Sequence record: PZ445511.1 | Source of the DNA: a phage | Direction: 5' to 3' (one strand) | DNA length: 64,000 bases | Part shown: positions 1 to 64,000 of the stretch, piece after piece | Layout of the letters: each line of letters starts with the position of its first letter | Numbering within the stretch: position 1 is the first letter of the stretch | Position numbers and translations under genes: made by a program | The notes under the pieces: model-generated | Databases searched by the model: none | What the model saw: the letters and a program-made list of their open reading frames with translations, nothing else | Told to the model about the DNA's origin: nothing

Positions 1-313
1 CAGTAGCATCCCACGTCCAGACTTTAACTTCATCAGTAAAAGGAACTGGAACCTTCAATTCACCCTTACCCCCACATAACAGATAGGAACAGAGAATAAA
101 TGGTAATCATACCGATTAGGTTGACAAACCGTACTAGACCTTTCCAGATACCCTTAAAAATCTTCTTCACCATATTCTCCCTCCTTAATAAGGAACTCTT
201 TCCATTCTGCTGTATCCTCATAGATAACGCAGAAATCATCACTCTTCCATGAGAAGTCATCAGTAGCAAATTCAAAACGGTAGCACCAACTACCGTCTGG
301 CCATACTAAAAGA

Positions 314-1165
314 TCACACATGCTTTTCTGGGACATAAATATTTCCCTCCATAAAAGCTTCAACTTGATCAATAAAGTGTTTATTACCAAAAACTTCGGC
401 AGCTCCAGCACGCCATACAGTAACACCACGTTTCTCATATTCAAGCTGTTCATCATAGCGAACTTGAGGGTTAACAACCATCATCTTAGTTCCACGACAT
501 ACAGCAGGGAATAGTTCCCAGTTGAAGTCAATCACTTGGTTGCTACAACCTACTACAATAACCATATCATTGCTAGTAAGTGTATCAAACAGGTTAATCT
601 GACCCATATACCACGGAGCCGTCTCACCAAAGAATGTTACGTTTGGTTTTACCCATTCGTAATCTTCAGGAACAATTGCAGTGTATCCAACATCTTCGAT
701 GATTTGATTGCGACCCCGACGATAGATCACCTCTTTCAAGTACCCGTGAGCGTGAATGATTTCATCACGAGGGATACCAGCACGTTCCAGAAGGTCATCA
801 ACGTTAGTAGTGAAGTTCTTCACGCTATCCGCACCATAACGCTGGAACCATTCTGCAATTCGCAGATGGGCAATGTTAGGCTCAACAGTCTGTAATTCCT
901 GACGACGCATGTTGTAGAACTCATGAGTCTTGAGATACAGATCGTTACCCTCTTCATCAATGCCAGGGAAACGAGCACTGAAGTAGTTAGGATCATCTTC
1001 ACCACAGAAGCGACGGAAGCCAGCTTCAAAGTTAGGCAAGCTACATACTTCCTCTAGATCGTACTCATCCCACAAAGATTTTCCACTAGCAGTATCAGTA
1101 CGGAAAGCACGAACACCACTATCAACACTTAAACCAGCACCACTAACAATGATTAGTCTACGCAT
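314..1165 (-). CDS. Sir2-family NAD-dependent protein (sirtuin-like)
   Basis: 283 aa ORF; sirtuin motifs GAGLSVDSGVRAFR, TTNVDDLLERAG, HAHG, FFGE, VVGCS. Confidence 0.6.
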   Translation of the reverse strand: MRRLIIVSGAGLSVDSGVRAFRTDTASGKSLWDEYDLEEVCSLPNFEAGFRRFCGEDDPNYFSARFPGIDEEGNDLYLKTHEFYNMRRQELQTVEPNIAHLRIAEWFQRYGADSVKNFTTNVDDLLERAGIPRDEIIHAHGYLKEVIYRRGRNQIIEDVGYTAIVPEDYEWVKPNVTFFGETAPWYMGQINLFDTLTSNDMVIVVGCSNQVIDFNWELFPAVCRGTKMMVVNPQVRYDEQLEYEKRGVTVWRAGAAEVFGNKHFIDQVEAFMEGNIYVPEKHV

Positions 1166-1359
1166 TATACGATTCCTTGCTTGAATCCTTCGATGATATT
1201 TTGGAGCAGAATTGCTTCTTCTGGGCGAACCTTCTCTTGCTTAATAAGCATATCCAAACCAGCAATACAGGTAGCTACTCCAGCATTATACCCAGCATTC
1301 CACTGCTCCATGAGCATATTTTCTAAATTACTTTTTAGATTCTGATTCAAGAAGTCCAT
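1165..1359 (-). CDS. hypothetical protein (64 aa; start chosen at ATG with GGAGGA RBS)
   Basis: ORF track 1165..1443; internal ATG at 1357-1359 preceded by RBS; start/stop overlap with neighbours. Confidence 0.35.
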   Translation of the reverse strand: MDFLNQNLKSNLENMLMEQWNAGYNAGVATCIAGLDMLIKQEKVRPEEAILLQNIIEGFKQGIV

Positions 1360-1531
1360 AAAGTTTTTCCTCCAATTCCATAATACGATTTTCGTAAGAA
1401 GCACGCAGCTTCTCGATGGACAAAGCACGAACTGTAACTTCATCTGAATTGATCGCTAGCTGAGCTAGATCTTCTGTTTCCATACGTCCGTTGTAAATTA
1501 AGCGATATTTAAGATGTTTTACGTTTTTCAT
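1328..1531 (-). CDS. hypothetical protein
   Basis: 67 aa ORF in minus-strand gene string. Confidence 0.4.
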   Translation of the reverse strand: MKNVKHLKYRLIYNGRMETEDLAQLAINSDEVTVRALSIEKLRASYENRIMELEEKLYGLLESESKK

Positions 1532-1540
1532 TCTTGTTCC

Positions 1541-1822
1541 TTAGTTCTGTACTGTAAATTCATTCTTATCACAGTGAGCATAATAATACCCATACATACG
1601 ATAAATTTTCACAGCCTTAGTAGACCCCTTCGATTCTTCATAATCAATCCAGAGCCACTTGTCTTTACCTACATAATGTACCCGAAACTTCTTAACTTTC
1701 TTATCATTCCATGTTGCAACAACACGACGATAATCAAATCCGCCCAACCAATCTAGAGCCTTACGTTCTTCACTAGGCTCTCCAAGATGGGAAACATCTA
1801 CTTTCGGAAGCAATTCGCTCAT
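1541..1822 (-). CDS. hypothetical protein
   Basis: 93 aa ORF. Confidence 0.5.
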   Translation of the reverse strand: MSELLPKVDVSHLGEPSEERKALDWLGGFDYRRVVATWNDKKVKKFRVHYVGKDKWLWIDYEESKGSTKAVKIYRMYGYYYAHCDKNEFTVQN

Positions 1823-1920
1823 AGCTTTCTCCTCTCAAATTTATAAATCAATTATACATAAGTTTTAGCTCGAAAGCAAATAAAATAAAAGCCAGGTCGA
1901 CTAGCAACCTGGCTGATTCA

Positions 1921-3795
1921 TTATTTAGCGCGAATGTCTTGATGTTTCACTCGACCCATAACCTCATGTTGTTTACCTGGGTTAAACGGACGAGCACCTG
2001 GATTTCCAAGATATCCACAAACTCGACGAGTTACCTCAAGAGTCTCAGGATCATGATTGCCACAAATTGGGCATTTGAAACCATCCTCAGAAGCTATAGT
2101 TTCACCCAAGAACCCACATTCCCCACAAGAGTCTACTGGAGTATTAATACCGAAGTAATGAACTTTACTTGCAGCATAGTTAATAACCCATTCCAGTGCA
2201 TCAGGGAATCGTTTCATATCAGGCAATTCCACATAGGAAATGCACCCACCAGAAGCAATTGGGGTAAAGTTAGACTCATAATCGAACTTCACGTTCGGAG
2301 CAACCTTACGCTCCACATCAAGGTGATGAGAGTTAGTGTAATATCCTTTAACCAGAATATCTTCATGCTCTGGGAAATACTCACGATCTAGACGACAGAA
2401 GCGATCACATAGAGATTCAGATGGTGTAGCATACAGACTATACCCTAATTGAGTCTCTTCCTTCTTCTGATCAGCACGATCACGCATGTATTGTAGCACA
2501 CGTTGAACGAACTTGATACAGGATTCAGACATTGTATCTACATCTTTACCAAACATGAACTGTAACATTTCGTGGCAGCCAATATATCCTAGAGATACAG
2601 AAGCACGCTTGTAGAAATGATCAAATACATATTCATCTGGCCCCAGACGTAATCCAAAGGCTCCTGACATATAGAGGATGGGCGCAGCTTTAGCTTGAAT
2701 GTACTTTAAGCGATCAACCCTCCACTCCAATGCTTTTAACGCGGTATCCACACGCAGCTCAAGCAGATCGAAGAATAGATCAATATTACCTTCCGCTTCG
2801 ATAGCAATTCGAGGTAGGTTTACAGAAACAACGCCTAAGTTGTTACGACCAGAAGTTTCACCATCTTCCGCAGCAGCCAGGAATGAACGACAGCCCATAG
2901 AGACTTTGTAGTCTCCCGTAACTTCTACAACCTTATCATAACTGATGTAGTCAGGATACATACGTTCAGCAGTACATTTCATAGCTAACTTCTTGATATC
3001 ATAGTTAACATCACCAGGTTTCATGTTTACGCCATCACGCAAAACAAATACCAGTTTAGGGAAGATAGCTGTACGTTTATTGATACCCAAACCATCCATA
3101 CGCACTTCTAGGATTGCTTTCTGTACAAGACGTGCTTCCCAAGAAGTTCCTAGACCAAACCCAAAGGTAATAAACGGACTTTGACCATTAGAGTTGAACA
3201 TCGTATTGATTTCATACTCCAGGCCCTGACAGGCATCGTAAACTTCTTTCTCAGTCATTTCCGTAGCCATTACAGATGCTTTAGCTTCATCCTTAGTCCA
3301 ACGCTTTGCAAACGCATGATTCTTATCATAAGACTTACGAACATAAGGAGCCAATACTTCATCTAATCGGTCTACAGAAGTACCCCCATATTGATGTGAA
3401 CTAACCTGAGTGATAATCTGAGCTGTGATAGCAGCCGCAGTAGTAATAGAGTTTGGTGTACTGATTTCAGCATTACCAACCTTCATACCATTCTTCAACA
3501 TATCTTCCAAAGCAACCAGGCAACAGTTAGTCATACCTAACGCAGCGTAATCAGCATCATGGAAGTGAATATCACCAATCATGTGAGCATTTCGAATCTG
3601 GATTGGCATTTCTTCCAGAATCAGATGTTTACTCAATTCCCCTGCAAGCATGTCCCTTTGTGTAGGGAAACGTTCGCTTGGTTTGTTCGCATTATTAAAG
3701 AGTAGCTCTTCATCTGCTGATCCTTCGATAATTTCTTTGCAGTTTCGAATTAAGGACTGCACTCCTTTATACTTTAGTTCTTCATTGAGATTCAT
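1921..3795 (-). CDS. nrdD: anaerobic ribonucleoside-triphosphate reductase
   Basis: 624 aa; C-terminal glycyl-radical motif RVCGY plus Cys4 cluster CGECG..CPICG; GGAGG RBS; consensus promoter upstream. Confidence 0.85.
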   Translation of the reverse strand: MNLNEELKYKGVQSLIRNCKEIIEGSADEELLFNNANKPSERFPTQRDMLAGELSKHLILEEMPIQIRNAHMIGDIHFHDADYAALGMTNCCLVALEDMLKNGMKVGNAEISTPNSITTAAAITAQIITQVSSHQYGGTSVDRLDEVLAPYVRKSYDKNHAFAKRWTKDEAKASVMATEMTEKEVYDACQGLEYEINTMFNSNGQSPFITFGFGLGTSWEARLVQKAILEVRMDGLGINKRTAIFPKLVFVLRDGVNMKPGDVNYDIKKLAMKCTAERMYPDYISYDKVVEVTGDYKVSMGCRSFLAAAEDGETSGRNNLGVVSVNLPRIAIEAEGNIDLFFDLLELRVDTALKALEWRVDRLKYIQAKAAPILYMSGAFGLRLGPDEYVFDHFYKRASVSLGYIGCHEMLQFMFGKDVDTMSESCIKFVQRVLQYMRDRADQKKEETQLGYSLYATPSESLCDRFCRLDREYFPEHEDILVKGYYTNSHHLDVERKVAPNVKFDYESNFTPIASGGCISYVELPDMKRFPDALEWVINYAASKVHYFGINTPVDSCGECGFLGETIASEDGFKCPICGNHDPETLEVTRRVCGYLGNPGARPFNPGKQHEVMGRVKHQDIRAK

Positions 3796-3824
3796 TACAC
3801 CCTCCTTCTCTAATTAAGACTACT

Positions 3825-3853
3825 ATTATAACTCATTCGAAGGCGGATGTCAA
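3825..3853 (-). promoter_or_regulatory. sigma70 promoter for nrdD (TTGACA-17-TATAAT)
   Basis: perfect consensus hexamers on minus strand, 17-bp spacer, about 30 nt upstream of nrdD start. Confidence 0.7.
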
Positions 3854-3904
3854 CAATATTTTACCATAAAGTTCTGTAACATGATCTGAGTCAAAAAATT
3901 TTAT

Positions 3905-3933
3905 TTGCCAACCTCTATTAAAAATAGTATAAT
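3905..3933 (+). promoter_or_regulatory. sigma70 promoter (TTGCCA-17-TATAAT)
   Basis: hexamers with 17-bp spacer in divergent nrdD/phoH intergenic region. Confidence 0.5.
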
Positions 3934-4045
3934 CACACGCCCGTGTACGCGATATAAAATGATTATCTAGTACCATACATCTCCCAATAAAAGCAAGTAA
4001 ATTTTTTATTTAAAAGCAATATCATGGGTTTATTTAAAATTATAC

Positions 4046-4074
4046 TTGCTTTTTGCTGTAAACCTTGTTATAAT
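4046..4074 (+). promoter_or_regulatory. early promoter (TTGCTT-17-TATAAT)
   Basis: member of repeated promoter family; upstream of phoH. Confidence 0.7.
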
Positions 4075-4150
4075 ATATTTGTAAGTTGATAAACAAGATC
4101 TCTTTGTTGATCCTCTGTTAGAAGCGAAGTACACTATAGGAGTGTTATTT

Positions 4151-4903
4151 ATGGGAAAAGCACGTCAAAAAAGAGAGAACCGCAATGGTTCAAGAAAGCG
4201 TGGCAACAAGTATGAGAGTAACGTAATTCAAGCAGATTTCTCTGGTGATTACGCCAATCCAGTTGCTAAATCCCTAGTTGGTAAAAACCGTGAGCAAAAA
4301 TCATATATCAATATGATCAAGAACAACACAGTGACTGTGGGTATTGGTGAACCAGGTACTGGTAAAACCTTTATTCCGTCCGTTCTTGCAGCTCAGGAAC
4401 TCGTAGACATTCACTCAGATATTGAGCAAGTGATCCTCGTGCGTCCGAACGAACCTCTAGGTAAATCTCTTGGTATGCTCCCAGGTGATCTGGCAGAAAA
4501 GCTAGAGCCTTGGTTGGAACCAATAGCCGATGGCATGAAATGGGCAATCGGTGATCACGCCTACAAAGGATATGTCGAACGTCAGAAAATTAAATTCCTG
4601 GCTATCGAACATGCCCGTGGCCGAACTTTCAACAACTCCTATGTAATTGTCGATGAAGCTCAGAATATCTCCGTTGAAGCAATGATCTGTCTCCTGACTC
4701 GTGTAGGACAAGATTGTCGTTTAATTATCTGTGGGGATATAGCGCAGAAAGACATCAAGGGTGATTCAGGTCTAGCACTTCTTATGGAAGTCTATGAGAA
4801 GTATGAAAACTCTCCTTTCTCTATGATCGAACTGATCGACAACGTTCGCTCACCAGAGTCTAAAGCATTCTACGATATCTTTAAGGATATGGGGAAGGTG
4901 TAA
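4151..4903 (+). CDS. phoH: PhoH-like ATPase
   Basis: Walker A GEPGTGKT; ORF track starts at GTG 4142, ATG 4151 has TAGGAG RBS. Confidence 0.8.
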   Translation: MGKARQKRENRNGSRKRGNKYESNVIQADFSGDYANPVAKSLVGKNREQKSYINMIKNNTVTVGIGEPGTGKTFIPSVLAAQELVDIHSDIEQVILVRPNEPLGKSLGMLPGDLAEKLEPWLEPIADGMKWAIGDHAYKGYVERQKIKFLAIEHARGRTFNNSYVIVDEAQNISVEAMICLLTRVGQDCRLIICGDIAQKDIKGDSGLALLMEVYEKYENSPFSMIELIDNVRSPESKAFYDIFKDMGKV

Positions 4904-4904
4904 T

Positions 4905-5147
4905 ATGGGAAACGTCGTACATCTGCACCGCAAAACTAAGATTCACCGTACTTCACTGAGTGCTGCTAATATGATTACACGTAAGGAAGGGGAAGAAAGT
5001 CCTAAGACTACCCTAGCGTGGAAAATTGTAGCCTCTAATCCAAATCGGCCTTTTAATTATAACGAATTGAGTACTTCTATAGACATTCTTATGGCTAAGG
5101 AAATACGACAGAAACTAACTGATATGACCGATAAACTTAAATGGTAA
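4905..5147 (+). CDS. hypothetical protein
   Basis: 80 aa ORF immediately after phoH. Confidence 0.45.
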   Translation: MGNVVHLHRKTKIHRTSLSAANMITRKEGEESPKTTLAWKIVASNPNRPFNYNELSTSIDILMAKEIRQKLTDMTDKLKW

Positions 5148-5155
5148 GACAGACG

Positions 5156-5188
5156 AGCCTGGGTATGAAAATATCCGGGCTCTTTTTA
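5156..5188 (+). terminator. rho-independent terminator
   Basis: 8-bp GC stem (gagcctgg/ccgggctc) followed by TTTTT. Confidence 0.55.
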
Positions 5189-5270
5189 TCTGTAAAATTG
5201 TACTTGCAAAATGACCCAAAACAAAGTAGAATATTTCCTAAATCCTGATAACTACAAAAAGGAAAGCCAA

Positions 5271-7601
5271 ATGAGCCATCGCATCGAAAAAGTAATTAAA
5301 CGTGACGGTACTGTTCAGGACTTTGCTCCTGAAAAACTCAATGATTGGGCTGCATGGGCATGTAAAGATACTGACGTAAGTTGGTCTGCCGTAGTTATGG
5401 CTGCCCTGAAAAATCTACCCAAAGGTGTTGTAGACTCCGATACACTCCAAGATGTGTTAATTAAAGCCGCTGAAGGTCTTATCAAAGACAACCCAGCATA
5501 TGATACTGTAGCAAAGGAATTACGTCTTGCGCAGATGCGTAAACGCCTATATGATTCCTTTGAACCTCCTTCTCTGCGTTTCTTCCACGATCATATGATT
5601 CGTGTTGGCGCCTGGGAAGACATGAGTGCATGGATTAGCGATGATCAGTTTGATGCTCTGAATCAAGTTATTGATCATGATCGCGATCGTTTATTCACCA
5701 GTGGTGGACTGAAACAGTTCTTCGACAAGTATTCCCGTCGTAATATTGCAACTGGTGAAATTTATGAAACCCCGCAGTTTGCCTACATGGGTATGGCAAT
5801 GGCGATGTTATCTCAACCTAACTGGACAATTCTCGATGCAATCGACCTCTACAACGCAATGTCACTCCATAAAATCAACGTGCCGACTCCACCTCTCGTG
5901 GGTCTTAGGAGCAGCGACCGCGGTTTTGCTTCTTGTTGTCTTGTTGATAGTACTGATACCCTCGATTCAATCGACACAGCCGAGCACATCGTCTTCAAAA
6001 TGGTCGCAGCCAGAGCGGGAATCGGGTATCATCTTGAAAGCCGATCAATTGCTGATCCGGTGCGAAATGGGGCATTCCCGCATTCCGGAAAACTGCCATA
6101 TTATCGACACATTGACCGATCAGTAAAAGCTAACACTCAGCAAACCCGTGGTGGTTCTGCTACTGTGTCTTACCCATACTTCGATCCTGAAATCATTCAG
6201 TTGATGCAGGTTAAGCAGCAACGTGCTACAGACGAGAATAAAATCGATAAGATGGATTACTCTCTGAGCTTTAACAACCTTCTGTTAAAACGTTACCTGA
6301 AAAATGAAGATATTACGCTAATGTCCTACTTCTACGCACCAGAAGTTCATGAAGCGTTTTATGGCGAAGATGAGGCTAAGTTTGAAGAAATCTACGTGGC
6401 AGCGGAGAAACGTGTGGCATCTCTTACAAAGATCGACCACGAAGGAAAAACAATTCCAGCAGCTCCTAGAATCTCTGCAAAAGAAATCCTAGATACTTGG
6501 TTACGTATCCGTATGGAAACAGGGCGTATGTATGCTCATCACATTGGTGAATCTAACCGTCATGGTAACTTCCTTGACCCGATTCGTATGACCAACCTTT
6601 GTGTTGAAATTACTCAGCCAACCCGTCCATTCCATCACATTACGGAGCTGTATAAGACCCAAGATCAGTTAGACGATATGCGTCCAGAAGATATTGGTGA
6701 AGTATCTCTGTGTAACTTAGGTGGTGTTGTACTAGGTCGTATGGAATCTCTGGCTGAATGGGAGAAAACTTGCTACATTCTTCTGAAATTCGTTGATACA
6801 ATCATCGAGATTCAGGATTACCCATTCCCAACTATGGAGTACACGGCTAAGAAACGTCGTAACGTTGGTATTGGTCTGATGAACGCAGCAGGTGCAATGG
6901 CAGCCGAAGGTTTGGCTTACGAAGGTGTTGAAGCCCGTAACTGGATTCACCGTGAAGCTGAAAAGCTGTCCTACTTCCTACATAAAGCCTCTGTACGTCT
7001 GGCTAAAGAACAAGGTGCATGTGACTGGTTTAATCGTACTAAACCATCCAAAGGAACTCTGGTAATCGACACGTACAAGAAAACTGTTGATGAACTGGTA
7101 ACTGTAGGTCTAGAAATGGATTGGGAATCTCTGCGTGCAGATATTCTGAAATATGGTATGCGCAACTCTGTTCTGACTGCTCAGATGCCGGGTGAAAGTT
7201 CCTCTGTACTGCTAGGTGTTACTAACTCTATCGAGCCGCCTCGTAAGATTGTATCTATCAAGGGTAGTGCAGTTAATAAAGTAATTGCAATTGCTCCAGG
7301 TGCAACCGATTGGGATACATTAATGAGTTATAAACTGGCTTATGATGTAGATCGTATCGAGTGGATCAAATGGGTAGCAACCATGCAGAAATTCTTCAGT
7401 CAGTCTATCAGTACGAATATGTACTATGACTACACCAAGTTTGAGAATGAAATCATTCCTGGTCCAGTAGTAGTTCGTGATTTCATGACTGCTGTTAAGT
7501 ACGGCTGGAAAACTTGGTACTACGCTAACTTCAACACTGAAAATGGTGGTGGAGCTGGTGAAGAAGCAGCAGGTTGTGCATCAGGTGGTTGTAACCTATA
7601 A
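5271..7601 (+). CDS. nrdA: ribonucleotide reductase class Ia large subunit
   Basis: ORF 5211..7601 (796 aa); ATP-cone-like N-terminus, C-terminal Cys pair; ATG 5271 has AAGGA RBS, 5211 has none. Confidence 0.85.
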   Translation: MSHRIEKVIKRDGTVQDFAPEKLNDWAAWACKDTDVSWSAVVMAALKNLPKGVVDSDTLQDVLIKAAEGLIKDNPAYDTVAKELRLAQMRKRLYDSFEPPSLRFFHDHMIRVGAWEDMSAWISDDQFDALNQVIDHDRDRLFTSGGLKQFFDKYSRRNIATGEIYETPQFAYMGMAMAMLSQPNWTILDAIDLYNAMSLHKINVPTPPLVGLRSSDRGFASCCLVDSTDTLDSIDTAEHIVFKMVAARAGIGYHLESRSIADPVRNGAFPHSGKLPYYRHIDRSVKANTQQTRGGSATVSYPYFDPEIIQLMQVKQQRATDENKIDKMDYSLSFNNLLLKRYLKNEDITLMSYFYAPEVHEAFYGEDEAKFEEIYVAAEKRVASLTKIDHEGKTIPAAPRISAKEILDTWLRIRMETGRMYAHHIGESNRHGNFLDPIRMTNLCVEITQPTRPFHHITELYKTQDQLDDMRPEDIGEVSLCNLGGVVLGRMESLAEWEKTCYILLKFVDTIIEIQDYPFPTMEYTAKKRRNVGIGLMNAAGAMAAEGLAYEGVEARNWIHREAEKLSYFLHKASVRLAKEQGACDWFNRTKPSKGTLVIDTYKKTVDELVTVGLEMDWESLRADILKYGMRNSVLTAQMPGESSSVLLGVTNSIEPPRKIVSIKGSAVNKVIAIAPGATDWDTLMSYKLAYDVDRIEWIKWVATMQKFFSQSISTNMYYDYTKFENEIIPGPVVVRDFMTAVKYGWKTWYYANFNTENGGGAGEEAAGCASGGCNL

Positions 7602-7609
7602 TAAAAACA

Positions 7610-7636
7610 AGGAGATCTTCGGGTCTCCTTTTTTCT
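7610..7636 (+). terminator. rho-independent terminator (UUCG tetraloop)
   Basis: stem aggagatc/ggtctcct, loop ttcg, followed by TTTTTT. Confidence 0.65.
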
Positions 7637-7648
7637 TTGAAATTTTAC

Positions 7649-7677
7649 TTGCTAATCGCTACCAGATTTGCTATAAT
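7649..7677 (+). promoter_or_regulatory. early promoter (TTGCTA-17-TATAAT)
   Basis: promoter family member upstream of nrdB. Confidence 0.7.
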
Positions 7678-7708
7678 ATTCCTGAAATAGTGAGAAAGAG
7701 GAAAATCA

Positions 7709-8854
7709 ATGACTACTTTACTAAACCTGAATTGGGATCATACTAACGCTGACCTTTTCCTGGGCGATTCTCTTGGTATCGCAGATTACGTTCGTGTAGC
7801 ACATCCTGAACTTGAGCGTCTAGCACTTCTGCAACGTTCTCAATTTTGGACTGAAACTGAAATCAGTCTGGAAGCTGATAAGAAACAATGGCCAAACCTC
7901 CCGCGTGATATCCAGGAAATTACTCTCCTGAACTTAGCATGGCAAACTCAAACAGATTCTTTCATTAGTCGTGCTCCTGAGGCAGCTATTATGCCACTTG
8001 TAAGCCGTCCTGAATTGGAAGGTATGCTCAAGCAGTGGAGCTACTTCGAAGATCTACATAGCCGTGCGTATAGTAACATTATTCGTAACGTTCTGACTGA
8101 CCCAGCAGAATTTATTGATTCTGTAACTAAAAACCAAGAAGCATTTGCACGTATCGCAGATTCTGTTGAACTGTTTGATGAATTGTATCTGTTAGGTCAG
8201 TATTTCCTTGCAGTACGTGATCATCAGGGTGATAATACTTATCCAGAAACTGAGTTCCCTGAAGTTAAACGTGAAACTCAGGCTAAACTGTTAGACGCTT
8301 ACTTTGCAATCTACGGTCTGGAAGCAATGCAGTTCTACGCATCCTTTGCATGTACCTTTGCTCTAGCAGAGAACGATATTCTGCAAGGTATTGCTAAGAA
8401 CCTGCAATTAATCGCTAAAGATGAAGCTCTACATACTCAAATGTCTAAAGCTATCATCCAGATTATGTTCCAGCAGTTTGATAAAGATCTGGTAGATGAA
8501 GCATTAGCTAAAGCACCAGCACAACTCCTAAAAACTCTGAAAACTGAGATTGAATGGGGCCACTTTATCTTTAAAGGCCGCAGTCTGATTGGTTTGAACG
8601 CAGAATTGCTTGAAGAATACCTTTACTTTGTAGGACGTAACGCATTTATGCACATTGGTGTAGAATGGCCAAGCCACTTACCTGTAATTACTAAGAACCC
8701 TATTCCGTGGATTATGAACTGGTTGGATACTACATCTTTACAACCTGCTCCACAAGAGATTCAGATTGGTGCAGCGTACCGTGTAGGTCAAGTAACTGAA
8801 ACCTCTGCTGATACTCTGAAAGATCTTGGCAACGAATTTGAGGATATGTTCTAA
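7709..8854 (+). CDS. nrdB: ribonucleotide reductase class Ia small subunit
   Basis: 381 aa; ferritin-like di-iron protein pattern; adjacent to nrdA. Confidence 0.8.
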   Translation: MTTLLNLNWDHTNADLFLGDSLGIADYVRVAHPELERLALLQRSQFWTETEISLEADKKQWPNLPRDIQEITLLNLAWQTQTDSFISRAPEAAIMPLVSRPELEGMLKQWSYFEDLHSRAYSNIIRNVLTDPAEFIDSVTKNQEAFARIADSVELFDELYLLGQYFLAVRDHQGDNTYPETEFPEVKRETQAKLLDAYFAIYGLEAMQFYASFACTFALAENDILQGIAKNLQLIAKDEALHTQMSKAIIQIMFQQFDKDLVDEALAKAPAQLLKTLKTEIEWGHFIFKGRSLIGLNAELLEEYLYFVGRNAFMHIGVEWPSHLPVITKNPIPWIMNWLDTTSLQPAPQEIQIGAAYRVGQVTETSADTLKDLGNEFEDMF

Positions 8855-9384
8855 TGATAGCAGCAATCTATGCAACTGGGCCGAATGGGGAGTTCGGCCT
8901 CAATGGTAAGCTCCCCTGGGGTTCTTTCAAAGAAGAACTAGATATCTTCTATGCTACATTGGATTCTCTGGCACCTGACAATATTATTGTAGGAGCAGGA
9001 ACTTGGTTAGCATTCCCTGAGACTCTGCAAAAAAGAATACTAGGAGATTCTGACCTATTTATTTATGCAAATAGACCACTACCGAACTCTATAAGATCAG
9101 CTACACGCATAAGCAACATTGGATACCGTCTGCCTGATTTTCTCAAGGAAGAGGTAACTGTAGTATTAGGGGGAGCAACTCTGCTTCTTGAAATGTATGT
9201 CAAAAATCATCTAGATATGGCGTATATCTCTACTGTTACTTCAGCCACACCATTATCTGCTGATGTACATCTGCATCATCATATTACTTTAACTAATTCA
9301 ATGGCAACTAGAATGGACTATGTGGCAGGACAGAATGCAGATAAAACGCTTTCATTCTTACAAGAATTGGTGATATTTAAATGA
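8854..9384 (+). CDS. frd: dihydrofolate reductase-like protein
   Basis: 176 aa; N-terminal IAAI..G..G.LPW motif typical of DHFR; sits between nrdB and thyA. Confidence 0.55.
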
Positions 9385-10235
9385 AGCAATATATTGAAAC
9401 TGGAAAACGTATTCTTGAAGAGGGTGTATGGGTAACGAATCCTAGAACAGGGGTTCGTTGCCTAACCATTATTGATGCAGACTTTACCTTTAACGTAGGA
9501 GCAGGAGAACTGCCGCTAGTAACTACTCGTAAAGCATTTGCTAAACAAGCAATAATGGAAATGATCGGATATCTACGTGGGTACGACTCAGCAGCACAAT
9601 TCCGCACTATTGGTGTTAATACATGGAATGCTAATGCAAATGAAAATATTGCCTGGCTAGGTAATCCATTCCGTAAAGGCGAGGATGATATGGGACGAGT
9701 CTATGGTGTTCAAGGACGTCATTGGACTAATTCTGATGGTATGGTATTTGATCAGTTAGCCAAAGTCTACCATAATTTGAAAAGAGGGATTGACGATCGT
9801 GGAGAAATTTTAACTTTTTGGAACCCTGGGGAATTTCGTAAAGGATGCCTACGTCCGTGTATGCATACCCATCAATTCTCTATTTTAGGTGATACACTAT
9901 ACCTAAACTCTTTCCAGAGGTCTAATGATTTCTTGCTGGGCCAAGTATTTAATATGGTGCAATGCTATGCACTTCTAGCTATTATGGCACAGATTACAGG
10001 TCTTAAGCCAGGTATTGCTCGTCAAAAGATTATTAATCTTCATATCTATGAAGATCAGTATAATGTTCTGATGGAGCACAAGCAATTCGATCGTGAACCT
10101 TTTGCACCTCCTACTTTAGAAATCAATCCAAATATTAGAACTTTGGATGATGTATTAACGTGGGTAAGTAAGGATGATTTTACTGTTCGTGGCTATGAAC
10201 ACCATCCTGCTATTGCATATCCATTTACGGTGTAA
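9381..10235 (+). CDS. thyA: thymidylate synthase
   Basis: 284 aa; N-terminus MKQY..G; catalytic region [11 protein letters not shown] resembles ThyA active-site Cys motif. Confidence 0.85.
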
Positions 10236-10238
10236 CAT

Positions 10239-10592
10239 ATGTTAATTATACTATTATTTGTCATATTCTTTCTAAAACATTTTATGGCCGATTATCCACT
10301 CCAAACACCATATATGCTAAGAAAGACGCATAAAATAGGGTGGAAACTTCCATTATTAACCCATTCGCTAGTACATGCTGGATTAACATTTGCAATTCTA
10401 ATCCTATTCACATCACCAGGAATGTCTATAGCTTTAGCTATTATGGAATTAATTCTACACTTTATTATAGATTATTGGAAAGCACAACGCTGTAAATACG
10501 CTATAAGCGATGCTAAGTTTTGGATAGCTTTAGGATTTGATCAGTTACTGCATTATCTGACATACGCCCTAATAATCTTGATTATAATCTAA
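10239..10592 (+). CDS. hypothetical membrane protein
   Basis: 117 aa, multiple hydrophobic segments. Confidence 0.5.
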   Translation: MLIILLFVIFFLKHFMADYPLQTPYMLRKTHKIGWKLPLLTHSLVHAGLTFAILILFTSPGMSIALAIMELILHFIIDYWKAQRCKYAISDAKFWIALGFDQLLHYLTYALIILIII

Positions 10593-10597
10593 TTCAA

Positions 10598-10622
10598 ATA
10601 GCCCTTCGGGGCTATTATATTT
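10598..10622 (+). terminator. hairpin terminator (UUCG loop)
   Basis: tagccc-ttcg-gggcta followed by T-rich tract. Confidence 0.5.
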
Positions 10623-10631
10623 AAATTTCAT

Positions 10632-10660
10632 TTGCTTACTGAGTGAAATTCAAATATAAT
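10632..10660 (+). promoter_or_regulatory. early promoter (TTGCTT-17-TATAAT)
   Basis: promoter family member. Confidence 0.7.
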
Positions 10661-10684
10661 ATATTTTATAAATTGGAGACACTT

Positions 10685-10939
10685 ATGGGACTCTTTAAAA
10701 AGAAAGTTTATTTAACACAAAGTCAAGAACGCAGGTTCTTAGCTCTGTCTCAGTATTACCATTTACCTTTCGATCATTTCATAGAACGGGCGTTAGAACA
10801 ATTCCTAGAAAAGGAATTAAGGGCAATTAGACCTGAACCGCCAAGAGCACCAAATGATGCACAGAGAGGTCATCCACATATCCCACCTATGCCGCCAGTT
10901 CCACCAGCGACTAGGGTCATTATAGAAGGTGAAAAATAA
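10685..10939 (+). CDS. hypothetical protein (Pro-rich C-terminus)
   Basis: ORF 10643..10939; ATG 10685 lies downstream of the promoter with GGAGAC RBS. Confidence 0.5.
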   Translation: MGLFKKKVYLTQSQERRFLALSQYYHLPFDHFIERALEQFLEKELRAIRPEPPRAPNDAQRGHPHIPPMPPVPPATRVIIEGEK

Positions 10940-11208
10940 TGTCTATTCTTTTATCTGCTTTAGAAGCAAAACAAAATACTATTGCTAGTATTAAAAAGGA
11001 AGTAATTGACTTAGAGTCACTTATTGCCGTAGAGATTGACAAAGCCATCAAAGATAAAGAATTTAACTGTCACATCCAGGGATTGACTGAATATTCAGAA
11101 AATGCTAGAAATAGCGTCATGCAAAAACTTAGCAAACTAGGTTATGTTGTGGAAGCTAAGTATGAGCAACGTGAAGGTTTTTGGCTTGAAATTGATTGGA
11201 GCAAATAA
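10939..11208 (+). CDS. hypothetical protein
   Basis: 89 aa ORF. Confidence 0.5.
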   Translation: MSILLSALEAKQNTIASIKKEVIDLESLIAVEIDKAIKDKEFNCHIQGLTEYSENARNSVMQKLSKLGYVVEAKYEQREGFWLEIDWSK

Positions 11209-11684
11209 TGTCGGTTTTCCACATATATACAGATGGTGCATGTAAGGGCAATCCTGGTTTAGGTGCGTGGGGATTCGTTGTCTATAATGATAATGATGAT
11301 CGTATTGGCTCTAAATCTGGCTTCAGCCATAAAACTACTAATAACGAAATGGAACTTACTGCAATTGTTGAAGTTCTTCGTTGGTCTACTAAGAAAGATA
11401 ATCGTCCAGTAATTATCTACACTGATTCTGCTTACTGCAAAAATGGTATGGAGAGTTGGGTATTTGCCTGGCAAAAGAAAGGATGGAAAAAAGCAGATGG
11501 TGAGGCCCCTCTTAATCTAGAACTATGGAAAGAGGCATTTTCTTTACTACAGAAATATATAAACTTCCATGACACTACGCCTACTTTTATAAAAGTCAAA
11601 GGTCACTCAGGGGACCCTAGAAATGATGAAGTAGATGCTCTATGTAACACAGTTATAACAGAGCAAGAATTAGCTGATATATAA
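11208..11684 (+). CDS. rnhA: ribonuclease H
   Basis: motifs IYTDGAC.GNPG, TNN.MEL, YTDS.Y, KGH.G; start placed at ATG overlapping upstream stop (TAATG). Confidence 0.8.
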   Translation: MSVFHIYTDGACKGNPGLGAWGFVVYNDNDDRIGSKSGFSHKTTNNEMELTAIVEVLRWSTKKDNRPVIIYTDSAYCKNGMESWVFAWQKKGWKKADGEAPLNLELWKEAFSLLQKYINFHDTTPTFIKVKGHSGDPRNDEVDALCNTVITEQELADI

Positions 11685-11686
11685 TT

Positions 11687-12199
11687 ATGCTAACACAAGA
11701 AATTCTCAAGCAATTGCTAGATTATGATCCACTATCCGGTATTTTTACATGGAAAACTAGAGATCCCGATAAGGGAGGATTTAATAAGCAATTTGCAGGT
11801 AAAGTAGCTGGAACCAAAAAATCTGGATATATCAGAATACAGATTAACGGAAAACCATACGATGCCCATAGACTAGCCTTCTTATTTATGGAGGGCTATA
11901 TACCAGAGCTGATAGACCATAAAGACAGAGTGGGAACAAACAACGCTTGGGACAATCTTAGAAAAGCTACTGATAGTCAAAATGCTGCAAACCAATCCGT
12001 CCGATCTACTAATATTTCTGGATATAAAAATGTATCCTGGGATAAGGCTAGAAATAAATGGTTAGTTAATATCATGAAGGATGGTAAAACTATATATGGT
12101 GGTAGATTCTCTGAATTAGAGGATGCAGTAAATGCTGCCAATACTCTACGTTTGTCTTTATTTGGTAGCTTTGCTCTTTACGAAGAATTTATAAAATAA
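11687..12199 (+). CDS. HNH homing endonuclease (HNH plus AP2-like domain)
   Basis: 170 aa; ..DHKD..N..N motif and GYKNVSW AP2-type motif. Confidence 0.75.
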   Translation: MLTQEILKQLLDYDPLSGIFTWKTRDPDKGGFNKQFAGKVAGTKKSGYIRIQINGKPYDAHRLAFLFMEGYIPELIDHKDRVGTNNAWDNLRKATDSQNAANQSVRSTNISGYKNVSWDKARNKWLVNIMKDGKTIYGGRFSELEDAVNAANTLRLSLFGSFALYEEFIK

Positions 12200-12212
12200 A
12201 TTAAAAATTCAC

Positions 12213-12241
12213 TTGCTTAAAGCCCTCGAATTTAGTATAAT
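12213..12241 (+). promoter_or_regulatory. early promoter (TTGCTT-17-TATAAT)
   Basis: promoter family member. Confidence 0.7.
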
Positions 12242-12268
12242 ATTCGTATTGAAAGTGAGGAGGGCTTT

Positions 12269-12547
12269 ATGCGAATTTACAACTCAAATTCATTAGGATT
12301 TAAACCTTTGAGAAAACGCGCACAATCTCCGCGTCAGATCAGAAAGGCAAATATTGGTGAGCCAGAAACTAGGCTTCCACCACCTCCGGAGCAACGTCTA
12401 GTTTACTTAGACGAAGAATTAGCCGAAAGGGAACGTAAAGCTCAAGAAGAAATTGAGCGCAAGAAACTGTGTACTGCTCCTGCATATAACAAGGGTGGTT
12501 ATCAGTACGTTTCCAGTGAGGAACAAGCTAAGATGATCGGCAGATAA
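12269..12547 (+). CDS. hypothetical protein
   Basis: 92 aa ORF with GAGGAGGG RBS. Confidence 0.55.
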   Translation: MRIYNSNSLGFKPLRKRAQSPRQIRKANIGEPETRLPPPPEQRLVYLDEELAERERKAQEEIERKKLCTAPAYNKGGYQYVSSEEQAKMIGR

Positions 12548-12563
12548 TTTTTAAAAAATTCAT

Positions 12564-12592
12564 TTGCTAAACGCTTCAAAATTTCGTATAAT
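12564..12592 (+). promoter_or_regulatory. early promoter (TTGCTA-17-TATAAT)
   Basis: promoter family member. Confidence 0.7.
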
Positions 12593-12630
12593 ATATCTCA
12601 TAAATTGATCAACAAAAAGGAAAACAAATA

Positions 12631-13146
12631 ATGGCTAAGCAGAAAAACGCAAAAACTCAGGCAGCTCCGGCAGTTAAAACTTTCGCTCAGACCGAAGCCA
12701 ATCGTAAGGCTCGTCTGGAACGTCATCTGCGTGAGCATCCTACTGATGCTCAGGCTCAGACTGCCCTGAAGTCTGCGGCTCCGGTTCGCCAGAAGCCGAA
12801 GGCCAAGAACTCTACTCGCGCAACTGCTAAGCAGGTTGTGTTCATCAAGGGTGAAGGTCATAAGTCTGTACCTGTAACTCTGAGCTTTAATGGCGGTGCT
12901 GAGATGTTCGCCCGCAACGGTATGGCTCTGAAAGACTACGAAAAAGCAGTCAATCAGAAGCGTAAGCCAATGGCTGACGTAATGCGTGAATCCCGTGGAC
13001 AGTTTGGCTCCGTTAAACCGAATATTTTCGGTGTAGAGTATAGCCGTGACAACGTTCGCGCTCTGTGCTACGGTATAGGTATTAAGTTTACTGGTGCTTC
13101 TGATCGTAAATCCGCTAAACCTACTCGTAAGCGTAAAGCGAAGTAA
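12631..13146 (+). CDS. basic Lys/Ala-rich protein, possible DNA-binding
   Basis: 171 aa; CGT/CTG-rich codon usage unlike neighbours; RBS AAAGGAAA. Confidence 0.6.
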   Translation: MAKQKNAKTQAAPAVKTFAQTEANRKARLERHLREHPTDAQAQTALKSAAPVRQKPKAKNSTRATAKQVVFIKGEGHKSVPVTLSFNGGAEMFARNGMALKDYEKAVNQKRKPMADVMRESRGQFGSVKPNIFGVEYSRDNVRALCYGIGIKFTGASDRKSAKPTRKRKAK

Positions 13147-13207
13147 TGATTGATGGGGCGAAAGCCCCATATACTAACTCTTTCTCTGACTAATCAAGGA
13201 TATTTTT

Positions 13208-13423
13208 ATGTTCTCTAAGAAACCACGTTCCGTTACTGAAATCGTTGCTTCCTTTACCACTATTACTGATGAACTTCAAGCTCGTATTGAAGCTGACCAG
13301 AAAACTGCTGCTGATATTCAGAAACAGCAGGAAGAACTCGCTCTGAAACTGGCTGAAACCAATAAGAGTGAAAAATCTGCTCAAACTATTAAGGAAAATA
13401 TCCTTAAACTGCTGGGCAAGTAA
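13208..13423 (+). CDS. hypothetical coiled-coil protein
   Basis: 71 aa; same optimised codon usage; followed by GNRA-loop hairpin. Confidence 0.5.
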   Translation: MFSKKPRSVTEIVASFTTITDELQARIEADQKTAADIQKQQEELALKLAETNKSEKSAQTIKENILKLLGK

Positions 13424-13464
13424 TTTAAATCAGGGGGCGAAAGCCCCTCTTATTTGGAGAAACT

Positions 13465-13677
13465 ATGCGTAACTTCGTTGCAAAGAATGATTTTAACCGT
13501 GCTAGCACTCACAAGTCTGCTAGAGACTACACTCGTCTTTCTAAACATGAGCTTCTAGAAGAAATCATGGAAGAAAACTGGGATGTTAGTGAAAATGGAA
13601 CAGACCTGTTTGAAGAAGAGGAACTTCCTCTGAAAGACCCCAAACAGTGGGAGTCTATTAAAGAGACAGCTCTTTAA
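13465..13677 (+). CDS. hypothetical acidic protein
   Basis: 70 aa ORF. Confidence 0.5.
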   Translation: MRNFVAKNDFNRASTHKSARDYTRLSKHELLEEIMEENWDVSENGTDLFEEEELPLKDPKQWESIKETAL

Positions 13678-13707
13678 TAGTTTTCTACAACAATAAAGGA
13701 CATAATT

Positions 13708-14409
13708 ATGAAATTCAAGCCCTTTGGTATGCTGGACATTGAATCTCTAGGTACTCCAGGAAATTGCGGTACTACTCATATTGCAATGCCTTCTTTCGCT
13801 TTTGTAGCGATGCACGGAATTGATAAAGATCCTGATCTGGTATTCGTTACTCTAGACGTTCAAGATCAGCTTAATGCGGGTGCTAAGGTAACTGCCTCTA
13901 CTATTGCATTCTGGATGGATCAAGCTAAAAACAGTCCATCTGCGCTCCATATTATGGAGGCTCTAAATGGTCGTAATCCTAAACTGATTGCCTTCCGTGA
14001 TGGTAAGCATCACTGCACTAATGACGTAGGCTCTAATTATGCTGCCTTCTCTATGGCTCAGAACATTATGGAATTGTCTCTAGGAGATAATGCTCTGTAT
14101 TATGGCAATGGCCCAGAGTTTGATATGACAATCTACTCTGCAAATACGTTCCATGCCGGAACCCATGAAGAAATAGTTCCGTGGAAATTCTGGAACTTAG
14201 GTAACGTTCGATCTTTCCGTAATCAGTGGATGCAAGCTGGTTATAGCTATAAAGATCTAGAAGCCGAAGGTGCTAGCTGGGCAAAAGCTAAAATGGAAAA
14301 GATGGACACCATTCGTTATGGAATCTATCCTGTGAAGCATGATCCAGCATTCGATGCTTTAGTTGAAAGTTATTGTGTAGCCGTCATGATCGAAAAAATC
14401 AAAATTTGA
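13708..14409 (+). CDS. DEDDh-type 3'-5' exonuclease-like protein
   Basis: 233 aa; N-terminal LDIESLG (Exo I-like D.E) and C-terminal H....D (HDPAFDAL) motifs. Confidence 0.45.
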   Translation: MKFKPFGMLDIESLGTPGNCGTTHIAMPSFAFVAMHGIDKDPDLVFVTLDVQDQLNAGAKVTASTIAFWMDQAKNSPSALHIMEALNGRNPKLIAFRDGKHHCTNDVGSNYAAFSMAQNIMELSLGDNALYYGNGPEFDMTIYSANTFHAGTHEEIVPWKFWNLGNVRSFRNQWMQAGYSYKDLEAEGASWAKAKMEKMDTIRYGIYPVKHDPAFDALVESYCVAVMIEKIKI

Positions 14410-14410
14410 T

Positions 14411-14439
14411 TTGCTTTCAGCTCCAAAATTCTGTATAAT
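14411..14439 (+). promoter_or_regulatory. early promoter (TTGCTT-17-TATAAT)
   Basis: promoter family member. Confidence 0.7.
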
Positions 14440-14479
14440 ATATTCATAAATTTGAGAGAACAACAAAAGGAAAATAATT

Positions 14480-14662
14480 ATGCCAGTATCTAAAAACGTC
14501 CGTAAAAATGGTAAAGTAGCAAAACGTAACCTGGGTCTGCGTCGTATGGCTGAGCGTCAGTCCGGCATCCAGAAAATCTTTAATGTGCTGAATCGCGCCA
14601 ACCCGAATATTGATAACAGTTCTGATACTGTTCTGCGCACTCTGCTAGCAATCGGTCTGTAA
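14480..14662 (+). CDS. hypothetical small basic protein
   Basis: 60 aa ORF with AAAGGAAAA RBS. Confidence 0.45.
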   Translation: MPVSKNVRKNGKVAKRNLGLRRMAERQSGIQKIFNVLNRANPNIDNSSDTVLRTLLAIGL

Positions 14663-14715
14663 TAGACCATTTTTAAAACAAATTCAAATCTCAAACTTCA
14701 TATAAGGAAGAAATA

Positions 14716-15354
14716 ATGACTACTCGTATCTCTAAAACTCGTGCTCTGGCAACTATCAAGTCTCTAGAAGCTAAAATCCGTAAAGCTACTGAACAACAGC
14801 TTTTGATTGCTGTTGGTGAAGGTAAGGATAAGAACCAAGTTGTAGTTGGCGCTGCAATCGAAGTAGATGCTCTGTCTACTCGTATTAAGACTGATTTCCA
14901 GTCTCTGTTGGATATGATGTCCCAGCGTGATCATCTGAAAGCAGCGCTGATCAAGAGCAATGCTGAAACTGTTGTAGAGATCGGTTCCCGATCTATGACT
15001 GTTGCGGAAGCAATCGAAGCTAAGCGTTCTATGGAACTCAAAGCTCAGTTGCTGGCTAACATGCGTAAGCAGTTCCATGCTGCTACTGTTAAGTTTAACA
15101 CTCAGAAGGCTCAGTTTGATAACAAGTATGAGCGTTTGCAGGATACCATGGCTACCCGCGACAAGAAGACTTCTGAGGATGAAGTTAAGATGCAGCTTAA
15201 CCTGCTGGAACTCAAGAACACTCCGTTCCTGATCGATCCGCTGGAGCTGGAAAAGCTGATCAAGCAACACGACGAAGAATACCAGGATTTTGCAACCAAC
15301 GTTGACTTTGTTCTGTCTGAGTCCAACGCCTCTACTTTTATCGAAGTAGAGTAA
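14716..15354 (+). CDS. hypothetical protein
   Basis: 212 aa; optimised codon usage. Confidence 0.6.
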   Translation: MTTRISKTRALATIKSLEAKIRKATEQQLLIAVGEGKDKNQVVVGAAIEVDALSTRIKTDFQSLLDMMSQRDHLKAALIKSNAETVVEIGSRSMTVAEAIEAKRSMELKAQLLANMRKQFHAATVKFNTQKAQFDNKYERLQDTMATRDKKTSEDEVKMQLNLLELKNTPFLIDPLELEKLIKQHDEEYQDFATNVDFVLSESNASTFIEVE

Positions 15355-15744
15355 TGATTTAAAAGACTAGTAAATCGGTAGACGAAAGCCCAAGCATCTT
15401 ACCTCGCAGCAGCGGTTGAAATACGAGGTTAAATAAGACCGCTGACCATACTATAAAGTATAATCTATTGGAGATTATCTTAATTTATTTTTCGGCAGAT
15501 GTTGCATCTGTCAAAATAAAACAAGACGTCGTTGGTAGTACCAACACAACTTCAAAGATCAACGCTCAAGTATGAAAGCTGAAAAGTTAAAAGCACTCAA
15601 ACTTCTAACCTTCTAAAGCTAAAAGATGCAAAGTATTCGTTGATGATTCAAACCCTAGATCAAAGGTACATGGCTCATAAGATATGGCCTGTGGCGCCTC
15701 TAGGCTGTTTATCGGTTTACTAGTTTCACAATTTAAAAATGTAT

Positions 15745-15773
15745 TTGCTAATTAGTTTAGTTTTCTGTATAAT
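15745..15773 (+). promoter_or_regulatory. early promoter (TTGCTA-17-TATAAT)
   Basis: promoter family member. Confidence 0.7.
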
Positions 15774-15803
15774 ATATTTTTAAATTGATGAGACGAGGCT
15801 ATT

Positions 15804-16067
15804 ATGATTTTTCATATTCTTATTGATGATGTGCGTAACCTTCATGGAATGGACATTATAATTCGAACCCCCGAAGCCGCTGTTGAGTTTCTGAATAAAA
15901 CCGATACCACAGGTCATTTCGTTTATATGGATAACGATCTGGCTGTAGATGATATGGAAGGTTATCAAATTCTTCGTTTACTCCTAGAATTTGGTCAGAG
16001 ACCCAAGAAAGTGGTACTAGTAACCTCGAACCCTTCGTCTAAGAGACCATGCGTAATGATCTCTTAG
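15804..16067 (+). CDS. hypothetical protein
   Basis: 87 aa ORF. Confidence 0.5.
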   Translation: MIFHILIDDVRNLHGMDIIIRTPEAAVEFLNKTDTTGHFVYMDNDLAVDDMEGYQILRLLLEFGQRPKKVVLVTSNPSSKRPCVMIS

Positions 16068-16125
16068 ACGAAGGGTATCAAGAAAGCCCTAATCGTATTG
16101 AGTACGATTGGCCGGAGTAAATAAA

Positions 16126-16575
16126 ATGAAGGCAGCTTTGCTTTTAATAGCTGCCCTAACCTATAGCTTCAATAGTCATGCTACCTACGACGCTAAACAG
16201 ATTGATTGCATTGCAAAAAATGTCTATTTTGAGAGCCGAGGTGAGGGCACGAAGGGAATGGTTGCAGTTGCACAGGTCACCAAAAACCGTGTTAACTCTG
16301 GTACATTCCCGGATTCTTACTGTAAAGTAGTATATCAGTCTAACCAGTTCTCTTGGGTATCTAAGAGACCAAAAGTTGATAAAACCGATGCGGCTTGGCA
16401 AACTGCTAAGAATGTAGCTAGAGTGATATACTACGTTGATTTACCCCATGATCCAACATATGGAGCGTTATACTTCCATAGTGGTAAAGAAAAGCCGTAC
16501 TGGACGAAAACGTTCAAGAAAACAACTAAAATTCAAGGCCACACGTTCTATAAGCCTGTGACTAAGAAAATTTAA
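16126..16575 (+). CDS. secreted cell-wall hydrolase (SleB/CwlJ-like)
   Basis: signal peptide; motifs NVYFESRGEG, VAQVTKNRV, QFSW; ORF track start 16108 is TTG. Confidence 0.6.
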   Translation: MKAALLLIAALTYSFNSHATYDAKQIDCIAKNVYFESRGEGTKGMVAVAQVTKNRVNSGTFPDSYCKVVYQSNQFSWVSKRPKVDKTDAAWQTAKNVARVIYYVDLPHDPTYGALYFHSGKEKPYWTKTFKKTTKIQGHTFYKPVTKKI

Positions 16576-16583
16576 AAATTCAA

Positions 16584-16612
16584 TTGCTTTAAGCCTTAAA
16601 ATTCTGTATAAT
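16584..16612 (+). promoter_or_regulatory. early promoter (TTGCTT-17-TATAAT)
   Basis: promoter family member. Confidence 0.7.
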
Positions 16613-16644
16613 AACTGTATAAATTGATGAGAGGAAAGCGAACA

Positions 16645-16815
16645 ATGAAAACCTTAGTAATTATTGGTGTTAATACTCATGGTATTCGTACTACGAAAAC
16701 AGTTAAAACTACTAACATTGCTGAAATTACTACAAATCCTAAGAAGTTTGATTTCGCCAAAGTCTCAGCAGTTATGACAGAACAATCTTTTAACCAAGCA
16801 CTGGGAATTAAATAA
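16645..16815 (+). CDS. hypothetical small protein
   Basis: ATG with GAGGAAA RBS inside ORF 16624..16815. Confidence 0.45.
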   Translation: MKTLVIIGVNTHGIRTTKTVKTTNIAEITTNPKKFDFAKVSAVMTEQSFNQALGIK

Positions 16816-17258
16816 TGGAAGAGAATATTCTAGATGTTTTGCGTAGGGCTTTGCAGGAATCCAAGTTTGATGGTTCTGATAAAGAAGTAGCTAAAAGCTA
16901 CCAGACCATAATCGGAGATCTTCAGCGTGTTGATAAAGACTTCATTACTTCTGAACAGTTTATATCTTATCTAAAAGCTCAACTGAAAAGCATTAATCAG
17001 ACGAAAGCTAAACTTCACAGTCAAGATCTTGATAATTATAGCTTGCAGTCTGCTCAGTATGAATATATACTGAACAAATGGTTACAGCAGTATTTGCCTC
17101 CTCAGCTATCTGATTCTGAGATTCGCAAATACTTCGCAGAATTAGTTAAGCTGAATCCTGGGATTACAAAGGGTATGCTGATGAAAGCGATTAAGGAAGA
17201 GTTTCCTGGTCGTTACGACGGTGGCATTGCTGCTCAGGTTGCTGGCGAATTTAATTAA
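16815..17258 (+). CDS. GatB/YqeY-domain-like protein
   Basis: 147 aa; C-terminal GMLMKAIKEEFPGRYDGG resembles YqeY domain. Confidence 0.45.
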   Translation: MEENILDVLRRALQESKFDGSDKEVAKSYQTIIGDLQRVDKDFITSEQFISYLKAQLKSINQTKAKLHSQDLDNYSLQSAQYEYILNKWLQQYLPPQLSDSEIRKYFAELVKLNPGITKGMLMKAIKEEFPGRYDGGIAAQVAGEFN

Positions 17259-17266
17259 AAATTAAT

Positions 17267-17295
17267 TTGCTAAACGCTTCAAAATTCTGTATAAT
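17267..17295 (+). promoter_or_regulatory. early promoter (TTGCTA-17-TATAAT)
   Basis: promoter family member; -10 ends 6 nt before ATG 17302. Confidence 0.7.
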
Positions 17296-17301
17296 ATATT
17301 C

Positions 17302-17784
17302 ATGAAAAGGAAAGAATACCCTACTAAAGAAATACTTGAAAAATATTTTGTAGCTGATCCTGATAATGGGATACTATATAGGAAAACAAAGAAAGGTTTG
17401 AAAGAGTGTTGTGCCAATAATAAGAAATCACATCCAGATGTGGGATTTCAGGGCGACACCTATCAACTGCATGTCTTATTATTTATTATGTACTATGGAT
17501 ATAGGCCTGAAGAAGTAGATCATAAGGATACTAATCCTAGAAATAATAGGAAAAATAATCTAAGGGACGCCTCTAGATCGCAAAATAATGCGAATAGAAA
17601 CCAACAATGCAATAATACTTCTGGGTACAAAGGAGTAAGTTGGGAAGGCTCTTCCTGGAGATACCAAGTAAGACATGAAGGAAAAAATTACAGTAAAAGA
17701 GGGTTTAAAACTGCGGAAGAGGCTTTCGAGGCCTCTAAGATATTAAGAGAATCCTTACATAAAGAATTTACTAACTTTGGTTAG
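17302..17784 (+). CDS. HNH homing endonuclease (HNH plus AP2)
   Basis: 160 aa; YGYRPEEVDHKD..N..N and GYKGVSW motifs. Confidence 0.7.
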   Translation: MKRKEYPTKEILEKYFVADPDNGILYRKTKKGLKECCANNKKSHPDVGFQGDTYQLHVLLFIMYYGYRPEEVDHKDTNPRNNRKNNLRDASRSQNNANRNQQCNNTSGYKGVSWEGSSWRYQVRHEGKNYSKRGFKTAEEAFEASKILRESLHKEFTNFG

Positions 17785-18414
17785 TAATAGTGGGGTGCCG
17801 AAACCACTTATGTAACAACACTGCCGTCCTAGTATAATAGGTATTATTAGGGCTTCACCGCCTGAAGATGTGGGTTCGAGTCCCACGGTCGGAAAGAGTT
17901 GGATAACTGGTGCTTCTAATGGCGAAGCAATCGCAGGCAGTTGCGCACTGCCAAAACCACGCGGTAGTTGGTTCCAGGCTAACCAACCACTCTTGAAAAG
18001 TATATACTACGGTTTTGCTTGTTCAGGAAGCTTCGCATCGAAAATCGGAGGTGCGATTTTATCAGACCGCGTGGAGGACGTCTCTCCGTTAAGTGACGAA
18101 AAGTGGGACGATTCAGGTAGAGCTGGATATGGAACACCTATACATATGCGGAGTGCGCACAAAGCATATTGCGGTGGTACTAAACGAAATTAGGAGTCAT
18201 GACCTGCACAAGTTTAGTATGTCATAACCGATGTACATTCAGTACAAAAACCACTGAAGCTAAGATAGATAGTCACCTTGACTTAAACTGGAAGATATTG
18301 TCTGACGGAAGGGCTGCAGAGCTTAATCTGAGGGGGCTGACCCTACCTACCGTCGGGTATCTTTAAGAGTTCTTACGAGAACTCTTAAAGATACCTAAAC
18401 ATTAAGGAATACTG
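17785..18414 (+). ncRNA. structured non-coding region (T-arm-like element and 17-bp perfect hairpin); identity unresolved
   Basis: 630 bp without convincing ORF or promoter; gtgggttcgagtcccac at 17870-17886; hairpin 18357-18394. Confidence 0.3.
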
Positions 18415-18924
18415 ATGAATCTAGGAACTACTTGTATATTTGATCACAGAGAAATGTGTTGCCCACATATTCTGTATGTAGTTCACTTTGCAGAACGTCT
18501 TACTCTGGATGAAGCTCGTGAGAAAATGGGTGGAATTACTGGATATGATTTCCGTGAAGGTGAATACTTTAGCATTGCTCTTGATTACATTGACAATACC
18601 CGTCTCTATCATCTAGTGCAGCTAGGGGAAGAAACTGATGAAGTGAAAATGGCGAAAGATACTCTACGTCGTTATCGTCCTCAGATTCTAGAACGTACAC
18701 TTCGTGGAGAACGTAGTGACCCATTGTTCTTGAAGTGCTATGACGCAGATGTTAATGAGTATCTAGGACAGCAACGGTTTTACACTGAAATCAAAGAGTT
18801 TGTTCGTGAAAAATACGACGCTCTACTAATTGATTCCAGAGCACGACGTGCAGCTAAAAATGCTGAGAAATCTGCTAAAGCAGCACTAGAAAGCCAAACC
18901 AAACTGAACGAAATCGTTAAGTGA
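18415..18924 (+). CDS. hypothetical protein
   Basis: 169 aa ORF with AAGGAA RBS. Confidence 0.6.
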   Translation: MNLGTTCIFDHREMCCPHILYVVHFAERLTLDEAREKMGGITGYDFREGEYFSIALDYIDNTRLYHLVQLGEETDEVKMAKDTLRRYRPQILERTLRGERSDPLFLKCYDADVNEYLGQQRFYTEIKEFVREKYDALLIDSRARRAAKNAEKSAKAALESQTKLNEIVK

Positions 18925-18932
18925 TCTAATTT

Positions 18933-19004
18933 CGGGGTGTAGTCTAAGGGATAGGCAGGAGTCTTCTAAATTCCTTTATGCAGGTTCGAATCCTGTCACC
19001 TCGG
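18933..19004 (+). tRNA. tRNA-Arg(UCU)
   Basis: hand-folded cloverleaf: acceptor cggggtg/cacctcg, anticodon loop cttctaa, T-loop ttcgaat, CCA encoded. Confidence 0.7.
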
Positions 19005-19033
19005 CCAATCTTATTACCTGTTAGGAAAATAAA

Positions 19034-19234
19034 ATGAAAACACGATATATAGTAAAAGTAGTAGGTGAACATTCGCAAGTAAATACCACGGATGTTACAG
19101 CACTAGCATTTGAGGTAGTCTCCGGTATAGTCATATTTCATAATGGGGATATCAAAGCTCCTGAATTTGCTGTGGATGCTGGCCTGTTTATTTCTGCAAC
19201 TAAAGTAACTGTAGTAGCTAACTCTTCTAAATAA
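19034..19234 (+). CDS. hypothetical protein
   Basis: 66 aa ORF. Confidence 0.4.
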   Translation: MKTRYIVKVVGEHSQVNTTDVTALAFEVVSGIVIFHNGDIKAPEFAVDAGLFISATKVTVVANSSK

Positions 19235-19245
19235 TAAGGAAATAT

Positions 19246-20190
19246 ATGTTTACTAAAAACACTAAAGAACTGACTTCTGAGCAAAAAGTAATTCGTACTA
19301 TTAAACGTTGGGGTGTTGGTGCTGCTATTAGTCTTGGTGCTCTTATTCTGGCTCTCAATTCCTATACAGTTGTTCAGGATGGTACTGTTAAGACCCAAAC
19401 CTTCCTGGGTAAAGTTAGCCCTAATCCTGTATTGCCAGGCTTCCATATTGTTAACCCATTTGCTTCTTTTGATACTTTTAGTACGAAAGATATTTCCATG
19501 AAACTGGATAAACTTCAGGTTCCTAGCCAGGATAAGTTTAAGTCCACTGTTGACATTACCGTTATGTTGCAGTTTGATGGTGCTAAAGCTCCTATGAACC
19601 GTGTTAACGCAGGTACTCAGGATCAAGCTCTGAACAAGTACGTTGAAGAGAAGATGCTGTCTACGATTCGTGAGTTTGGTAAGTCTGTACCAAAAGCACA
19701 AGATCTGTTCGACGCTAAGATTCAGGCTCAACTGCAAACCGCTATTCAGCAAGAAGTAGAAGAGTATGCGCGTCCTTATGGTTACACCGTTAAGCAAGTA
19801 TTCCTTCAGGATATTACTCTGCCACCGGTAATCATGGAACAGGTACAGAACACCAAAGTTCGTGAAGAACAAGTTAACGCTGCAAAAGCTGAACTGGCTC
19901 GTGTTGAACAAGAAGCACAGCAGAAAGTTAAGCAAGCTGAGGCGGATCGTTCCGCTCGTGAAAACATGGCAGTAGCTAACGAACGTGACGCAGATGCTAA
20001 ACTGTACGCAGCTAAGAAAGAAGCTGAAGCTAACGCCGCTCTGCAACGTACCATTACTCCTGAAATGATTCGTTGGAAGCAGCTGGAAGTTGAAATGCTT
20101 CGTGCTGAAAAATACCAAGGTGGTGTACCACAGACTGTTGTCGGTACTGGCTACGATGGTCAAATGATCATGGATATGCGTAACAAGTAA
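19246..20190 (+). CDS. SPFH/band-7 (prohibitin/HflC-like) membrane protein
   Basis: 314 aa; N-terminal TM; PGFHIVNPF motif; long Ala/Glu/Lys-rich coiled coil. Confidence 0.65.
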   Translation: MFTKNTKELTSEQKVIRTIKRWGVGAAISLGALILALNSYTVVQDGTVKTQTFLGKVSPNPVLPGFHIVNPFASFDTFSTKDISMKLDKLQVPSQDKFKSTVDITVMLQFDGAKAPMNRVNAGTQDQALNKYVEEKMLSTIREFGKSVPKAQDLFDAKIQAQLQTAIQQEVEEYARPYGYTVKQVFLQDITLPPVIMEQVQNTKVREEQVNAAKAELARVEQEAQQKVKQAEADRSARENMAVANERDADAKLYAAKKEAEANAALQRTITPEMIRWKQLEVEMLRAEKYQGGVPQTVVGTGYDGQMIMDMRNK

Positions 20191-20214
20191 TAGTTACACG
20201 TAATCTTCGAACCA

Positions 20215-20247
20215 AGCCCGCGTTTCCTTCGAGAGCGCGGGCTTTTC
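20215..20247 (+). terminator. rho-independent terminator
   Basis: agcccgcg...cgcgggct stem followed by TTTT. Confidence 0.6.
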
Positions 20248-20394
20248 TATATTTAAGGCAAAAGAAAAAGCCCATAAGTTATTCAACTAAGGTCTTTAGT
20301 ATTTAATTCTTTAGAATCATATACTATTATTGCAGCAACAACGTGCTAACCTTAAGTGCCCTGCGATTTTCCTCTAAAAAGTTAAAAAATTCGA

Positions 20395-20423
20395 TTGCTT
20401 GAATGCTAAATTCTCTGTATAAT
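20395..20423 (+). promoter_or_regulatory. early promoter (TTGCTT-17-TATAAT)
   Basis: promoter family member; 42-nt promoter-RBS cassette identical to 22256-22297. Confidence 0.7.
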
Positions 20424-20453
20424 ATATTTATAAATTTGAGAGAGGAATCAAAT

Positions 20454-21509
20454 ATGATTAAGACTGGTCTAGTAATTGGTAAGTTCGCACCATTAACGCG
20501 TGGTCATATTAACCTAATAAACACAGCAGCAACTATGTGTGAACGAGTTATTGTTGTAGTTAGTCATGATAATCGTTGGCTGGATAAGCAGAACACACGT
20601 GATAAGGAAGTATTACAGTTAAAGAATCGACTTCGTTGGTTAGAACAAACTTACGCGGATATTGAGCACATTTCGGTAGAGTACATTATTGAAGATGATA
20701 TTCCTGAATATCCGAATGGTTGGCCGGAATATGCTAGAATCCTTAATGAAAATTACGGACATTTGCCTGAGATCACCGTTTTCTCTAGCGAACTAGACTA
20801 TGATGCAGAATATAAGAAATATCTGCCGAAGTTTGGTCATTATATTGTAGATTCTGATCGGACTCGTGTTCCAATCTCAGCTACAATGATTCGTAATGAT
20901 CTTATGAAGTATTGGGAGTTTCTTCCTAGCGTAGTTCGTAAAGATTACGTGCGTAAGGTTGTAATCATTGGGACTGAAAGCTCGGGAAAGACTACTTTAA
21001 CAAAATACCTTGCGAAGCTATACAACACTTCGTGGGTAGAAGAATATGGTCGAACGTATTGTGAAGTTGATCTAGTTGGTAACGAAAATCTGCTTACCAG
21101 CGAAGATTATAGTAAAATTGCGTTCAGACACAAAGAGCTAGAGTTTGAAGCAGAACGTACTGCAAATAAGATCATGTTTGTGGATACAAATGCTTTTATT
21201 ACTGAGTTCTACCACAGACTTTATGAACATAGTAAGAATCCTGTGGTTACAGCAATTGCAAAAGAAGAACATTATGATTTAGTAATTGTTCTAGCGCCTA
21301 CTGTCAAGTGGGTAGATGATGGTTTACGTATTAACTCCGATCGTTCAATTACTTCTGAACTATTCGAGCAGATGAAGAAAGAATTTCCAAATCAGTTCCC
21401 TGAAGGGCGTACTGTTTACATCGACTCTCCGGACTACAAAGTTCGTATGGACGAAGCAGTAAACGCAGTAGACTGGCTGATTCATCACTTTAACGTTGGA
21501 GAGTTTTAA
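20454..21509 (+). CDS. nadR: bifunctional NMN adenylyltransferase / ribosylnicotinamide kinase (NadR-like)
   Basis: nucleotidyltransferase motif GKFAPLTRGH; P-loop GTESSGKTT in C-terminal half. Confidence 0.7.
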   Translation: MIKTGLVIGKFAPLTRGHINLINTAATMCERVIVVVSHDNRWLDKQNTRDKEVLQLKNRLRWLEQTYADIEHISVEYIIEDDIPEYPNGWPEYARILNENYGHLPEITVFSSELDYDAEYKKYLPKFGHYIVDSDRTRVPISATMIRNDLMKYWEFLPSVVRKDYVRKVVIIGTESSGKTTLTKYLAKLYNTSWVEEYGRTYCEVDLVGNENLLTSEDYSKIAFRHKELEFEAERTANKIMFVDTNAFITEFYHRLYEHSKNPVVTAIAKEEHYDLVIVLAPTVKWVDDGLRINSDRSITSELFEQMKKEFPNQFPEGRTVYIDSPDYKVRMDEAVNAVDWLIHHFNVGEF

Positions 21510-21510
21510 T

Positions 21511-22188
21511 ATGACTAACTATCTCGTAAATGACTTTAAAAACTGGAAACCTCTGGAATATCTGTGGCTGTTCATAGCGGTTGTCTTCATTAGTTTAGCA
21601 AACTATAATGGTACAGCTCTAGATTGGGCTACTGCAATAACCAATGTGGTTTGTGTTATTCTGGTTGCAAAAGGACGTATTTCCAACTATATTTGGGGCT
21701 TAGTGGGTGTTCTTACATATGGTATTACAGCTTTAAACGCAGATCTTTATGGTAACGCTGCACTAAACCTGCTATACTACGTTCCTATGCAGTTTTATGG
21801 AATGTACTTATGGCATAAAAATAAGCCAAGTAATCTGCCAGATGTTCCAACTAAGGTTCTGACTAAAGCCCAAGCTCTGCTGACTCTAGGGATTCTAGCA
21901 GTAGCCACGTTAGGGTATGGTAGTTTCTTAGCTACTACGGCTGATCCATTTCCAATGTTGGATGCATTTACTGCTGTAGGTAGTGTGATCGCTATGTGGC
22001 TTATGGTTAAGCAATATGCCGAGCAGTGGCTGATCTGGATTGCTATTAACATTGGTACTGTGTACATTTGGCTTGTAACTGCTCAATCTACAGGTGCATC
22101 TTATGCAATCCTAGCAATGTGGCTAGTATTCTTAGGTAACTCTATTATAGGAGCCTATAAAGGATACTTTGTACGCGTTAACAAATAA
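21511..22188 (+). CDS. pnuC: nicotinamide riboside transporter PnuC-like
   Basis: about 226 aa polytopic membrane protein directly downstream of nadR; GGAGAG RBS. Confidence 0.6.
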   Translation: MTNYLVNDFKNWKPLEYLWLFIAVVFISLANYNGTALDWATAITNVVCVILVAKGRISNYIWGLVGVLTYGITALNADLYGNAALNLLYYVPMQFYGMYLWHKNKPSNLPDVPTKVLTKAQALLTLGILAVATLGYGSFLATTADPFPMLDAFTAVGSVIAMWLMVKQYAEQWLIWIAINIGTVYIWLVTAQSTGASYAILAMWLVFLGNSIIGAYKGYFVRVNK

Positions 22189-22195
22189 AGTAGTT

Positions 22196-22218
22196 ATAGC
22201 CCTCGCTTAGAGGGCTAT
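22196..22218 (+). terminator. hairpin terminator
   Basis: atagccctc-gctta-gagggctat; weak T tract. Confidence 0.45.
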
Positions 22219-22235
22219 TATACAGAAATTTTCAC

Positions 22236-22264
22236 TTGCTTAATATAGAAAATTTCTGTATAAT
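22236..22264 (+). promoter_or_regulatory. early promoter (TTGCTT-17-TATAAT)
   Basis: promoter family member. Confidence 0.7.
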
Positions 22265-22294
22265 ATATTTATAAATTTGAGAGAGGAATCAAAT

Positions 22295-22591
22295 ATGAAA
22301 CGCATTGTACTTGCATTGACTCTAGTATCTACTTCTGTATTTGCTGCTCCACAACAGGAACTTTGTCAAGTTCAAGTTTGTAATAAGCTAGAACGATTTA
22401 CTCTAGACATTTGGTCCCACATTAAAGATAATATGGGTGAACAGTGTTTTGATATTGTTCTGCCAAAAGAACAAGCTGTTCCTGGGGCTGTTCTCAGCTC
22501 AGAATCACGTTGGTGGCAAGGTTCTTCTATCAACCCAACTAAGAAGTCAGTGACACGTATCAAACAAGTATATCAGTGCAACGTTCAGTAA
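22295..22591 (+). CDS. secreted small protein
   Basis: 98 aa with signal peptide MKRIVLALTLVSTSVFA. Confidence 0.55.
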   Translation: MKRIVLALTLVSTSVFAAPQQELCQVQVCNKLERFTLDIWSHIKDNMGEQCFDIVLPKEQAVPGAVLSSESRWWQGSSINPTKKSVTRIKQVYQCNVQ

Positions 22592-22599
22592 AATTTCAC

Positions 22600-22628
22600 T
22601 TGCTTAATGCCGAAATTTTCTGTATAAT
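22600..22628 (+). promoter_or_regulatory. early promoter (TTGCTT-17-TATAAT)
   Basis: promoter family member. Confidence 0.7.
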
Positions 22629-22661
22629 ATATTCATAAATTTGGAAGATTAGGAACTATTT

Positions 22662-23171
22662 ATGTTAGACTATGAGTCTATACTTTATAGATTCCGTTTA
22701 GAAGATGGTGTACTGGTGTGGAATCCGCTCTCCGGAAACTCCAGAGAGGAGAAGATATTTAATACTAAGTTTGCCAATAAACCTGCGGGATCTTTGCACA
22801 AAAGCTCTGGGTATATCAGAGTTAACGTTGATCACCAAGATTACTTAGCTCATATCATAGTATTTATACTATGATATGGGTATAGGCCGGAAATGGTTGA
22901 TCATAAAGACTGCAATAAGTTAAATATACATCCTTTAAATTTAAGAGCAGCGGATAGTACCACTAATACTCATAATGCTAGTAAATCTTCTAGGAATACT
23001 AGCGGATTTAAGGGAGTATCCTACCACAAAGCATCTGGTCAGTGGCAGGGTAGAATAATGTTTAAAGGTAAGTCATACTCCGCAGGGCTGCACAGTACTC
23101 CTGAAGCAGCAAATGAAGCTCTAATTCAACTGAGAGAGAAACTTCATGGGGAATATGCCCGAAATAATTAA
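22662..23171 (+). pseudogene. HNH endonuclease interrupted by in-frame TGA (22872-22874)
   Basis: ORFs 22662..22874 and 22893..23171 are in the same frame and together align with intact HNH genes at 11687 and 17302. Confidence 0.6.
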
Positions 23172-23257
23172 GGAAGAATAGCATAACGGTATTGCAGCAG
23201 ATTGCTAATCTGTCGGTTTGAAACATAGCCTTGTGGGTTCGATTCCCACTTCTTCCG
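23172..23257 (+). tRNA. tRNA-Ser(GCU)
   Basis: type II fold with long variable arm, discriminator G, anticodon loop ttgctaa, CCA encoded; starts 1 nt after HNH stop. Confidence 0.7.
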
Positions 23258-23265
23258 CCAAATTT

Positions 23266-23340
23266 GGTTCTCAAGCTCATTTGGTATGAGCCGTCGCCTC
23301 ATAAGCGAAAGGTAGGTAGGTTCGAATCCTCCGGGAGCCA
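23266..23340 (+). tRNA. tRNA-Met/Ile(CAU)
   Basis: acceptor ggttctc/gggagcc, anticodon loop ctcataa, T-loop ttcgaat; one T-stem mismatch. Confidence 0.5.
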
Positions 23341-23360
23341 CCAGATAACTAGGAGACTTT

Positions 23361-23435
23361 ATGTCACGCTTTCACGAAATTAAGCAAGAACTAGAAGAAT
23401 GTATGTGTACTGAATGTTGGGGTTCTGGCACTTAA
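23361..23435 (+). CDS. possible Cys-rich micro-protein (24 aa)
   Basis: AGGAGA RBS 5 nt upstream of ATG; CMCTECWG motif. Confidence 0.25.
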   Translation: MSRFHEIKQELEECMCTECWGSGT

Positions 23436-23492
23436 TGTTCCAGTGACTGGATTCCCTGATTGGCTGCAAGGTTACGAACTCTAACAAAATTT

Positions 23493-23575
23493 GGATCTGT
23501 GGTGGAATTGGCAATACACACCATGCTTAAAACGTGGCGCTTAAATGATTGAGGGTTCGAGCCCCTCCAGATCCA
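23493..23575 (+). tRNA. tRNA-Leu(UAA)
   Basis: acceptor ggatctg/cagatcc, anticodon loop cttaaaa, long variable arm, discriminator A, CCA encoded. Confidence 0.7.
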
Positions 23576-23594
23576 CCAAATTAAGGAAGTAAAA

Positions 23595-23717
23595 ATGAAA
23601 TCTATTAAGAAAGCTATTCGTGAACTTATCCGTTGTCGCTTCCATAACATCAAGGCTTCAACTAATGGTACTACTTACGATCGCTATGATCCTAAGTTTG
23701 GCTTACATTCTAAATAA
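23595..23717 (+). CDS. hypothetical small basic protein (40 aa)
   Basis: AAGGAAG RBS; separate frame from ORF track 23620..23937. Confidence 0.35.
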   Translation: MKSIKKAIRELIRCRFHNIKASTNGTTYDRYDPKFGLHSK

Positions 23718-23730
23718 CTGGAGAAAACAA

Positions 23731-23937
23731 ATGGCTAATCCTGAAATTACGGCACAACGTTTTATGCTGAAAGGAATTATTGCTGAAGCAGGCGTGACAC
23801 AAGAAGTGGAAGATTTCCATAAGCAGTTCCTAAATATTCTCACTCAAGCCAAAGAGCTAGGAGAGAAAGAACATGGCGCGGCTATTATGGCAATCACATT
23901 GGTTGGGCTTGATCTGGCAGAAGAATCAGGAGTTTAA
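23731..23937 (+). CDS. hypothetical protein (68 aa)
   Basis: in-frame ATG with GGAG RBS inside ORF 23620..23937. Confidence 0.5.
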   Translation: MANPEITAQRFMLKGIIAEAGVTQEVEDFHKQFLNILTQAKELGEKEHGAAIMAITLVGLDLAEESGV

Positions 23938-23967
23938 CTTCTCCAAGCAGAAATTTTAAAAATGTAC

Positions 23968-23997
23968 TTGCTTTTTACTTAAGATTTCTGCTATAAT
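23968..23997 (+). promoter_or_regulatory. early promoter (TTGCTT-18-TATAAT)
   Basis: promoter family member. Confidence 0.65.
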
Positions 23998-24026
23998 AGT
24001 TATATAAGTTGATGAGAGGAATCAGA

Positions 24027-24302
24027 ATGTTAAAACGTTTTGCAGCAACTGGTATTGAAAGCTCAGTATGTAAATCCTGGGGTGGTTGGGAAGGTGAGAT
24101 CGAGTGGCTTTATTTCTACAATGTAGAACTTCTTCCAGAGATCAAAGCTCAATGTATTGAGGCTGGTATGGCTCCTGATGCTACGGCTGATGTTGAAATC
24201 AGCATGAATAAGCTAGAGGGTCGAGTAGTCACTGTTACTGATGAAGGTGAAGAGGTATTCGAACTTCCATTCACTTTGAAAGTCACTCCTTCATTTGATT
24301 AA
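24027..24302 (+). CDS. hypothetical protein
   Basis: ORF 24009..24302 (TTG); ATG 24027 with GAGAGGAA RBS. Confidence 0.5.
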   Translation: MLKRFAATGIESSVCKSWGGWEGEIEWLYFYNVELLPEIKAQCIEAGMAPDATADVEISMNKLEGRVVTVTDEGEEVFELPFTLKVTPSFD

Positions 24303-24310
24303 CTGATACA

Positions 24311-24351
24311 GCACTTGAGCAAGTTCTTTAAAATTTGACTTGCTCAAGTGC
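24311..24351. repeat. 14-bp perfect inverted repeat overlapping promoter -35
   Basis: gcacttgagcaagt / acttgctcaagtgc separated by 13 bp. Confidence 0.8.
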
Positions 24352-24369
24352 CTTAAAACTTGATATAAT
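24340..24369 (+). promoter_or_regulatory. promoter (TTGCTC-18-TATAAT) ahead of a tRNA block
   Basis: hexamers with 18-bp spacer; no large ORF before tRNA-Tyr. Confidence 0.6.
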
Positions 24370-24493
24370 AGTTACCTAATTTGGAAACATATCTGAATGA
24401 GAAGTAATTAAGCGAGTTGCTTTGAGGGATAAAGTCAGGATAGCCGGAAATATTCCACCTTGAGTTTAACCGACTTACTTTTCATTCAAATAT

Positions 24494-24571
24494 GGGGGAT
24501 TGGCTCAGTGGCGACGGCGCCTGGCTGTAGACCGGGTATATCACGCGGAGGTTCGAGTCCTCCATCCCCCA
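24494..24571 (+). tRNA. tRNA-Tyr(GUA)
   Basis: acceptor gggggat/atccccc, anticodon loop ctgtaga, 10-nt variable region, discriminator A, CCA. Confidence 0.6.
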
Positions 24572-24582
24572 CCAAAATTAAT

Positions 24583-24654
24583 GCACCTATCGTCTAATGG
24601 TTAGGACATCAGGATTTCAATCTGAGAATTGAACTCCGATTCTCCGTGGGTGTG
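24583..24654 (+). tRNA. tRNA-like, probable tRNA-Glu(UUC) with degenerate T-arm
   Basis: acceptor gcaccta/tgggtgt with G-U pairs, good D and anticodon stems, loop atttcaa, CCA encoded. Confidence 0.4.
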
Positions 24655-24666
24655 CCAATTAATAAT

Positions 24667-24734
24667 TGGGGTACACATAGGTTGCTAGTGGGCCTCCAAA
24701 ACCCATGAAAAGGTTTCGAATACCTTTACCCCTG
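24667..24734 (+). tRNA. tRNA-Trp(CCA)-like with shortened D-arm
   Basis: 68 nt; anticodon loop ctccaaa, T-loop ttcgaat, 1-72 U-U mismatch; CCA encoded. Confidence 0.4.
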
Positions 24735-24743
24735 CCAATATTT

Positions 24744-24815
24744 GCACCTTTAGCTGAGATGGATTAGCGCTTGCCTGAAGAGCTTGAGAGGTTCGTTCAA
24801 TTCGAACAGGGTGCA
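24744..24815 (+). tRNA. tRNA-Phe(GAA)-like
   Basis: acceptor gcacctt/agggtgc, anticodon loop ctgaaga, two U-U mismatches in anticodon stem, CCA encoded. Confidence 0.5.
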
Positions 24816-24835
24816 CCAATTTGAAGGAGATGCTG

Positions 24836-25108
24836 ATGCATCCTGAAAACTTCTTTATATACTGTACTAGTCCTTTGCTTAAACGCCGGATTAATAAAGT
24901 ATATCACTACAGAGCTAGTCAACAGCCTTATGTTTATGATTCTAGTGGAGATCATATTCCACTTGAGCAACTAGGGACTGATTATATGGTTTTGAAGCAC
25001 TTTAATGAGGCGAAGATCTCTAGCGTTCATAACCGACAAAACTCTAAAACGTGGTGGCATAAGAAGCGTAAGAAAGGCATCAAATTTCTTAAAAATGTAG
25101 TTGCTTAA
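24836..25108 (+). CDS. hypothetical basic protein
   Basis: ORF 24821..25108 (TTG); ATG 24836 with AGGAG RBS. Confidence 0.5.
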   Translation: MHPENFFIYCTSPLLKRRINKVYHYRASQQPYVYDSSGDHIPLEQLGTDYMVLKHFNEAKISSVHNRQNSKTWWHKKRKKGIKFLKNVVA

Positions 25109-25129
25109 ATCCTTAAAGTTCTGTATAAT
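25101..25129 (+). promoter_or_regulatory. early promoter (TTGCTT-17-TATAAT)
   Basis: promoter family member, overlaps 3' end of upstream ORF. Confidence 0.7.
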
Positions 25130-25157
25130 TATTACATAAATTGAACTGGAGAACTAG

Positions 25158-25346
25158 ATGAAAGCACCTAAACCGAAATTAGTTAAGTTCGACTGCTGTG
25201 ATACTGAAATCTTATTTACTAAGTTTGGTGAATTTAAGATGTGTGAATGTGGAACATGTGGTTACGATCATGGTGATGGATATTATTGCAGAACCCTAGG
25301 GCCTTCTGAACTAATCCACTTCTCATGGCCGGAAAGTAAAGAATAA
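25158..25346 (+). CDS. Cys-rich small protein (putative zinc ribbon)
   Basis: 62 aa; CC..C.C..C..C pattern. Confidence 0.5.
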   Translation: MKAPKPKLVKFDCCDTEILFTKFGEFKMCECGTCGYDHGDGYYCRTLGPSELIHFSWPESKE

Positions 25347-25348
25347 TA

Positions 25349-25421
25349 CGACCGTTGGCTGAATGGCTTAGGCGGAGGCCTGCAAAACCTCCTTATGTGA
25401 GTTCGAATCTCATGCGGTCGT
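25349..25421 (+). tRNA. tRNA-Cys(GCA)
   Basis: acceptor cgaccgt/gcggtcg, anticodon loop ctgcaaa, T-loop ttcgaat, CCA encoded. Confidence 0.6.
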
Positions 25422-25426
25422 CCAAT

Positions 25427-25567
25427 TTGCTGAAAGAATTGTTAAATCAATTCAGGCACGCGTAGGAACACTGCCTCAGTAATTGAAAGATGAGGCACGG
25501 TTTGGAGAGGTATGCCGCTACACGCTACGGTGCTAACTCCGTCTAGGTGAAAATCCTAGTCAGCAAT
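25427..25567 (+). ncRNA. 141-nt tRNA-like RNA (acceptor-like stem plus T-arm-like hairpin around a long insert)
   Basis: ttgctga...tcagcaa terminal pairing; ctagg-tgaaaat-cctag hairpin; internal hairpins; not a canonical tRNA. Confidence 0.3.
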
Positions 25568-25576
25568 ATAAATTTA

Positions 25577-25656
25577 GGGTCGTTAGCCAAGCGGTTTGGC
25601 GGTGGACTGTTAATCCATGTCGAAAGACAACGTAGGTTCGAATCCTACACGGCCCG
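25577..25656 (+). tRNA. tRNA with GUU (Asn) anticodon on a type-II-like body
   Basis: acceptor gggtcgt/acggccc, 3-bp D stem, anticodon stem gtgga/tccat, loop ctgttaa, 13-nt variable arm, discriminator G, CCA. Confidence 0.5.
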
Positions 25657-25762
25657 CCATATTCTATGTAGGATTAAGTAAACCGGTAGCCAACCAGCTA
25701 TCATTACTGATATCGAATTCAGTCACAGATACCATTTTTCACTAACAACTGAGGAAATAGAT

Positions 25763-25948
25763 ATGACAACTCGTGCAATTGCTCGACTAGAAGCTGATCG
25801 TGATAATCTGATTAATAATATTAAGGTTCGTGGTAATATTATTAAGGCTCTGAAAGCTGAACTTCTTGAAGAACTTCAAGGTCAAGTAGAGCGTCGTGAA
25901 GCTCTAAAAGAGGTTGAGGAAGCTATCGAAAAACTCAAGGCTGAATAA
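25763..25948 (+). CDS. hypothetical coiled-coil protein
   Basis: 61 aa with GAGGAAA RBS. Confidence 0.45.
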   Translation: MTTRAIARLEADRDNLINNIKVRGNIIKALKAELLEELQGQVERREALKEVEEAIEKLKAE

Positions 25949-25951
25949 ATT

Positions 25952-26533
25952 ATGCACGGAATATCCTTACCCATTCCAGGGTTTGAGGAGTACTTAGTAA
26001 GTTTGGATGGGTTAGTATTTAGTATCAAATCAAACAAAATACTAACCCCAATAACCAGTAATTATGGATACTTATCTATACGTCTCCATAAAAATGGTCA
26101 ACAGAGAAATACCGGTGTACATAGGATTTTAGCATGTGCATTTAAGAAATTACCAAGTCTAGACTCTGAACTAGAAGTTGACCATATTAACACAGACATT
26201 ACTTATTGGGGTCTTAATAACTTACAAGTGCTCACAAAAGAGCAGCATCTAGAAAAGACTTTAAAAGATAAAGGATTTAGTAAACTAAATCATGATAATT
26301 GTTGTAAGGATTGTGGTAAAGCTATTTCTTTAAAAGCTGAAAAATGTCAGGAGTGCTCTTCACATAAACCAAAAGATATCTCTATAACTAAAGAAATAAT
26401 CGAGGTTACAGTAAGAGAGCTAGGCTGGTCAGGTGCAGGGAGAAAGTTAAATTATTCAGATAATGGGTTGCGTAAAAGATACACTTCTTTAGGAGGCAAT
26501 CCTAAAGAACTTAAAAAGTTAAAGGTACTATAG
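25952..26533 (+). CDS. HNH homing endonuclease with C-terminal Cys4 zinc ribbon
   Basis: 193 aa; EVDHIN..N motif; CKDCG...CQEC; 3' end overlaps tRNA-Asp by 10 nt. Confidence 0.7.
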   Translation: MHGISLPIPGFEEYLVSLDGLVFSIKSNKILTPITSNYGYLSIRLHKNGQQRNTGVHRILACAFKKLPSLDSELEVDHINTDITYWGLNNLQVLTKEQHLEKTLKDKGFSKLNHDNCCKDCGKAISLKAEKCQECSSHKPKDISITKEIIEVTVRELGWSGAGRKLNYSDNGLRKRYTSLGGNPKELKKLKVL

Positions 26534-26595
26534 TCTAACGGTTAGGATACTCCCCTGTCACGGGAGAGGTAGGGTTTCGATTACCCTTAGTACCG
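26524..26595 (+). tRNA. tRNA-Asp(GUC)
   Basis: acceptor ggtacta/tagtacc, anticodon stem ctccc/gggag, loop ctgtcac, T-loop ttcgatt, CCA. Confidence 0.75.
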
Positions 26596-26604
26596 CCAAA
26601 TTAT

Positions 26605-26678
26605 ACATCCATAGCTCAACTGGTCAGAGCTACCGCCTCTTAAGCGGAGGGTTGAAGGTTCAAGTCCTTCTGGGAGTA
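26605..26678 (+). tRNA. tRNA-Lys(CUU)
   Basis: D-stem gctc/gagc, anticodon loop ctcttaa, T-arm gaagg-ttcaagt-ccttc, CCA; one acceptor mismatch. Confidence 0.5.
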
Positions 26679-26686
26679 CCAAACAA

Positions 26687-26880
26687 ATAGAGTAAAGGCT
26701 ACAGTAGGTGCACCCTTACGGACTGCTACACCGGACTCTATTCATTAACAAACATTCTAGCGTGGTGGAGAGGGGACACCAGCTGTGCGAGGGTAGAAGC
26801 TTGTTCGATTCAAGTGAAAGAATGGTTCTCGTAAATCCGCAGCAGTGATAGTAGGTTCAAGTCCTACCTAGATTGACTTA
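26687..26880 (+). ncRNA. unresolved tRNA-like RNAs (two T-arm-like hairpins, one 66-nt acceptor-paired element)
   Basis: atagagt...actctat pairing; T-arm-like gcttg-ttcgatt-caagt and gtagg-ttcaagt-cctac without matching acceptors. Confidence 0.3.
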
Positions 26881-26884
26881 TTAT

Positions 26885-26955
26885 GCGTTCGTAGTTAAAA
26901 GGTATAATTTTTGGTTGCCAACCAGAAGTTGAGGGTTCGATTCCCTCCGACCGCA
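26885..26955 (+). tRNA. tRNA-Gly(GCC)
   Basis: anticodon stem tttgg/ccaga, loop ttgccaa, T-arm gaggg-ttcgatt-ccctc, CCA. Confidence 0.6.
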
Positions 26956-26959
26956 CCAA

Positions 26960-27180
26960 ATTTAGGGTTCTGCTTCCTAGAGAACGGACTCCTAGATAAA
27001 CAAGGCGATGAGTTTCCGGCCGGTTCTAGTCGCTGAAAATCCTCCCGACCAGGTAGGTGTAGGTAAACGAAAGTTTACTTATTGAGTAGGTTCCGATAGA
27101 TCGGCGGATCTATTCTGGCATTTAAGAGAAGTCTCGCAAACTTCTTTGTCAGCAGAGCGTTTGAAGCGTGAGGTGGCCTA
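26960..27180 (+). ncRNA. non-coding tRNA-cluster spacer with hairpins, candidate small RNA
   Basis: 220 nt, no ORF or canonical tRNA; gtcgctgaaaatcctcccgacc element resembles the T-arm-like hairpin of the 25427 element. Confidence 0.25.
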
Positions 27181-27209
27181 CACAATAAGTAAATTTATTA
27201 AAAACTCAT

Positions 27210-27238
27210 TTGCTATTTCACTTAATTCTCTTTATAAT
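27210..27238 (+). promoter_or_regulatory. early promoter (TTGCTA-17-TATAAT) for a tRNA block
   Basis: promoter family member directly upstream of tRNA-Pro. Confidence 0.7.
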
Positions 27239-27270
27239 ATATCTTATAAAGTGAGTTAACAAAGAATATT

Positions 27271-27345
27271 CTCCGTGTAGCTCAGTTTGGCCAGAGCGTT
27301 CCGTTTGGGGCGGTAGGGTCGGGGGTTCAAATCCTCCCACGGAGA
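27271..27345 (+). tRNA. tRNA-Pro(UGG)
   Basis: acceptor ctccgtg/cacggag perfect, anticodon loop tttgggg, T-loop ttcaaat, CCA. Confidence 0.65.
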
Positions 27346-27354
27346 CCAAACAAT

Positions 27355-27429
27355 TGCGGGTTAGATCTCTGGTAGAGATCGCTAGTCTCATAAGCTAGAA
27401 AGAGGTAGGTTCGATTCCTACACCCGCTT
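27355..27429 (+). tRNA. tRNA-Met/Ile(CAU), 1-72 unpaired
   Basis: anticodon stem ctagt/gctag, loop ctcataa, T-arm gtagg-ttcgatt-cctac, CCA; position 1-72 U-U. Confidence 0.5.
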
Positions 27430-27451
27430 CCAATTTAATAGAGGATACGAA

Positions 27452-27616
27452 ATGAAATTATTTCGATTGGTAGTAAGTGATAGACGGTCTAGCAAAGATC
27501 GTTCGAAGTATACCTTAGCCCATTATGGGAAAGATGAAAATGAAGTAATGGCTGAATTTGGTATTAATCATCGCTACTTAGAAGTTTACTCTATTAAGGA
27601 AGTTTATCCGTATTAA
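27452..27616 (+). CDS. hypothetical small protein (54 aa)
   Basis: GAGGA RBS 6 nt before ATG; stop abuts tRNA-Lys. Confidence 0.4.
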   Translation: MKLFRLVVSDRRSSKDRSKYTLAHYGKDENEVMAEFGINHRYLEVYSIKEVYPY

Positions 27617-27691
27617 GGGTCGTTAGCTCAATTGGTTAGTAGCACTTGCCTTTTAAGCAATAGGTTGAAGGTTCGAGTCCTTCACGACCCA
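27617..27691 (+). tRNA. tRNA-Lys(UUU)
   Basis: acceptor gggtcgt/acgaccc perfect, anticodon loop cttttaa, T-arm gaagg-ttcgagt-ccttc, CCA. Confidence 0.7.
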
Positions 27692-27703
27692 CCAAATTAC
27701 TTT

Positions 27704-27774
27704 GCTCGGTTAGTTTAATGGGAGAACCCCGTCTTTACACGGCGGTTGCGATAGTTCGATTCTATCACCGAGTA
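27704..27774 (+). tRNA. tRNA-Val(UAC)
   Basis: anticodon stem ccgtc/ggcgg, loop tttacac, T-arm gatag-ttcgatt-ctatc, CCA. Confidence 0.7.
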
Positions 27775-27802
27775 CCAATTAACTCAAAATAAGGAATTGC
27801 AA

Positions 27803-28156
27803 ATGCAATTATCAAGCAAGATTCAAGGCTATTTTGGTCATGTAACAATGGAGTTCGCTATCTCTAAAGGTTGGGATTTCGAGCAAGATCTAGCTGAGTT
27901 CTACAAAGATATTGATCTGAACGTACCATACATGGGACTCTCCACTGGTCAAGAGATCACAGAAGGCGATGTGTTCAAGGCAAGTCAAGGTGAGGTAACA
28001 CCTAATTTTGCCAAGTTCTGGTTAGGACTTACTTTGAAGGAAGATGCACCAGAGGATGGTGTGGTTATGCAGAGTATGCACTCTGGAAGCTCTGATTACC
28101 TTTTCGTTAGCGACGTTAAGGAACTACAAGAAATCGCTAAAAATGTACTTGCTTGA
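27803..28156 (+). CDS. hypothetical protein
   Basis: ORF 27797..28156; ATG 27803 with AAGGA RBS; stop overlaps next promoter -35. Confidence 0.55.
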   Translation: MQLSSKIQGYFGHVTMEFAISKGWDFEQDLAEFYKDIDLNVPYMGLSTGQEITEGDVFKASQGEVTPNFAKFWLGLTLKEDAPEDGVVMQSMHSGSSDYLFVSDVKELQEIAKNVLA

Positions 28157-28177
28157 TGCTTAATTTCTTGTTATAAT
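28149..28177 (+). promoter_or_regulatory. early promoter (TTGCTT-17-TATAAT) for a tRNA block
   Basis: promoter family member. Confidence 0.7.
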
Positions 28178-28179
28178 AT

Positions 28180-28439
28180 TTATATAAATTGATGAGGAGA
28201 AATCCTCATCAAAGTTCACTAAGGTATTAGCTCGACCTAGGGCTGGCTGCCAAAAAGCACAATTGCAATTAGACCCCTAATGGCGGGGGATACTTTGCAA
28301 TAAGTTCTAGATTAGTCCACTAGATTCAGTGGCAACTGAATAGTGTATCGGGTTTGTGAAGAGCGGTTATCCTCTACTGGCTAATGTCTGAGGGTAATAC
28401 GCACACCGAGCTAATAGCCTTAGTAAACTTAAAGATTTT
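28180..28439 (+). ncRNA. 260-nt structured leader or small RNA ahead of the tRNA-Ala pair
   Basis: hairpins gatgagga-gaaa-tcctcatc (28191-28210) and ccact-agattc-agtgg; no ORF. Confidence 0.3.
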
Positions 28440-28515
28440 GGGGAATGGGTCTGCTTGGAGTGGACACCTCGCTTGCACCGAGGATATCAGAAGAGTTCGA
28501 ATCTCTTATTCTCCA
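28440..28515 (+). tRNA. tRNA-Ala(UGC)-like
   Basis: G3-U70 pair, anticodon stem cctcg/cgagg, loop cttgcac, T-arm aagag-ttcgaat-ctctt, CCA; atypical D and variable lengths. Confidence 0.5.
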
Positions 28516-28523
28516 CCAAATTC

Positions 28524-28596
28524 GGGGTCATAGGTTATTTGGTTAAACTTACTGCCTTGCAAGCAGTGGAACTCAGTTCAATTCTGAGTGACTCCA
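28524..28596 (+). tRNA. tRNA-Ala(UGC)
   Basis: G3-U70 pair, anticodon stem actgc/gcagt, loop cttgcaa, T-arm ctcag-ttcaatt-ctgag, CCA. Confidence 0.65.
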
Positions 28597-28618
28597 CCAA
28601 ACAAATTAAGGAAATAAT

Positions 28619-28837
28619 ATGGTATTCTTAGCAGCCTCTGTAGTTCTTGCAGCTTTAGCACTAGCTATCTATTTTAGAACTATTAAAGATTTAGCTAAAG
28701 AAAAGAAAACTTTCTTTACTGATTATTCTTGGGGCGCTCCATATAACGTCCGCTTTATCAGCTTAGAAGCTATGCTGATAATGGTATTCAGTGGCATAGG
28801 TTCCATTGTTGCAGGGTTACTATTTATTTCTAACTAA
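28619..28837 (+). CDS. small membrane protein
   Basis: 72 aa with two hydrophobic helices. Confidence 0.5.
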   Translation: MVFLAASVVLAALALAIYFRTIKDLAKEKKTFFTDYSWGAPYNVRFISLEAMLIMVFSGIGSIVAGLLFISN

Positions 28838-28844
28838 ATAAAAT

Positions 28845-28922
28845 GGGGATGTGGCGAAATTGGCAGACGCGCTAGATTTAGGTTCTAGTCTTCGGGTGTG
28901 GGTTCGAGTCCCTCCATCCCTA
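28845..28922 (+). tRNA. tRNA-Leu(UAG)
   Basis: anticodon stem ctaga/tctag perfect, loop tttaggt, 9-nt variable region, discriminator A, CCA. Confidence 0.6.
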
Positions 28923-29099
28923 CCAAACATTGGATTAACTCATGATGAAAACTCCTATAACTGATATCTGGTTAGCTGTTAATACATCAACTAAAGAGTA
29001 TGTGTTTATAGAGTATGGTCAGAGGTATGACCAAAAGATGTATAATCTCATACTTCCAGTATCTGCTAATGAAGTTTATGATTTAATCCTGAGATCTAC

Positions 29100-29189
29100 G
29101 GAAGAGCAAATCGATTAGGTGACGAAAACCGCTTGGAAAGTGGCTGACTTGTTAAAGCAGGCTTGAGAGTTCGAATCTCTCTTCTTCCG
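29100..29189 (+). tRNA. tRNA-Ser(GGA)
   Basis: 90 nt, acceptor ggaagag/ttcttcc, anticodon loop ttggaaa, long variable arm, discriminator G, CCA. Confidence 0.55.
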
Positions 29190-29213
29190 CCAAACAACTA
29201 ATAGGGAATATAA

Positions 29214-29456
29214 ATGAAAGTCAAGATTATGATGTTGGATTTAGCTAATGATAAGTTTTTCTTGCGTCATACATTCCCTAGTAAGCAAGCTTTAGAGTTT
29301 CATATCAAGTACGCAATGGGCATGAAACTTCCTGAGCGAGAAATATTTGATAAAGCATGTGATACTGGAGTTATTTATGTATGGCAAACAACCTATCATG
29401 ATAATCCAGAAGATCTTCGAAAAGAAGTAGAACAAATACTAGAAGATAGTACGTAG
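29214..29456 (+). CDS. hypothetical protein
   Basis: 80 aa; 3' end overlaps tRNA-Ser(UGA) by 16 nt. Confidence 0.5.
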   Translation: MKVKIMMLDLANDKFFLRHTFPSKQALEFHIKYAMGMKLPEREIFDKACDTGVIYVWQTTYHDNPEDLRKEVEQILEDST

Positions 29457-29527
29457 TGGTATGTAACCGGTCTTGAAAACCGGCCCGCTGTAGTGATACG
29501 GTGATGGTTCGACTCCATTATCTTCTG
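29441..29527 (+). tRNA. tRNA-Ser(UGA)
   Basis: acceptor agaagat/atcttct perfect, anticodon stem ccggt/accgg, loop cttgaaa, long variable arm, discriminator G, CCA. Confidence 0.7.
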
Positions 29528-29530
29528 CCA

Positions 29531-29667
29531 AATCTTGAAGTATGCCGGAATCGGTAGACGGGGCTTCCTAAAGGGCGTAAGGGGAACATCCACTCCTCAT
29601 AAGATACCCGAAAACGAGGCTGAGATAACTGGTCTATCTCGTGAAGGTTCGAGTCCTTCTGCTTCTT
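29531..29667 (+). ncRNA. tRNA-like RNA with canonical T-arm but no clean cloverleaf
   Basis: T-arm gaagg-ttcgagt-ccttc at 29643-29659 preceded by hairpin gagata-actggtc-tatctc; best acceptor partner aggggaa at 29580 has a mismatch; no CCA. Confidence 0.3.
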
Positions 29668-29669
29668 GA

Positions 29670-29855
29670 TATTCATCAATGGCTCAAAGTGTAACGGTGC
29701 TATTTGATGCTCTTAGTAAGACTTTCCCGACATGCGTTCGGGAGTAAGCTGCTAAGGCTAGAGTAGAAGAGTTTCGGAGAGCCGCCACAATTGAAGTCTT
29801 TAGAATGGGTATCGCCCTTTAGCCCCTCCGAAAGGGATAACTAGAGATTTCAATT
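29670..29855 (+). ncRNA. structured non-coding segment bounded by 11-bp inverted repeat
   Basis: ccacaattgaa (29776-29786) and ttcaattgtgg (29849-29859) flank a GC hairpin ccctttagcccctccgaaaggg. Confidence 0.25.
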
Positions 29856-29929
29856 GTGGCTATATCATAATTGGTTAATGATCCTGATTGTGAATCAGGC
29901 CTATGTGGATTCGAATTCCACTAGCCACC
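29856..29929 (+). tRNA. tRNA-His(GUG)
   Basis: acceptor gtggcta/tagccac perfect, anticodon stem cctga/tcagg, loop ttgtgaa, T-arm gtgga-ttcgaat-tccac, CCA. Confidence 0.7.
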
Positions 29930-29938
29930 CCAAATATT

Positions 29939-30010
29939 GCGTCCTTATTTCAACGGAAAGAATGTAAAGCTACGAACTTTACGATCGGGGTTCGATTCCC
30001 TGAGGATGCA
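29939..30010 (+). tRNA. tRNA-Arg(ACG)
   Basis: anticodon stem taaag/cttta, loop ctacgaa, T-arm cgggg-ttcgatt-ccctg, CCA. Confidence 0.7.
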
Positions 30011-30037
30011 CCAATTAACTTAAACAGGAAATAAAAT

Positions 30038-30238
30038 ATGGCTGATTTCTGCAAAGAATGCTCTATTGATATGTGGGGCAGAGATACTGGTGATCTTTCT
30101 GGTCTGATTACAGAAGCCGAAGTTAAAGAAGGCTATGGTGCTGTTGTAATCTGTGAAGGTTGTGGCATTATCCGTGTTGATCATAATGGTAAACGTCTAG
30201 AAGAACCTGATCCAATCGCCACGGTTCCTGTAGAATAA
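30038..30238 (+). CDS. Cys-rich small protein (CxxC...CxxC)
   Basis: 66 aa; CKEC...CEGCG. Confidence 0.5.
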   Translation: MADFCKECSIDMWGRDTGDLSGLITEAEVKEGYGAVVICEGCGIIRVDHNGKRLEEPDPIATVPVE

Positions 30239-30245
30239 AAATTAT

Positions 30246-30318
30246 TGGGATGTAGATCAATTGGTAGATCGTCGGCCTCTGACTCCGAAGGTTCCACGTT
30301 CGATCCGTGGCATCCCAG
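30246..30318 (+). tRNA. tRNA-Gln(CUG)
   Basis: U1-A72, anticodon loop ctctgac, T-arm ccacg-ttcgatc-cgtgg, CCA. Confidence 0.65.
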
Positions 30319-30327
30319 CCAAACAAT

Positions 30328-30400
30328 TGGAGAGTAGTGTAACGGTTAGCACAACGGCCTTTGACTCCGTTAATGGTAGGTTCGATTCCTCCTTCTCCAG
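30328..30400 (+). tRNA. tRNA-Gln(UUG)
   Basis: paralog of previous; anticodon loop ctttgac; U1-A72; CCA. Confidence 0.65.
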
Positions 30401-30409
30401 CCAATTTAT

Positions 30410-30481
30410 GCGTGATTAGTTCAGTGGCTAGAATAACTGGCTTCCAACCAGTAGACACGAGTTCGACTCTCGTATCCCGCA
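30410..30481 (+). tRNA. tRNA-Gly(UCC)
   Basis: anticodon stem actgg/ccagt, loop cttccaa, T-arm acgag-ttcgact-ctcgt, CCA. Confidence 0.7.
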
Positions 30482-30500
30482 CCAAATATAAGGAAACGTT

Positions 30501-30722
30501 ATGGACGTTTTTGAGTTTCGTAATAAAAATCCTAATAGACGAGTTTTAATTATTGGTGAAACATACCGAGCTTATGAACAGGAAGACGGTTCGGTTTTAT
30601 TAAATGATGAAAAGCAAGGCTATAGCTTTCATCCAGAAGAAACATATGAAGAATTTCGTACTAAGTTTCTTTTACCAGACTGGCTAGCAATAGCTGAGCA
30701 AAGAGAACCCGAAGAGGGCTGA
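30501..30722 (+). CDS. hypothetical acidic protein
   Basis: 73 aa with AAGGAAA RBS. Confidence 0.5.
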   Translation: MDVFEFRNKNPNRRVLIIGETYRAYEQEDGSVLLNDEKQGYSFHPEETYEEFRTKFLLPDWLAIAEQREPEEG

Positions 30723-30750
30723 TAATCTAAAGCTAAAGGTTGATAAGCAA

Positions 30751-30879
30751 ATGAAGTGTGTTGAGGTTGAGTTGGGTGAAGAACGTTTAAAACTCTCATT
30801 CGAATTTCTACAGCAGTTGGCTATGACAGTAATGTCTGATAAGTCCCTTATATTTGAAAAAGAAATCCCGTTGAAATAA
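30751..30879 (+). CDS. possible small protein (42 aa)
   Basis: ATG with AAAGG upstream; below ORF-track length cutoff. Confidence 0.25.
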   Translation: MKCVEVELGEERLKLSFEFLQQLAMTVMSDKSLIFEKEIPLK

Positions 30880-30889
30880 TGGGTTTATT

Positions 30890-30961
30890 GCTCCTAAAGC
30901 ATTGCTGGCGATGCAGTTGCCTTGTAAGCATCTGAACCGGGTTCGATTCCAGGTGGGAGCA
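30890..30961 (+). tRNA. tRNA-Thr(UGU)
   Basis: acceptor gctccta/tgggagc, anticodon loop cttgtaa, T-loop ttcgatt, CCA; single mismatches in stems. Confidence 0.55.
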
Positions 30962-30980
30962 CCAAATTTAAAAAATTCAT

Positions 30981-31009
30981 TTGCCTTCTCTCTTATTTCT
31001 TGTTATAAT
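30981..31009 (+). promoter_or_regulatory. early promoter (TTGCCT-17-TATAAT)
   Basis: promoter family member. Confidence 0.65.
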
Positions 31010-31039
31010 ATTTATATAAATTAATTAGAGGGAAACCAA

Positions 31040-31333
31040 ATGAAACGTTATCTTTCTGTCGTGTTCCAAACTGGTGGTCAACGCTACACTTATGAATTTC
31101 CTGAGTCCTGGAAAATTAAAGAAGGTGATCAAGTTGTTGTATTAACACCTCGTGAAGGCTTCAAAGTAGTAACGGTTAAACAAGTATTTCCAAAAGATCA
31201 CGAACCATCTAAGTCTATTCAGTACAAGATGATTCACGGTCTGGTACGAAAAGTACCTAGAACAGAAGTCGAAGTAGATAAAACTGGGGGAGTTAAGTAT
31301 CAATATACATCCTACTTAGACGAGATGATGTAA
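31040..31333 (+). CDS. hypothetical protein
   Basis: 97 aa ORF. Confidence 0.55.
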   Translation: MKRYLSVVFQTGGQRYTYEFPESWKIKEGDQVVVLTPREGFKVVTVKQVFPKDHEPSKSIQYKMIHGLVRKVPRTEVEVDKTGGVKYQYTSYLDEMM

Positions 31334-31533
31334 TGAGAATTACTTTCACAGAAAAGATTATGTGTAATGGTGTTATGATCATTACAGCGTGGGACGGTAA
31401 ATTGTGGTGTAACGTATCTGGTCTAAAGCCAGAAGATCAAACACCTGAAAACATCCGCAAAGTAAAGCGAAAAATGGCGGAACGTGCCCAACTTCCAGGT
31501 GCTCCAAGAAATGGAGGCTATTTTTCAACCTAA
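31333..31533 (+). CDS. hypothetical protein
   Basis: 66 aa ORF, start overlaps upstream stop. Confidence 0.5.
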   Translation: MRITFTEKIMCNGVMIITAWDGKLWCNVSGLKPEDQTPENIRKVKRKMAERAQLPGAPRNGGYFST

Positions 31534-31534
31534 T

Positions 31535-31607
31535 GCTCCGATAGTTCAACAGGTTAGAACAGGCGACCGATAATCGTCAAATCTTGGTTCGATCCCAAGT
31601 CGGAGTA
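31535..31607 (+). tRNA. tRNA-Ile(GAU)
   Basis: D-stem gttc/gaac, anticodon stem ggcga/tcgtc, loop ccgataa, T-arm cttgg-ttcgatc-ccaag, CCA. Confidence 0.6.
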
Positions 31608-31616
31608 CCAAATTAT

Positions 31617-31689
31617 AGTTAGTTGGCAGAACGGTTATGCACCTCCTTCATACGGAGCGACTACAGTGGTTCAACTCCACTACTAACTA
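31617..31689 (+). tRNA. tRNA-Met/Ile(CAU)
   Basis: acceptor agttagt/actaact perfect, anticodon loop ttcatac, T-arm agtgg-ttcaact-ccact, CCA. Confidence 0.55.
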
Positions 31690-31875
31690 CCAAAGATAAG
31701 ATCAGGCCTTTGTGCCAGATCTCTGTGTTTATTAAACTGAATGGGACTATCAATCCACAAGCCGGACTACGAGCGATTATCGGGTATTCACTTAATAAAC
31801 AGCCTGCCTCCCAGTTTTTATCTTGCTTCTGGGTTAACAAAAAGCTGAGCCAAATTCTAACATCAGGGAGATCTA

Positions 31876-32244
31876 ATGAAAGCATATCAAAGTCTTAAGT
31901 CTGGCGTAATTAACATTGTTCATAACAATCAGATCATTCAACTATATTCTAAAGATGGTAAACTTAAACAGAAAGTTCTAGTCGAAGATCTAGAAGGTAT
32001 CACACCTCACTTTGACCCTGAGGCCTTTCGCATTGTAGATGTGGAAGTGGTTCCTCAAGTCGAGGGTGGTCAGCACCTAAATGTCAATGTGTTAAGCCGT
32101 GATCAGCTTTTGGATGCACAGAAACATCCTGAAAAATATCCTCAGTTGACCATCCGTGTCTCTGGCTATGCTGTTCGATTTAACGCATTGACGCGTGAAC
32201 AACAGAACGACGTTATTAGTCGTACATTTACTCAGGCGATATAA
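31876..32244 (+). CDS. grcA: autonomous glycyl-radical cofactor (GrcA/YfiD-like)
   Basis: 122 aa; C-terminal block GGQHLNVNV...[20 protein letters not shown] matches my recollection of E. coli GrcA including the RVSGY radical motif. Confidence 0.75.
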
Positions 32245-32325
32245 TGGGGTTTGGATACGATTTCTCCCAGCTACGCAAGGTAGTCGAGCAAACTCCATTT
32301 ATCTCCCAAGTTTTAGGAGAAATGT

Positions 32326-32625
32326 GTGGATCGAGCATTAAGACGCCATCACCGGCAACGTGTGAAAAACAATCGCAAAAAGTATTGGACAGTCTTCCCA
32401 CATGAAGAAAGTCCTAAGCGGTTAGGCATTATCACTACCACTCCTTGCATCTGTTCTTGTTGGATGTGTGGGAATCCTCGCAAATACTATAAGAATAGTA
32501 AAGCAGGTATGAAAATCTCGGAGATTAAAAAGATGGGTGCAATGATTATGGGCATCACCTTTACAGGCGGTATCTCTGATGAATTCGACGGTTTTGTAAC
32601 TCAGGATATTGTCGAAATTATCTAA
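32326..32625 (+). CDS. hypothetical basic, Cys-containing protein (GTG start)
   Basis: 99 aa; AGGAGA RBS 6 nt upstream of GTG; CICSCWMC cluster. Confidence 0.4.
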   Translation: MDRALRRHHRQRVKNNRKKYWTVFPHEESPKRLGIITTTPCICSCWMCGNPRKYYKNSKAGMKISEIKKMGAMIMGITFTGGISDEFDGFVTQDIVEII

Positions 32626-32689
32626 TTAATAATAAACCCCAGCTATTGAATAGGTAGTCTGGGGTTTTCTTGTATGTAGGATTTTCGAA

Positions 32690-32875
32690 ATGAAAATTTT
32701 TAAAGTGAACTATAGCGGCCTGTGGTTAGGTGGTAAAGCTATTGTCGTTGCAGAAACTGCAGAAGAAGCAATCGAACTGGCTAGAAACCATAGAAGTTCT
32801 ATAGAATTCGAGGATGTGACAGTAGAAGAACTCCCGAGCAGTGGGGTAGTATACAACGACAACGGAGATTACTGA
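32690..32875 (+). CDS. hypothetical protein
   Basis: 61 aa ORF. Confidence 0.45.
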   Translation: MKIFKVNYSGLWLGGKAIVVAETAEEAIELARNHRSSIEFEDVTVEELPSSGVVYNDNGDY

Positions 32876-32933
32876 TGTTATATTTTGAAGTTCGCCCACA
32901 TTAAGTTAATTTAAAAGACTTAATGGAGGTAAT

Positions 32934-33329
32934 ATGAGCCGTACATATCGTAAACAATCTGGTGATCGTCACTGGCGTGATGCACATCGTTCTACTTATA
33001 ATTTTCATAGCACTAATATCCGTATTCCGTATATCTACACGGATAGGGATGGTAAGCAGTGGAAGTATTATCAAGTTCGATCCAATGAAGCATGGGCTAA
33101 AACTTGGGATGAAATTGAGAAGGAGATTCAGGAAAATATCATCCGTAACGAGAAGAAAGATGGGCACTGGTGGGATTCTGTTAGTAGGAATGTTAAGTGG
33201 CATTCTAACAAAATGGTTCGTCATGGAAACCGTCGTGAACTTCACCGTGTGATGAAAGATCCAGAAAATTACGACTATAATCGTGATCATGACCTGCGTA
33301 AGCGTGGGTTATGGTGGGTTTACGACTAA
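32934..33329 (+). CDS. hypothetical basic protein
   Basis: 131 aa with GGAGG RBS. Confidence 0.55.
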   Translation: MSRTYRKQSGDRHWRDAHRSTYNFHSTNIRIPYIYTDRDGKQWKYYQVRSNEAWAKTWDEIEKEIQENIIRNEKKDGHWWDSVSRNVKWHSNKMVRHGNRRELHRVMKDPENYDYNRDHDLRKRGLWWVYD

Positions 33330-33346
33330 TTTCATAAATAATTCAT

Positions 33347-33375
33347 TTGCTAAAACCCTCTCCTTTTGATATAAT
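33347..33375 (+). promoter_or_regulatory. early promoter (TTGCTA-17-TATAAT)
   Basis: promoter family member. Confidence 0.7.
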
Positions 33376-33405
33376 ATTTATATAAATTGATGAGAGGGCT
33401 TTGAA

Positions 33406-33678
33406 ATGAAAGAAGCAGAAATTAATGAAATGGCTAGAATATTCATCGTTTCCTATATGCAAGGCAGTTGCAATAGTTTATTCGAGTCTGCTATAGTATT
33501 TCAGGAAATGTTAGCCGAGAAAGGCGTACATATGGAAGATACTGAAATTGAAGATCTTCTAATGGAAACTTGTAGTAGTGCTGAAGTCTTCCAGTGTGGT
33601 AACTGTAATTGGTGGTGTCCAGAGCATGATCGTTCTGAAGAAGGTTCCTACTGTTCCGATTGTGAAGGAGAAGAATAA
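33406..33678 (+). CDS. hypothetical protein with C-terminal Cys cluster
   Basis: 90 aa; CGNCNWWC...CSDC. Confidence 0.5.
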   Translation: MKEAEINEMARIFIVSYMQGSCNSLFESAIVFQEMLAEKGVHMEDTEIEDLLMETCSSAEVFQCGNCNWWCPEHDRSEEGSYCSDCEGEE

Positions 33679-33977
33679 TGAATAAGTTTATTATTGCTCT
33701 AGTAATTTCAGCAGTTAGTTTCGGTTCTCTGGCATCTACCAAAGTTTCTATGAAAAATGGTAATGTTAAAGTTCAGCAGAATGGCATTACCACCGAATAT
33801 GGTAAAGTACGTGATGTAAAAGAACGTAATGGCAAAGTAGAAATATATACTAATAAAAACTTCTCTACTCCGGCTGTTACTGTTAGTAAACGTGGTGAAA
33901 TCACTACTCAACGTACTAATAGTTCTGATTCTTTTACTTGCCGTTATGACTGCGGCTTTGAAGGTGAAGATGAGTAA
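33678..33977 (+). CDS. secreted small protein
   Basis: 99 aa with signal peptide. Confidence 0.5.
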   Translation: MNKFIIALVISAVSFGSLASTKVSMKNGNVKVQQNGITTEYGKVRDVKERNGKVEIYTNKNFSTPAVTVSKRGEITTQRTNSSDSFTCRYDCGFEGEDE

Positions 33978-34389
33978 TTTAGACCCTAGAATTAAACATG
34001 CAGTTGAAGAAATCCAAGATCAAATCGATGAGGATTTCACTGTTTGGTCAAGATTTGGTAATGGTGAAGGTTGTCAGCTTTATAACATGAAAATGGGTAT
34101 CTCGATTGAACTTAGTATCAATCCCGAGGGTAACGTAGAAGCCCAACCCATGTTCAGTGTTCCAGGCTTCTCTGGATTTGTTATGGGCATGAAACTATGT
34201 CTACCAAATAAACATCTTTACCGTGTTATCTGTCAGCTAGAAACAATTAAACATTTCTTGCCAGAAGATAACATTAATGACTACTATCATGAAGTTGTAG
34301 CAGCTTACATGATGAAAGAACGCAAACGTCGGAGAGCAGAACGTGAAAGAGCTAAATCTCAACAGTCTAGTACAGATTCCAGCAACTGA
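33970..34389 (+). CDS. hypothetical protein
   Basis: ATG 33970 in frame within ORF 33892..34389, overlapping upstream stop by 8 nt. Confidence 0.45.
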   Translation: MSNLDPRIKHAVEEIQDQIDEDFTVWSRFGNGEGCQLYNMKMGISIELSINPEGNVEAQPMFSVPGFSGFVMGMKLCLPNKHLYRVICQLETIKHFLPEDNINDYYHEVVAAYMMKERKRRRAERERAKSQQSSTDSSN

Positions 34390-34639
34390 TGCTGTACTAG
34401 ACTTCCCCAAGCAGGAACATATTAAGTTCTGGACTAACTATGCAGAACAGTACGAAGAAACTTCTAGTGCAATAACATTCGCGGATAAACGAATAGCTGA
34501 GTATACAGATCCTAGAGTTAAAAATGGTATGATTACCTTACCACTTTGGGATGTAATGGAAAAGTTTGGTAAAGATTTGTGCCCAGGTTGTATACCATTG
34601 TTTGTTACTATTCTAATTGACGAAAAGGATCTTAAATGA
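34343..34639 (+). CDS. hypothetical protein
   Basis: 98 aa; 47-nt overlap with upstream gene makes the start uncertain. Confidence 0.4.
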   Translation: MKELNLNSLVQIPATDAVLDFPKQEHIKFWTNYAEQYEETSSAITFADKRIAEYTDPRVKNGMITLPLWDVMEKFGKDLCPGCIPLFVTILIDEKDLK

Positions 34640-34920
34640 TTATCTCTCCATTTGCTTTGTGGTTTGTTATTGGTGCAGTTGTCGCGATTTACAGTCTGAT
34701 TGATGATCTGTATATCTCTAAAAATAAAGATGTTATTCTTTATGTTATAAACAAATATCGTCCGCCAGAATTAACAGAATTTGACGATGAAAAGATGTTC
34801 AAATTCATTATGTCAGGTATGCTTATTATGGACACCTTGTTCGGGCCAGTAGCTACTTATTTCTTCTTACGTAAAACTCGTAAGATGAAAAAGTTCCGTG
34901 CTGAAATGCAGAGCAAGTAA
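34636..34920 (+). CDS. small membrane protein
   Basis: 94 aa, two hydrophobic segments. Confidence 0.5.
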   Translation: MIISPFALWFVIGAVVAIYSLIDDLYISKNKDVILYVINKYRPPELTEFDDEKMFKFIMSGMLIMDTLFGPVATYFFLRKTRKMKKFRAEMQSK

Positions 34921-35036
34921 AGAACTCGCGTAGGACCGAGTTGCGTCACCTGCAACTGTTACGGATAAGGGAGTCGTGCCCCTTAGTGCGGTAAGTGGTG
35001 AGTTGGTCGCTGACCTCAACTTTAACTGGAGATATC

Positions 35037-35384
35037 ATGAGCTTTATTTTATTCATTGTAGCAGCATGGTTTATTATTGGTTTAGGCTATGCTATTGCAG
35101 TTATTCGTCATCTGGATGAATATTCTGCTGAATGGTTTATTAAGTACCTACGTTTAGACGATCAAGAACACGAGTTCGACAGTGCTGAGGAAAGACAGGC
35201 TGTCCAGTCAATGACTCCCAAAGAATGCTTGCTTTACATGCGTGTAATTGGTTTCTTTGGACTGTTGGTAGCGGGGCCGTTAGGTCTTACTATTGCTCCC
35301 TACAAAGAAGTTGTTGACGACATTAAACTATGGAGAACCGCTGGATCGCTACGTCGTGCTAGAGAATTAAGTAAACAAGAGTGA
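35037..35384 (+). CDS. small membrane protein
   Basis: ATG 35037 with GGAG RBS inside ORF 34995..35384. Confidence 0.5.
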   Translation: MSFILFIVAAWFIIGLGYAIAVIRHLDEYSAEWFIKYLRLDDQEHEFDSAEERQAVQSMTPKECLLYMRVIGFFGLLVAGPLGLTIAPYKEVVDDIKLWRTAGSLRRARELSKQE

Positions 35385-35419
35385 TGATAATCACCTCCTA
35401 GCAAGAATAATAATGACAA

Positions 35420-35455
35420 AGCCCAGCCTGCAATTTTGCGACTGGGCTATTTTTG
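35420..35455 (+). terminator. rho-independent terminator
   Basis: agcccag...ctgggct stem followed by TTTTT. Confidence 0.6.
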
Positions 35456-35469
35456 TAATAAAATTTCAG

Positions 35470-35498
35470 TTGCTCAGATGCCACAAGTATTGTATAAT
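35470..35498 (+). promoter_or_regulatory. early promoter (TTGCTC-17-TATAAT)
   Basis: promoter family member. Confidence 0.65.
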
Positions 35499-35529
35499 AT
35501 GTTTATAGATTGAGGCAAAAGGATAATTT

Positions 35530-36228
35530 ATGAGAATCATTTCAAAGTTCAATGATGTATACGATTTGCAGAATAGTTTATTTGATCCAGATCGTGTCTG
35601 GGAGCGTAAAACTGAAGAGCTGCTAGTAAAAGTAACTGACGATGTAGAAAAGAATATCGTTCATAATCGTCAGGTGTTTCGTGAGGGTTCCTTATCCTTC
35701 CGTGGTGACTTCGAATACTCAGTAAATCCACTGTTTATTGCAGGTGAAGTTTACTGGTTACATGAACTGTCCTGCTGGCATCCAGCATTCAGTTTCAAAA
35801 CGTTCAACATCGATGCTGTGTTCGATAAAATGGAAGAAATGGGATTACATGCCCGTTCTTACTTACTAGATAAGAATCGTGGTGATGTTCGTGAAACCAT
35901 GCGAGATATGTTGGTTGAAGCAAAACCTAAAGCAGAACGTATCTTATCTGAACTGCGCGTACCAATTGCATATGTGAAAGGTATTAAGAAGAACGATAAC
36001 GATGATGTTCGTAACTTCGTAATTCAGACAAACATTCGTTTCCATCAGTCAGGTATTCCGTGGCAGGAAATTGAAAGTAACTTATACCGTTTACACCAAG
36101 TTCTCGAACAGTATATTTTCGGTGTACTAGGAACTGGTGAGCCTGATATGATTACCGTATCAGATAAAGACAGGTTAGCAGCACATGGATTTGATACAAA
36201 AACTTCTTTCAGGAATATGGCAAGGTAA
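35530..36228 (+). CDS. hypothetical protein
   Basis: 232 aa ORF. Confidence 0.6.
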   Translation: MRIISKFNDVYDLQNSLFDPDRVWERKTEELLVKVTDDVEKNIVHNRQVFREGSLSFRGDFEYSVNPLFIAGEVYWLHELSCWHPAFSFKTFNIDAVFDKMEEMGLHARSYLLDKNRGDVRETMRDMLVEAKPKAERILSELRVPIAYVKGIKKNDNDDVRNFVIQTNIRFHQSGIPWQEIESNLYRLHQVLEQYIFGVLGTGEPDMITVSDKDRLAAHGFDTKTSFRNMAR

Positions 36229-36634
36229 GTGGTATATCCTGGGAGCTGGTCTTGCGATAGGTATCGGATTCGGTGCTTATCACTTAGTAAATAAGGTTGA
36301 AACTCTAGCTGGGGATCTTGCAGTTGCGGCTAAAAAGATCTCCACTCTAGAGACTTCCCTTAATAAGGTGAAAACTGAAAGTGAACTTCGGGAGACTCGA
36401 ATGAACCAGTATTTCACAATGAATAATATTTCGCAAGCAGATCTAGACAAAAAGATTAAGCAGTTAGATAAAGCTCTTAATCGTCAAGATGTTATCGCTG
36501 CAAAGCCTGGATTGGTAACATTAATTGCTAAAAAGCAGAATAAAGAGTTCGAGGAAAGATTAGCGTGTTTAACTGGAAACTTGGAGTACTGCTCGCAGCC
36601 GCAATCACAATCACAGGCTGTGCAGAAGAAATAA
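36185..36634 (+). CDS. membrane-anchored coiled-coil protein (i-spanin-like)
   Basis: N-terminal TM WYILGAGLAIGIGFGAY followed by coiled coil; overlaps next gene by 70 nt. Confidence 0.4.
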   Translation: MDLIQKLLSGIWQGKWYILGAGLAIGIGFGAYHLVNKVETLAGDLAVAAKKISTLETSLNKVKTESELRETRMNQYFTMNNISQADLDKKIKQLDKALNRQDVIAAKPGLVTLIAKKQNKEFEERLACLTGNLEYCSQPQSQSQAVQKK

Positions 36635-36918
36635 AACCAGAGCCATCCCATGAGTTAAAGCAAGCTCATATCGATTGGCCTAAAGGACTTCAGCCTTGTA
36701 GTTTTGATTTCAAATTCGAAAAGAAATTAGCTACAAATGGTGAAGATGGCGTAGTAGTTGTTGTACCTTACAAAGATTGGAATGCAAAAGCAAAATGCGA
36801 GGAAGCAGTTTACTCTTACATTTCACGACTGACCGGTATGGTTTGCTTCTATCGTCAGGATTTACAAGAAAAACGTTGCTTAGTTTATTATCCACCCATT
36901 ACAAATAGGAAAGATTAA
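36565..36918 (+). CDS. lipoprotein (o-spanin-like)
   Basis: signal peptide with lipobox ITGC; gene embedded in 3' end of preceding ORF. Confidence 0.45.
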   Translation: MFNWKLGVLLAAAITITGCAEEIKPEPSHELKQAHIDWPKGLQPCSFDFKFEKKLATNGEDGVVVVVPYKDWNAKAKCEEAVYSYISRLTGMVCFYRQDLQEKRCLVYYPPITNRKD

Positions 36919-37670
36919 TGTCAGTATTAGTCGGTTTACATGGTGAGGCTGGTGCGGGAAAAGATACTGTTGCAAAATTAATGATTGACTGGTGTAATGA
37001 CACGTTCCCAACGTGTTTATCCCGTCGTTATAGTTTTGCTAAACCCGTTTACGAACTTGCATCCGTAATCCTCGGGGTAACTCCAGAGTTTCTGGGAGAG
37101 CGCAGGGGAAAAGAGATTGACCAATGGTTTACGATCACACAATCTCAATTGGAGCGAGCTAGAGACGTATGGTTTAAGTATGGTATCGATAAGTTTGAGG
37201 ACTTCTCGTACGTTTGGCCGATTTTTGAAGGAAAATACCTTGATCCTCAGCAGTTAATTGGGCAAGCTGATGATGCGCTGTATAGCGTGTTTATCTCCCC
37301 AAGAAAAATGCTACAGCTTGTAGGTACTGAGTTAGGAAGGCAGCTGGTGCATGAACGCATTTGGCTCATAATTCTGGAGCAATCCATCGATAAAGACGAC
37401 CCAGACGTCGCAATCGTTACCGATGTGCGTTTCCCCAATGAGGGAGAGCTAATCATGGAAACCAATACTCTAGATATGGATTCCATGCTTATTAAGGTTG
37501 AATCTGGTATTACTAATAAGTATCGCATCGAGACAGATCATCCGTCTGAAAGCGGTATTCCTGAAAAATACATTTCTCATAAATTTGAGAATACCTTCAA
37601 CGGACTTGATGCACTTCGTACCGATGTGTACCACTTCTGTGACTTAGAGCTAGAACCACTAGTTGGATAA
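36918..37670 (+). CDS. dnk: deoxynucleoside monophosphate kinase
   Basis: 250 aa; P-loop GEAGAGKDT at N-terminus. Confidence 0.65.
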   Translation: MSVLVGLHGEAGAGKDTVAKLMIDWCNDTFPTCLSRRYSFAKPVYELASVILGVTPEFLGERRGKEIDQWFTITQSQLERARDVWFKYGIDKFEDFSYVWPIFEGKYLDPQQLIGQADDALYSVFISPRKMLQLVGTELGRQLVHERIWLIILEQSIDKDDPDVAIVTDVRFPNEGELIMETNTLDMDSMLIKVESGITNKYRIETDHPSESGIPEKYISHKFENTFNGLDALRTDVYHFCDLELEPLVG

Positions 37671-37682
37671 TTAAGGATCACT

Positions 37683-38282
37683 ATGACTAATAAGAAAGAA
37701 GAAAAGACTAACTTGTTTCACACTGTTCGCCAATCTAACGAATATACCTTTTTCTTTGATGAAGAATTAGGCTCACCGGATGAGTATCGTGACCTATCCA
37801 TGATACTTATGCAGGCTGGTGAAGAAGATGAAATTAATCTGATGATTAATGGGCCTGGTGGTTACGTTGATACTGCTGCACAACTATCTAACCTAATCGC
37901 TAACTGTCGTGGAACGGTTATTGGACACCTGCTCGGTCCTAGTGCTTCTGCTTACTGTACAATCTTCCTGTCTTGCCACGGTTGGGTTGTACATCCACAT
38001 GCTACGCTTATGGGACATACGTTCTCTGGCGGATTCTGCGAGAAAGGTCAAGAAATCAAGAAAGCCTATGAATCCTACAACCAGTTTGTAGAAGATATGA
38101 TGCTAGATATTTACTTTCCGTTCTTCTCTGTCGACGAAATCGAGGATATGGTAAAAGAGAATAAGAATATCTATCTCAACAGCAAAGAAATCAATAAGCG
38201 TATTGAAATTTTGGCGAATTATCGTAAAGAGCAGTGTAGTAAAGCTCAAGCCCCGCATCCAGAAGAACATGGAGAAGTGTAA
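37683..38282 (+). CDS. ClpP-like serine protease
   Basis: 199 aa; INGPGGYV and GPSASAY motifs. Confidence 0.5.
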   Translation: MTNKKEEKTNLFHTVRQSNEYTFFFDEELGSPDEYRDLSMILMQAGEEDEINLMINGPGGYVDTAAQLSNLIANCRGTVIGHLLGPSASAYCTIFLSCHGWVVHPHATLMGHTFSGGFCEKGQEIKKAYESYNQFVEDMMLDIYFPFFSVDEIEDMVKENKNIYLNSKEINKRIEILANYRKEQCSKAQAPHPEEHGEV

Positions 38283-38291
38283 GTAGTTTTA

Positions 38292-38320
38292 AGCCAGAGT
38301 TTAACGACTCTGGCTTTTCT
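38292..38320 (+). terminator. rho-independent terminator
   Basis: agccagagt-ttaacg-actctggct followed by TTTT. Confidence 0.65.
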
Positions 38321-38385
38321 TTTGCCTAAAATTCTTCTTGACAACGACAAAAAATTGTGCTCCAGAAGTGATCTTAAAAAACACA

Positions 38386-38414
38386 TTGTAATTTTACTCT
38401 AGAATTAGTATAAT
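38386..38414 (+). promoter_or_regulatory. promoter (TTGTAA-17-TATAAT) for lysis genes
   Basis: hexamers with 17-bp spacer upstream of holin; TTGACA hexamer at 38338 has no matching -10. Confidence 0.5.
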
Positions 38415-38438
38415 GGTAGTGGTTAGAGGAGGTTACAA

Positions 38439-39095
38439 GTGGAAAAGTTTATACAACTATTAACGATACTGCTACAAGAAGCGAAAGATCCAGCTTCGCT
38501 ACTAAAACGTCTGCTAACTATCTTAGTTGCTGTCATTATTTTCTTGTTTATAAGTAACACTAGCGAGGTGATGTCATTTTTAAAGACTTTCTCCACGTCT
38601 TCGGTTTTACAGGATGTTCAAACCCAAAGGATAGATAACTTTCCTAATGTAGCACGAGAAAAGAGTATGGTTCTTTTCTCCCAGACTGGTGCGGATGCCG
38701 TTTTTGTAGTAAAGTATAAACCAGATGCTATAAATGATTATTCAAACATTATTGCATGGGAAAGCAATGCGCAATTGGATAGGGCTGACTTGGCCGATAA
38801 AGCAGTAAACAAGACGTCTGAACTTTATAGACGTCACCTGGAAGGCTTTAACTATGCTGCGGATTTAAGTGTAAAAGTAAATAAATATACGGGGTCAAAT
38901 ATACCAGCGTTTAAGAACATTACTTTTAATTACGTCTACACTTGTCCATATTTCAACCTAAATAATATCTATGCTGGATACATAGGTATTGCATGGAAGG
39001 ATAAACCCGTAGATACAGCTGATTCGGAACAATTTAATGAGTACTTAGCAAAGCTCTGTTCCCCACAACGGAGATCATTAGGTAGATCTATATGA
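38439..39095 (+). CDS. holin-like membrane protein
   Basis: 218 aa, GTG start with GAGGAGG RBS, N-terminal TM, directly upstream of and overlapping endolysin. Confidence 0.55.
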   Translation: MEKFIQLLTILLQEAKDPASLLKRLLTILVAVIIFLFISNTSEVMSFLKTFSTSSVLQDVQTQRIDNFPNVAREKSMVLFSQTGADAVFVVKYKPDAINDYSNIIAWESNAQLDRADLADKAVNKTSELYRRHLEGFNYAADLSVKVNKYTGSNIPAFKNITFNYVYTCPYFNLNNIYAGYIGIAWKDKPVDTADSEQFNEYLAKLCSPQRRSLGRSI

Positions 39096-39505
39096 GTTTT
39101 AAATTTGGTAAAAATAGCGAAAAACAATTAGCAACTGTTAAGCCCGAGCTACAGAAGGTAGCTCGTAGGGCTTTAGAATTATCTCCATATGATTTCACAA
39201 TCGTACAGGGTATTCGTACAGTAGCACAAAGTGCCCAAAACATTGCTAATGGTACTTCATTTTTGAAAGACCCTAGCAAAAGTAAGCATGTAACTGGAGA
39301 CGCTATCGATTTTGCACCATATATTAATGGTAAGATTGATTGGAAAGATCTGGAAGCATTTTGGGCTGTTAAGAAGGCTTTTGAACAAGCTGGTAAGGAA
39401 CTTGGTGTCAAACTTCGTTTTGGTGCCGACTGGAATAGTTCTGGTGATTATCATGATGAGATCGATCGTGGTACTTACGACGGTGGTCACGTAGAATTAG
39501 TCTGA
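39092..39505 (+). CDS. endolysin, L-alanyl-D-glutamate peptidase type
   Basis: 137 aa; size and sequence fit my recollection of T5-type Zn peptidase endolysin. Confidence 0.7.
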   Translation: MSFKFGKNSEKQLATVKPELQKVARRALELSPYDFTIVQGIRTVAQSAQNIANGTSFLKDPSKSKHVTGDAIDFAPYINGKIDWKDLEAFWAVKKAFEQAGKELGVKLRFGADWNSSGDYHDEIDRGTYDGGHVELV

Positions 39506-39516
39506 TAATAAATCAA

Positions 39517-39539
39517 GGCGGGGTAATTCCCGCCTTTTA
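39517..39539 (+). terminator. rho-independent terminator
   Basis: aggcggg-gtaatt-cccgcct followed by TTTT. Confidence 0.6.
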
Positions 39540-39580
39540 AAGCAAAGGGGGCTTTAAAAACTTAATGATAGGAGAAAGCC

Positions 39581-39997
39581 ATGTTTGCAGAACTATTCAC
39601 CATGATATTACTAGGAATATGGAAAATAAGCCTAGTAGTTTTCATCTTAATGATAATTCTCACTGTTGTCGCACTAGTTACCCAAAATGATACATTAAAG
39701 AAAGTCGTTCATGGGCTAGAGTATATAATTATGGGCACATTCGGCGTTTGCAAATGCAACTGCCAGAGGAATACGAAATATTGTTGGCTTTGGATGGAGT
39801 TAGAGAACTGCATCACAGTAGCCTTGGCTGTCTCATTCGGTATGATTCTTATGGCCCTTACTCTAGCATTGATACCACTAATGTTAGCTGGGGGAGTCAC
39901 GGCTTATTTCACCCTTTTCTCCCCTATACTTATGTATTCAATATACCCAATAACTATGTACTTAGTTAGGAAGAGATTCCCACATCAAGCACACTAA
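39581..39997 (+). CDS. polytopic membrane protein
   Basis: 138 aa, several hydrophobic helices. Confidence 0.5.
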   Translation: MFAELFTMILLGIWKISLVVFILMIILTVVALVTQNDTLKKVVHGLEYIIMGTFGVCKCNCQRNTKYCWLWMELENCITVALAVSFGMILMALTLALIPLMLAGGVTAYFTLFSPILMYSIYPITMYLVRKRFPHQAH

Positions 39998-40010
39998 TAT
40001 AAAAAAGTAG

Positions 40011-40039
40011 TTGACTTTCCGCTGAAATTTTTATATAAT
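40011..40039 (+). promoter_or_regulatory. early promoter (TTGACT-17-TATAAT)
   Basis: 17-bp spacer. Confidence 0.7.
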
Positions 40040-40072
40040 ATTTGTATAAATTGAATCAGAGGAGTTTCACAA

Positions 40073-40483
40073 ATGTCAGATCGTTACTATACTCAGATGG
40101 CTAACCATTACAATATGGCTCCGTATGAATTGAACATCGCATTACGTGACCTCGATTCACCAGAGCGTGCAAAACTTGAGAAAAAGGCGGGAATTCGTAT
40201 GTCTAGCAAGGGCAAGAAACTTACTCGTATTGACTTAAATACCATGCTAATGGAAGAGCTTGGCGTGAATATTGAAGGTCAGAAGTTGCCTCTCAATGTT
40301 CTTGAAACGATGCTGGATAAAGTCAAGAAGAAAACCTATAAGAAAGTACAAGTACCGGAAGGCAGGCTAAAAGCCCCTTATCAAGCTGCTGTATCCGAGT
40401 GCTTAGGTGCTACCTTAGATCTTAGCACTGCAACTGTCAAGGTAATGAAAGGCTTTTTGGAGGCCATTAATAAACATGAGTAA
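40073..40483 (+). CDS. hypothetical protein
   Basis: 136 aa with GAGGAG RBS. Confidence 0.55.
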   Translation: MSDRYYTQMANHYNMAPYELNIALRDLDSPERAKLEKKAGIRMSSKGKKLTRIDLNTMLMEELGVNIEGQKLPLNVLETMLDKVKKKTYKKVQVPEGRLKAPYQAAVSECLGATLDLSTATVKVMKGFLEAINKHE

Positions 40484-40766
40484 ATTAATATATCTATTAA
40501 AAGGTTCCACTTGCAACCCATGTAAACTTTTCGAGCCTGTATTCGATAAAGTAGTACAGGGCTACAGTCTAGAAGTTCATAAAGAGACTGATAATACAGA
40601 ACTTATGCAGAAGTTCGGTGTTAGACAAGTTCCTGTAGTAGTTCTAGCAGATCGTCTACCGAATGGTCGTGTGGAAGCCAACCACATTCTGATTGGTCGT
40701 CAGCTTCGTAAGGAAACTATGCACGATGCAATCAAAAACTTCCTGGAAGATAATCCAGAAGATTAA
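40476..40766 (+). CDS. thioredoxin/glutaredoxin-like redoxin (CNPC active site)
   Basis: 96 aa; CxxC near N-terminus in thioredoxin-fold context; likely RNR reductant. Confidence 0.55.
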   Translation: MSKLIYLLKGSTCNPCKLFEPVFDKVVQGYSLEVHKETDNTELMQKFGVRQVPVVVLADRLPNGRVEANHILIGRQLRKETMHDAIKNFLEDNPED

Positions 40767-40773
40767 TAAATCC

Positions 40774-40805
40774 AACCCAGATCTTAGCTGATCTGGGTTT
40801 TTCTT
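40774..40805 (+). terminator. rho-independent terminator
   Basis: aacccagatc-ttagct-gatctgggtt followed by TTTTTC. Confidence 0.65.
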
Positions 40806-40808
40806 TAT

Positions 40809-40837
40809 TTGCTAAACGCTTAAAATTTTGATATAAT
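40809..40837 (+). promoter_or_regulatory. early promoter (TTGCTA-17-TATAAT)
   Basis: promoter family member. Confidence 0.7.
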
Positions 40838-40868
40838 ATACCTATAAACTTGAGAAAGGAACCAGATA

Positions 40869-41732
40869 ATGAAAAAAGAATTTAACCTGCATGAAATGTT
40901 AGTAGTACCAGACGATGTTAACCTGTTCTTCGTAGGAGATATTCACGGCTGTAATGATATGCTGGAAGATGCTCTTAAACTAGCAGGATATAAAGAGAAG
41001 CGTGACTATGTTGTCTGTGTTGGCGACTTAATTGACCGTGGCCCGCAGAACTTACAGGTTCTAGCCAAATTCTTATATAACCCACGCTTCCGCAGCGTTC
41101 GTGGCAACCATGATCAGTTTATGATTGCTGGTGACTACGCCAACTGGATGTATAATGGTGGAATGTGGGCAATGAATGATCTGGATACCGATACAATTAA
41201 AGGTATCGCAGAAGATATGGCAGTTAAAATGCCAGTATTCATGACTGTACTCCATCGTGGCAAGAAATACGGTGTTGTTCATGGTGGAATACCATTCCAA
41301 TATAAAGATGCGGGATTCGATGTACATACACCTAATTGGGACGATATTATTGATCATATCGCTGCAAGTGAAAATGATCCTAATGACCATCCTAGTTATT
41401 ATATTGAACCATATTTGTGGGATCGTGATGTAATTCAGGAAATTGGTTTTCATCTATCTAAGCAAGGTGCAGAACATCCTTATTTCCAGCGTTATACAGG
41501 CTTTAAAGATGAATTGACGGTGGAAGTACCAGAAGTTGAAAGTGTGGATTTCGTATTCCACGGCCACACTGGTGTTCCTTACCCGATTCTATATAAGAAC
41601 CGTGTTTATCTTGATACTGGCGGTGTTTTCAACGGGCAGTTGACGGTTGCGCAAGTTAATGATGAAGCCGGTAAAATCATGACATTTACCACAGATAAAA
41701 ATGATAGCTGTGGTGTACAGAGGATTCTATAA
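40869..41732 (+). CDS. Ser/Thr protein phosphatase (calcineurin-like metallophosphoesterase)
   Basis: motifs GDIHG, GDLIDRG, GNHD. Confidence 0.75.
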   Translation: MKKEFNLHEMLVVPDDVNLFFVGDIHGCNDMLEDALKLAGYKEKRDYVVCVGDLIDRGPQNLQVLAKFLYNPRFRSVRGNHDQFMIAGDYANWMYNGGMWAMNDLDTDTIKGIAEDMAVKMPVFMTVLHRGKKYGVVHGGIPFQYKDAGFDVHTPNWDDIIDHIAASENDPNDHPSYYIEPYLWDRDVIQEIGFHLSKQGAEHPYFQRYTGFKDELTVEVPEVESVDFVFHGHTGVPYPILYKNRVYLDTGGVFNGQLTVAQVNDEAGKIMTFTTDKNDSCGVQRIL

Positions 41733-42100
41733 TGGAACGTGAAGAACGTTATGTAGTAATAAAGTTGTCTGATATTGAGAAAGCCCTAGAATTAGGGCAT
41801 ATCACTCAAAGCAACTTTACCACTTTGGAACATATCTTATCCAAACTGTGGTATAGTCGAGCACAACGTGGAAAAGAGGATCTCAAAACCGTTGTGGTAG
41901 AGCATGACTGGCCAGAGTATGAAGAAGTCTGGAAAATGCTAGAGAATCGTGTTGATTTTGAGCAAGCACGACAAGAAGAACTTGACAAAGGATATCAAGA
42001 AGCAAAAGAACATCATGAGATTCATGATGAAATATTCAAACTTCGTGGTATTAGTAGTTATTGTCAGGGTTGGAATAAATATGCGGAGGAAGTTCTGTAA
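41732..42100 (+). CDS. hypothetical protein
   Basis: 122 aa. Confidence 0.5.
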   Translation: MEREERYVVIKLSDIEKALELGHITQSNFTTLEHILSKLWYSRAQRGKEDLKTVVVEHDWPEYEEVWKMLENRVDFEQARQEELDKGYQEAKEHHEIHDEIFKLRGISSYCQGWNKYAEEVL

Positions 42101-42618
42101 TGAAAGTTTATTTTTGGAGCGACCTACACTTAGGGCATGTTAATATCCCTAAGTTTCGAACTATGTTCTCTAGTATGGAAGAGCACGACGAATTTATCAT
42201 GGATACTATTACGTCTATGAAGGATAAACGTACTGTATTTTTCATTTTAGGGGACGCATTTGTATCTAGAAAGGGTCTGGAGAAGTTTGAAAAACTATTT
42301 AGCAATGTTAGGACTACTTTAGTTCTGGGGAACCACGATTTGGAACGAGAAGGCTTATCTTTTACAGACTTAGTAGGTGTAGTAGATAATGTGCAGTCTT
42401 TAGTTAAATATAAGAACTTCTGGCTTTCTCATGCCCCCGTGCACCCAGGAGAGTTAAGGGGTAAAAAGAATTTACATGGGCATACTCACTTTGAATTAAT
42501 GGGAGATCCACGTTACATTAACGTTTGTGTTGAGTATGCAAAGTCGCCTGTACGATTAGAAGATATTATGAGTGGTAAGTATACTTCTCATGATAAAACT
42601 AGCTGGATGTTGGAATGA
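42100..42618 (+). CDS. metallophosphoesterase
   Basis: motifs SDLHLGH, GD, GNHD. Confidence 0.6.
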   Translation: MKVYFWSDLHLGHVNIPKFRTMFSSMEEHDEFIMDTITSMKDKRTVFFILGDAFVSRKGLEKFEKLFSNVRTTLVLGNHDLEREGLSFTDLVGVVDNVQSLVKYKNFWLSHAPVHPGELRGKKNLHGHTHFELMGDPRYINVCVEYAKSPVRLEDIMSGKYTSHDKTSWMLE

Positions 42619-43082
42619 TATGGATACAAATTACAGAATATCCTAACTATGCTGTATCAGAAGATGGTGAAGTTAAGAATATATCACGAGGTAGACTTTT
42701 AACTCCCCATATAGATAGAGATGGATATGTTATTTATACACTATATAACAAGGGTAAACCTAAAAAGTTAAAAGCCCATAGATTAGTCGCGCAATACCAT
42801 CTAGATTTACCAGATAACTGGGAAAACCTACCTGTTAATCACAAGGATGGGGATAAGCAGAATAACCATAAATCTAATGTAGAATGGTCTACTATACTGG
42901 AAAATAATAGACATGCTAGAATTAATGGGTTAACTACAGATGCGCTTACAGTAGAACAAGTATGGGAAATTAGAAGTCTGCTTATACAAGGCAGATCTAA
43001 TACCGAAATTGCCAAAATCTATAAAGTAGATCAGTCTACTATCAGTAATATAAAGACAGGAAGAACGTGGAATTATGTTTGA
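42615..43082 (+). CDS. HNH homing endonuclease with C-terminal HTH
   Basis: 155 aa; VNHKDGDKQNNHKSN motif. Confidence 0.7.
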   Translation: MIWIQITEYPNYAVSEDGEVKNISRGRLLTPHIDRDGYVIYTLYNKGKPKKLKAHRLVAQYHLDLPDNWENLPVNHKDGDKQNNHKSNVEWSTILENNRHARINGLTTDALTVEQVWEIRSLLIQGRSNTEIAKIYKVDQSTISNIKTGRTWNYV

Positions 43083-43148
43083 TTTTGATGGCATGGCTCG
43101 TGAGATATTTATAGCAATAGGGATAGTAGTTCTTATCTCTTTCTTTAC

Positions 43149-43170
43149 GGGCCTAGGCTTAGGCCTTTTA
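43149..43170 (+). terminator. rho-independent terminator
   Basis: ggcct-aggctt-aggcc followed by TTTT. Confidence 0.55.
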
Positions 43171-43184
43171 TTTTAAAACTTCAT

Positions 43185-43213
43185 TTGCTAAAATGCTTAG
43201 TTTTCTGTATAAT
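43185..43213 (+). promoter_or_regulatory. early promoter (TTGCTA-17-TATAAT)
   Basis: promoter family member. Confidence 0.7.
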
Positions 43214-43244
43214 TACTTTATAAATTGATGAGAAGGAATCAAAA

Positions 43245-43676
43245 ATGCAAAAGATTGATAAAGCACTTTTAATCGCAACAGCAGATAAGTTTGAGCAAGT
43301 TAAAACTACTTTTAAGGCAGTCTTTCAGTCCTATGTTCAAGACAAATCGAACCCGATTTCTGAGCGTTTGATGATGTGGGAATGTTTTACTTGCAATGCT
43401 CTGCTAATTTCCGATTATAGGGGAGAAGTATCTGAGGAATTGCAGGAGATCTTTATTAATGAAGATACTCCACGCTATCAGTTAGTGAACTTCCAGGATC
43501 TAGCCGAGCAAGTTATTCCAGATGATCTTTGGGACAAGTATTACGGTGATCCTGAAGAAGATGGTATGGAACCTGAGAAGTGCATCGAACTGATCTGTAA
43601 GGATTATCCTGAAATTGCTGAGAAATTTGAGTTAGTATTTGCTTCGGAGTTCTCAGGTTTCGTTAACGATTGGTAA
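43245..43676 (+). CDS. hypothetical protein
   Basis: 143 aa. Confidence 0.55.
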   Translation: MQKIDKALLIATADKFEQVKTTFKAVFQSYVQDKSNPISERLMMWECFTCNALLISDYRGEVSEELQEIFINEDTPRYQLVNFQDLAEQVIPDDLWDKYYGDPEEDGMEPEKCIELICKDYPEIAEKFELVFASEFSGFVNDW

Positions 43677-43689
43677 ATAAATAATTTAC

Positions 43690-43718
43690 TTGCTAAATGT
43701 CCAGAAATCTTATATAAT
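43690..43718 (+). promoter_or_regulatory. early promoter (TTGCTA-17-TATAAT)
   Basis: promoter family member; last in window. Confidence 0.7.
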
Positions 43719-43750
43719 ATATTTATAAATTAATGAGAGAGGAAGTTCAA

Positions 43751-44011
43751 ATGGAAAACATGACTAAAACTGAAATGGCAAACGTATTGGCTATCCTGCT
43801 GGACATGCAAGGGTTTGAAGGTCAGCTCATGAAGATGTCTATTCCGGCAATGAAAAAGATGTATGATTCTCTGAACAAGAATGCTATGGCATTCAACCTA
43901 GCAAAACAGGAAGCACGTTTTGCGAAAGAGCATCAGGCAACTGCCGAACGTCGTGCAGCATCTTTTGAGCGTGAAGTTAAGCAACTGAAAGGTAAGAAAA
44001 ATGGAAGCTAA
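43751..44011 (+). CDS. hypothetical protein
   Basis: ATG 43751 with GAGAGAGGAAG RBS inside ORF 43733..44011. Confidence 0.5.
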   Translation: MENMTKTEMANVLAILLDMQGFEGQLMKMSIPAMKKMYDSLNKNAMAFNLAKQEARFAKEHQATAERRAASFEREVKQLKGKKNGS

Positions 44012-44143
44012 ACTAGCTATATTAGTAGTATTAGCTTTCCAAGCAATGGTATTAGGATTTATTCATGGTAAAGTGTCCCATTTAGAGAATTCAGTGAAGG
44101 AATTAAAAGTAGAAATGTGCAAAAATATCCCAGATAATGAAAA

Positions 44144-44440
44144 ATGCAGGAGCACTTAATGATTACAGAAATTTTAATTGGATTGCTGGTTCTTACTACT
44201 TTAGCAGCAATTGGAGGAATCATTGGCATTCTTAATGCTAGTAAAAATATGGAAGCAATGAAGGCTACCAACAATGCGCTTTGGGAAAAATATATAGCTG
44301 CGGAAAAAGATATCGAGGACACACAAAGACGTTCAGATCTTCTTAAAGAAAAGCTAAAGAATGTTGAAACTCTTGTTGGTAACACTAAACTTCCTATTAA
44401 AGTCCTGCGCGCTCAGGTAATCACGGAGATTAAGAAATGA
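44144..44440 (+). CDS. membrane-anchored coiled-coil protein
   Basis: 98 aa. Confidence 0.5.
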   Translation: MQEHLMITEILIGLLVLTTLAAIGGIIGILNASKNMEAMKATNNALWEKYIAAEKDIEDTQRRSDLLKEKLKNVETLVGNTKLPIKVLRAQVITEIKK

Positions 44441-44682
44441 TGTTAATTATCTTAGCTTTTTATCTGGTTATTGTTGGTGTTCTGGTTACTAAGTATCACA
44501 CCTGGACTCCGAAGAACGTTGGTAAAGTAGCACTGTTTGTTCTGCCAGTTCCTATCATCATCGTTGCAATGCTGTTCACGATGTTGGCCGGTAAAGTGAC
44601 AAAAACTGACGTTAAACGCATTGTAGACGAACTACAGCAATCTTCTGACATGATCGAGGATATTCTGAAAGATGAAGCTTAA
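44437..44682 (+). CDS. small membrane protein
   Basis: 81 aa. Confidence 0.5.
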   Translation: MMLIILAFYLVIVGVLVTKYHTWTPKNVGKVALFVLPVPIIIVAMLFTMLAGKVTKTDVKRIVDELQQSSDMIEDILKDEA

Positions 44683-45004
44683 TTTTAGTGAATTAACCCT
44701 GCTGGACGAGTTTCTAGGTTTTGTTACTGAACGTGGGTTTATTAACGTAGACCACCAGACACTAGAAGTCCTTCAATCTATCCAGAATAAAACTAAAACA
44801 GATCTGGAAGACTTATGGCGACCGCTTTCTGAGTTAACTCCTCTTAATATGAAAGTGATTGTTAAAAATATTGAAACTGGTGAAGAACGTGAGATGGTTC
44901 GTAAAGAACTGGCTAATAGTTATTCTCCAGAGTCCCTAGTGATGCATCATGACGATGAACCAGAAACACTTTGGACAGCCCATTATATTTGGCGTCTGCC
45001 TTGA
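44672..45004 (+). CDS. hypothetical protein
   Basis: 110 aa. Confidence 0.5.
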   Translation: MKLNFSELTLLDEFLGFVTERGFINVDHQTLEVLQSIQNKTKTDLEDLWRPLSELTPLNMKVIVKNIETGEEREMVRKELANSYSPESLVMHHDDEPETLWTAHYIWRLP

Positions 45005-45103
45005 TTGATTTAACAACTGTTACGGCAATCTTAATCTTCGGTTTAGTGGTTGCAGTTTTCATAATCGTTGAGCAGGCCAAAGTAATACGGAGACTTAAAA
45101 ACA

Positions 45104-45304
45104 ATGCTAAGACTTCTTAGTTCCAAGCTCTCCCAATCCATTTGGGAGTATTTTATAATTCTACCAGCTTTTATGTTAAGTTGTGCAATCATTAACATTA
45201 TGTATCAAGAAGCTGGTTGGACAGTCCAAGATTTCCACATTTCACAAGTTCTTCCCTTCATGTATGAAGGCGTTATCGCAGCAATAAATGGAGTTCGTAA
45301 ATGA
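45104..45304 (+). CDS. small membrane protein
   Basis: 66 aa. Confidence 0.4.
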   Translation: MLRLLSSKLSQSIWEYFIILPAFMLSCAIINIMYQEAGWTVQDFHISQVLPFMYEGVIAAINGVRK

Positions 45305-45768
45305 CAGCACTGCAAAGATTACAAAATTACTGGTTTGATGGCCAATTTAATGATTTATTCATCCAGTTGTTTGTCGAAACGAATGGACGCTTTAACTACC
45401 GCTTCTTTAATACCTTCCATGAAACGAAGTTCTCACATACAGAGATTAATGCGGCGATTCAAGATCTCACCGGTTCTAAGGTAGTTCCTTATCGTGATGT
45501 AGATTTTGCACCTGACTGTTTTGGTTTTGAACTGTTCAAGAAAGCATATAAGTTCGGTAAGTTTGAAAATGCACGACATTGGGTTCATGACTTCTGGTAT
45601 AATACCGATATCGTTCCTAGCCGTGTACTGATCCTCAACTGGATTGCTAAACAACATCCGCCGAAAGCACAATCGGCATTCCTTCCAACTGATACAGGAA
45701 ACCTTTACCATGACACAAAAGAAAAATCCAGTGCTAGAGCAGATGAAGCAGTTGGAGAAGCAGATTGA
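45301..45768 (+). CDS. hypothetical protein
   Basis: 155 aa. Confidence 0.55.
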   Translation: MTALQRLQNYWFDGQFNDLFIQLFVETNGRFNYRFFNTFHETKFSHTEINAAIQDLTGSKVVPYRDVDFAPDCFGFELFKKAYKFGKFENARHWVHDFWYNTDIVPSRVLILNWIAKQHPPKAQSAFLPTDTGNLYHDTKEKSSARADEAVGEAD

Positions 45769-46093
45769 GGAAGGAAGCGTTGATGGGCAGTCAATTGTCA
45801 ATCATGCTTTCGATCTTACAGTAGGATGTGCTAATCCGCTGGTGGCAGGTGAAACAACAGATATTCTTGGGCTTTTAATGGCTGTTGGCCAGTTAATTGA
45901 GATTACCAAAGAAGAGTTAGACAAGGATGAAGAAGTAACTGTTCATGATGTTCTTGGTGCTCTAGATCTGATTGTTAATGCTTATGCCTATAAACGCCGC
46001 CACTCAATTGATGAATATCTAGTTTCTCGAGAGATTACCGAATCTCTTCTGGAAACTGCTGATATGGCCTTAAACGGCAAGCAACTTCACTAA
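45710..46093 (+). CDS. hypothetical protein
   Basis: ATG 45710 in frame within ORF 45644..46093; start uncertain. Confidence 0.4.
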   Translation: MTQKKNPVLEQMKQLEKQIEEGSVDGQSIVNHAFDLTVGCANPLVAGETTDILGLLMAVGQLIEITKEELDKDEEVTVHDVLGALDLIVNAYAYKRRHSIDEYLVSREITESLLETADMALNGKQLH

Positions 46094-46147
46094 TCCTAGA
46101 GGCCAGGACTTAATTGTTCTGGCCTTTCGTGTATACAGGAATATAAC

Positions 46148-46345
46148 ATGAAATCACTAGATAATTACTTAAAGGCTAAATACAGTCCTATAGAAGATCA
46201 ATCTGCTGTAACTTGTGAAATAAGTCGAAATAATACATTACGATTAGCTCAAAAAGGTGGAGGAGCATCCGCCAGCATTATTTGGCTATCCGAAGAACAA
46301 GCAAAAGACTTGTACCATAAGCTAGACAAGTTATTTAATAAGTAA
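46148..46345 (+). CDS. hypothetical protein
   Basis: 65 aa. Confidence 0.45.
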   Translation: MKSLDNYLKAKYSPIEDQSAVTCEISRNNTLRLAQKGGGASASIIWLSEEQAKDLYHKLDKLFNK

Positions 46346-46346
46346 T

Positions 46347-46865
46347 ATGAGAGATAAAATAAACGAATTACTTTATGAGGAAGCACTACAATTCCCCATA
46401 AATAGATTCACTAAATCAGATGGATCTATTAATAGAACTAAACTCAAACAACTTCATCCAGACTTCCAGCAAGATGCACTTAATCTAATCTTTATTAGAA
46501 GATCTGTAGAAGCACATGGCAAGTTCTTTGGGTATGAAAGAGTTAAGTATAGAACTATGCAACAGCAGGTTGAGATCTATTGTCCAGATCATGACGGTTA
46601 CTTCCTGCAAACTGCACGATCTCACTTAGAAGGACATGGTTGCCGATTATGTGCTCATAAAGTTGTGACACGCTTAACAGAATATGGAGTGTACACCGTA
46701 CCAGCACCTTTCCACAAATTTGTAGTTGACGGTGAGCATATAATTTGGTATAATAAAGATCAAAAGTTAAAACAGGAGTTAAAGAAAGATGGAGTACGTA
46801 GTCTGGTCAAACCCATTAGCTCTACTCTCCCACAAACTGTTCAAGACGACGTGGGGAAGGCATGA
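46347..46865 (+). CDS. hypothetical protein
   Basis: 172 aa. Confidence 0.55.
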   Translation: MRDKINELLYEEALQFPINRFTKSDGSINRTKLKQLHPDFQQDALNLIFIRRSVEAHGKFFGYERVKYRTMQQQVEIYCPDHDGYFLQTARSHLEGHGCRLCAHKVVTRLTEYGVYTVPAPFHKFVVDGEHIIWYNKDQKLKQELKKDGVRSLVKPISSTLPQTVQDDVGKA

Positions 46866-47073
46866 AGTCTTTATAGATACAAATCCTTATCCAAATAGCC
46901 CTCCATTAGTTCCTACATTATTTAAGGTAAAAATTGATGGTAAAGAATATTTACTAGATTCTTTTGGGCATGAGTTTGTAATAGAAGCTGTAGAAAATAA
47001 TAGTATCTCTATGCGTGAAGTAATTAATAGAGCAGCCACCTTTGATAAGAGTTGGATGTTAATCTGGGGTTAA
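46789..47073 (+). CDS. hypothetical protein (start uncertain)
   Basis: 94 aa ORF overlapping upstream gene by 77 nt. Confidence 0.3.
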   Translation: MEYVVWSNPLALLSHKLFKTTWGRHEVFIDTNPYPNSPPLVPTLFKVKIDGKEYLLDSFGHEFVIEAVENNSISMREVINRAATFDKSWMLIWG

Positions 47074-47074
47074 T

Positions 47075-47308
47075 ATGGAAATTATAGTAAGTGTCTTAGT
47101 AGTTATGTTATTCATCGTAATACTCGTATCTTTCGCTATTATGCGTAGAGCTAGAGAACTAGCAGCAGATCTAACAAAGTTACGTGGCGAAGTAGCTGGT
47201 TTTAAACTACAACGTGAAGCTCTCAAGTTATTCGTGGCTCAAGGTAGCCTAGAACATAAAGCGGAAGACTTTATCGTATATCTTAAACATTACATGGGAA
47301 TCAAATAA
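47075..47308 (+). CDS. small membrane protein
   Basis: 77 aa. Confidence 0.45.
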   Translation: MEIIVSVLVVMLFIVILVSFAIMRRARELAADLTKLRGEVAGFKLQREALKLFVAQGSLEHKAEDFIVYLKHYMGIK

Positions 47309-47493
47309 TGGAAACATTACTTCTTGTATTACTAGGCGGCTCACTCTTAACCATCCTAGGCTTGATAATTGTGTGCAGTCGCCTCAATACTAAGAATCTA
47401 GAGTTAATCTGTGAGAATGAAATTCTCAATAATGAACTCTTTCAATATAACATCGCAGCTCATAAACTGTTAGACAAACTGGAGAATATATAA
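47308..47493 (+). CDS. small membrane protein
   Basis: 61 aa. Confidence 0.45.
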   Translation: METLLLVLLGGSLLTILGLIIVCSRLNTKNLELICENEILNNELFQYNIAAHKLLDKLENI

Positions 47494-48098
47494 TGTTTAC
47501 ACAACAACCTATTCAAGTAGTACCGGATCATGAACTGAACACATGGGATTATAGCTTTAAAGATTTAACTGCTACTGTACAATTCAAATCTATGAAGCTA
47601 ACATTTGCACACAATGACCTTAGAGCATGTAAAGATCTTGAGGGTAAGCTCGAAGATGCTCGCAAGATTTTTGGTAAGGCTCGCATCCCGGCGGATAATC
47701 TGATTAATGCACTGATCGATGCAGGATACAAACTCGTGAAGACTGAGGTGAACCGCCCGAGTACTACAACTATTCCTCGTAATGACCCTTGGCATATTAC
47801 TGCACTGACTAATTCTGATAAAAGATTAATGTCGGATATGCACAATGTTCCTTGTGGTGGCGTGGTAAGCAATACGCAATCATATAAGTTTGGGGAGGAT
47901 TGCAGTCCTTCTGTACAATTGAAACATACTCAAGAAGCTCTTGAATCTGATATGCGAAGCGTAGCACCAGCGGATACTGGAGTTTCTAGGAACTCATACA
48001 CCATTCATCTGAGTACACCATCTAGTAGAAATGAGAGCTTTGCTGATGCAGTTATGGAAGCTCTTGTTGATCTGACTAATAGTAAGGGTTTTAATTAA
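47493..48098 (+). CDS. hypothetical protein
   Basis: 201 aa. Confidence 0.55.
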   Translation: MFTQQPIQVVPDHELNTWDYSFKDLTATVQFKSMKLTFAHNDLRACKDLEGKLEDARKIFGKARIPADNLINALIDAGYKLVKTEVNRPSTTTIPRNDPWHITALTNSDKRLMSDMHNVPCGGVVSNTQSYKFGEDCSPSVQLKHTQEALESDMRSVAPADTGVSRNSYTIHLSTPSSRNESFADAVMEALVDLTNSKGFN

Positions 48099-48448
48099 TG
48101 GAACTAGTTACTGAATTTACTATAGGCCACTGCAAGGTGGCTTTTCTTAATGAAAAGTCTTTTAATAACGAAGAAACTATTGGGATCTTTGAAATTAAGG
48201 AGGATGAATATGAACGTGTGGAAAGGCTAGCGTATTTATTCTTTGCTGATGGTCATTTAATGAATGATCTCAAAGAGCTAGTATTTAGGCTGCCAAAAGA
48301 TATACCTTTCACAGCTAGAAACATGTCTCATATTGTTGCTCAACTAAATCTAATATGGATTAAATTAGATCCCGCTATAGATAGAGTCATAACATTAAAA
48401 GAAAGACCAGTTAAAAAATTTACAGGTGATCAAGCCTGTGATATCTAG
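48098..48448 (+). CDS. hypothetical protein
   Basis: 116 aa. Confidence 0.5.
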   Translation: MELVTEFTIGHCKVAFLNEKSFNNEETIGIFEIKEDEYERVERLAYLFFADGHLMNDLKELVFRLPKDIPFTARNMSHIVAQLNLIWIKLDPAIDRVITLKERPVKKFTGDQACDI

Positions 48449-48524
48449 TAATAAAGCATGAGCCTCTACGGAGGCTCTAAAATAAAAAGAAGGTCACAAT
48501 GACCTTAAAAACGAGATATAACTA

Positions 48525-49406
48525 ATGTATAACTTTAAAGATAAACTAAGACAAAATGCTGGTAAAGGAAAAGCTAAAGAGAACAATAATATTCCTAGTG
48601 CTAAAATATTATCTTTTCCTGAACTAACACAGGAAGAAAAAGATAAACTAGCATTTATGTTCGATGCACTTATAGGATTAAGTGGACGCCTATATTCCAC
48701 TCTTAGTATTAATGAGAAACGTCTAGTAGAGATGTTCTGCAAACGTTATCAAGTTACTTCAAAAGGTAACTCTTATAAAGAAGGTGAAAAAGCATTCACA
48801 GTCTTAAAAATCAGTGCGTATGCACATCGTTTCTTAGTTTATGGATTACAGATGGAATACTTCACCCTCCCACCATTTAAATCATTCCATATCTTTGAAG
48901 ATGAACGAATGAATATTGATGATCTTTATGGAGATACGTACAAATATTCAGGAAGCCCATTCCATGATGCATTAAGAAGCTACCCTACTAGTTACCTACC
49001 AGTTAGAGCATCACAAGGCAAAGCTAGCATCTTTGCTGTATACTCAGGATCTAAAGCATCTGATCTAGAAACTTATATATTTAAAGAGCGTAAATCTGCA
49101 ATTCCAGATGAAGCATTATATAATAATCCACTTCTTCCAGAAGAACCGGAGAAAATTGATGTAACTCCCCCAATCCCATCCGAATCTCAATATTTAGTCT
49201 ATGAAAAACAAGTTAAGTTGTCTCTAGACATTGGGTTGGTTACACCGCTTGCTGCAGCATTCATAAATAAGTATCTAGAAATTCCTGACGAGTTCCATGC
49301 ACGTTATAACACGAATATTCAGATCACAGATGAACTAGTTGCATTAGCAAAAGATACACCTACTGACACTGAGGCGTATCAAAAAGCATACCAAGAGTTA
49401 CTGTAA
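48525..49406 (+). CDS. hypothetical protein
   Basis: 293 aa; last gene before the repeat region. Confidence 0.6.
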   Translation: MYNFKDKLRQNAGKGKAKENNNIPSAKILSFPELTQEEKDKLAFMFDALIGLSGRLYSTLSINEKRLVEMFCKRYQVTSKGNSYKEGEKAFTVLKISAYAHRFLVYGLQMEYFTLPPFKSFHIFEDERMNIDDLYGDTYKYSGSPFHDALRSYPTSYLPVRASQGKASIFAVYSGSKASDLETYIFKERKSAIPDEALYNNPLLPEEPEKIDVTPPIPSESQYLVYEKQVKLSLDIGLVTPLAAAFINKYLEIPDEFHARYNTNIQITDELVALAKDTPTDTEAYQKAYQELL

Positions 49407-49789
49407 GATCCTGCAAGTCTCGGTGCACAATACCTGTACCGAGACTCAAATACAAACTCTCGTTGACAGATAACTAAATGTATGTTATCATAACTCTATG
49501 AGTTAATAAAATTAACCATTTAGAGTTGCCACACAGAAGGTGTGGTGGTTCAGGAATCTTAAATTACTGACTTGTAGCGTAGGTTACGGAGCGACAGGAC
49601 AAGTCAACAGGTAATTTAATAAAGATTACTAGAAACATCACGAGACCTTCTGGCGGGGGCAAAGCTCTATATGAGAACCCTGGGGGGATCTTATACTTAT
49701 ATAAAAACTAATACTGTTGAATAGATAAATTAACGTTCAAGATGATACACTCGGTTGCCGCTCATCTGCTAGGATGGCACAACACTTTC

Positions 49790-50110
49790 TTCTAGACTCC
49801 TAAGTTTCTAGGAAAACTCTCGTCAACTCAGGCGGTTTTCATTGTTCCTAGAAACTCTAGCAATAGGCGGTTAATACAGGGCGGTTATAGGGAGGGCGGT
49901 TATTTCTAGGAGTCATTTTTTGAAAACACATTTCTGGAGATTGCTATCGGATTTGCACATTATGTTTCTAGAAATTTATGGTCGGATTTGCACAATTGCC
50001 TAAGTTTTTAGGAACATATAATCTCCCGAAAATAGCAGCATTATTTCGGGCCGAAGGCCCATGATTGCCTGAGTTTTTAGAGCCACAGGAATTTTCACTT
50101 GTCAAGCTAT
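49790..50110 (+). repeat. short direct repeats (GGCGGTT x4; CT[AG]AGTTT[CT]TAG[AG] x5)
   Basis: seen directly in gene-free region upstream of the iteron array. Confidence 0.6.
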
Positions 50111-50546
50111 TTTGCCCCATTTTGCTAATAAAATTTCGCTTTATCTCCCCCAATCTCAATTCTAGCCAAAACATCCCGCATTATCCCCAAAAACGCAGCA
50201 AACCGGTGCTAAAGCACCATCACCGCTGCTCCTTCCGTAGTTACTCCCAAAATCTCATCGGATTCGCACTTCTCCCCAAACTCACACAATCACACACCCT
50301 CCAATCGAAGTCACAAAAATCTTGTCGGATTCGCACACCTTAACACTTGTCGGTTTTGCACATATTCTAGTAAATCCAGCTGGATTGCATCGCAGTTGCG
50401 GATTGCTGGAGTTTTTAGGAAAATTCATTGTCGGATTCGCACACTATAAAAATATTTGCCATCGGATTTGCACACTACCAAAAATTGTCGGATTCGCACA
50501 TGCACGCTGGCACGTAATCCGTGGGGGCAAATGTCGGATTTGCACA
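49947..50546 (+). repeat. iteron-like array: 9 direct copies of 13-bp TCGG(A/T)TT(T/C)GCACA
   Basis: copies start at 49947, 49982, 50258, 50325, 50350, 50431, 50462, 50488, 50534; irregular spacing; no ORF. Confidence 0.85.
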
Positions 50547-50569
50547 AAAGCGCAGGGCAATTTGCCCTG

Positions 50570-50720
50570 CCTGCCGAAATGCGAATGATAATGAGAATGA
50601 TTCTCTTTTGGGAAGTTGAATGATAATGATTCGCATTTGAGAAGTTGAATGCGAATGAGAACAGTTATCATTTGACTACCGGAATACGAATGAGTCGCAT
50701 AATGAGAATGATTTGCATTT
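50570..50720. repeat. AT-rich GAATGA(G/T)AATGA repeat block with partial palindromes
   Basis: gcgaatgataatgagaatgattc, gaatgataatgattcgcattt, cgaatgagtcgcataatgagaatgatttgcattt. Confidence 0.7.
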
Positions 50721-50752
50721 AGAAAGCGAAGTGAGAAACACTGTTATTTAAG

Positions 50753-50761
50753 TTATCCACA
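50753..50761 (+). promoter_or_regulatory. DnaA box (TTATCCACA, perfect)
   Basis: exact 9-mer; two TTATCAACA variants at 50815-50834. Confidence 0.6.
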
Positions 50762-50844
50762 GGTTTATTAACAGCACGATCTGACTTGACAAAATCCTAG
50801 TGATTTTGAGGCGTTATCAACAGACTTATCAACAGGTTATTCTA

Positions 50845-50860
50845 CTGTATATTTATACAG
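50845..50860. repeat. 16-bp palindrome CTGTATATTTATACAG (copy 1)
   Basis: identical copy at 54516-54531. Confidence 0.8.
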
Positions 50861-50893
50861 TATTACTGCGTAGTGAATAACTCTAATATAGCC

Positions 50894-50922
50894 CTAAAAC
50901 GCTCTGTAACTCATTCTAAGCG
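50894..50922 (+). repeat. 29-bp direct repeat CTAAAACGCTCTGTAAC..TTCTAAGCG (copy 1)
   Basis: 27/29 identical to 54943-54971. Confidence 0.8.
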
Positions 50923-51232
50923 ATTTAATTTTGGAGGAGGTATTTTAATAAGGGGAAATTTGAGGAAGGCCAGAAAAAGCGGGGCGCAACTATCGGCCCC
51001 GTTATTATTAGTCTGGTAGTCGATGTGTGATCTTTTCGCTTTCGCCGTAGGAGTCTACCAAATGTTGATAGTAACCATCGTTATCATAAATCACTTTATC
51101 ATAACGCCATCGCTCCTAGAATGAGAATGATTATCAATATCATTGTAAAGCCATTACCAAATCGTAAACGCTGGGAATGTTTCCCAGCGGTATTATTAGA
51201 TTTATGGCTTTGTGTTTTTCGCCACCAGCTAT

Positions 51233-51445
51233 TCACGGTTTTAAATTCTCTATAGTTAATTTTGCGCGAATAGTGATTCCATATAATTCGCCTCCCTTGT
51301 TTCTTACATCAGGTAGCCAGTCCCACAATTCAGGGTATCCGCTTAAAATTCCTAGCGATGCAAGATTAGCAATAAAACCGGCTATAGTAACCGCTTCCAG
51401 TGAAATAGTTACACGATTATTAATAACTAAAGTAAACTTTTTCAT
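51233..51445 (-). CDS. hypothetical protein (cassette gene 8)
   Basis: 70 aa; start overlaps upstream stop (ATGA). Confidence 0.4.
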   Translation of the reverse strand: MKKFTLVINNRVTISLEAVTIAGFIANLASLGILSGYPELWDWLPDVRNKGGELYGITIRAKLTIENLKP

Positions 51446-51786
51446 TGCGACACCTTTCGAAACGCTGTTTCGATACTTTCAGCGGTTGATTGAATATACG
51501 CGCCTTTCATAATCAGGCGCTCTGTACACACTTTGCGGAAAATGTCAATAAATTCATTTTCATTTTCCGCTATTAACGCTTCCCCCATAACCTGAACATC
51601 ACAAGACCCAAAAGTTAAAAATTGAAATGCTAGTTCACGGGCGACAACGGCAGAAATTTTATAATGTGCTTTGCCCTCATAGATATTAACCACGCCTTTA
51701 TAAACTGGTGAAAGCTGATTTAAATAGTTTGCTAATAATGCCGGACGGCAATTAGTTACAAATCGGTTGCCCTCGTAAATTACCAT
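51442..51786 (-). CDS. hypothetical protein (cassette gene 7)
   Basis: 114 aa. Confidence 0.5.
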   Translation of the reverse strand: MVIYEGNRFVTNCRPALLANYLNQLSPVYKGVVNIYEGKAHYKISAVVARELAFQFLTFGSCDVQVMGEALIAENENEFIDIFRKVCTERLIMKGAYIQSTAESIETAFRKVSQ

Positions 51787-51913
51787 CTGCCAACCTCCCT
51801 AGCAAATAGCCAAAACAAATCGAATAAACGCCTAACAGTGCAGGATCACTTTTAAAGTAGGTAGCAATAAAGCCACCAGCAGCACCGAGCAAAATAGAAA
51901 ATAAAGTTTTCAT
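51752..51913 (-). CDS. small membrane protein, 53 aa (cassette gene 6)
   Basis: hand-translated MKTLFSILLGAAGGFIATYF...; below ORF-track cutoff. Confidence 0.35.
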   Translation of the reverse strand: MKTLFSILLGAAGGFIATYFKSDPALLGVYSICFGYLLGRLADGNLRGQPICN

Positions 51914-52122
51914 AATACCCCACGAAACGCAGCGTAAAAGGTGGCAAAGTGTTTAACCGTTTCGGCTACCAAATTGCCGCGCTTGTCAAATTTCTTATCT
52001 GTAACACGGAAAGCGTTTTTGTTGCGTGCTACATATTCGATTTTACAATCTGGACGCTCGAACGTGTTAACATCCACCAGCTTAAAACCTTTGGAACGGG
52101 CAAGGGAAACATTCTTTAACAT
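51910..52122 (-). CDS. hypothetical basic protein (cassette gene 5)
   Basis: 70 aa. Confidence 0.45.
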   Translation of the reverse strand: MLKNVSLARSKGFKLVDVNTFERPDCKIEYVARNKNAFRVTDKKFDKRGNLVAETVKHFATFYAAFRGVL

Positions 52123-52124
52123 TT

Positions 52125-52274
52125 TTATTCCCCTTTACCAGTCATACAGCCTAACAAGTAAGAAAACCCCGCGATACCTGCTCCGATAATAACCACGTGA
52201 ACGCCGAAAGCTATTACAAACAGCGATAAAATAGCGCCCAAGATACTAGCCAGAATAGATCGAAAAATAACCAT
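52125..52274 (-). CDS. small membrane protein, 49 aa (cassette gene 4)
   Basis: hand-translated MVIFRSILASILGAILSLFVIAFGVHVVIIGAGIAGF...; TAGGAGG RBS. Confidence 0.4.
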   Translation of the reverse strand: MVIFRSILASILGAILSLFVIAFGVHVVIIGAGIAGFSYLLGCMTGKGE

Positions 52275-52381
52275 TTTAACGCCTCCTAGAAATTAGGGAA
52301 AATTTTCAGTCCACCGTTTCGGTGTAAAGGCATTATAACAAAAAAGGCCGCCGATTAGGGCGACCTTTACAAAACTTTACA

Positions 52382-52876
52382 TTAGACTATTTCTAATGCT
52401 TCCACACCGAAACAGCGTTTTAGTTCTTTCTGTAAAACGGCATATTCATCCCAACGGGAATTATCAGGAATATAAACAAGCTGTTTTAATCGATTTGCAT
52501 ATAATAACGCCTTGTTACCAATTATTTCCGCGCCACCGTGTTTAATAATTAATTTCATAACGGTATTAATAGGATCGCCGCCATTTACATAAATACCGGA
52601 TTTACTCAATTGATAATGATAAATACTCGCATAAACATTATCATTTTCAATCCATTCCCCTGTTTCTTCATCTTCTTCCCCATCACTACCGAAACGAGAA
52701 GCATTATCATATGCGTGTTCGTTTGCGAAAGCGTCCAGATCACAGCCAGCGGGAACAAAATGTTCCTCCGTCCAGCCTTCCCCACAATAGCCAGTGTGAC
52801 AATCAACTAAAACGATCATATCGTGTTTAGCTTCATTCACACTTTCTAGAGAAAAGCCATATTTTTCTTCTGACAT
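52382..52876 (-). CDS. hypothetical acidic protein (cassette gene 3)
   Basis: 164 aa, Asp/Glu-rich central segment. Confidence 0.55.
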   Translation of the reverse strand: MSEEKYGFSLESVNEAKHDMIVLVDCHTGYCGEGWTEEHFVPAGCDLDAFANEHAYDNASRFGSDGEEDEETGEWIENDNVYASIYHYQLSKSGIYVNGGDPINTVMKLIIKHGGAEIIGNKALLYANRLKQLVYIPDNSRWDEYAVLQKELKRCFGVEALEIV

Positions 52877-52889
52877 AACTAGACTCCTA

Positions 52890-53198
52890 TTAATTAGCAG
52901 GGAAATAAAGAGAATTTGCTACACTGTAAAATACTTTATTTAAGAAAATTACGTCATCACGGACTATTTCATCCATTCCATAATCCAGCAAAGTTTCGTC
53001 TACAAAAATACATAGCCAGCCATAACCACGATCAAAGAAAGCATGATAATTATTAGCGCTTTCTACATGTTCCCATAAAAAGGGACGGCCTTGTTTTTCC
53101 CATATAGGAATATTGCTTTGATCGTCCGAATAATTAACATGGGGGCTATTCGGCATTTTTTCGGCTAATTGCGTCAACATGATTTGATTCAGTTGCAT
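52890..53198 (-). CDS. hypothetical protein (cassette gene 2)
   Basis: 102 aa. Confidence 0.5.
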   Translation of the reverse strand: MQLNQIMLTQLAEKMPNSPHVNYSDDQSNIPIWEKQGRPFLWEHVESANNYHAFFDRGYGWLCIFVDETLLDYGMDEIVRDDVIFLNKVFYSVANSLYFPAN

Positions 53199-53264
53199 AA
53201 TAAGTAGTCTCCTAACAATTAACAGGGAAATAGTAAAGCGGGAAATAATCCCCGCTAGTAATTA

Positions 53265-54266
53265 TTACTCTGTTTCGGCGCTTTGGGTAAAGGTAGAAAT
53301 GTCAATGCCTTTTACCATTTCATCGATCATTTCAGCAATATTGAAACTCTGTACCATTTCCAGCATTGCCGCTTCCATTGCCGCGCCTGCTACCGCTTTC
53401 GCTTTCTGATTAGTCGGGGCGTACTGGTCAACCGCTACGCTTAACAGGTTAGCGATCACTACGCGACCAATCGGAGTATCAATATAACCTTTAATCATAA
53501 ACGGCGCTTTTTTCGCCGCTACTTTTGTGATTTGAGTCAGTGCAATTTTACCCGCTTCCAGTTTTGCAGCATTTACAACAGCGGATTTATTAGCAGCAAC
53601 GATAGAAGATACTTTAGTCATGATATTTCCTTTATTTTCAGTAGTTTGCGCATTTGCGCTTGAAGTTTGAGAGTTTACAGCCTGTTTTGTTACGTTGTCA
53701 ACTGGTTTTAGTGTAAATCCAGCATTTGCAACGTTTGATTCATTCCCATAACATAAATAATCGTCAGGGATCAACATGTTACCGCTAGCGCGTTCAAAAC
53801 ATAATACGCCAGTTGTTTCGATTGCGTCACTATCCGCACCTTTATAGCTTGACGATAATTCCCGCCAGATACTATTTAATAACGATCCGACACTATCCAG
53901 TCTGATATTATTTATTTTTGTTGCTGTTACCTGCTCTTTTTCTTGCACGTTATATAATCGCGCAATGTAACCACTATGAGACTCACTATAACCAACAATG
54001 ATAAAATCAATATCAGTTCCCCGACTATTACGGAAAATGTGATAATCACGGTTGAAAATTACTAGCGCCCTTGTCTGGTCTAGTAATAGCGTGAAATCAT
54101 CGACTGAATAATGAGTATCATTATTATCTAAAATTTCATCGTGAATCTTTTCAACCATTGCCGCCGTATGTTGTACGCTTGCCGCACTACTACCATCTAG
54201 CAGGTTGCGCAAACTACCCTTAATAATAGTGGCGTTTGCTGGTACTGCAATTCTTACAGTAGACAT
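53265..54266 (-). CDS. hypothetical protein (cassette gene 1)
   Basis: 333 aa; Ala/Lys-rich C-terminal third; no recognisable motif. Confidence 0.6.
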   Translation of the reverse strand: MSTVRIAVPANATIIKGSLRNLLDGSSAASVQHTAAMVEKIHDEILDNNDTHYSVDDFTLLLDQTRALVIFNRDYHIFRNSRGTDIDFIIVGYSESHSGYIARLYNVQEKEQVTATKINNIRLDSVGSLLNSIWRELSSSYKGADSDAIETTGVLCFERASGNMLIPDDYLCYGNESNVANAGFTLKPVDNVTKQAVNSQTSSANAQTTENKGNIMTKVSSIVAANKSAVVNAAKLEAGKIALTQITKVAAKKAPFMIKGYIDTPIGRVVIANLLSVAVDQYAPTNQKAKAVAGAAMEAAMLEMVQSFNIAEMIDEMVKGIDISTFTQSAETE

Positions 54267-54454
54267 TTCTTTGTCTCCCTCGTTAATCAGTGAGTGAATG
54301 ATATAGATAATTGTTCGCTAGGGGCAAGAAAAAAGAAAAGGTTTTTTATTCCTTGCCTACTGCCCGTTTTTATGATAATCGCGCGTTTTCTATTTCTAGC
54401 TCTCTGTAAGCGTACACAAGGCTTTATTATAATAAGGGTCACACTGAGAAAACC

Positions 54455-54474
54455 GTCTAGAATCGATTCTAGAC
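54455..54474. promoter_or_regulatory. 20-bp perfect palindrome GTCTAGAATCGATTCTAGAC (operator-like)
   Basis: exact inverted repeat in divergent control region. Confidence 0.7.
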
Positions 54475-54515
54475 GCCTTAAAATCGACATCCTTATAATA
54501 TGCTACCAGTTTACC

Positions 54516-54531
54516 CTGTATATTTATACAG
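54516..54531. repeat. 16-bp palindrome CTGTATATTTATACAG (copy 2)
   Basis: identical to 50845-50860. Confidence 0.8.
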
Positions 54532-54553
54532 TAGGATAACCTGTATATAAGTC

Positions 54554-54611
54554 TGTGGATAAGTCCTCATATAGTCGCCTATTACGTCAAGTTATTTTGT
54601 GCTGTGGATAA
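54554..54611 (-). promoter_or_regulatory. two perfect DnaA boxes (TGTGGATAA at 54554-54562 and 54603-54611)
   Basis: exact reverse-complement 9-mers 41 bp apart; third 8/9 box at 54888-54896. Confidence 0.6.
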
Positions 54612-54942
54612 CTTTGGGGATAAGTTAAATGATAGTGGTTCTCACTTAGCCCGATAGTTTCTCATAGTTATTATTTCCCATTAATTTATGTGTATATTAT
54701 ATATTATGAAATAGTTAGTTGGCTAATAGGATTTTCCGTGATTAATAGTCTGCTAATGATAACGCATGTTTCAATCCACCAGCGTGATTATCATCCTAGC
54801 AACTATTAGAGTGCTAATGACCTGATACACGTCCAGACTTATTTGTCAATGAAAAATAACAGCAGAAAATACTTTTTTGAAAAATCAAGTGGATAACTCA
54901 TTAAATTTCATTTTTGCTTTTTGTATAAGTTATTAACAGGGT

Positions 54943-54971
54943 CTAAAACGCTCTGTAACGCGTTCTAAGCG
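54943..54971 (+). repeat. 29-bp direct repeat (copy 2)
   Basis: 27/29 identical to 50894-50922. Confidence 0.8.
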
Positions 54972-55374
54972 CCTTTGATGAAAAGCTATCCCATCATAAG
55001 GGGAGGTGTCCGAAAACCTCACCACGAGGATTTTAGATTTTGTCAAGTAGGCAAGAGCAGAAATAAATGAAAAAATTACTTGCTAAACTGCTTATTTGTG
55101 TGTTATTCGTGCGCCCGTTTCATTAAATTTAGTGCGCCGCTGGACGTGGTGCGGTGGCGTTTGTCTTTACGTTTCTTTACAAAAATAAGGTTGCGCCCTT
55201 CTCGGTATTCTCCTATTATTTATCACGTAGGGCGGCAATGACGAACTACACGGCGGGGATAACAGCGATTGACAGTCTGTTTGACCTTTCAAAACCCTGC
55301 CATGCTCTTTAAAAATTAGGGAACATCTTAAAGCCTATCGGCGGTAAACTTAGATATTATAAGGAATCGACGAT

Positions 55375-55584
55375 ATGAAACAAACGCTTTTGATCACTGG
55401 CAAGCCTATCAAGTCACTTGATAGCAGAACAAAAAATTTGTTGACAGTAGCGCAACGATCTGTAAAATACAGATTCAAGCAATACAAGAAAGGCAAGCAA
55501 CAAGGGCTGGAAATGGTGTGGCGTAATATAATGATTGATTTATATAACTCATATCAAATAGAAAAAAGTTTAAAAAACGCTTGA
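55375..55584 (+). CDS. hypothetical small basic protein (may be spurious)
   Basis: 69 aa; contains internal TTGACA-16-TAAAAT promoter-like motif. Confidence 0.3.
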   Translation: MKQTLLITGKPIKSLDSRTKNLLTVAQRSVKYRFKQYKKGKQQGLEMVWRNIMIDLYNSYQIEKSLKNA

Positions 55585-55609
55585 CACGCTAGCCGATAGG
55601 TTTTAAGAT
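55581..55609 (+). promoter_or_regulatory. putative promoter (TTGACA-17-TAAGAT)
   Basis: consensus -35 with weaker -10. Confidence 0.35.
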
Positions 55610-55815
55610 GTTCCCTAGTTTTTAAAGAGTGATAACTTGATAAAATTTGACGGTCGGCACTTACCATAATGTGCCCCGCCCCCTAACTGGGATATAGCGG
55701 CCCGCGTGGAGTTCTTTAAATTTATTATATTGGCTAGCGGATTATAATCTAATAGCGTTTCAAAGTATCGAGGCGCTATTGTGGAATAATCCCCCAATAA
55801 ACCGGAGTATTAAAA

Positions 55816-56067
55816 ATGCAAAACGTTATCACCGCACCGAAAGTAGGTCAATCCGTTTTTATTCCTTTCGTTACTAAAACGGATGAATTAACTGGAAAAG
55901 CTGAACGTATTAAAGGTGCGGCGCTTGATCCCTTTGATAAAATTGAAGCGGTATACGCGGAAACGGAACGCAGTAACAACGGCAAGCCAATTTATAACGT
56001 TCGCGTTAAATCTGGCGACGTTGTAAAAATCATTCAGAAAGATGATAAATGGCAAGCTATTAGCTAA
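55816..56067 (+). CDS. hypothetical protein
   Basis: 83 aa. Confidence 0.5.
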   Translation: MQNVITAPKVGQSVFIPFVTKTDELTGKAERIKGAALDPFDKIEAVYAETERSNNGKPIYNVRVKSGDVVKIIQKDDKWQAIS

Positions 56068-56166
56068 TTAGTGTTACTTTTATATTCCCCTGAAATATGG
56101 GGAATATATGGATTAACATTAGTTAATCATAATCCCTTAATTAATAATTGAATGGAGTATTAAATT

Positions 56167-56583
56167 ATGTCTAACGTTAAAACCGAAAAAACCGCAAAAT
56201 TCTCTTGGAACGAAGAAAACACCGAAAAGGCTGTTTCTATGTATTCTGAAATGGTCGCTAAAAGCGGAATTGAATTTGCTAACAGTGACGGCTTGAAAGA
56301 AATCGCCGCCGCCGTTGGTGCTGCTAGTCCGGTGTCTGTACGTTCTAAATTGACCAGTGCAAAAGCCTACCAGAAAAGCGACAAGCCGCGTAAAGTTGGC
56401 GGCGGTAGCTCTGTCCGTAAAGCTCACTATGTGCGCGTCATTGCTAAACATGCCATTGATAGCGGCATTGTAAAAGACGCTGACGATCTGGCAAGTCTGG
56501 AAAGTGCTAAACTGGAAACACTGGACGCCGTAGCGCAATTATTAGGCGTAGCGGAGGAAGTAAAACAGGCCGCAGGTGAATAA
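56167..56583 (+). CDS. A2: pre-early A2-like protein
   Basis: 138 aa immediately upstream of A1-like gene; assignment by size and position only. Confidence 0.4.
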   Translation: MSNVKTEKTAKFSWNEENTEKAVSMYSEMVAKSGIEFANSDGLKEIAAAVGAASPVSVRSKLTSAKAYQKSDKPRKVGGGSSVRKAHYVRVIAKHAIDSGIVKDADDLASLESAKLETLDAVAQLLGVAEEVKQAAGE

Positions 56584-56633
56584 ATTTTAATTAGCGGGGA
56601 ATATTCCCCGCTAACCCTTAAAGGAGAATAATC

Positions 56634-56861
56634 TTGATCTTTTATCCTAGCGAAGCGTTTATTTTAGGTTTATTTATTATTGCCGCTATATTTATATTTA
56701 ATTACGGCAAATATATAATTTCTATTATCGGCATTAATTCAGCTTATGCCGCTGATATGTTTAAACGTCAAGCTAATAAACAAAAATATCTGGCGATTAT
56801 ATTTTTAACGCTGGCTATTAGTTGCGGTTTTAGTTCTAGTCTTATGCCAATTCTAGAATAA
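56634..56861 (+). CDS. small membrane protein
   Basis: 75 aa. Confidence 0.4.
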   Translation: MIFYPSEAFILGLFIIAAIFIFNYGKYIISIIGINSAYAADMFKRQANKQKYLAIIFLTLAISCGFSSSLMPILE

Positions 56862-56969
56862 TATTGCAAATTATAACGCCTTTTAAATTGTCCTCACTTC
56901 AGGCAAGGCGTTATATTTGGCAATATTGCCAGTATTAATATTTATCCCTTTAATGGAGTTAATTAACTT

Positions 56970-58634
56970 ATGAATATTTCCGCAGAAAAACAAGCTCAAA
57001 TTTTGAAAATGGCCGCAGATTTTAACTTCTACGGTAAGCGTTTACGCGCTACTAAATTGGAAGTTTGCGACGATATTTCAAAAGCTGTTTATGATACGCC
57101 GAAACATTCAACCGCAATTTGTGATTGGCTGGAAGCAAACAAGCCAGCGAAACCGAAAGCGGCAAAAGCTGAAAAGGCGATTAAAAATGATGATCGCCCC
57201 GAAGCGGCGGGAATTGTTTCTAGTACCGTTGAACAATGGGAAGTTAAATCCGGTCGCCGTTTTATTCTAACGTCGATTCAAAATAATACTTTCCCTCATA
57301 AAAACTTTTTAGCAAGTCTAGAAAAATTCGCTGAATATTGCGGCGCTGAATTGCTGATTAGTAAATTCATTTATAATAAAAATGGATTCCAGAACGGGGA
57401 AGGGGCAAACGGTATTAAATACGATCCCGCATTTGATAAATATGTTTGTGATAAAAACGTATTTTTAAATAACCGCCGCTTTGCTTTCATGGCTGAAATT
57501 AACGTTTTGCCAACGGCAGATTATCCGCTTTCAGGATTCGCAGAAACTGCCACCGCTTTAAATATTGAAGGTCTGGCAATTGGTCACGCAAAAATTACCG
57601 CCGAAAGCGTGCCAGCTTTAAAAGGTGAAGTAGTGCGCCGTATGTATTCAACCGGAACGGCTACACTTAAAAACTATATTCAGCAGAAAGCAGGTCAAAA
57701 AGCTGAGGCTTTACATAATTACGGCGCTTTGCTGGTAGAATTTGACGACGACGGCGAATTTTTCGTGCGCCAGCTTGAAACAATGGACGAAAGCGGAATG
57801 TTCTATGATCTGAATATTTGCGCCACTCCTAGCGGTTGCAAAGAAATTACCGGACACATTTTAGGCTTACAATATGGCGATATTCACGCCGAAAAATTAG
57901 ATGATGAATGCGCCGTCGCTTCATGGGCTAGTGAAAATTCATTGCTTGATATTCTTAAACCGAAATATCAGTTTATTCATGATGTGCATGATTTTACATC
58001 GCGTAACCATCACAACCGCGCTAGTGGTGTATTCCTTGCTAAACAGTACGCCGCAGGACGTGATAAAGTTATTGATGATCTCATTGATACCGGTCGCGTG
58101 TTGGAATCTATGGAACGTGAATTTAGTCAAACAATCATTGTGGAATCCAACCATGATTTAGCTCTTTCACGCTGGCTTGATGATCGTAACGCAAACATTA
58201 AGGACGATCCCGCAAACGCCGAGCTATACCACAGCCTAAACGCTGCGATTTACGCCGCAATTGCAAAACAAGATGATACCTTTAACGTATTGGATTACGC
58301 GCTTAGAAACGTTGCAGGTTGCGAATTTAACGCTATTTTCCTGACTACTGACCAGTCATTTAAAATCGCTGGCATTGAATGTGGCGTACATGGTCACAAC
58401 GGCATTAATGGCAGTCGGGGCAATCCTAAACAGTTTAAAAAGTTGGGACGCCTTAACACTGGTCACACTCACACGGCTAGCATATACGGCGGCGTTTATA
58501 CCGCTGGCGTTGCTGGTAGTCTCGATATGGGTTACAACGTGGGCGCGTCAAGCTGGACGCAAACGCATTTAATTACCTATGCAAACGGGCAACGTACTTT
58601 GATTGATTTCAAAAACGGTAAATTCTTTGCATAA
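56970..58634 (+). CDS. A1: pre-early A1-like metallophosphoesterase
   Basis: 554 aa; phosphoesterase motifs GDIHAE, HDVHD, HTHT; size fits my recollection of T5 A1. Confidence 0.6.
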   Translation: MNISAEKQAQILKMAADFNFYGKRLRATKLEVCDDISKAVYDTPKHSTAICDWLEANKPAKPKAAKAEKAIKNDDRPEAAGIVSSTVEQWEVKSGRRFILTSIQNNTFPHKNFLASLEKFAEYCGAELLISKFIYNKNGFQNGEGANGIKYDPAFDKYVCDKNVFLNNRRFAFMAEINVLPTADYPLSGFAETATALNIEGLAIGHAKITAESVPALKGEVVRRMYSTGTATLKNYIQQKAGQKAEALHNYGALLVEFDDDGEFFVRQLETMDESGMFYDLNICATPSGCKEITGHILGLQYGDIHAEKLDDECAVASWASENSLLDILKPKYQFIHDVHDFTSRNHHNRASGVFLAKQYAAGRDKVIDDLIDTGRVLESMEREFSQTIIVESNHDLALSRWLDDRNANIKDDPANAELYHSLNAAIYAAIAKQDDTFNVLDYALRNVAGCEFNAIFLTTDQSFKIAGIECGVHGHNGINGSRGNPKQFKKLGRLNTGHTHTASIYGGVYTAGVAGSLDMGYNVGASSWTQTHLITYANGQRTLIDFKNGKFFA

Positions 58635-58686
58635 TTAAATTTAATCGGCGGTTGAAATATACCGCCATTAATAAAAGGTTTATTAA

Positions 58687-58965
58687 ATGGCTAGTAAAAT
58701 TAATATATCTATCCCTGATAGCAATTGTTTAGAAGATATTGCATGGTCTGAAATGTCTTTTGATAGTTGCGTTTATTTAGTTACCCGTGGAATGTACGCG
58801 GGAATGTACGCCGTATGGGATAGTAATATTGGCGAAAATATGATCTTTTTCGGAAAAGATTCTATTCAGGTAATGACAGGCGATTACCTTAATCAAGAAA
58901 GGAAAGACGGCGACGAAACATATTTTCGTAAAACTGATTTATCTTTAAATGTATTTTTTCAATAA
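58687..58965 (+). CDS. hypothetical protein
   Basis: 92 aa. Confidence 0.5.
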   Translation: MASKINISIPDSNCLEDIAWSEMSFDSCVYLVTRGMYAGMYAVWDSNIGENMIFFGKDSIQVMTGDYLNQERKDGDETYFRKTDLSLNVFFQ

Positions 58966-58997
58966 ATCCCGTAATTAAATAATCTGGAGTCATAAAC

Positions 58998-59390
58998 ATG
59001 AAAAACCAAAACATTCCTTTTGATCGTGCTACTTCTTCCATCGTTCTAGTTTATTCTAATGGCGAACGTTATCACGTCGAAGCGGGGCAAGTTAATTTCG
59101 ATTTGCTGAATTATAACGACGCTTTGCAGGTTACTACCTTTGCTTATGATACCGGCAAAGTGGCAAGCCATACGAAAGCAAAAGGCGTTTACGCTGATAC
59201 TTTGACAGTGCAAACAATCATTATTGATGCGCTTAAATCCGGTCTAGCGTTTGCGGTTGTTAAGCCGTGTCCGGTCTGCAATCCCGAAGCTAGCGCAATG
59301 GTTTATACTTGCGCGGGTATCCGTTCTAGCGTACATGGTGAAGATCTTTCCTTTATCGGTGACGCGCTAGCGTATGGCCTCACTAACTAA
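58998..59390 (+). CDS. hypothetical protein
   Basis: 130 aa. Confidence 0.5.
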   Translation: MKNQNIPFDRATSSIVLVYSNGERYHVEAGQVNFDLLNYNDALQVTTFAYDTGKVASHTKAKGVYADTLTVQTIIIDALKSGLAFAVVKPCPVCNPEASAMVYTCAGIRSSVHGEDLSFIGDALAYGLTN

Positions 59391-59477
59391 TAGTTAATTG
59401 AACATTGCCAGCTAATCTAATATAATTAGCTGGCAAGATTGAATTAACCTAAATCCCTTAAATGGAGAATGTAACAA

Positions 59478-60212
59478 ATGAATCAAGTCAACATGAATAT
59501 TACCCGCACTTTCCCGCATATTTCCCGCGTTATGATTTGGGATTTAGACGGGACAATCATTAATTCATTCCATCGTGTAGCGCCTTGCTTTGATGATAAC
59601 GGGAATTTAGATTTAAATAAGTATTCCCGCGAAGCCTGCAAACATGAATTAATTATGCAGGATTCCTTATTACCATTGGTTGAATATATGCGCCAATGTA
59701 TGAATGATCCCAATACCTTAAACCTTATTTGTACCGCTCGCTTAATGGGTAAATCTGATTATTATTTCTTGCGTAAACAAAGTCTAAGAGGGCGCGGAAA
59801 TAGTAATATTCGCGTATTTTCCCGCGATACATTACATAAATACTTTGATGCAAATAAGGTTAGTGAAATATATCACAGCAAAGACGCAGTATATAAAAGC
59901 TATTACTTTGAACTGTTTAAACAGCTATATCCTAACGCTGATTTTACGATGATTGATGATCATAAAGGCGTATTATCAGCAGCAGCAAACGCAGGATTTA
60001 AAACGCTGGACGCTCAAGCTGTTAACGATATCCTATCAATTGGGGTAACATTGATTGGTGAAACCTTTATTGATGAATCGCTTGATGATGATAACGATTA
60101 TCAATTCCTAGCCGAACGTTTAAAAATGTGTTGGGAAGGTATGACCGAGGAAGAACGCGCAGAATATAGTACCACTCCGCAACAGTTCATCGACAAATTA
60201 AAAGTTGCCTAA
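59478..60212 (+). CDS. dmp: HAD-superfamily phosphatase, 5'-deoxyribonucleotidase-like
   Basis: 244 aa; HAD motif IWDLDGTI; size fits T5 Dmp. Confidence 0.6.
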   Translation: MNQVNMNITRTFPHISRVMIWDLDGTIINSFHRVAPCFDDNGNLDLNKYSREACKHELIMQDSLLPLVEYMRQCMNDPNTLNLICTARLMGKSDYYFLRKQSLRGRGNSNIRVFSRDTLHKYFDANKVSEIYHSKDAVYKSYYFELFKQLYPNADFTMIDDHKGVLSAAANAGFKTLDAQAVNDILSIGVTLIGETFIDESLDDDNDYQFLAERLKMCWEGMTEEERAEYSTTPQQFIDKLKVA

Positions 60213-60375
60213 CAATTAAAAATAAAATAGTCACACTGTGTAATGATAACATGGTGTGACTATTAGCTTGCTAAGTACCGGGGCGGTAATGAGACTCATT
60301 CTCATCTGTGGAACCTCTGGGCACACCTTCATGTGTAATCTTATGAAATTTCGAGAATTGGTAATTAGCGCTAAC

Positions 60376-60621
60376 TTAGGAAGAACACCGGTCTACTGGC
60401 TTGTCTCCTGATTCTGACATACGAAATCTCCTCCGCGACGCCCGAGATCCATCCGACCACTCTCGCTCAAACTCCGCACGTTTCTCCGCAAACTTCCGCT
60501 CCCTTTCCGAAAGCTCCCGCGATACTCCCGCAATATATTCACGATGCTTATTAATCGCCCCGAGTGTTCCGAAGATTCCCGCAAGTACCCCGATAATGAA
60601 GATAGCTACAAAGCTAAACAT
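60376..60621 (-). CDS. small membrane protein
   Basis: 81 aa with N-terminal TM. Confidence 0.45.
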   Translation of the reverse strand: MFSFVAIFIIGVLAGIFGTLGAINKHREYIAGVSRELSERERKFAEKRAEFEREWSDGSRASRRRFRMSESGDKPVDRCSS

Positions 60622-60808
60622 CTAATTCCCTCTCAAGTTGGTGAATACGTGCCCGATCATTACGTTGGGAGTCCAGTAACTTATCCATATTAATGTTTAG
60701 TTGGGTGACTTTATCCTCTAGCCGCTGTATACGATTACGATGTGACGTCATATATCCAACAATCCAGACAAGCCATACTACAAGTGTAATAAGTCCTAGC
60801 CAATCCAT
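60614..60808 (-). CDS. small membrane protein
   Basis: 64 aa with N-terminal TM. Confidence 0.45.
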   Translation of the reverse strand: MDWLGLITLVVWLVWIVGYMTSHRNRIQRLEDKVTQLNINMDKLLDSQRNDRARIHQLERELDV

Positions 60809-60912
60809 TATTTATCTCCCCGCAGCTTACGTTCGATATGAGCTAAGTGGTTATCTAAAATGCACTGCCCGATAATTACCACAACTAGTAAAGCAATAAT
60901 TACTACTTCCAT
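60809..60912 (-). CDS. small membrane protein (34 aa)
   Basis: hand-translated MEVVIIALLVVVIIGQ...; abuts downstream gene. Confidence 0.3.
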
Positions 60913-61376
60913 TATAACCACCCCGCCATAGCTGCTAACCAAAAGAGTACAAAGATAAAGAATAACACAGTCCCGAATCCGAAACTATTTATCCAACTTT
61001 CGTACACTTCCCCGCGTCTGTTCTTTCTTCTGTTGTCGCCTGACATCTCTTTGCTTCTCCTGTAAGTCCGGTATTTGGAATACCCTAGCAAATTGCACGA
61101 ACCATTATGACTGTCCCGATAAGATCCATTACTTCGTCGAAGCCGGATTCTTCTAGTAAGAAGGATGTTCCCATCACGTCTTCTATTGTATCTTCTATGA
61201 CGTCTTGAATGATTTCATCAATTGCATCATGTATTGCTTTTTAGTCCTGGGATCTATTTCAAAGTTAACAGGTTCCTGAAAGGACTTTTCTTCATCTTGC
61301 ATTGTGTTTGCTACCTGTACCTCATCCCAGAAATAAAAATTTTTGTTTACTTCGAGATCTTTTTACTTTATACTAA

Positions 61377-61643
61377 TTACAAGTGACCAGATTGTTCTAG
61401 TTTAAATTTGCAATCGCCATATTTGAGATCAAACTGTGACAGATCCCACCACCCAAACTTAGTGCGTAACTGAGTTTTAGGGAATCGATAGCCCACAGTA
61501 CGTGCTTCTCGAATATCTAAAGCATAGTGTTCTTCACCAACATGACCATAAGACTTCACGTATGCCTTACAGAACGGCTTAGGAGCTGGTACACAACCAG
61601 TCAACACTACTGCTGCAACTACGATAGCTAGTAACTTTTTCAT
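61377..61643 (-). CDS. llp: Llp-like lipoprotein (candidate receptor-blocking superinfection-exclusion protein)
   Basis: 88 aa; signal peptide with lipobox LTGC; divergent from and adjacent to RBP gene. Confidence 0.55.
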   Translation of the reverse strand: MKKLLAIVVAAVVLTGCVPAPKPFCKAYVKSYGHVGEEHYALDIREARTVGYRFPKTQLRTKFGWWDLSQFDLKYGDCKFKLEQSGHL

Positions 61644-61726
61644 AATCGTTCCTCTGTTTAATTTATAAATATATTATAGCAAAATAGAGGGATCTAAGCA
61701 AATACATTTTTAAAGAAGGAGATTGT

Positions 61727-63508
61727 ATGAGTTTTTTCGCAGGAAAATTTAGTGATGGTAAAACTGTATTATCTCTAAACGCTGCTAATGGTGGTGATAT
61801 AAATCAGCACTACTCTCCAAATACTAATAGTATCTTCCACTCAGATATGCCATTTGTCCTAGTTGATGGGACTTACGAGGCTGCTCTAGGTGATGCAGGT
61901 AATGGGTATTTTGTTACTCAGATGCCTTGGGATATTATAAACATTAAATCCAATGATCCTGGTAGAGTTATATTAACTGCTATTGAGATAAATGGTACTC
62001 ATAGGGGTTTCCTTAATGGTACACAATCTCAGGTTGGCCAGTTCTTATCATTCTTTGAAGACCAACCACGTGCTGGTGCTGAATTATCTGTAACATCTGC
62101 TTTTGCTATCGGTGATAGTTTAGCTCATGGTACCTATATCTATAATGGTGGTCTTGGCCATGAGGAATCTATTGCTCGGCAAGGTTCTGGAGGCAGTTTA
62201 CTACAGTCCTCTGGTTTCCAGATCTTTAGACCTGGTGGTGTTTCTGCTGGTGAAGCCATTGCCAGAGCCTGGAGTCTTATGGGTTTTCCAACTGGTGTCT
62301 CTACTGTTCCTTTAGATGGTGGTAACGCAGATTATTGGGATCCTAACTGGCAGGCGCCTATTGGTTCTGCTGGTAGAGGCCATGATTGGTTTTATGTTTG
62401 TAGTTCTAATATTCGTGGCTTCGCAGGTAAAAAAGGCGTACTACCAGATAACGTAAACATTAACTACCAATCCCCCTCCTTTCCTACTAAAGTATACGTT
62501 TGTAGGGGTTCTACAACTAATATGGCTGCGCAAGCCACTAGAAAGGTGTATGTACAGGACTGGTACAACGTTACGCCAACTAAGGTTATTTGGTATGTAC
62601 TAAATCTGCGCTATTCTAATGGTAGTATGGGAGTTTCTGGTAATCCATTTACCGGTTCAGATATCCTAATATCTCCATCTAACTTTACTATTAAAGGTGT
62701 TAGCCTACCAAATACAGGCTATAAATTTATCAACCAGAATGCTTTCGGAAACTTAGGCTATCGCCCTGATATGGAGTATGTTGGTAATAACGCTGCGTAT
62801 ACCGGAGTTTTTGGTGATAATACTGCACGATGTGAATTTATCGGCTCTAGTAATGGTGGGTTGTGGTCGCCCGTTAACTATGGGGGTGCAGCTTCCCAAA
62901 TTAGCCTATATAAATTTGGTGTAGGTAAACAATGGTATGTAGATACTAATACCAACTCCATCGGTAATGAACATGGACCTGTGTGGAGTCCTAGTACTGT
63001 ACCCCTCAGGTTATTTCCAGGCAACGTTGCAAGTACTTATGTTGGTGATGATATAACTCCTTCCTACCCTGGTGCTGGTGACTTCTATACACCTTTGGCC
63101 ACTGTTTGGTTAGGATTACCTAATGCTCACTCTACCGTTATATTAACTACTGAAGTTATTATGGGTAATCTTAATACTGCTGGAATGCCTGTGCGTACTT
63201 ACGGCGGTAGCGCTTGGCAGGTACAAGGTAGACGTCAACAAAGTTATACAGCTGGTGATGGTGTATTCCATCAGATTCTTACTCTGCCACCTGGATATCT
63301 AGTACCTTATCACAGTACAACTTCCTATAGTTATACACAAACTTGGGCTAGTAGGCCAGATGAGTTTGCTTTCCGTAGGAACGGATATATTTATACTATT
63401 AAAAACCTTGGTAATGGCAACGTTGAATTGGGTGTTATCATTCACGCTGCGGAAGCGGCGGCTGTTTTCTTGCCAAGACTACGTGTAACAGTTCAACGCC
63501 TAACCTAA
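61727..63508 (+). CDS. oad: receptor-binding tail protein, pb5-like
   Basis: 593 aa; N-terminus MSFFAGK and C-terminus QRLT match my recollection of T5 pb5; Gly/Asn-rich. Confidence 0.6.
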
Positions 63509-63518
63509 AGGAGGATAT

Positions 63519-64000
63519 ATGGCAAATGATGTATTAGTTCCCGATCTCATGTCTCCTGAGGGCATGGATGTTATTGAAGCCTATTTACAGTGCGGTAGTG
63601 ATGTTCCTGCCGCCGCTCGTAGTCTTGGAATGTCCGAGATTGCATTTCGTGATATAATGAATCGTGGGGAAGTTAAAAACTATCTCAACGATATCTTTAT
63701 GGAAAGCGGCTTCCGTAATCGTGACCGCTTATTCGGAGTTCTTGACGAAGTTATCAAGCGTAAGCTGGAAGAACTTGAAGAAACTGGCATGGGTTCTGAC
63801 CAGGATATCATGGATATTCTCTGGAAGGCGCACAAGATGAAAATGGAAGAAATGAAAATGATGGTAGAACTGGAGAAAGTGAAGGCAGCAGCCCGTACTC
63901 CGGCTAACCAGACTAACATTCAGAATAATATTATTGCTGGAAGTGGTGACGAAAACTATATGAATCTTATTACCGCTCTAGCAGGAGGAGGTAAGAGATA
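63519..64000 (+). CDS. HTH-containing protein, 3'-truncated by window end
   Basis: ATG 63519 with AGGAGGA RBS; open to window edge; N-terminal helix-turn-helix-like segment. Confidence 0.5.

What the first reader, a model, noticed from the sequence alone, without database searches (positions are those of the whole stretch)
51233..54266. Eight-gene minus-strand cassette of unknown proteins inside the pre-early block
Eight tightly packed, overlapping genes run on the strand opposite to every neighbour: 333, 102 and 164 aa proteins, then small membrane proteins of 49 and 53 aa interleaved with a 70 aa basic protein, then 114 and 70 aa proteins. None shows a motif I recognise. They sit in the pre-early-like block next to the A1/A2/dmp-like genes, which in T5 would be the first DNA injected and the place where host-takeover and anti-defence proteins are encoded. 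This is my strongest candidate for an undescribed system.
Basis: partly seen in the sequence, partly recalled or inferred. Interest (0 to 1): 0.7.

Follow-up and report, generated by a model that had tools for sequence, protein, structure and literature searches.

The report
Known T5-type pre-early accessory gene block
The eight opposite-strand genes are real, but they are the already described, highly variable accessory arm of the first-injected DNA of T5-like phages, a set of separate host-takeover genes (one a known DNA nickase) and not a new multi-gene system.

Summary
Eight tightly packed minus-strand ORFs lie at 51233-54266, all under purifying selection (dN/dS 0.06-0.36).

The window is an Epseptimavirus, 98.9% identical to Salmonella phage S147. 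The block is the counterpart of T5's 011-017 pre-early unit, which runs from a conserved promoter towards the injection stop signal.

- **T5 orthologues:** four ORFs match T5 genes. The 333-aa ORF is 011 (DUF7566; toxic in T5). The 49-aa ORF is 013 (two-TM; toxic/lytic). The basic 70-aa ORF is 014. The 114-aa ORF is 015, the published Ung-dependent abasic-site nickase.
- **Accessory cassettes:** the other four (102, 164, 53 and 70 aa) are absent from T5. They recur at the same positions in 67-339 deposited T5-like phages.
- **No shared system:** gene content varies cassette by cassette. An internal terminator splits the unit. The whole T5 counterpart (hegG-017) can be deleted. This looks like a mosaic of independent effectors.
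- **Already described:** the opposite orientation, the hypervariability and the flanking DnaA-box inverted repeats are in Davison's work.
- **Still unknown:** the 164-aa protein gives a confident model with no known structural relative. 011 still resists prediction.

By-products: a likely mis-transferred "nickase" label on the 70-aa protein, a possible nested gene in 011, LexA-box-like palindromes in both repeat arms, and a ninth ORF plus a deleted 017 remnant.

The parts
54298..54327 (-). Sigma-70-like promoter TTGCCC-18-TATCAT about 30 nt upstream of the 333-aa gene. It is homologous to the T5 promoter annotated upstream of gene 011.
   Evidence: Promoter scan and sequence. T5 6377-6565 aligns to window 54384-54187. 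The T5 promoter is annotated at 6411-6489 and described as experimentally characterised in 10.64898/2026.04.02.716235.
53265..54266 (-). 333-aa orthologue of T5 gp011 (Pfam DUF7566). It has a variable N-terminal alpha/beta domain (1-189), a disordered Q/N/S/T linker, and a near-invariant helical C-terminal domain (216-333).
   Evidence: 57% identity to T5.011 overall: N domain 35%, C domain 93%. PF24450 E=1e-141. AF2 model. Found in 511 phage records. dN/dS 0.10-0.51.
53619..53701 (-). Possible internal promoter (TTGACA-18-TAAACT, 53672-53701) followed by an SD-like AAAGGAAA and the invariant Met216 codon (53619-53621). This is a candidate nested start for a ~118-aa C-terminal product.
   Evidence: This is an inference and is not shown.
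52890..53198 (-). 102-aa acidic protein (pI 4.5) in phrog_16959. No T5 counterpart. It is an accessory cassette.
   Evidence: Found in 82 phage records, mostly Epseptimavirus, with distant copies in DaisyDussoix (45%) and Pectobacterium DU_PP_V (29%). dN/dS 0.13.
52382..52876 (-). 164-aa acidic protein (pI 4.55) in phrog_6741. It is absent from T5 but widespread in T5-like phages. The model is confident and has no known structural relative.
52343..52368 (-). Intrinsic terminator (10-bp stem plus T run). It is homologous to the T5 terminator that follows gene 011.
   Evidence: T5 7514-7629 aligns to window 52385-52269. The T5 terminator is annotated at 7534-7559.
52125..52274 (-). 49-aa two-TM membrane protein, orthologue of T5 gp013.
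   Evidence: 62% identity to T5.013 and 86% to the SP15/DaisyDussoix copies. Hydropathy. Found in 353 records. T5 013 is toxic/lytic when expressed.
51910..52122 (-). 70-aa basic protein (pI 10.1), orthologue of T5 gp014. RefSeq and PHROGs label it the Ung-dependent nickase, probably through a numbering mix-up.
   Evidence: 91% identity to T5.014. Labels. UniRef calls the T5 copy 'ORF015'. Found in 437 records.
51752..51913 (-). 53-aa moderately hydrophobic small protein (phrog_19184), inserted between the 014 and 015 orthologues. Absent from T5.
   Evidence: Found in 162 records, several inside annotated left terminal repeats. dN/dS 0.36.
51442..51786 (-). 114-aa orthologue of T5 gp015, the Ung-dependent endonuclease that nicks abasic sites.
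   Evidence: 88% identity to T5.015, with all six lysines conserved. UniRef names AAS77062.1 (T5.015) 'DNA-(apurinic or apyrimidinic site) endonuclease'. Biochemistry is in PMC8201957. Found in 438 records. dN/dS 0.06-0.09.
51233..51445 (-). 70-aa protein with one hydrophobic segment. It is an accessory cassette occupying the place of T5.016.
   Evidence: No similarity to T5.016. Found in 67 records. The exact sequence is present in public collections. dN/dS 0.19.
51099..51236 (-). It is 45 aa with a GTG start, a basic N-terminus and a C-terminal TM helix.
   Evidence: Conserved in S147, SP_Thor and GSW6 with dN/dS 0.33-0.49.
51011..51115 (-). Remnant of the T5.017 homologue. A 100-bp deletion between short direct repeats removed its start codon and first 33 codons.
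   Evidence: tblastn with T5.017. Alignment with S147, where the 64-aa gene is intact.
50974..51001 (-). Terminator-like GC hairpin plus T run that closes the unit. It lies at the position of the T5 terminator annotated at 9275-9296. The pattern scan missed it because the loop is about 10 nt.
   Evidence: Read from the alignment. T5 annotation.
50730..50862 (.). Inverted-repeat arm on the injection-stop side (Davison's IRD'-spacer-IRC'). It carries DnaA boxes and a LexA-box-like palindrome at 50843-50862.
   Evidence: Davison 10.1101/866236.
54514..54647 (.). Partner inverted-repeat arm upstream of the 333-aa gene's promoter (Davison's IRC-spacer-IRD). It carries DnaA boxes and a LexA-box-like palindrome at 54514-54533.
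49999..50987 (.). Non-coding repeat region homologous to the T5 injection stop signal region.
   Evidence: 80% identity to T5 9284-10300. Direct-repeat families. T5 iss is annotated at 9140-10149.

Best explanation
The block is the Epseptimavirus version of the second, divergently transcribed pre-early unit of T5-like phages (T5 genes 011-017). It sits in the terminal-repeat/first-step-transfer DNA, between two DnaA-box inverted repeats. It runs from a conserved sigma-70 promoter towards the injection stop signal.

It is a mosaic. Four anchor genes are conserved (011, 013, 014, 015). Small accessory cassettes are swapped in and out between them (here the 102-, 164-, 53-, 70- and 45-aa ORFs).

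Inferred mode of action: host RNA polymerase transcribes the block in the first minutes, while only this DNA is inside the cell. The products then act separately on the host.
- The 114-aa protein binds Ung and nicks abasic sites in uracil-containing host DNA. This is shown for its T5 orthologue.
- The 333-aa protein disturbs nucleoid organisation. Toxicity is shown for T5 011; the mechanism is unknown.
- The 49-aa two-TM protein perturbs the membrane. Toxicity/lysis is shown for T5 013.
- The acidic 164- and 102-aa proteins and the other small proteins most likely bind and neutralise individual host proteins. This is pure inference.

The block is dispensable in the laboratory and probably pays off only in particular hosts.
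For: - **Genome identity:** 98.9% to S147, an Epseptimavirus.
- **Orthology and order against the T5 LTR:** 011 at 57%, 013 at 62%, 014 at 91%, 015 at 88%. The flanking 018, 007, A2 and A1 are at 80-90%.
- **Shared regulatory DNA with T5:** the promoter region, the post-011 terminator and the iss repeats all align.
- **Terminal-repeat location:** homologues lie inside annotated terminal repeats and occur twice per genome in Stitch, EscoHU1 and others.
- **Mosaic structure:** T5 is 011-012-013-014-015-016-017. SP15 is 011-164-012-013-014-015-017. DaisyDussoix is 011-102-164-012-013-014-015-017. The window is 011-102-164-013-014-53-015-70.
- **Unequal distributions:** 511, 82, 339, 353, 437, 162, 438 and 67 phage records for the eight genes in order.
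- **Cassette junctions:** the same 33-nt intergenic/RBS junction precedes both the 102- and the 164-aa genes (family D6).
- **Real genes:** all are under purifying selection.
- **Literature:** 015 is an Ung-dependent AP nickase and 011 is toxic (PMC8201957). 011, 013 and 015 are toxic, and hegG-017 is deletable with only smaller plaques (10.64898/2026.04.02.716235). The region between Repeat Regions 2 and 3 is hypervariable and bracketed by DnaA-box inverted repeats (10.1101/866236). Pre-early genes form two inversely oriented units (PMC10644984).
Against: - Nothing here measures expression timing or function in this phage. All functional statements are transferred from T5 orthologues at 57-91% identity.
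- The N-terminal domain of the 333-aa protein is only 35% identical to T5 011. Its target could differ.
- Independence of the genes is inferred from presence/absence patterns and from single-gene toxicity in T5. 014 and 015 are co-inherited (437 vs 438 records) and may work together.
- No function can be proposed from homology or fold for six of the ORFs.
- The window holds one copy only, so terminal-repeat status in this genome is inferred from relatives.
Confidence: 0.85

Rival explanations
1. The eight genes form one coherent, previously undescribed multi-component system, for example an anti-defence or toxin module whose parts need each other.
For: The genes are tightly packed, partly overlapping and co-oriented behind one promoter. 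None has a recognisable domain apart from a DUF. They lie in DNA that enters first.
Against: - Components occur independently. Counts range from 67 to 511 records, and four different gene orders appear in four phages.
- A conserved terminator splits the block.
- T5 011, 013 and 015 are each toxic on their own, and 015 needs only host Ung.
- The whole T5 counterpart can be deleted.
- The block has been described before.
Confidence: 0.04
2. The block is an invertible or mobile DNA segment. The ~130-bp inverted repeats at its ends are recombination sites, and its opposite orientation reflects inversion between them.
For: - Inverted-repeat arms bracket the block in the window, T5, SP15, DaisyDussoix, Pantoea AAS21, Klebsiella Shiner and Pectobacterium DU_PP_V.
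- The block is divergent from A1/A2 in the window, T5, SP15, DaisyDussoix, AAS21 and Proteus M4H10_20. It is co-directional in Shiner and DU_PP_V, with the flanking 018-like and A1 genes unchanged in Shiner.
- An ancient inversion between the arms is the simplest account. Davison also notes opposite-strand transcription in Type 2/3 phages.
Against: - No recombinase or transposase is encoded in or next to the block.
- Orientation was the same in all seven E. coli/Salmonella phages examined here, so there is no sign of active switching.
- The arms are conserved better than the genes and carry DnaA boxes. That points to a protein-binding role in the injection stop, not only a recombination substrate.
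- This account explains the orientation, not what the genes do.
Confidence: 0.5
3. 014 and 015 (the 70-aa basic and the 114-aa protein) are a two-protein module. The small basic protein is a DNA-binding or regulatory partner of the nickase.
For: Their distributions are almost identical (437 vs 438 records, with the same host breakdown). They are always adjacent, and in T5 they are separated by one base. Both are highly conserved (dN/dS 0.06-0.11 against Tequintavirus copies). 014 is basic, with pI 10.1.
Against: - T5 015 alone is toxic in an Ung-dependent way and nicks AP sites in vitro without 014.
- 014 alone was not toxic.
- About 160 phages, including this one, have a small ORF inserted between them.
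- Co-inheritance could simply reflect linkage within one subfamily.
Confidence: 0.25
4. Some of the small ORFs (53, 70 and 49 aa) are chance ORFs and not genes.
For: They are very short. S147's annotation omits the 70-aa ORF, and different records use different starts for the 53-aa ORF.
Against: dN/dS is 0.13-0.36 against diverged copies. They are conserved full-length in 67-353 records at 45-100% identity. SD motifs or ATGA coupling precede the starts. PHROG families exist for the 49- and 53-aa proteins.
Confidence: 0.05

Closest known systems
Bacteriophage T5 pre-early genes 011-017 (the rightward transcription unit of the left terminal repeat, between Repeat Regions 2 and 3)
   Same: - Same position between the hdi/007/A2/A1 unit and the injection stop signal.
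- Same divergent orientation.
- Homologous promoter, post-011 terminator, flanking DnaA-box inverted repeats and iss repeats.
- Orthologues of 011, 013, 014 and 015 in the same order.
   Different: - T5.012 and T5.016 are absent, and T5.017 is reduced to a remnant.
- Extra cassettes of 102, 164, 53, 70 and 45 aa are present.
- The N-terminal domain of the 011 orthologue is only 35% identical.
- No hegG homing endonuclease lies next to the block.
T5 gp015, the Ung-dependent abasic-site nickase (Mahata et al. 2021, PMC8201957)
   Same: The 114-aa protein is 88% identical, has the same length, and keeps all six lysines.
   Different: It has not been tested in this phage or in Salmonella. Here it is separated from the 014 orthologue by an inserted 53-aa ORF.
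Salmonella phage S147 and other Epseptimavirus genomes (the same block, annotated as hypothetical proteins)
   Same: 98.9% DNA identity over 51000-54600, with the same genes in the same order.
   Different: The window has a 100-bp deletion that destroys the T5.017 homologue, which is intact in S147. S147's annotation omits the 70-aa gene.
Phage 'moron'/accessory-cassette arrays in early regions (general concept)
   Same: Small genes with their own ribosome-binding sites are inserted at conserved junctions between anchor genes. They are dispensable, vary between close relatives, and are often toxic or host-directed.
   Different: Here the array lies in DNA that enters the cell alone for several minutes, and it is bracketed by conserved DnaA-box inverted repeats.

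Membership tests
T5-type pre-early 011-017 transcription unit | Lies between the A2/A1/dmp unit and the injection stop signal | tested here: met
   Order in the window is 018-like, iss repeats, block, 007, A2, A1, dmp. This matches the T5 LTR in mirror image.
T5-type pre-early 011-017 transcription unit | Transcribed divergently from the A1/A2 unit, from a promoter upstream of 011 | tested here: met
   The orientation is opposite. The promoter-like TTGCCC-18-TATCAT is homologous to the annotated T5 promoter. Promoter activity itself was not measured.
T5-type pre-early 011-017 transcription unit | Bracketed by the IRC-spacer-IRD / IRD'-spacer-IRC' inverted repeats carrying DnaA boxes | tested here: met
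   The arms lie at about 50730-50860 and 54516-54647. All three exact TTATCCACA sites in the 64-kb window lie in them.
T5-type pre-early 011-017 transcription unit | Contains orthologues of T5 011, 013, 014 and 015 in that order | tested here: met
   tblastn gives 57%, 62%, 91% and 88% identity, collinear.
T5-type pre-early 011-017 transcription unit | Part of the direct terminal repeat (present at both genome ends) | tested here: inconclusive
   The window holds one copy, as in a collapsed assembly like S147. Close homologues occur twice per genome inside annotated terminal repeats in Stitch and EscoHU1 and in chee24 and Spc35.
T5-type pre-early 011-017 transcription unit | Expressed during first-step transfer, before the rest of the genome enters | not testable with these tools
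   This needs early-infection RNA-seq or proteomics. For the Tequintavirus Bas33, pre-early transcripts and ten pre-early proteins were detected (PMC13250531).
T5 gp015 Ung-dependent AP-site nickase | Sequence orthology to T5.015 (AAS77062.1, 114 aa) | tested here: met
   88% identity over 114/114 residues, with all six Lys conserved. The UniRef name for T5.015 is 'DNA-(apurinic or apyrimidinic site) endonuclease'.
T5 gp015 Ung-dependent AP-site nickase | Binds host Ung and cleaves abasic sites; toxicity abolished in an ung mutant | not testable with these tools
   Shown only for T5 gp015 (PMC8201957).
Pfam DUF7566 (PF24450) | Full-length match above the gathering score | tested here: met
   472.7 bits against a cut-off of 27, covering residues 1-333.
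DNA N-6-adenine methyltransferase (the UniRef/GenBank label on many 011 homologues) | Methyltransferase domain and catalytic (D/N/S)PP(Y/F/W) motif | tested here: not met
   No methyltransferase family was found in Pfam or NCBIfam. No motif IV or motif I pattern is present in the window protein or in T5.011. No PDB relative was found by profile or by fold. The label appears in phiLLS and STG2 records and in UniRef names.
Single multi-gene system (obligate co-functioning set) | Components co-occur across genomes | tested here: not met
   Record counts are 511, 82, 339, 353, 437, 162, 438 and 67. Four different gene orders appear in four phages.
Known anti-phage defence proteins (PADLOC) | Match to any defence-system protein model | tested here: not met
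   No hit for any of the eight proteins at E<=0.1.

The most novel reading that the evidence does not exclude
At least one of the genes that T5 lacks is a previously unrecognised inhibitor of a specific host defence or DNA-repair protein. The best candidate is the acidic 164-aa protein, alone or with the acidic 102-aa protein. It is confidently folded yet has no structural relative outside Demerecviridae, and it is delivered in the first DNA to enter the cell.
Probability: 0.3. Interest if true: 0.55.

Novelty: already known. Interest (0 to 1): 0.25.

Why it matters
As a discovery it matters little. The block is the known variable arm of the T5-type pre-early region, in a genome nearly identical to deposited ones.

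Its practical value is as a map:
- It separates conserved anchors (011, 013, 014, 015) from swappable cassettes (102, 164, 53, 70 and 45 aa).
- It flags a probable annotation error that RefSeq and PHROGs are propagating. The nickase label sits on the 70-aa protein, not the 114-aa one.
- It picks out the 164-aa protein and the two-part 011 protein as the best targets for finding how T5-like phages disarm their hosts in the first minutes.

Several classical T5 pre-early functions still have no assigned gene, including restriction insensitivity, RecBCD protection and avoidance of Dam/Dcm methylation. Comparing this restriction-sensitive genus with Tequintavirus in this block narrows the candidates: 012, 016 and 017 are missing or broken here.

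Tried and rejected
- **Family scans:** Pfam, NCBIfam and PADLOC on all eight proteins gave only DUF7566. PHROGs gave family membership but no function, apart from the disputed nickase label.
- **Profile searches:** profiles of both families against PDB sequences found nothing.
- **AFDB50:** the fold library was not available.
- **102-aa protein:** the homologue search returned only two clusters, too few for a profile or a model.
- **RNA families:** the Rfam scan of 49400-55900 found nothing.
- **70-aa ORF versus T5.016:** I tested whether the ORF at 51233-51445 is a diverged T5.016, and found no similarity.
- **Nickase identity:** I tried to settle which T5 protein is Mahata's '015' from their supplement, but it is not held. 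I settled it indirectly through locus tags and UniRef names.
- **Davison 2015 review (PMC4743489):** not held.
- **Rejected reading:** I considered and rejected the 'DNA N-6-adenine methyltransferase' label for 011.

Full report

Yes. The ORF list gives eight minus-strand ORFs at exactly the stated coordinates and sizes. Plus-strand genes lie on both sides. GC skew is negative only across about 51000-54500.

Spacing runs from -35 to +107 nt, with three ATGA-type overlaps. Six of the eight starts are preceded by a clear Shine-Dalgarno motif.

I compared each ORF codon by codon with diverged copies in other phages. dN/dS is 0.06-0.36 for all eight, so they are genuine protein-coding genes.

The physical descriptions mostly hold:
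- The 49-aa protein is very hydrophobic.
- The 70-aa protein at 51910-52122 has pI 10.1.
- The 53-aa protein is only moderately hydrophobic.

**2. What genome and what block?**

The region is 98.9% identical to Salmonella phage S147 (Demerecviridae, Epseptimavirus), and 459 phage records match it.

In the annotated T5 left terminal repeat, genes dmp-A1-A2-007-hdi-009-hegG run one way. Genes 011-017 run the other way, from their own promoter towards the injection stop signal.

The window is the mirror image of that map. The order is 018-like gene, iss-like repeats (49999-50987, 80% identical to T5 9284-10300), the block, then 007, A2, A1 and dmp.

Close homologues of the block's genes lie inside annotated terminal repeats. 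They occur twice per genome in Stitch, EscoHU1, chee24 and Spc35. The block is therefore the T5-type second pre-early transcription unit.

**3. Gene by gene**

| Window ORF | T5 counterpart | Identity | Notes |
|---|---|---|---|
| 333 aa | T5.011 | 57% | see below |
| 102 aa | none | - | accessory cassette |
| 164 aa | none | - | accessory cassette |
| 49 aa | T5.013 | 62% | 86% to Tequintavirus SP15 |
| basic 70 aa | T5.014 | 91% | |
| 53 aa | none | - | inserted between 014 and 015 |
| 114 aa | T5.015 | 88% | all six lysines kept |
| 70 aa (51233-51445) | none | - | unrelated to T5.016 |

The 333-aa protein is not uniformly similar to T5.011. The N domain is 35% identical, the linker 63% and the C domain 93%.

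The four ORFs without a T5 counterpart are not unique. Their families occur in 82, 339, 162 and 67 deposited phage genomes at the same positions, several inside annotated left terminal repeats.

[quoted passage not shown] This is probably the 164-aa family, because My1, Shivani and chee24 all appear among its relatives.

**4. Architecture**

- **Promoter.** A promoter-like TTGCCC-18-TATCAT at 54298-54327 is homologous to the T5 promoter annotated upstream of 011.
- **Internal terminator.** The T5 terminator that follows 011 is conserved, but here it lies after the 164-aa gene (52343-52368). T5 7514-7629 maps to window 52385-52269, and T5 7902-8300 maps to 52276-51908. The 102/164 pair is therefore an insertion upstream of a conserved terminator, and T5.012 is missing.
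- **Repeated junction.** The same 33-nt junction precedes both inserted genes (family D6).
- **Downstream end.** Next comes a remnant of the T5.017 homologue. A 100-bp deletion between short direct repeats, relative to S147, removed its start and 33 codons. A GC hairpin plus T run at 50974-51001 then closes the unit.

**5. Why the opposite strand?**

The block is bracketed by a ~130-bp inverted repeat at about 50730-50860 and 54516-54647. Matching arms bracket the block in T5, SP15, DaisyDussoix, Pantoea AAS21, Klebsiella Shiner and Pectobacterium DU_PP_V.

In Shiner and DU_PP_V the block is co-directional with A2/A1. In Shiner the flanking 018-like and A1 genes keep their orientation. The block has therefore been inverted in place during the family's history.

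This is not new. Davison named the arms IRC-spacer-IRD and IRD'-spacer-IRC' and catalogued their DnaA boxes. He noted that the coding region between them is hypervariable and is transcribed from the other strand in Type 2/3 phages. The BF23 paper also states that pre-early genes form two inversely oriented units.

**6. One system or many genes?**

Four phages show four different gene orders:

| Phage | Gene order in the block |
|---|---|
| T5 | 011-012-013-014-015-016-017 |
| SP15 | 011-164-012-013-014-015-017 |
| DaisyDussoix | 011-102-164-012-013-014-015-017 |
| Window | 011-102-164-013-014-53-015-70(-45) |

Record counts for the eight genes range from 67 to 511. Only 014 and 015 track each other (437 vs 438 records).

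In T5, single genes 011, 013 and 015 are each toxic alone, and 015 needs only host Ung. A T5 mutant lacking hegG-017 is viable with smaller plaques.

I conclude that the block is an array of independently acting accessory effectors. The 014-015 pair may be an exception.

**7. How it most likely works**

Shown for T5 orthologues:
- gp015 binds Ung and nicks the abasic sites Ung makes in dUMP-containing DNA. This arrests replication and division.
- gp011 disturbs nucleoid organisation and segregation.
- gp013 causes lysis-like loss of cell integrity.

Inferred for this phage: the same activities are delivered during the pause after first-step transfer.

For the acidic 164- and 102-aa proteins and the small hydrophobic proteins, I can only infer that they bind individual host proteins or the membrane.

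Homology and fold searches gave nothing further:
- Pfam finds only DUF7566. NCBIfam and PADLOC find nothing.
- The 333-aa model has a confident N-domain (1-189), a disordered linker (190-235) and a low-confidence helical C-domain. It gives only generic helical hits.
- PDB profile searches are empty.

This agrees with the statement in 10.64898/2026.04.02.716235 that 011 'resists functional predictions'.

**8. An annotation conflict**

RefSeq and PHROGs put 'endonuclease nicking abasic sites generated by host uracil glycosylase Ung' on the 70-aa protein, which has locus tag T5.014.

Mahata et al. used T5.0xx locus tags. Their list of unknown genes omits 001, 004, 006 and 010, which are dmp, A1, A2 and hegG in NC_005859. 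In that numbering T5.015 is the 114-aa protein.

UniRef names that protein 'DNA-(apurinic or apyrimidinic site) endonuclease'. It calls the 70-aa protein 'ORF015', which is another T5 record's numbering. I therefore assign the nickase to the 114-aa ORF at 51442-51786 with a confidence of about 0.85. Mahata's supplement was not available to settle it.

The 'DNA N-6-adenine methyltransferase' name on many 011 homologues is also unsupported. No methyltransferase domain or motif is present.

**9. Things seen along the way**

- **Possible nested gene in 011.** A TTGACA-18-TAAACT site sits inside the 333-aa gene at 53672-53701. It lies exactly where T5/window DNA homology resumes. It is conserved in six E. 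coli/Salmonella phages despite divergent N-domains. An SD-like motif and the invariant Met216 follow it. An SD-like motif plus ATG occurs at the same place in four more genera. This suggests a nested C-terminal product. It would also fit the report that wild-type 011 could not be cloned while a recoded copy could.
- **LexA-box-like palindromes.** Each inverted-repeat arm carries a palindrome close to the E. coli LexA box consensus as I recall it. TACTGTATATTTATACAGTA at 50843-50862 has one mismatch, and the copy at 54514-54533 has three. These are the only two such sites in 64 kb, against 0.01 expected. The palindrome is conserved across genera. Davison's text does not mention LexA or SOS, and no held paper links them to T5.
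- **Genes missing here.** Tequintavirus genes 012, 016 and an intact 017 are missing from this Epseptimavirus. This is of interest because Tequintavirus resists restriction-modification and Epseptimavirus does not.

**10. Verdict**

It is wrong about novelty and about the genes forming a system. The block is already known as a kind and nearly identical to deposited sequence, and its individual genes remain mostly uncharacterised.

Noticed in passing
window 50843-50862 and 54514-54533: Each inverted-repeat arm flanking the block contains a palindrome close to the E. coli LexA (SOS) box consensus. TACTGTATATTTATACAGTA has 1 mismatch; the second copy has 3. These are the only two such sites in the 64-kb window (0.01 expected). 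The palindrome is conserved in T5, SP15, DaisyDussoix, Shiner (both arms), AAS21 and DU_PP_V. Davison's description of these repeats mentions DnaA boxes but not LexA, and no held paper links LexA boxes to T5.
   Followed up: partly
window 53619-53701 (minus strand), inside the 333-aa gene: A conserved sigma-70-like site, an SD-like AAAGGAAA and the invariant Met216 sit at the start of the near-invariant C-terminal domain. The SD-like motif plus ATG is present in ten loci from at least five genera. This suggests that 011 encodes a nested ~118-aa product. It may explain why wild-type T5 011 could not be cloned.
   Followed up: partly
window 51910-52122 versus 51442-51786; T5 locus tags T5.014 and T5.015: RefSeq and PHROGs attach the Ung-dependent nickase name to the 70-aa protein. 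Locus-tag numbering and UniRef point to the 114-aa protein. The mix-up probably comes from 'ORF015' in another T5 record.
   Followed up: yes
window 51011-51236: A conserved 45-aa ORF (GTG start, C-terminal TM) follows the eighth gene. The T5.017 homologue after it has lost its start and 33 codons through a 100-bp deletion between short direct repeats, relative to S147.
   Followed up: yes
L006 (Klebsiella phage Shiner) 2608-6042; L009 (Pectobacterium phage DU_PP_V) 4942-9677: In these genera the homologous block lies between the same kind of inverted-repeat arms. Here it is co-directional with A2/A1, so it is inverted relative to T5 and the window. Davison mentions opposite-strand transcription in these phage types.
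   Followed up: yes
window 53265-54266 and homologues (P0078 and others): Many UniRef/GenBank entries homologues 'DNA N-6-adenine methyltransferase'. No methyltransferase domain or catalytic motif is present, so the name looks like a propagated error.
   Followed up: yes
alignment A1 (relatives of the 164-aa protein), columns 70-95: Some relatives (P0071, P0074, P0075, P0077) carry a CPEC...CxDC zinc-ribbon-like insertion where the window protein has an acidic loop (SDGEEDEETGE).
   Followed up: no
window-wide comparison with the T5 LTR: T5.012 and T5.016 have no counterpart anywhere in the window, and T5.017 is only a remnant. The three Tequintaviruses examined all keep 012 and 017, while 016 is intact only in T5. 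Tequintavirus resists restriction-modification and Epseptimavirus does not (PMC10644984), so 012 and 017 are candidates worth testing for that difference.
   Followed up: no
window 55305-55342 and 55592-55629: A 38-nt inverted repeat (95% complementary) brackets the small plus-strand ORF at 55375-55584. By position this ORF should be the hdi (T5.008) counterpart. T5 has an equivalent pair at 4669-4707 and 4951-4989.
   Followed up: no

What the first reader, a model, noticed from the sequence alone, without database searches (positions are those of the whole stretch)
54455..55615. Palindromic operator-like sites and an inverted-repeat-flanked small ORF in the divergent control region
A 20-bp perfect palindrome GTCTAGAATCGATTCTAGAC lies upstream of the minus-strand cassette, and 23-bp inverted repeats (22/23 complementary) flank the 69-aa ORF 55375..55584, which also has an internal promoter-like motif. 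This points to dense regulation, or a miniature inverted-repeat element, at the point where the two divergent gene sets start.
Basis: seen in the sequence. Interest (0 to 1): 0.35.

Follow-up and report, generated by a model that had tools for sequence, protein, structure and literature searches.

The report
T5-type pre-early promoter and repeat region
The flagged palindrome, inverted repeats and small ORF are the already described control region of a T5-like phage's first-injected DNA: two strong early promoters, the cell-division-inhibitor gene hdi and DnaA-box repeats, not a mobile element.

Summary
The palindrome is 22 bp (54454-54475). The inverted repeat is 38 nt with 36/38 matches (55305-55342 / 55592-55629).

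The window is a T5-like Salmonella phage (Epseptimavirus-type). Its terminal-repeat (pre-early) region lies in reverse orientation to the T5 map.

How the flagged features map onto T5:
- The stretch is the orthologue of T5 "Repeat Regions 1+2".
- The inverted repeat is T5 IRA'/IRA.
- The 69-aa ORF is the homologue of T5.008/Hdi, an FtsZ-targeting host division inhibitor.
- The "internal promoter" is P-H22.
- The right arm is the spacer, -10 and start region of P-D/E20.
- The palindrome is a lineage-specific allele of IRB'. Its dyad is imperfect in most relatives, so an operator role is unsupported.

It carries four DnaA-type boxes and mirrors the injection-stop candidate at 50726-50860.

MITE and invertible-switch readings fail.

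One addition of my own: the arms co-vary across Demerecviridae, and most mismatches are G·U on the hdi-sense strand. This suggests a long-range RNA stem enclosing hdi, an inference at about 45%.

Verdict: already known, low interest.

The parts
54298..54327 (-). Promoter of the leftward (minus-strand) pre-early cassette, TTGCCC-N18-TATCAT. Orthologue of the T5 promoter upstream of gene 011 (P11).
   Evidence: Promoter scan. Alignment with the annotated T5 promoter 6411-6489. P11 was validated in T5 by primer extension (PMC7472727).
54454..54475 (.). 22-bp perfect palindrome CGTCTAGAATCGATTCTAGACG. It is a lineage-specific allele of T5 inverted repeat B' (IRB'). On the minus strand it reads as a weak terminator-like hairpin followed by GTTTTCT.
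   Evidence: Position equals T5 IRB' 6184-6209. Exact in 10 records, about 7 distinct phages. Imperfect in the others.
54470..54499 (+). Promoter-like site TAGACG-N18-TATAAT whose -35 is the right half of the palindrome. Candidate only; the TATAAT is present in this clade and in T5 but not in most Epseptimavirus relatives.
54516..54650 (.). IRD-spacer-IRC element (T5 Repeat Region 2) with two pairs of DnaA-type boxes 3 bp apart: 54542-54550 TGTATATAA, 54554-54562 TGTGGATAA, 54603-54611 TGTGGATAA, 54615-54623 TGGGGATAA. It is an inverted copy of 50726-50860.
   Evidence: T5 annotation. Davison bioRxiv 10.1101/866236.
50726..50860 (.). Distal partner of that element: IRC'/IRD' of T5 Repeat Region 3, the candidate injection-stop signal. 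It has DnaA-type boxes on the opposite strand (50753, 50814, 50826).
   Evidence: Davison.
54943..54971 (.). IRB homologue, CTAAAACGCTCTGTAACGCGTTCTAAGCG. It also forms a 93% direct repeat with 50894-50922.
55191..55219 (+). Candidate promoter for the hdi mRNA, TTGCGC-N17-TATTAT. The hexamers are conserved while the spacer diverges among relatives. Predicted only.
   Evidence: Read from the alignment and the sequence. Below the scan threshold.
55305..55342 (.). Left arm of the inverted repeat (T5 IRA'). The 24-25-nt core at 55318-55342 is conserved family-wide. The outer 13 nt pair only in this clade.
55375..55584 (+). hdi homologue (T5.008), 69 aa, with RBS AAGGA at 55361-55365.
   Evidence: 75% identity to T5.008 over residues 1-61. 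phrog_4718 at E 3e-37. tblastn matches in 514 phage records. Most variation is at third codon positions, 37 against 19 and 15. Function of T5 Hdi from PMC10714956.
55441..55468 (+). P-H22 homologue, TTGACA-N16-TAAAAT, inside hdi.
   Evidence: T5 annotation. S114 annotation. Primer extension in T5 (PMC7472727).
55458..55474 (.). Small dyad ATCTGTA-AAA-TACAGAT centred on the -10 of P-H22. Relatives show compensatory synonymous changes (TCT/AGA to TCG/CGA).
   Evidence: One position is unpaired in 12 of 33 sequences, so support is moderate.
55581..55609 (+). P-D/E20 homologue, TTGACA-N17-TAAGAT. The -35 overlaps the hdi stop codon. The spacer, -10 and start region lie inside the right arm.
   Evidence: T5 annotation. 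Same layout in distant lineages.
55592..55629 (.). Right arm of the inverted repeat (T5 IRA). It begins 7 nt after the hdi stop codon.

Best explanation
What it is. The flagged stretch is the orthologue of the non-coding "Repeat Regions 1 and 2" and gene T5.008 (hdi) of bacteriophage T5. It lies in the terminal repeat, the first DNA injected.

How it works (established for T5; homology shown here). On entry, host sigma-70 RNA polymerase fires strong pre-early promoters. P-H22 lies inside hdi, and P-D/E20 overlaps the hdi stop codon and the right repeat arm. Both drive the rightward operon T5.007-A2-A1-...-dmp. P11 (54298-54327) drives the leftward cassette. The 69-aa ORF is a real gene, the homologue of Hdi, which blocks host cell division through FtsZ.

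The inverted repeat (T5 IRA'/IRA). It brackets hdi, so every full-length hdi transcript must start upstream of the left arm and carries both arms. My inference, at about 45%, is that the arms act in RNA: they form a 25-38-bp long-range stem that closes the hdi cistron. Such a stem is the kind of duplex RNase III cuts, or one that otherwise sets the stability of this toxic gene's message. It would leave transcripts from P-H22 and P-D/E20 untouched.

The 22-bp palindrome. It is a clade-specific perfect version of T5 IRB' and probably has no operator role of its own.

The neighbouring DnaA-box element (54516-54650). It is the mirror copy of the injection-stop candidate. According to Davison's untested hypothesis, it helps tether the first-step DNA through DnaA.
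For: Identity of the region:
- blastn maps window 50000-60255 collinearly, in reverse, onto T5 10219-83.
- The T5 records annotate IRA and IRA' at the corresponding positions. They also annotate T5.008 with P-H22 inside it and P-D/E20 over IRA.
- Salmonella phage S114 is annotated the same way.
- 529 phage records match the 1.5-kb region.

The gene:
- The ORF is intact in 13 of the first 14 loci, including Yersinia phiR2-01 and Klebsiella Sugarlandvirus. It was intact in all but one (smaug) of the loci fetched later.
- Variation is highest at third codon positions.
- It matches phrog_4718.
- Hdi function and toxicity are documented in PMC10714956 and 10.64898/2026.04.02.716235.

The promoters:
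- 11/12 and 10/12 consensus matches.
- P-H22 and P11 are seen by primer extension in T5 (PMC7472727).

The inverted repeat is selected as a pair:
- It is present in essentially every relative.
- The arms change together. T5 has GGGTAC where this clade has GGGAAC. TrudiGerster has TAATAT in both arms. phiR2-01 and L044 have 1-nt insertions in both arms.
- The arm sequences are quite different but still matched in Sugarlandvirus (27/28), Eos (29/32) and My1 (26/27 plus one indel).

Lean towards RNA:
- In 33 distinct T5/Epseptimavirus sequences the core helix is 95.4% paired on the hdi-sense strand. All 7 one-sided changes are G·U or U·G there, which would be A·C on the other strand.
- The sense strand has more pairs in 21 sequences and the antisense strand in none.
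- Outside the arms the same alignment shows no such mutational bias: C>T plus A>G is 44, G>A plus T>C is 41, and transversions outnumber transitions 111 to 85.
- Indels inside the left arm's -10 copy in Sugarlandvirus and My1 would spoil a promoter but only bulge a stem.
- The left arm never has a -35.
- The sense RNA folds to -107.7 kcal/mol (z -9.7) with an uninterrupted stem. The antisense RNA folds to -96.8 kcal/mol (z -6.0).
Against: - No transcript data were available. The upstream promoter needed to make an RNA carrying both arms is only predicted (55191-55219).
- The strand asymmetry weakens when all lineages are pooled: 12 sense-strand wobbles, 5 antisense-strand wobbles and 2 transversions. 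The one-sided binomial p on transitions is about 0.07.
- The right arm is independently constrained as a promoter core, and gene conversion between arms could also keep them alike.
- The outer 13 nt of the 38-nt repeat pair only in this clade.
- RNase III cleavage is pure inference. No literature on T5 and RNase III was found.
- Hdi is dispensable for T5 growth in the laboratory. Davison reports that DT57C lacks T5p008-011. So whatever the repeat does is not essential.
Confidence: 0.8

Rival explanations
1. The two arms work in DNA as twin binding sites. They would bind RNA polymerase modified by A1, the A2 dimer or another pre-early protein. Binding would loop out or shut off P-H22 and P-D/E20 when pre-early transcription is switched off.
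For: The right arm covers the spacer, -10 and start of P-D/E20. Both arms keep the same -10-like hexamer in most lineages. A1 associates with RNA polymerase and dampens pre-early promoters. A2 is a DNA-binding dimer.
Against: Arm sequences differ widely between lineages while A1 and A2 are conserved. Indels fall in the left arm in Sugarlandvirus and My1. One-sided changes are wobble-compatible on one strand, which a protein site does not predict. No binding data exist.
Confidence: 0.2
2. The inverted repeat has no function of its own. It is an old inverted duplication of the promoter core that intramolecular gene conversion keeps alike.
For: The arms change in concert, including whole-segment replacements. 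The right arm has an obvious function without needing a partner.
Against: The repeat has persisted across two subfamilies and several genera with a constant relation to hdi: the right arm starts 6-7 nt after the stop codon of hdi, or of the ORF that follows hdi in My1. The left arm shows no decay, although 25-nt arms are poor conversion substrates. Mismatches are almost all transitions, against a 57% transversion background.
Confidence: 0.15
3. The 22-bp palindrome is an operator for a dimeric regulator controlling the divergent promoters.
For: It has perfect dyad symmetry. Its right half supplies a -35-like TAGACG for a TATAAT 18 bp downstream. A near-identical dyad, GCTTAGAATCGATTCTAGAGC, turns up in a duplicated segment of phiR2-01.
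Against: The dyad is perfect only in about 7 distinct close relatives, which make up 10 database records. The left half varies freely in Tennessee, smaug, beppo, polluks, T5 and rutana, while only the right half is conserved. It lies about 130 bp from P11. In T5 this site pairs instead with a distant partner, IRB.
Confidence: 0.08
4. The palindrome is a leftward (minus-strand) intrinsic terminator that insulates P11 and its cassette from antisense read-through.
For: It is the only terminator-like hit in the region: a 9-bp stem, a 4-nt loop, then GTTTTCT on the minus strand.
Against: The stem is AT-rich and the U tract short. One such hit is what shuffles give (mean 1.4). The hairpin is not conserved.
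Confidence: 0.07
5. The repeat-flanked ORF is a miniature inverted-repeat transposable element, or an invertible DNA switch.
For: It has terminal inverted repeats around a short segment.
Against: There is a single copy in 64 kb and no target-site duplication (CCATG against TGATA). It sits at the same locus in every relative, with no empty sites apart from larger deletions. It encloses a conserved protein gene and a promoter. hdi has the same orientation relative to A2 in all annotated loci. No recombinase or transposase gene is annotated or recognisable in the flanking genes examined.
Confidence: 0.01

Closest known systems
Bacteriophage T5 Repeat Region 1: IRA/IRA' with promoters P-D/E20 and P-H22 and gene T5.008 (hdi)
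   Same: The position in the terminal repeat, between the A2-side operon and the gene-011 cassette, is the same. The 24-25-nt arm core is the same apart from one co-varying base. Both promoters match, with the same hexamers. The ORF is 75% identical to T5.008. The right arm begins 7 nt after the stop codon in both.
   Different: The arms here extend to 38 nt through an extra 13-nt outer segment found only in this clade. [quoted passage not shown] The T5.009 reading frame is closed by a stop codon.
T5 Repeat Region 2/3: IRB', IRC-spacer-IRD, its mirror IRD'-spacer-IRC', and the proposed DnaA-box injection-stop signal (Davison, bioRxiv 10.1101/866236)
   Same: A 131-135-bp element carries two pairs of DnaA-type boxes 3 bp apart, and an inverted second copy lies about 3.7 kb away next to the terminal-repeat boundary repeats.
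   Different: IRB' is a perfect self-palindrome here, whereas in T5 it is one half of a long-range pair with IRB. The functional role of any of these elements is hypothesis, not experiment.
RNase III processing stems of phage early polycistronic RNAs, such as the T7 early region and lambda sib (from established knowledge; a works-like comparison only)
   Same: A conserved double-stranded RNA segment of at least two helical turns flanks a cistron in an early phage transcript made by host polymerase (fold; pairing statistics).
   Different: Here the stem would be long-range, with a 249-nt loop holding a whole gene, and nearly perfect. The T7 sites are local, irregular hairpins. No cleavage has been shown. 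One arm doubles as a promoter core.
Miniature inverted-repeat transposable elements
   Same: Short terminal inverted repeats around a few hundred base pairs.
   Different: It is single-copy, has a fixed locus and no target-site duplication, and carries a conserved coding gene and promoters.

Membership tests
T5-type pre-early control region (Repeat Regions 1/2 with hdi) | Lies in the terminal repeat between the dmp-A1-A2-T5.007 operon and the oppositely transcribed gene-011 cassette | tested here: met
   Collinear blastn to T5 10219-83. PHROG hits for A1, A2, T5.007 and the gene-011 homologue. Relatives annotate the region as terminal repeat.
T5-type pre-early control region (Repeat Regions 1/2 with hdi) | IRA/IRA' inverted repeat homologous to T5 4682-4706 / 4950-4974 | tested here: met
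   The core GGGAACATCTTAAAGCCTATCGGC compares with T5 GGGTACATCTTAAAGCCTATCGGC, and both arms carry it.
T5-type pre-early control region (Repeat Regions 1/2 with hdi) | T5.008/hdi homologue between the arms, with P-H22 inside it and P-D/E20 over the downstream arm | tested here: met
T5-type pre-early control region (Repeat Regions 1/2 with hdi) | Promoter activity early in infection | not testable with these tools
   Shown for T5 P-H22 and P11 by primer extension (PMC7472727). Only sequence homology is shown here.
T5 IRC-spacer-IRD / DnaA-box element | An element of about 131 bp with paired DnaA or DnaA* boxes 3 bp apart, and an inverted second copy near the injection-stop region | tested here: met
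   Boxes at 54542-54562 and 54603-54623. Inverted copy at 50726-50860 (70 nt at 76% and 54 nt at 85%).
T5 IRC-spacer-IRD / DnaA-box element | Binding of DnaA and a role in stopping injection | not testable with these tools
   This is a hypothesis of Davison and is untested anywhere, to my knowledge.
Hdi (T5.008) protein family | Sequence homology over the full length, including the QQGL-M-W-N-M motif | tested here: met
   Alignment A2 shows 18 invariant columns. phrog_4718 at E 3e-37.
Hdi (T5.008) protein family | Inhibition of FtsZ ring formation / host division | not testable with these tools
   Shown for T5 Hdi (PMC10714956). Inferred here from 75% identity.
Miniature inverted-repeat transposable element | Target-site duplication flanking the terminal inverted repeats | tested here: not met
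   The flanks are CCATG and TGATA.
Miniature inverted-repeat transposable element | Multiple dispersed copies and presence/absence polymorphism | tested here: not met
   The arm motif occurs at two places only, which are the two arms. The locus is the same in 59 loci.
Miniature inverted-repeat transposable element | Non-coding interior | tested here: not met
   The interior is a conserved protein gene.
Repressor operator (dyad-symmetric site at a promoter) | Dyad symmetry conserved among relatives that share the regulator | tested here: not met
   The dyad is perfect in 10 records only. The left half is variable and the right half conserved.
Repressor operator (dyad-symmetric site at a promoter) | Overlap with the core of a demonstrated promoter | tested here: not met
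   The P11 hexamers at 54298-54327 lie 127 bp or more away. The only overlap is with an unvalidated TAGACG-N18-TATAAT.
Intrinsic terminator | G+C-rich hairpin followed by a U tract, conserved in relatives | tested here: inconclusive
   A weak minus-strand match (4 G-C pairs of 9, then GTTTTCT). The hit count equals the shuffle expectation. It is not conserved.
RNase III-type double-stranded RNA processing site | At least about 20 bp of continuous RNA duplex on the transcribed strand, maintained by compensatory and wobble changes | tested here: met
   The MFE of the sense RNA contains the full stem. 95.4% of cells are paired, with 3 compensatory pairs and 7 of 7 one-sided changes as G·U. A control shows no mutational bias. 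The signal is weaker when distant lineages are pooled, 12:5.
RNase III-type double-stranded RNA processing site | A transcript spanning both arms, and rnc-dependent cleavage | not testable with these tools
   Only a predicted upstream promoter at 55191-55219. No Rfam family matches.

The most novel reading that the evidence does not exclude
The IRA'/IRA inverted repeat was catalogued in T5 twenty years ago as a DNA repeat of unknown function. It may really be an RNA element conserved across Demerecviridae: a 25-38-bp long-range stem that closes the toxic hdi cistron in read-through pre-early transcripts. One strand of the stem doubles as the core of the strong promoter P-D/E20. The stem would be cut or stabilised, for example by RNase III. 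Hdi output would then be set separately from the A2-A1 operon that is driven from inside and just after the loop.
Probability: 0.4. Interest if true: 0.45.

Novelty: already known. Interest (0 to 1): 0.22.

Why it matters
The finding itself places the window. It is the first-step-transfer control region of a T5-like phage, and every flagged feature now carries its established T5 name: IRA/IRA', IRB', P-H22, P-D/E20 and hdi. That is useful for annotation, because most database relatives label these genes "hypothetical" and leave the repeats unmarked.

The one point that goes beyond the literature I could read concerns IRA/IRA'. The repeat is kept as a matched pair even where its sequence has been replaced. 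In the best-sampled clade its mismatches are G·U on the hdi-sense strand.

If that reflects an RNA stem, it would explain a long-unexplained conserved repeat. It would also give a simple, testable handle on how T5 limits a toxic pre-early protein. It is relevant too to groups who could not clone or delete this locus.

Tried and rejected
- Rfam scan of 50000-57000 at E<=1. The only hit was a sub-threshold STnc320 match outside the region, so no known RNA family is present.
- Exact search for the 22-bp palindrome in IMG/VR. Zero hits, so it is rare outside the GenBank clade found.
- Left arm as a second, leftward promoter. Rejected: no -35 in any of 7 lineages, and there are indels in its -10 copy in Sugarlandvirus and My1.
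- MITE and invertible switch. Rejected on copy number, target-site duplication, fixed orientation and coding content.
- T5's long-range IRB/IRB' pairing as the explanation for the palindrome. It holds in T5 and NBEco002 (28/30 and 16/17). It is weak in several relatives and absent here.
- Mutational strand bias as the cause of the G·U pattern. Not supported by the flanking columns of the same alignment.
- T5.009 as a conserved gene overlapping the left arm. The frame is closed by TAA at 55310-55312 here.
- Davison's 2015 review (10.1080/21597081.2015.1086500). It could not be read because it is not held.
- Literature search for T5 plus RNase III. It found nothing.
Full report
**Observation**

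- GTCTAGAATCGATTCTAGAC sits at 54455-54474. With its flanking C/G it is a 22-bp perfect palindrome, 54454-54475.
- It is the second-longest perfect palindrome in the window. The longest is 24 bp at 56591-56614 and all others are 14 bp or shorter. Eight of 200 block shuffles reached 22 bp.
- The inverted repeat around ORF 55375-55584 is longer than reported: 38 nt, 36/38 complementary, arms 55305-55342 and 55592-55629.
- Its 20-nt core occurs nowhere else in the 64 kb, against a chance expectation of 0.01.
- The internal promoter-like motif is TTGACA-N16-TAAAAT at 55441-55468. A second consensus promoter, TTGACA-N17-TAAGAT at 55581-55609, overlaps the right arm.

**Where we are**

The 1.5-kb region matches 529 phage records, all T5-like (Demerecviridae). 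The best matches are Salmonella phages of the Epseptimavirus type, up to 99.4% identical.

A blastn against the first 11 kb of T5 shows that window 50000-60255 is collinear, in reverse orientation, with T5 10219-83. That stretch is the terminal repeat, which is the first-step-transfer, pre-early DNA.

PHROG matches identify the neighbours:
- A1 (56970-58634);
- A2 (56167-56583);
- T5.007 (55816-56067);
- the gene-011 homologue (53265-54266, minus strand).

**Mapping to described T5 features**

The Hangzhou T5 record annotates inverted repeats A and A' at 4682-4706 and 4950-4974. It also annotates B and B', C and D, and putative pre-early promoters. The Moscow and Paris-Orsay records annotate gene T5.008 at 4715-4918, promoter P-H22 inside it and P-D/E20 over repeat A.

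Direct alignment and extraction of the T5 feature sequences give these equivalences:
- the window's 38-nt repeat is IRA'/IRA;
- the ORF is T5.008;
- the internal motif is P-H22;
- the second promoter is P-D/E20, whose spacer, -10 and start region are the right arm itself.

Salmonella phage S114 carries the same annotation by homology.

T5.008 is now named Hdi. It is a toxic small protein that blocks host division through FtsZ and is dispensable in the laboratory (PMC10714956; bioRxiv 10.64898/2026.04.02.716235). The same preprint describes P-H22, P-D/E20 and the gene-011 promoter as experimentally characterised. Primer extension showed P-H22 and P11 to be pre-early (PMC7472727).

The leftward promoter here is TTGCCC-N18-TATCAT at 54298-54327. 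It is homologous to the T5 gene-011 promoter.

**The ORF is a real gene**

- It is intact in 13 of the first 14 loci examined. These include Yersinia phiR2-01 (43% identity) and Klebsiella Sugarlandvirus (about 40%).
- It was intact in all but one (smaug) of the loci fetched later.
- tblastn finds it in 514 records.
- The protein alignment has 18 invariant columns.
- Variable columns fall mostly at third codon positions: 37, against 19 and 15.

Positions 54516-54650 are T5's IRD-spacer-IRC element. It has two pairs of DnaA-type boxes 3 bp apart: 54542-54550 with 54554-54562, and 54603-54611 with 54615-54623.

The element is an inverted copy of 50726-50860, which is the IRD'-spacer-IRC' element beside the terminal-repeat boundary repeats. 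Davison proposes that these boxes tether the injected DNA through membrane-bound DnaA and form the injection-stop signal. That is hypothesis, not experiment.

**The palindrome**

It lies exactly where T5 has inverted repeat B'.

Evidence that the perfect dyad is a clade-specific state:
- The exact sequence with its context occurs in 10 records, about 7 distinct phages, and in no IMG/VR contig.
- In Tennessee, smaug, beppo, polluks, TrudiGerster, rutana and T5 the right half (CG-TTCTAG-CGCC/CCGC-TTAAA) is kept. The left half varies, so the dyad is imperfect or absent.
- T5's B' instead pairs with a distant partner B (28/30). That long-range pairing is weak or lost in many relatives, including this window.
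- A near-identical dyad appears in a duplicated segment of phiR2-01, so this allele moves around.

The palindrome is at least 127 bp from the P11 hexamers. On the minus strand it reads as a weak terminator, but one such hit is what shuffles give.

I conclude that the perfect palindrome is a clade-specific state of IRB', without evidence for an operator.

**The inverted repeat as a conserved pair**

A 24-25-nt core is present in essentially all relatives.

The arms change together:
- GGGTAC in T5-type phages against GGGAAC in this type;
- a -10 of TAATAT, with different downstream sequence, in both arms of TrudiGerster;
- one-base insertions in both arms of phiR2-01 and L044.

In more distant lineages the arm sequence is largely replaced yet still matched:
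- Sugarlandvirus, 27/28;
- Eos, 29/32;
- Pectobacterium phage My1, of another subfamily, 26/27 plus one indel. There the repeat encloses hdi and one further small ORF.

In every lineage the right arm follows a consensus TTGACA by 4-5 nt and supplies the spacer and -10 of the promoter for the T5.007-A2-A1 operon. The left arm never has a -35.

The right arm always starts 6-7 nt after the stop codon of the enclosed gene.

**DNA or RNA?**

I aligned 33 distinct sequences of the T5/Epseptimavirus group (A3) and counted pairs for the hdi-sense strand.
- The core helix is 95.4% paired.
- Three pairs have changes on both sides.
- All seven one-sided changes are G·U or U·G on this strand, which would be A·C on the other.
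- The sense strand has more pairs in 21 sequences and the antisense strand in none.

In the columns outside the arms the two kinds of transition are balanced, 44 against 41, and transversions outnumber transitions, 111 against 85. A mutational strand bias therefore does not explain the pattern.

The sense RNA folds into an uninterrupted stem at -107.7 kcal/mol (z -9.7). The antisense RNA folds to -96.8 kcal/mol (z -6.0).

Indels in the left arm's -10 copy in Sugarlandvirus and My1 fit a bulged stem better than a second promoter.

Against this:
- Pooling all lineages gives 12 sense-strand wobbles, 5 antisense-strand wobbles and 2 transversions. That is only suggestive.
- Gene conversion could also keep the arms alike.
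- The right arm has its own promoter constraint.

There is no promoter between the left arm and the hdi start, which are 32 nt apart. Any full-length hdi mRNA must therefore start upstream and carry both arms.

A candidate promoter, TTGCGC-N17-TATTAT at 55191-55219, has conserved hexamers and a diverging spacer.

My best reading, at about 45%, is a long-range RNA stem that closes the hdi cistron. Such a stem is a natural RNase III substrate or stability element. Transcripts from P-H22 and P-D/E20 would lack the left arm and escape it. This is inference only; I found no literature on it.

**Smaller feature**

The -10 of P-H22 sits in the loop of a small dyad, ATCTGTA-AAA-TACAGAT at 55458-55474. 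Otherwise identical relatives switch TCT/AGA to TCG/CGA, both synonymous, which keeps the pairing. T5 has a G·T there. One position is unpaired in 12 of 33 sequences, so the support is moderate.

**Rejected readings**

- MITE: one copy, no target-site duplication, a fixed locus and a coding interior.
- Invertible switch: constant orientation in all annotated loci, and no recombinase gene annotated or recognisable in the flanking genes examined.
- Known RNA family: none in Rfam.

**Verdict**

The operator and MITE ideas are not supported.

The locus is the orthologue of a region already described in T5 and its relatives, so novelty is "already known" and interest is low. The possible RNA role of IRA/IRA' is the only part worth an experiment.

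Noticed in passing
window 56591-56614: A 24-bp perfect palindrome, TTAGCGGGGAATATTCCCCGCTAA, lies immediately after the A2 homologue. This is the position of T5 'palindrome B', and it is the longest palindrome in the window. It may be a terminator between A2 and the next gene.
   Followed up: no
window 60255-64000: After dmp (T5 coordinate 83 maps to 60255) the window runs straight into receptor-blocking and receptor-binding protein genes. The physical genome end is therefore near 60340, and the source record is a collapsed or permuted assembly with one copy of the terminal repeat.
   Followed up: partly
window 55293-55317, and the same position in L011, L020, L061, L062, L010: CTCTTTAAAAAT, just outside the left arm, is conserved in every lineage, including My1, Eos and Sugarlandvirus. 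This holds even where the arm sequence itself has been replaced. It is unexplained.
   Followed up: partly
window 50894-50922 / 54943-54971 and 50941-50967 / 54425-54451: Two direct repeats sit next to the two DnaA-box elements: 29 nt at 93% identity and 27 nt at 74%. Each DnaA element therefore comes with similar neighbours. The first of these is the IRB homologue.
   Followed up: no
window 54888-54896 (-): An extra DnaA-type box, TTATCCACT, is conserved in relatives. In Tequintavirus relatives (AKFV33, saus111K, KPP2018) it is paired with an inverted TTATCCACT about 25 bp upstream.
   Followed up: no
window 50590-50729: Three copies of a 29-nt unit, AATGAGAATGATTCTC..., lie just beside the distal DnaA-box element. 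They correspond in position to the direct repeats of T5 Repeat Region 3, the injection-stop candidate.
   Followed up: no
L018 (Salmonella phage smaug) 2738-2779: hdi is frameshifted in smaug (MKQTLLITGKPIK*). This fits with Hdi being dispensable.
   Followed up: no
window 55154-55312 and 55310-55312: The T5.009 reading frame, which overlaps IRA' in T5, is closed by TAA here. A 52-aa GTG-start ORF ends at that stop and has only a weak PHROG hit (E 2e-7). Gene 009 does not look conserved as annotated in T5.
   Followed up: partly
whole window: Apart from the 24-bp and 22-bp palindromes, the longest perfect palindrome in 64 kb is 14 bp. Block shuffles usually reach 16 bp or more. This may reflect avoidance of palindromes or restriction sites.
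   Followed up: no
L008, L009, L014, L016, L020: Several relatives carry an insertion of about 155-190 bp with an extra small ORF between the left arm and hdi. In My1 an extra ORF lies between hdi and the right arm. The repeat therefore brackets a variable cargo, not hdi alone.
   Followed up: partly

Follow-up and report, generated by a model that had tools for sequence, protein, structure and literature searches.

A T5-like host-recognition cassette of the probable BtuB type, with a divergently encoded putative receptor-blocking lipoprotein, in a phage genome segment

The right-hand end of the window (the whole stretch of 64,000 nucleotides analysed here, from record PZ445511.1) carries, with a probability that we put at roughly 90%, the BtuB version of the host-recognition cassette of T5-like (Epseptimavirus) phages, in which a receptor-binding protein (RBP) is paired with a divergently encoded receptor-blocking lipoprotein. 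BtuB is the TonB-dependent transporter of vitamin B12. Directly shown are the presence of both genes, their homology and synteny, the conservation of the promoter, purifying selection and the assignment to a receptor class, and the proposal builds on these. The original prediction placed a small lipoprotein and an RBP of about 600 aa in divergent orientation at 61377-63508, and genes of 88 aa (minus strand) and 593 aa (plus strand) occupy exactly this span. Its further claim of a T5-type receptor-binding and superinfection-exclusion module is borne out by the same synteny as in T5 and BF23, by a pb5 homologue and by homology to the BF23-type Llp.

Genomic setting and organization of the cassette

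Over bases 40000-64000, the window is 98-99.5% identical to the Salmonella phages S147, MET_P1-88, S.Typ Adana and others, and is assigned to a T5-like Salmonella/E. coli phage (Demerecviridae, Epseptimavirus). The features of the cassette and its neighbourhood are as follows.

56970-58634: A1, a pre-early gene, neighbour of the cassette
59478-60212: dmp, a pre-early gene, neighbour of the cassette
Between dmp and the lipoprotein gene, minus strand: a run of small membrane ORFs
61377..61643, minus strand: gene of the putative receptor-blocking (superinfection-exclusion) lipoprotein, 88 aa (ORF list, lipobox, homology)
61593..61643, minus strand: predicted signal peptide and lipid-attachment Cys17, codons 1-17 (translation; LPAM_1, residues 1-17)
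61644..61726, no strand: divergent intergenic region of 83 bp between the lipoprotein and RBP genes
61651-61654, minus strand: llp ribosome-binding site, GAGG
61673-61678, minus strand: llp promoter -10, TATAAT, with a 17-nt spacer to the -35 (comparative alignment)
61696-61701, minus strand: llp promoter -35, TTGCTT (comparative alignment)
Upstream of the llp promoter, minus strand: A-tract (comparative alignment)
61716-61721, plus strand: rbp ribosome-binding site, AAGGAG
61727..63508, plus strand: gene of the receptor-binding tail-tip protein (pb5/Oad/Hrs family, assigned to the BtuB-binding class), 593 aa (phrog_4815, pb5 structures, homology)
63519..64000, plus strand: terminase small subunit gene (sciB position in T5; phrog_3802, E 2e-90)

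The gene order dmp, small ORFs, llp (minus), rbp (plus) and terS is identical in the window, T5, BF23, SPC35 and DT571/2. The terminase small subunit gene continues past the end of the window and forms the conserved right border of the cassette. At the nucleotide level, the flanks are 65-94% identical to T5, including 83-94% in the terminase small subunit region, versus 15-60% within about 61100-63500; identity to BF23 stays at 60-86% within the cassette. Purifying selection acts on both genes (dN/dS against relatives 0.05-0.21, and 0.07-0.16 for the RBP), and these values, together with homologues of the lipoprotein in 398 and of the RBP in 534 phage records, identify them as real genes and not chance ORFs. 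The numbers of partners also agree closely, since the 398 records with this lipoprotein type compare with 399 that hold an RBP of at least 60% identity.

The 83-bp spacer between the two divergently transcribed genes is strikingly conserved between the FhuA and BtuB versions of the cassette. When the window is aligned with T5, BF23, SPC35, DT571/2 and S132, both promoter hexamers and the A-tract are invariant in the six phages, and the T5 and BF23 records annotate putative promoters at the matching place. A generic scan detected no promoter between the two genes, because the -35 hexamer fits just 3/6 positions; the promoter is seen only by comparative alignment. A conserved minus-strand promoter fits early expression of llp, for which Decker et al. 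1994 is cited in PMC10644984. No convincing intrinsic terminator was found after the lipoprotein or the RBP gene, and the terminator-like matches fall within coding sequence.

The receptor-binding protein and its receptor class

The RBP is assigned as a full-length homologue of T5 pb5. Its residues 1-593 match positions 1-650 of the profile phrog_4815 ('receptor binding tail protein') at E 2.6e-283, a PDB sequence search recovers T5 pb5 from two solved structures (chains 8B14_B and 8A8C_B, E 2e-46), and BLASTP aligns residues 1-593 with T5 pb5 at 29% identity (E 1.3e-52). Both proteins begin with MSFFAGK... and end with ...QRLT, and the RBP is best conserved at its N terminus and in its last residues. 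Per 30-residue block, identity to pb5 is 57%, 31% and 40% over residues 1-90, 13-21% over residues 91-270 and 30-47% over residues 271-360; past residue 360 it is mostly 22-42%, with one block at 9%. In the FhuA-pb5 structure, the receptor-contacting loops include the tips Gln115 and Phe170 as well as residues 570-590 (PMC9586334). These loops fall in poorly conserved segments of the RBP, which is consistent with a changed receptor.

T5-like RBPs fall into three clusters that predict the use of BtuB, FepA or FhuA (PMC8594841, BASEL), and the RBP of the window groups with the BtuB-binding class, apart from the FhuA and FepA clusters. Its identity is 99.7% to PMBT36, 96% to SuperGirl/Bas29, 95% to EPS7 and 92% to S132, followed by 82.5% to SPC35, 75% to BF23 Hrs and 65% to DT571/2. 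By comparison, identity is 29-30% to the FhuA-type RBPs of T5 and S130 and 28% to the Shivani type. The original prediction had described the termini as pb5-like, correctly so because the block identities to T5 are highest in the N-terminal residues (57% over the first 30 aa versus 13-21% over 91-270). The alignment to the pb5 family that it proposed as a check returned a full-length match, at 29% to T5 and 75% to BF23, and the internal sequence, which it had expected to reveal the receptor, indeed places the RBP in the BtuB class (75-96% identity to BF23, SPC35, S132, EPS7 and Bas29).

Published work on these relatives points to the same transporter. PMC8594841 states that BtuB use was shown for EPS7 and S132, and the BASEL supplement lists BtuB for Bas29 (SuperGirl). 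BtuB is likewise used by BF23 (PMC10644984), SPC35 (PMC8624392) and DT57C/DT571/2 (PMC4728585). Furthermore, phage Sw2 has an essentially identical module, whose RBP resembles that of T5 at the N and C termini with about 27% identity overall and is 73% identical to BF23 Hrs; its authors concluded that BtuB is the receptor (PMC8273493). The receptor of the phage described here is thus almost certainly BtuB, not FhuA, as judged by these sequence relationships.

We consider it extremely unlikely that the same module addresses another outer-membrane transporter, be it FhuA as in T5, FepA as in H8 or a further TonB-dependent protein. Receptor choice does vary in the pb5 family, which uses at least three receptors (PMC8594841), and the BtuB class itself is most variable in the presumed receptor-binding region, where the RBP and that of DT571/2 share 39-43% over residues 151-270. 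However, DT57C/DT571/2, with RBPs at 65% identity, are still BtuB users (PMC4728585), and the much closer EPS7, S132 and Bas29 (92-96%) are reported to be BtuB-dependent. The RBP is merely 29% identical to T5 pb5 and to S130, both of the FhuA type, and 28% identical to the Shivani type; FhuA and FepA targeting was rejected on this identity of 28-30% to T5, S130 and Shivani.

With BtuB as the preferred receptor, the 593-aa RBP would sit as a monomer on the tip of the straight central tail fibre (pb4) and trigger DNA ejection, as homology and the T5 structures suggest (PMC9586334). Its conserved N-terminal, core and C-terminal parts would maintain the pb5 fold and keep the protein attached to the fibre, and its divergent loops (at about residues 90-270 and in a stretch close to the C terminus) would insert into the extracellular side of BtuB. 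Such binding would make adsorption irreversible and set off ejection of the DNA.

The divergent lipoprotein and its relation to Llp and Cor

The product of the minus-strand gene starts with MKKLLAIVVAAVVLTG, directly followed by C17, and this segment comprises a basic n-region, a hydrophobic core and the lipobox L-T-G-C17. The N-terminal sequence, MKKLLAIVVAAVVLTGC, thereby has the form of a classical lipoprotein signal peptide, of which residues 1-16 would be removed to leave a mature protein of 72 aa. Pfam LPAM_1 matches residues 1-17 under its curated cut-off (18.6 bits vs 20; E 0.0025). The +2 residue after Cys17 is Val, not Asp. According to the +2 rule, a residue other than Asp after the lipid-attachment Cys leads to outer-membrane sorting, so this residue suggests that the lipoprotein is sorted to the outer membrane.

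In an alignment of 12 family members with 25 invariant columns, C17, C25 and C78 (Cys1, Cys9 and Cys62 of the mature protein) and the C-terminal FDL.YGDCK motif are invariant; variation is centred on residues 26-57, and residues 58-88 are almost invariant. The AlphaFold (AF2) model, with a pLDDT of 83, contains five strands and a C-terminal helix. The family forms 11 clusters in a large protein database, and an exhaustive profile search of 1.84 billion cluster representatives returned, apart from two spurious repeat proteins, just one strong cluster and the distant lipoprotein P0013, which makes this a very narrow family. Pfam and NCBIfam searches with both proteins of the cassette yielded nothing useful beyond the lipobox model and a sub-threshold 'Phage_lipoprotein' match.

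The closest relatives are the S132 'receptor blocking protein' and its Sw2 counterpart (98.9% identity each) and the EPS7 protein (96.6%). The Llp proteins of BF23, SPC35 and DT571/2 align over 88/88 residues at 68-70% identity (69% for BF23) with a BLASTP E of about 1e-48. DT57C llp is identical to the DT571/2 gene, and its leaky expression lowered the plating of BF23 and the DT phages more than 100-fold and left T5 unaffected (PMC4728585); for BF23 llp, an earlier report cited in the same paper gives a drop in plating of more than 6 logs. We found no experiment in the literature on this phage or on the EPS7-type allele, which diverges by 31% from the tested BF23/DT57C allele. Judged by homology, the lipoprotein is probably a BF23/EPS7-type blocker that acts against BtuB-dependent phages.

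Small phage lipoproteins are readily confused, and this one, with no match to any curated Pfam or NCBIfam family, could in principle act in lysis like an o-spanin or be a membrane 'moron' that has no part in adsorption. Its relatives T1 Cor and P0013 do give weak matches to Rz-like spanin PHROGs (E 0.007-0.09), mostly via the signal-peptide region, whereas the mature lipoprotein alone matches the Cor/Llp profile at E 2.4e-14. In addition, the gene always lies divergent beside the RBP gene in one-to-one pairing, its product is 69% identical over the full length to the functionally tested BF23/DT57C Llp, and the ORF list holds no overlapping or adjacent i-spanin partner. A spanin role was rejected because of the missing partner gene and the homology to a tested Llp, and we regard any such role apart from adsorption as very improbable.

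A second reservation concerns specificity within the receptor-blocking reading. The EPS7-type allele might be shifted relative to the BF23 type, so that cross-exclusion with BF23-type phages is incomplete; it may, for instance, be adapted to Salmonella BtuB, or may protect only against RBPs of its own subtype. By identity, the homologues form two separate groups (at least 95% in 192 records, 60-80% in 204), the differences are concentrated in residues 26-57 with residues 58-88 nearly invariant, and among the relatives compared S132 is close to the window in both proteins and SPC35, BF23 and DT571/2 are distant in both. Nevertheless, DT57C Llp excluded phages with substantially differing RBPs (PMC4728585), phages with the EPS7-type allele plate on both hosts (Bas29; PMC8594841), and E. 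coli and Salmonella BtuB are expected to have a conserved periplasmic face. We therefore rate such a shift as unlikely, while giving it a small but real chance, and retain a blocker of BtuB-dependent phages as the preferred reading.

The original prediction called the lipoprotein Llp-like, a description that stands for position, architecture and membership of phrog_1119, but not for direct similarity to T5 Llp, which was detected neither pairwise nor in the fold search. The BLASTP match to T5 Llp (E 0.018) is confined to the signal peptide and CxAY, and the mature part has no detectable pairwise similarity. A phmmer search against the PDB gave no match to the T5 Llp chains 8A60_B and 7QJF_A at E<=10 and no other PDB match, and hhalign of the mature family with mature T5 Llp reached a probability of 0.3% over 6 columns. 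Foldseek with the AF2 model found no PDB match at E<=0.001, and Llp (7QJF, 8A60) was absent from the best 50. The PDB matches that did appear were insignificant, and comprised small beta-barrel, chromo and Tudor-like folds only. A search of BFVD with the model gave the phiR2-01 receptor-blocking protein at a TM of 0.80 and, as a weak match, a 'super-infection exclusion protein' of phage CEC_Kaz_2018 (TM 0.44, E 2e-3); against T5-type (slur09) Llp the TM is 0.43-0.48 with an E of only 0.28. AF2 predicted T5 Llp itself poorly, as noted in PMC9586334.

By comparison, profile searches place these proteins together. The lipoprotein matches phrog_1119 (Cor/Llp) at E 1.3e-23 (84 bits) over its full length and at E 2.4e-14 (54.5 bits) with the mature part alone; the same profile is matched by mature T5 Llp (E 1.4e-11), by mature T1 Cor (E 1e-20; 105 bits for T1 Cor) and by full-length P0013, the metagenomic relative (E 1e-11), and the four proteins each match it over their whole length. 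Aligned by hhalign from Cys to Cys, the mature family and T1 Cor share 27% identity over 56 columns (P 0.0064), although the shallow profiles keep the probability at just 5.9%. P0013 connects the two groups, with E 7e-6 to the lipoprotein family and a BLASTP E of 8e-4 to T1 Cor. The arrangement of a lipid-attachment Cys with one further Cys near each mature end parallels T5 Llp, in which Cys11 and Cys58 form a disulfide (PMC9586334), and by this analogy Cys25 and Cys78 would be joined in the lipoprotein.

The lipoprotein may thus be called Llp-like for its genomic position, its architecture, its presumed function and the profile family to which it belongs, without being a close homologue of T5 Llp, whose type occurs in just 34 phage records versus 398 for the type found here. 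In the literature, the BtuB-blocking lipoproteins of T5-like phages are described as non-homologous to T5 Llp. A link between the BtuB-type Llp, T5 Llp and Cor is suggested by evidence at the profile level only. Tentatively, and at somewhat less than even odds, we propose that the BF23/EPS7-type lipoproteins are true, very divergent members of the Cor/Llp family and that the EPS7-type allele could differ in specificity from that of BF23. If true, a single small disulfide-clamped lipoprotein scaffold would have been retargeted among TonB-dependent transporters (FhuA to BtuB) along with its partner RBP.

In the proposed mechanism, the 88-aa lipoprotein would be made early from the conserved sigma-70 promoter and, after export and lipidation at Cys17, would be held in the inner leaflet of the outer membrane, on the periplasmic side. 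There it would bind the periplasmic face or the plug of BtuB, by analogy with T5 Llp on FhuA, and lock the transporter in a state that the RBP cannot bind. Superinfecting BtuB-dependent phages would be excluded in this way, and progeny would be kept from adsorbing to debris. We know of no structure of a BtuB-lipoprotein or BtuB-RBP complex. The mechanism of periplasmic plug jamming and loop refolding has been solved just for T5 Llp on FhuA, and its authors proposed it as general for TonB-dependent transporters (PMC9586334); allosteric blocking from the periplasm by the lipoprotein of the window is inferred from that precedent.

Implications and comparison with known modules

The module is already known from several papers and from its annotation in hundreds of phage genomes, and its identification in the window leaves current understanding unchanged. 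Its practical value is confined to annotation and to the planning of phage therapy. Likely use of BtuB predicts a route to resistance (loss of btuB), the choice of complementary phages for cocktails, and cross-resistance with BF23-, EPS7- and SPC35-like phages and with E colicins; the lipoprotein, in turn, predicts superinfection exclusion among BtuB phages.

Our comparison with known systems reveals graded degrees of likeness. The Cor lipoproteins of T1, phi80, N15 and HK022 are small outer-membrane proteins with the same Cys pattern, and T1 Cor belongs to phrog_1119 like the window protein. They differ in that FhuA is their reported target and their genes lie beside J-type tail genes in unrelated siphophages; direct similarity to the lipoprotein is marginal, and the Cor-like match of its model is weak (TM 0.44, E 2e-3).

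The oad (pb5)-llp module of T5 occupies the same genomic slot in the same divergent orientation, with the same conserved early promoter. Its RBP is homologous over the full length, and its lipoprotein matches phrog_1119 and shares the three-Cys layout. By contrast, the T5 receptor is FhuA, the RBPs are 29% identical with a middle part at 13-21%, and the mature part of Llp has no pairwise similarity to the window protein. Structures are available for the T5 system, namely 8A8C and 8B14 for FhuA-pb5 and 8A60 and 7QJF for Llp.

Closer still is the hrs-llp module of BF23, also found in DT57C/DT571/2 and SPC35, which has the same architecture and the same protein families (RBP 65-82.5% and lipoprotein 68-70% identical). 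Its receptor is BtuB, and its Llp has been shown to exclude BtuB phages (PMC4728585). The BF23-type lipoprotein is a different allele from that of the window, with the variation in residues 26-57, and blocks within residues 151-270 of the RBPs fall to 39-60% identity with the window RBP.

The module of EPS7, S132 and SuperGirl (Bas29) consists of essentially the same genes as that of the window, with RBPs 92-96% and lipoproteins 96.6-98.9% identical. In the EPS7 record, the RBP matches in three pieces and is unannotated, and the signal peptide of the EPS7 lipoprotein is longer by one Ala. The order, spacing and promoter of this module match those of the window, BtuB is its reported terminal receptor, and it differs from the window by allelic differences only.

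Genomic surroundings of the receptor module

Within the window, the pre-early terminal-repeat region gives way to the late region over approximately 56970–60335, and a cluster of tRNA genes, one of which ARAGORN assigns as a selenocysteine tRNA with a UGA-reading anticodon, is found in another part of the window.

Features surrounding the receptor module
17822–31692, plus strand: cluster of 28 tRNA genes
17822–17895, plus strand: tRNA gene with anticodon TCA, called tRNA-SeC by ARAGORN, a member of this cluster
56970–58634: A1, terminal-repeat side
Two small ORFs, terminal-repeat side
59478–60212: dmp, terminal-repeat side
61092–61304, minus strand: broken homologue of S132 orf145, directly downstream of the lipoprotein gene

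If the T5 and BF23 records are taken as a guide, the edge of the terminal repeat should lie about 120 nt past the dmp stop. Because a further 50 kb of the window extends upstream of the terminal-repeat region, the repeat seems to be present as a single collapsed copy in the assembly.

A disrupted orf145 homologue

The orf145 protein of phage S132 comprises 89 aa. In the window, two small insertions, one of 2 nt within an A-run and another of 1 nt further on, reduce its counterpart to a 35-codon stub. At least 12 other phage records contain this broken allele with 100% identity, in each case unannotated; the frame break is thus inherited rather than a read error.

The lipoprotein position in other T5-like phages

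The receptor-binding protein of Salmonella phage Shivani shares 28% identity with that of the window, and no lipoprotein ORF adjoining it was found in the region compared (L008, 1–1300). The corresponding slot is occupied by an orf145 homologue, with an HNH endonuclease gene located farther out. A blocking lipoprotein at this position is therefore not common to every receptor-binding-protein class of T5-like phages.

Another T5-like phage, represented by a 111-kb Logan contig from SRR27755633 (L010, region 1–1116), carries a lipoprotein, P0013, in the same slot. P0013 consists of 86 aa and is far more divergent, with ~26% identity to the window family. The accompanying receptor-binding protein, whose gene is truncated by the contig end, matches the BtuB class at only 45–50% identity, and T5 at 37%, over its first 240 residues. 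The pair may constitute a further variant of the receptor module.

The divergent promoter region

Our alignment of the spacer at 61644–61726 with five relatives (T5, BF23, SPC35, DT571/2 and S132) reveals that the promoter region hardly differs between the FhuA-type cassette of T5 and the BtuB-type cassettes, even though the coding DNA flanking it on either side is unrelated or highly diverged between the two types. Recombination within the module may be anchored at this divergent promoter region. In the study of phage DT57C, too, a recombination point was located between hrs, the BF23-type receptor-binding protein gene, and llp (PMC4728585).
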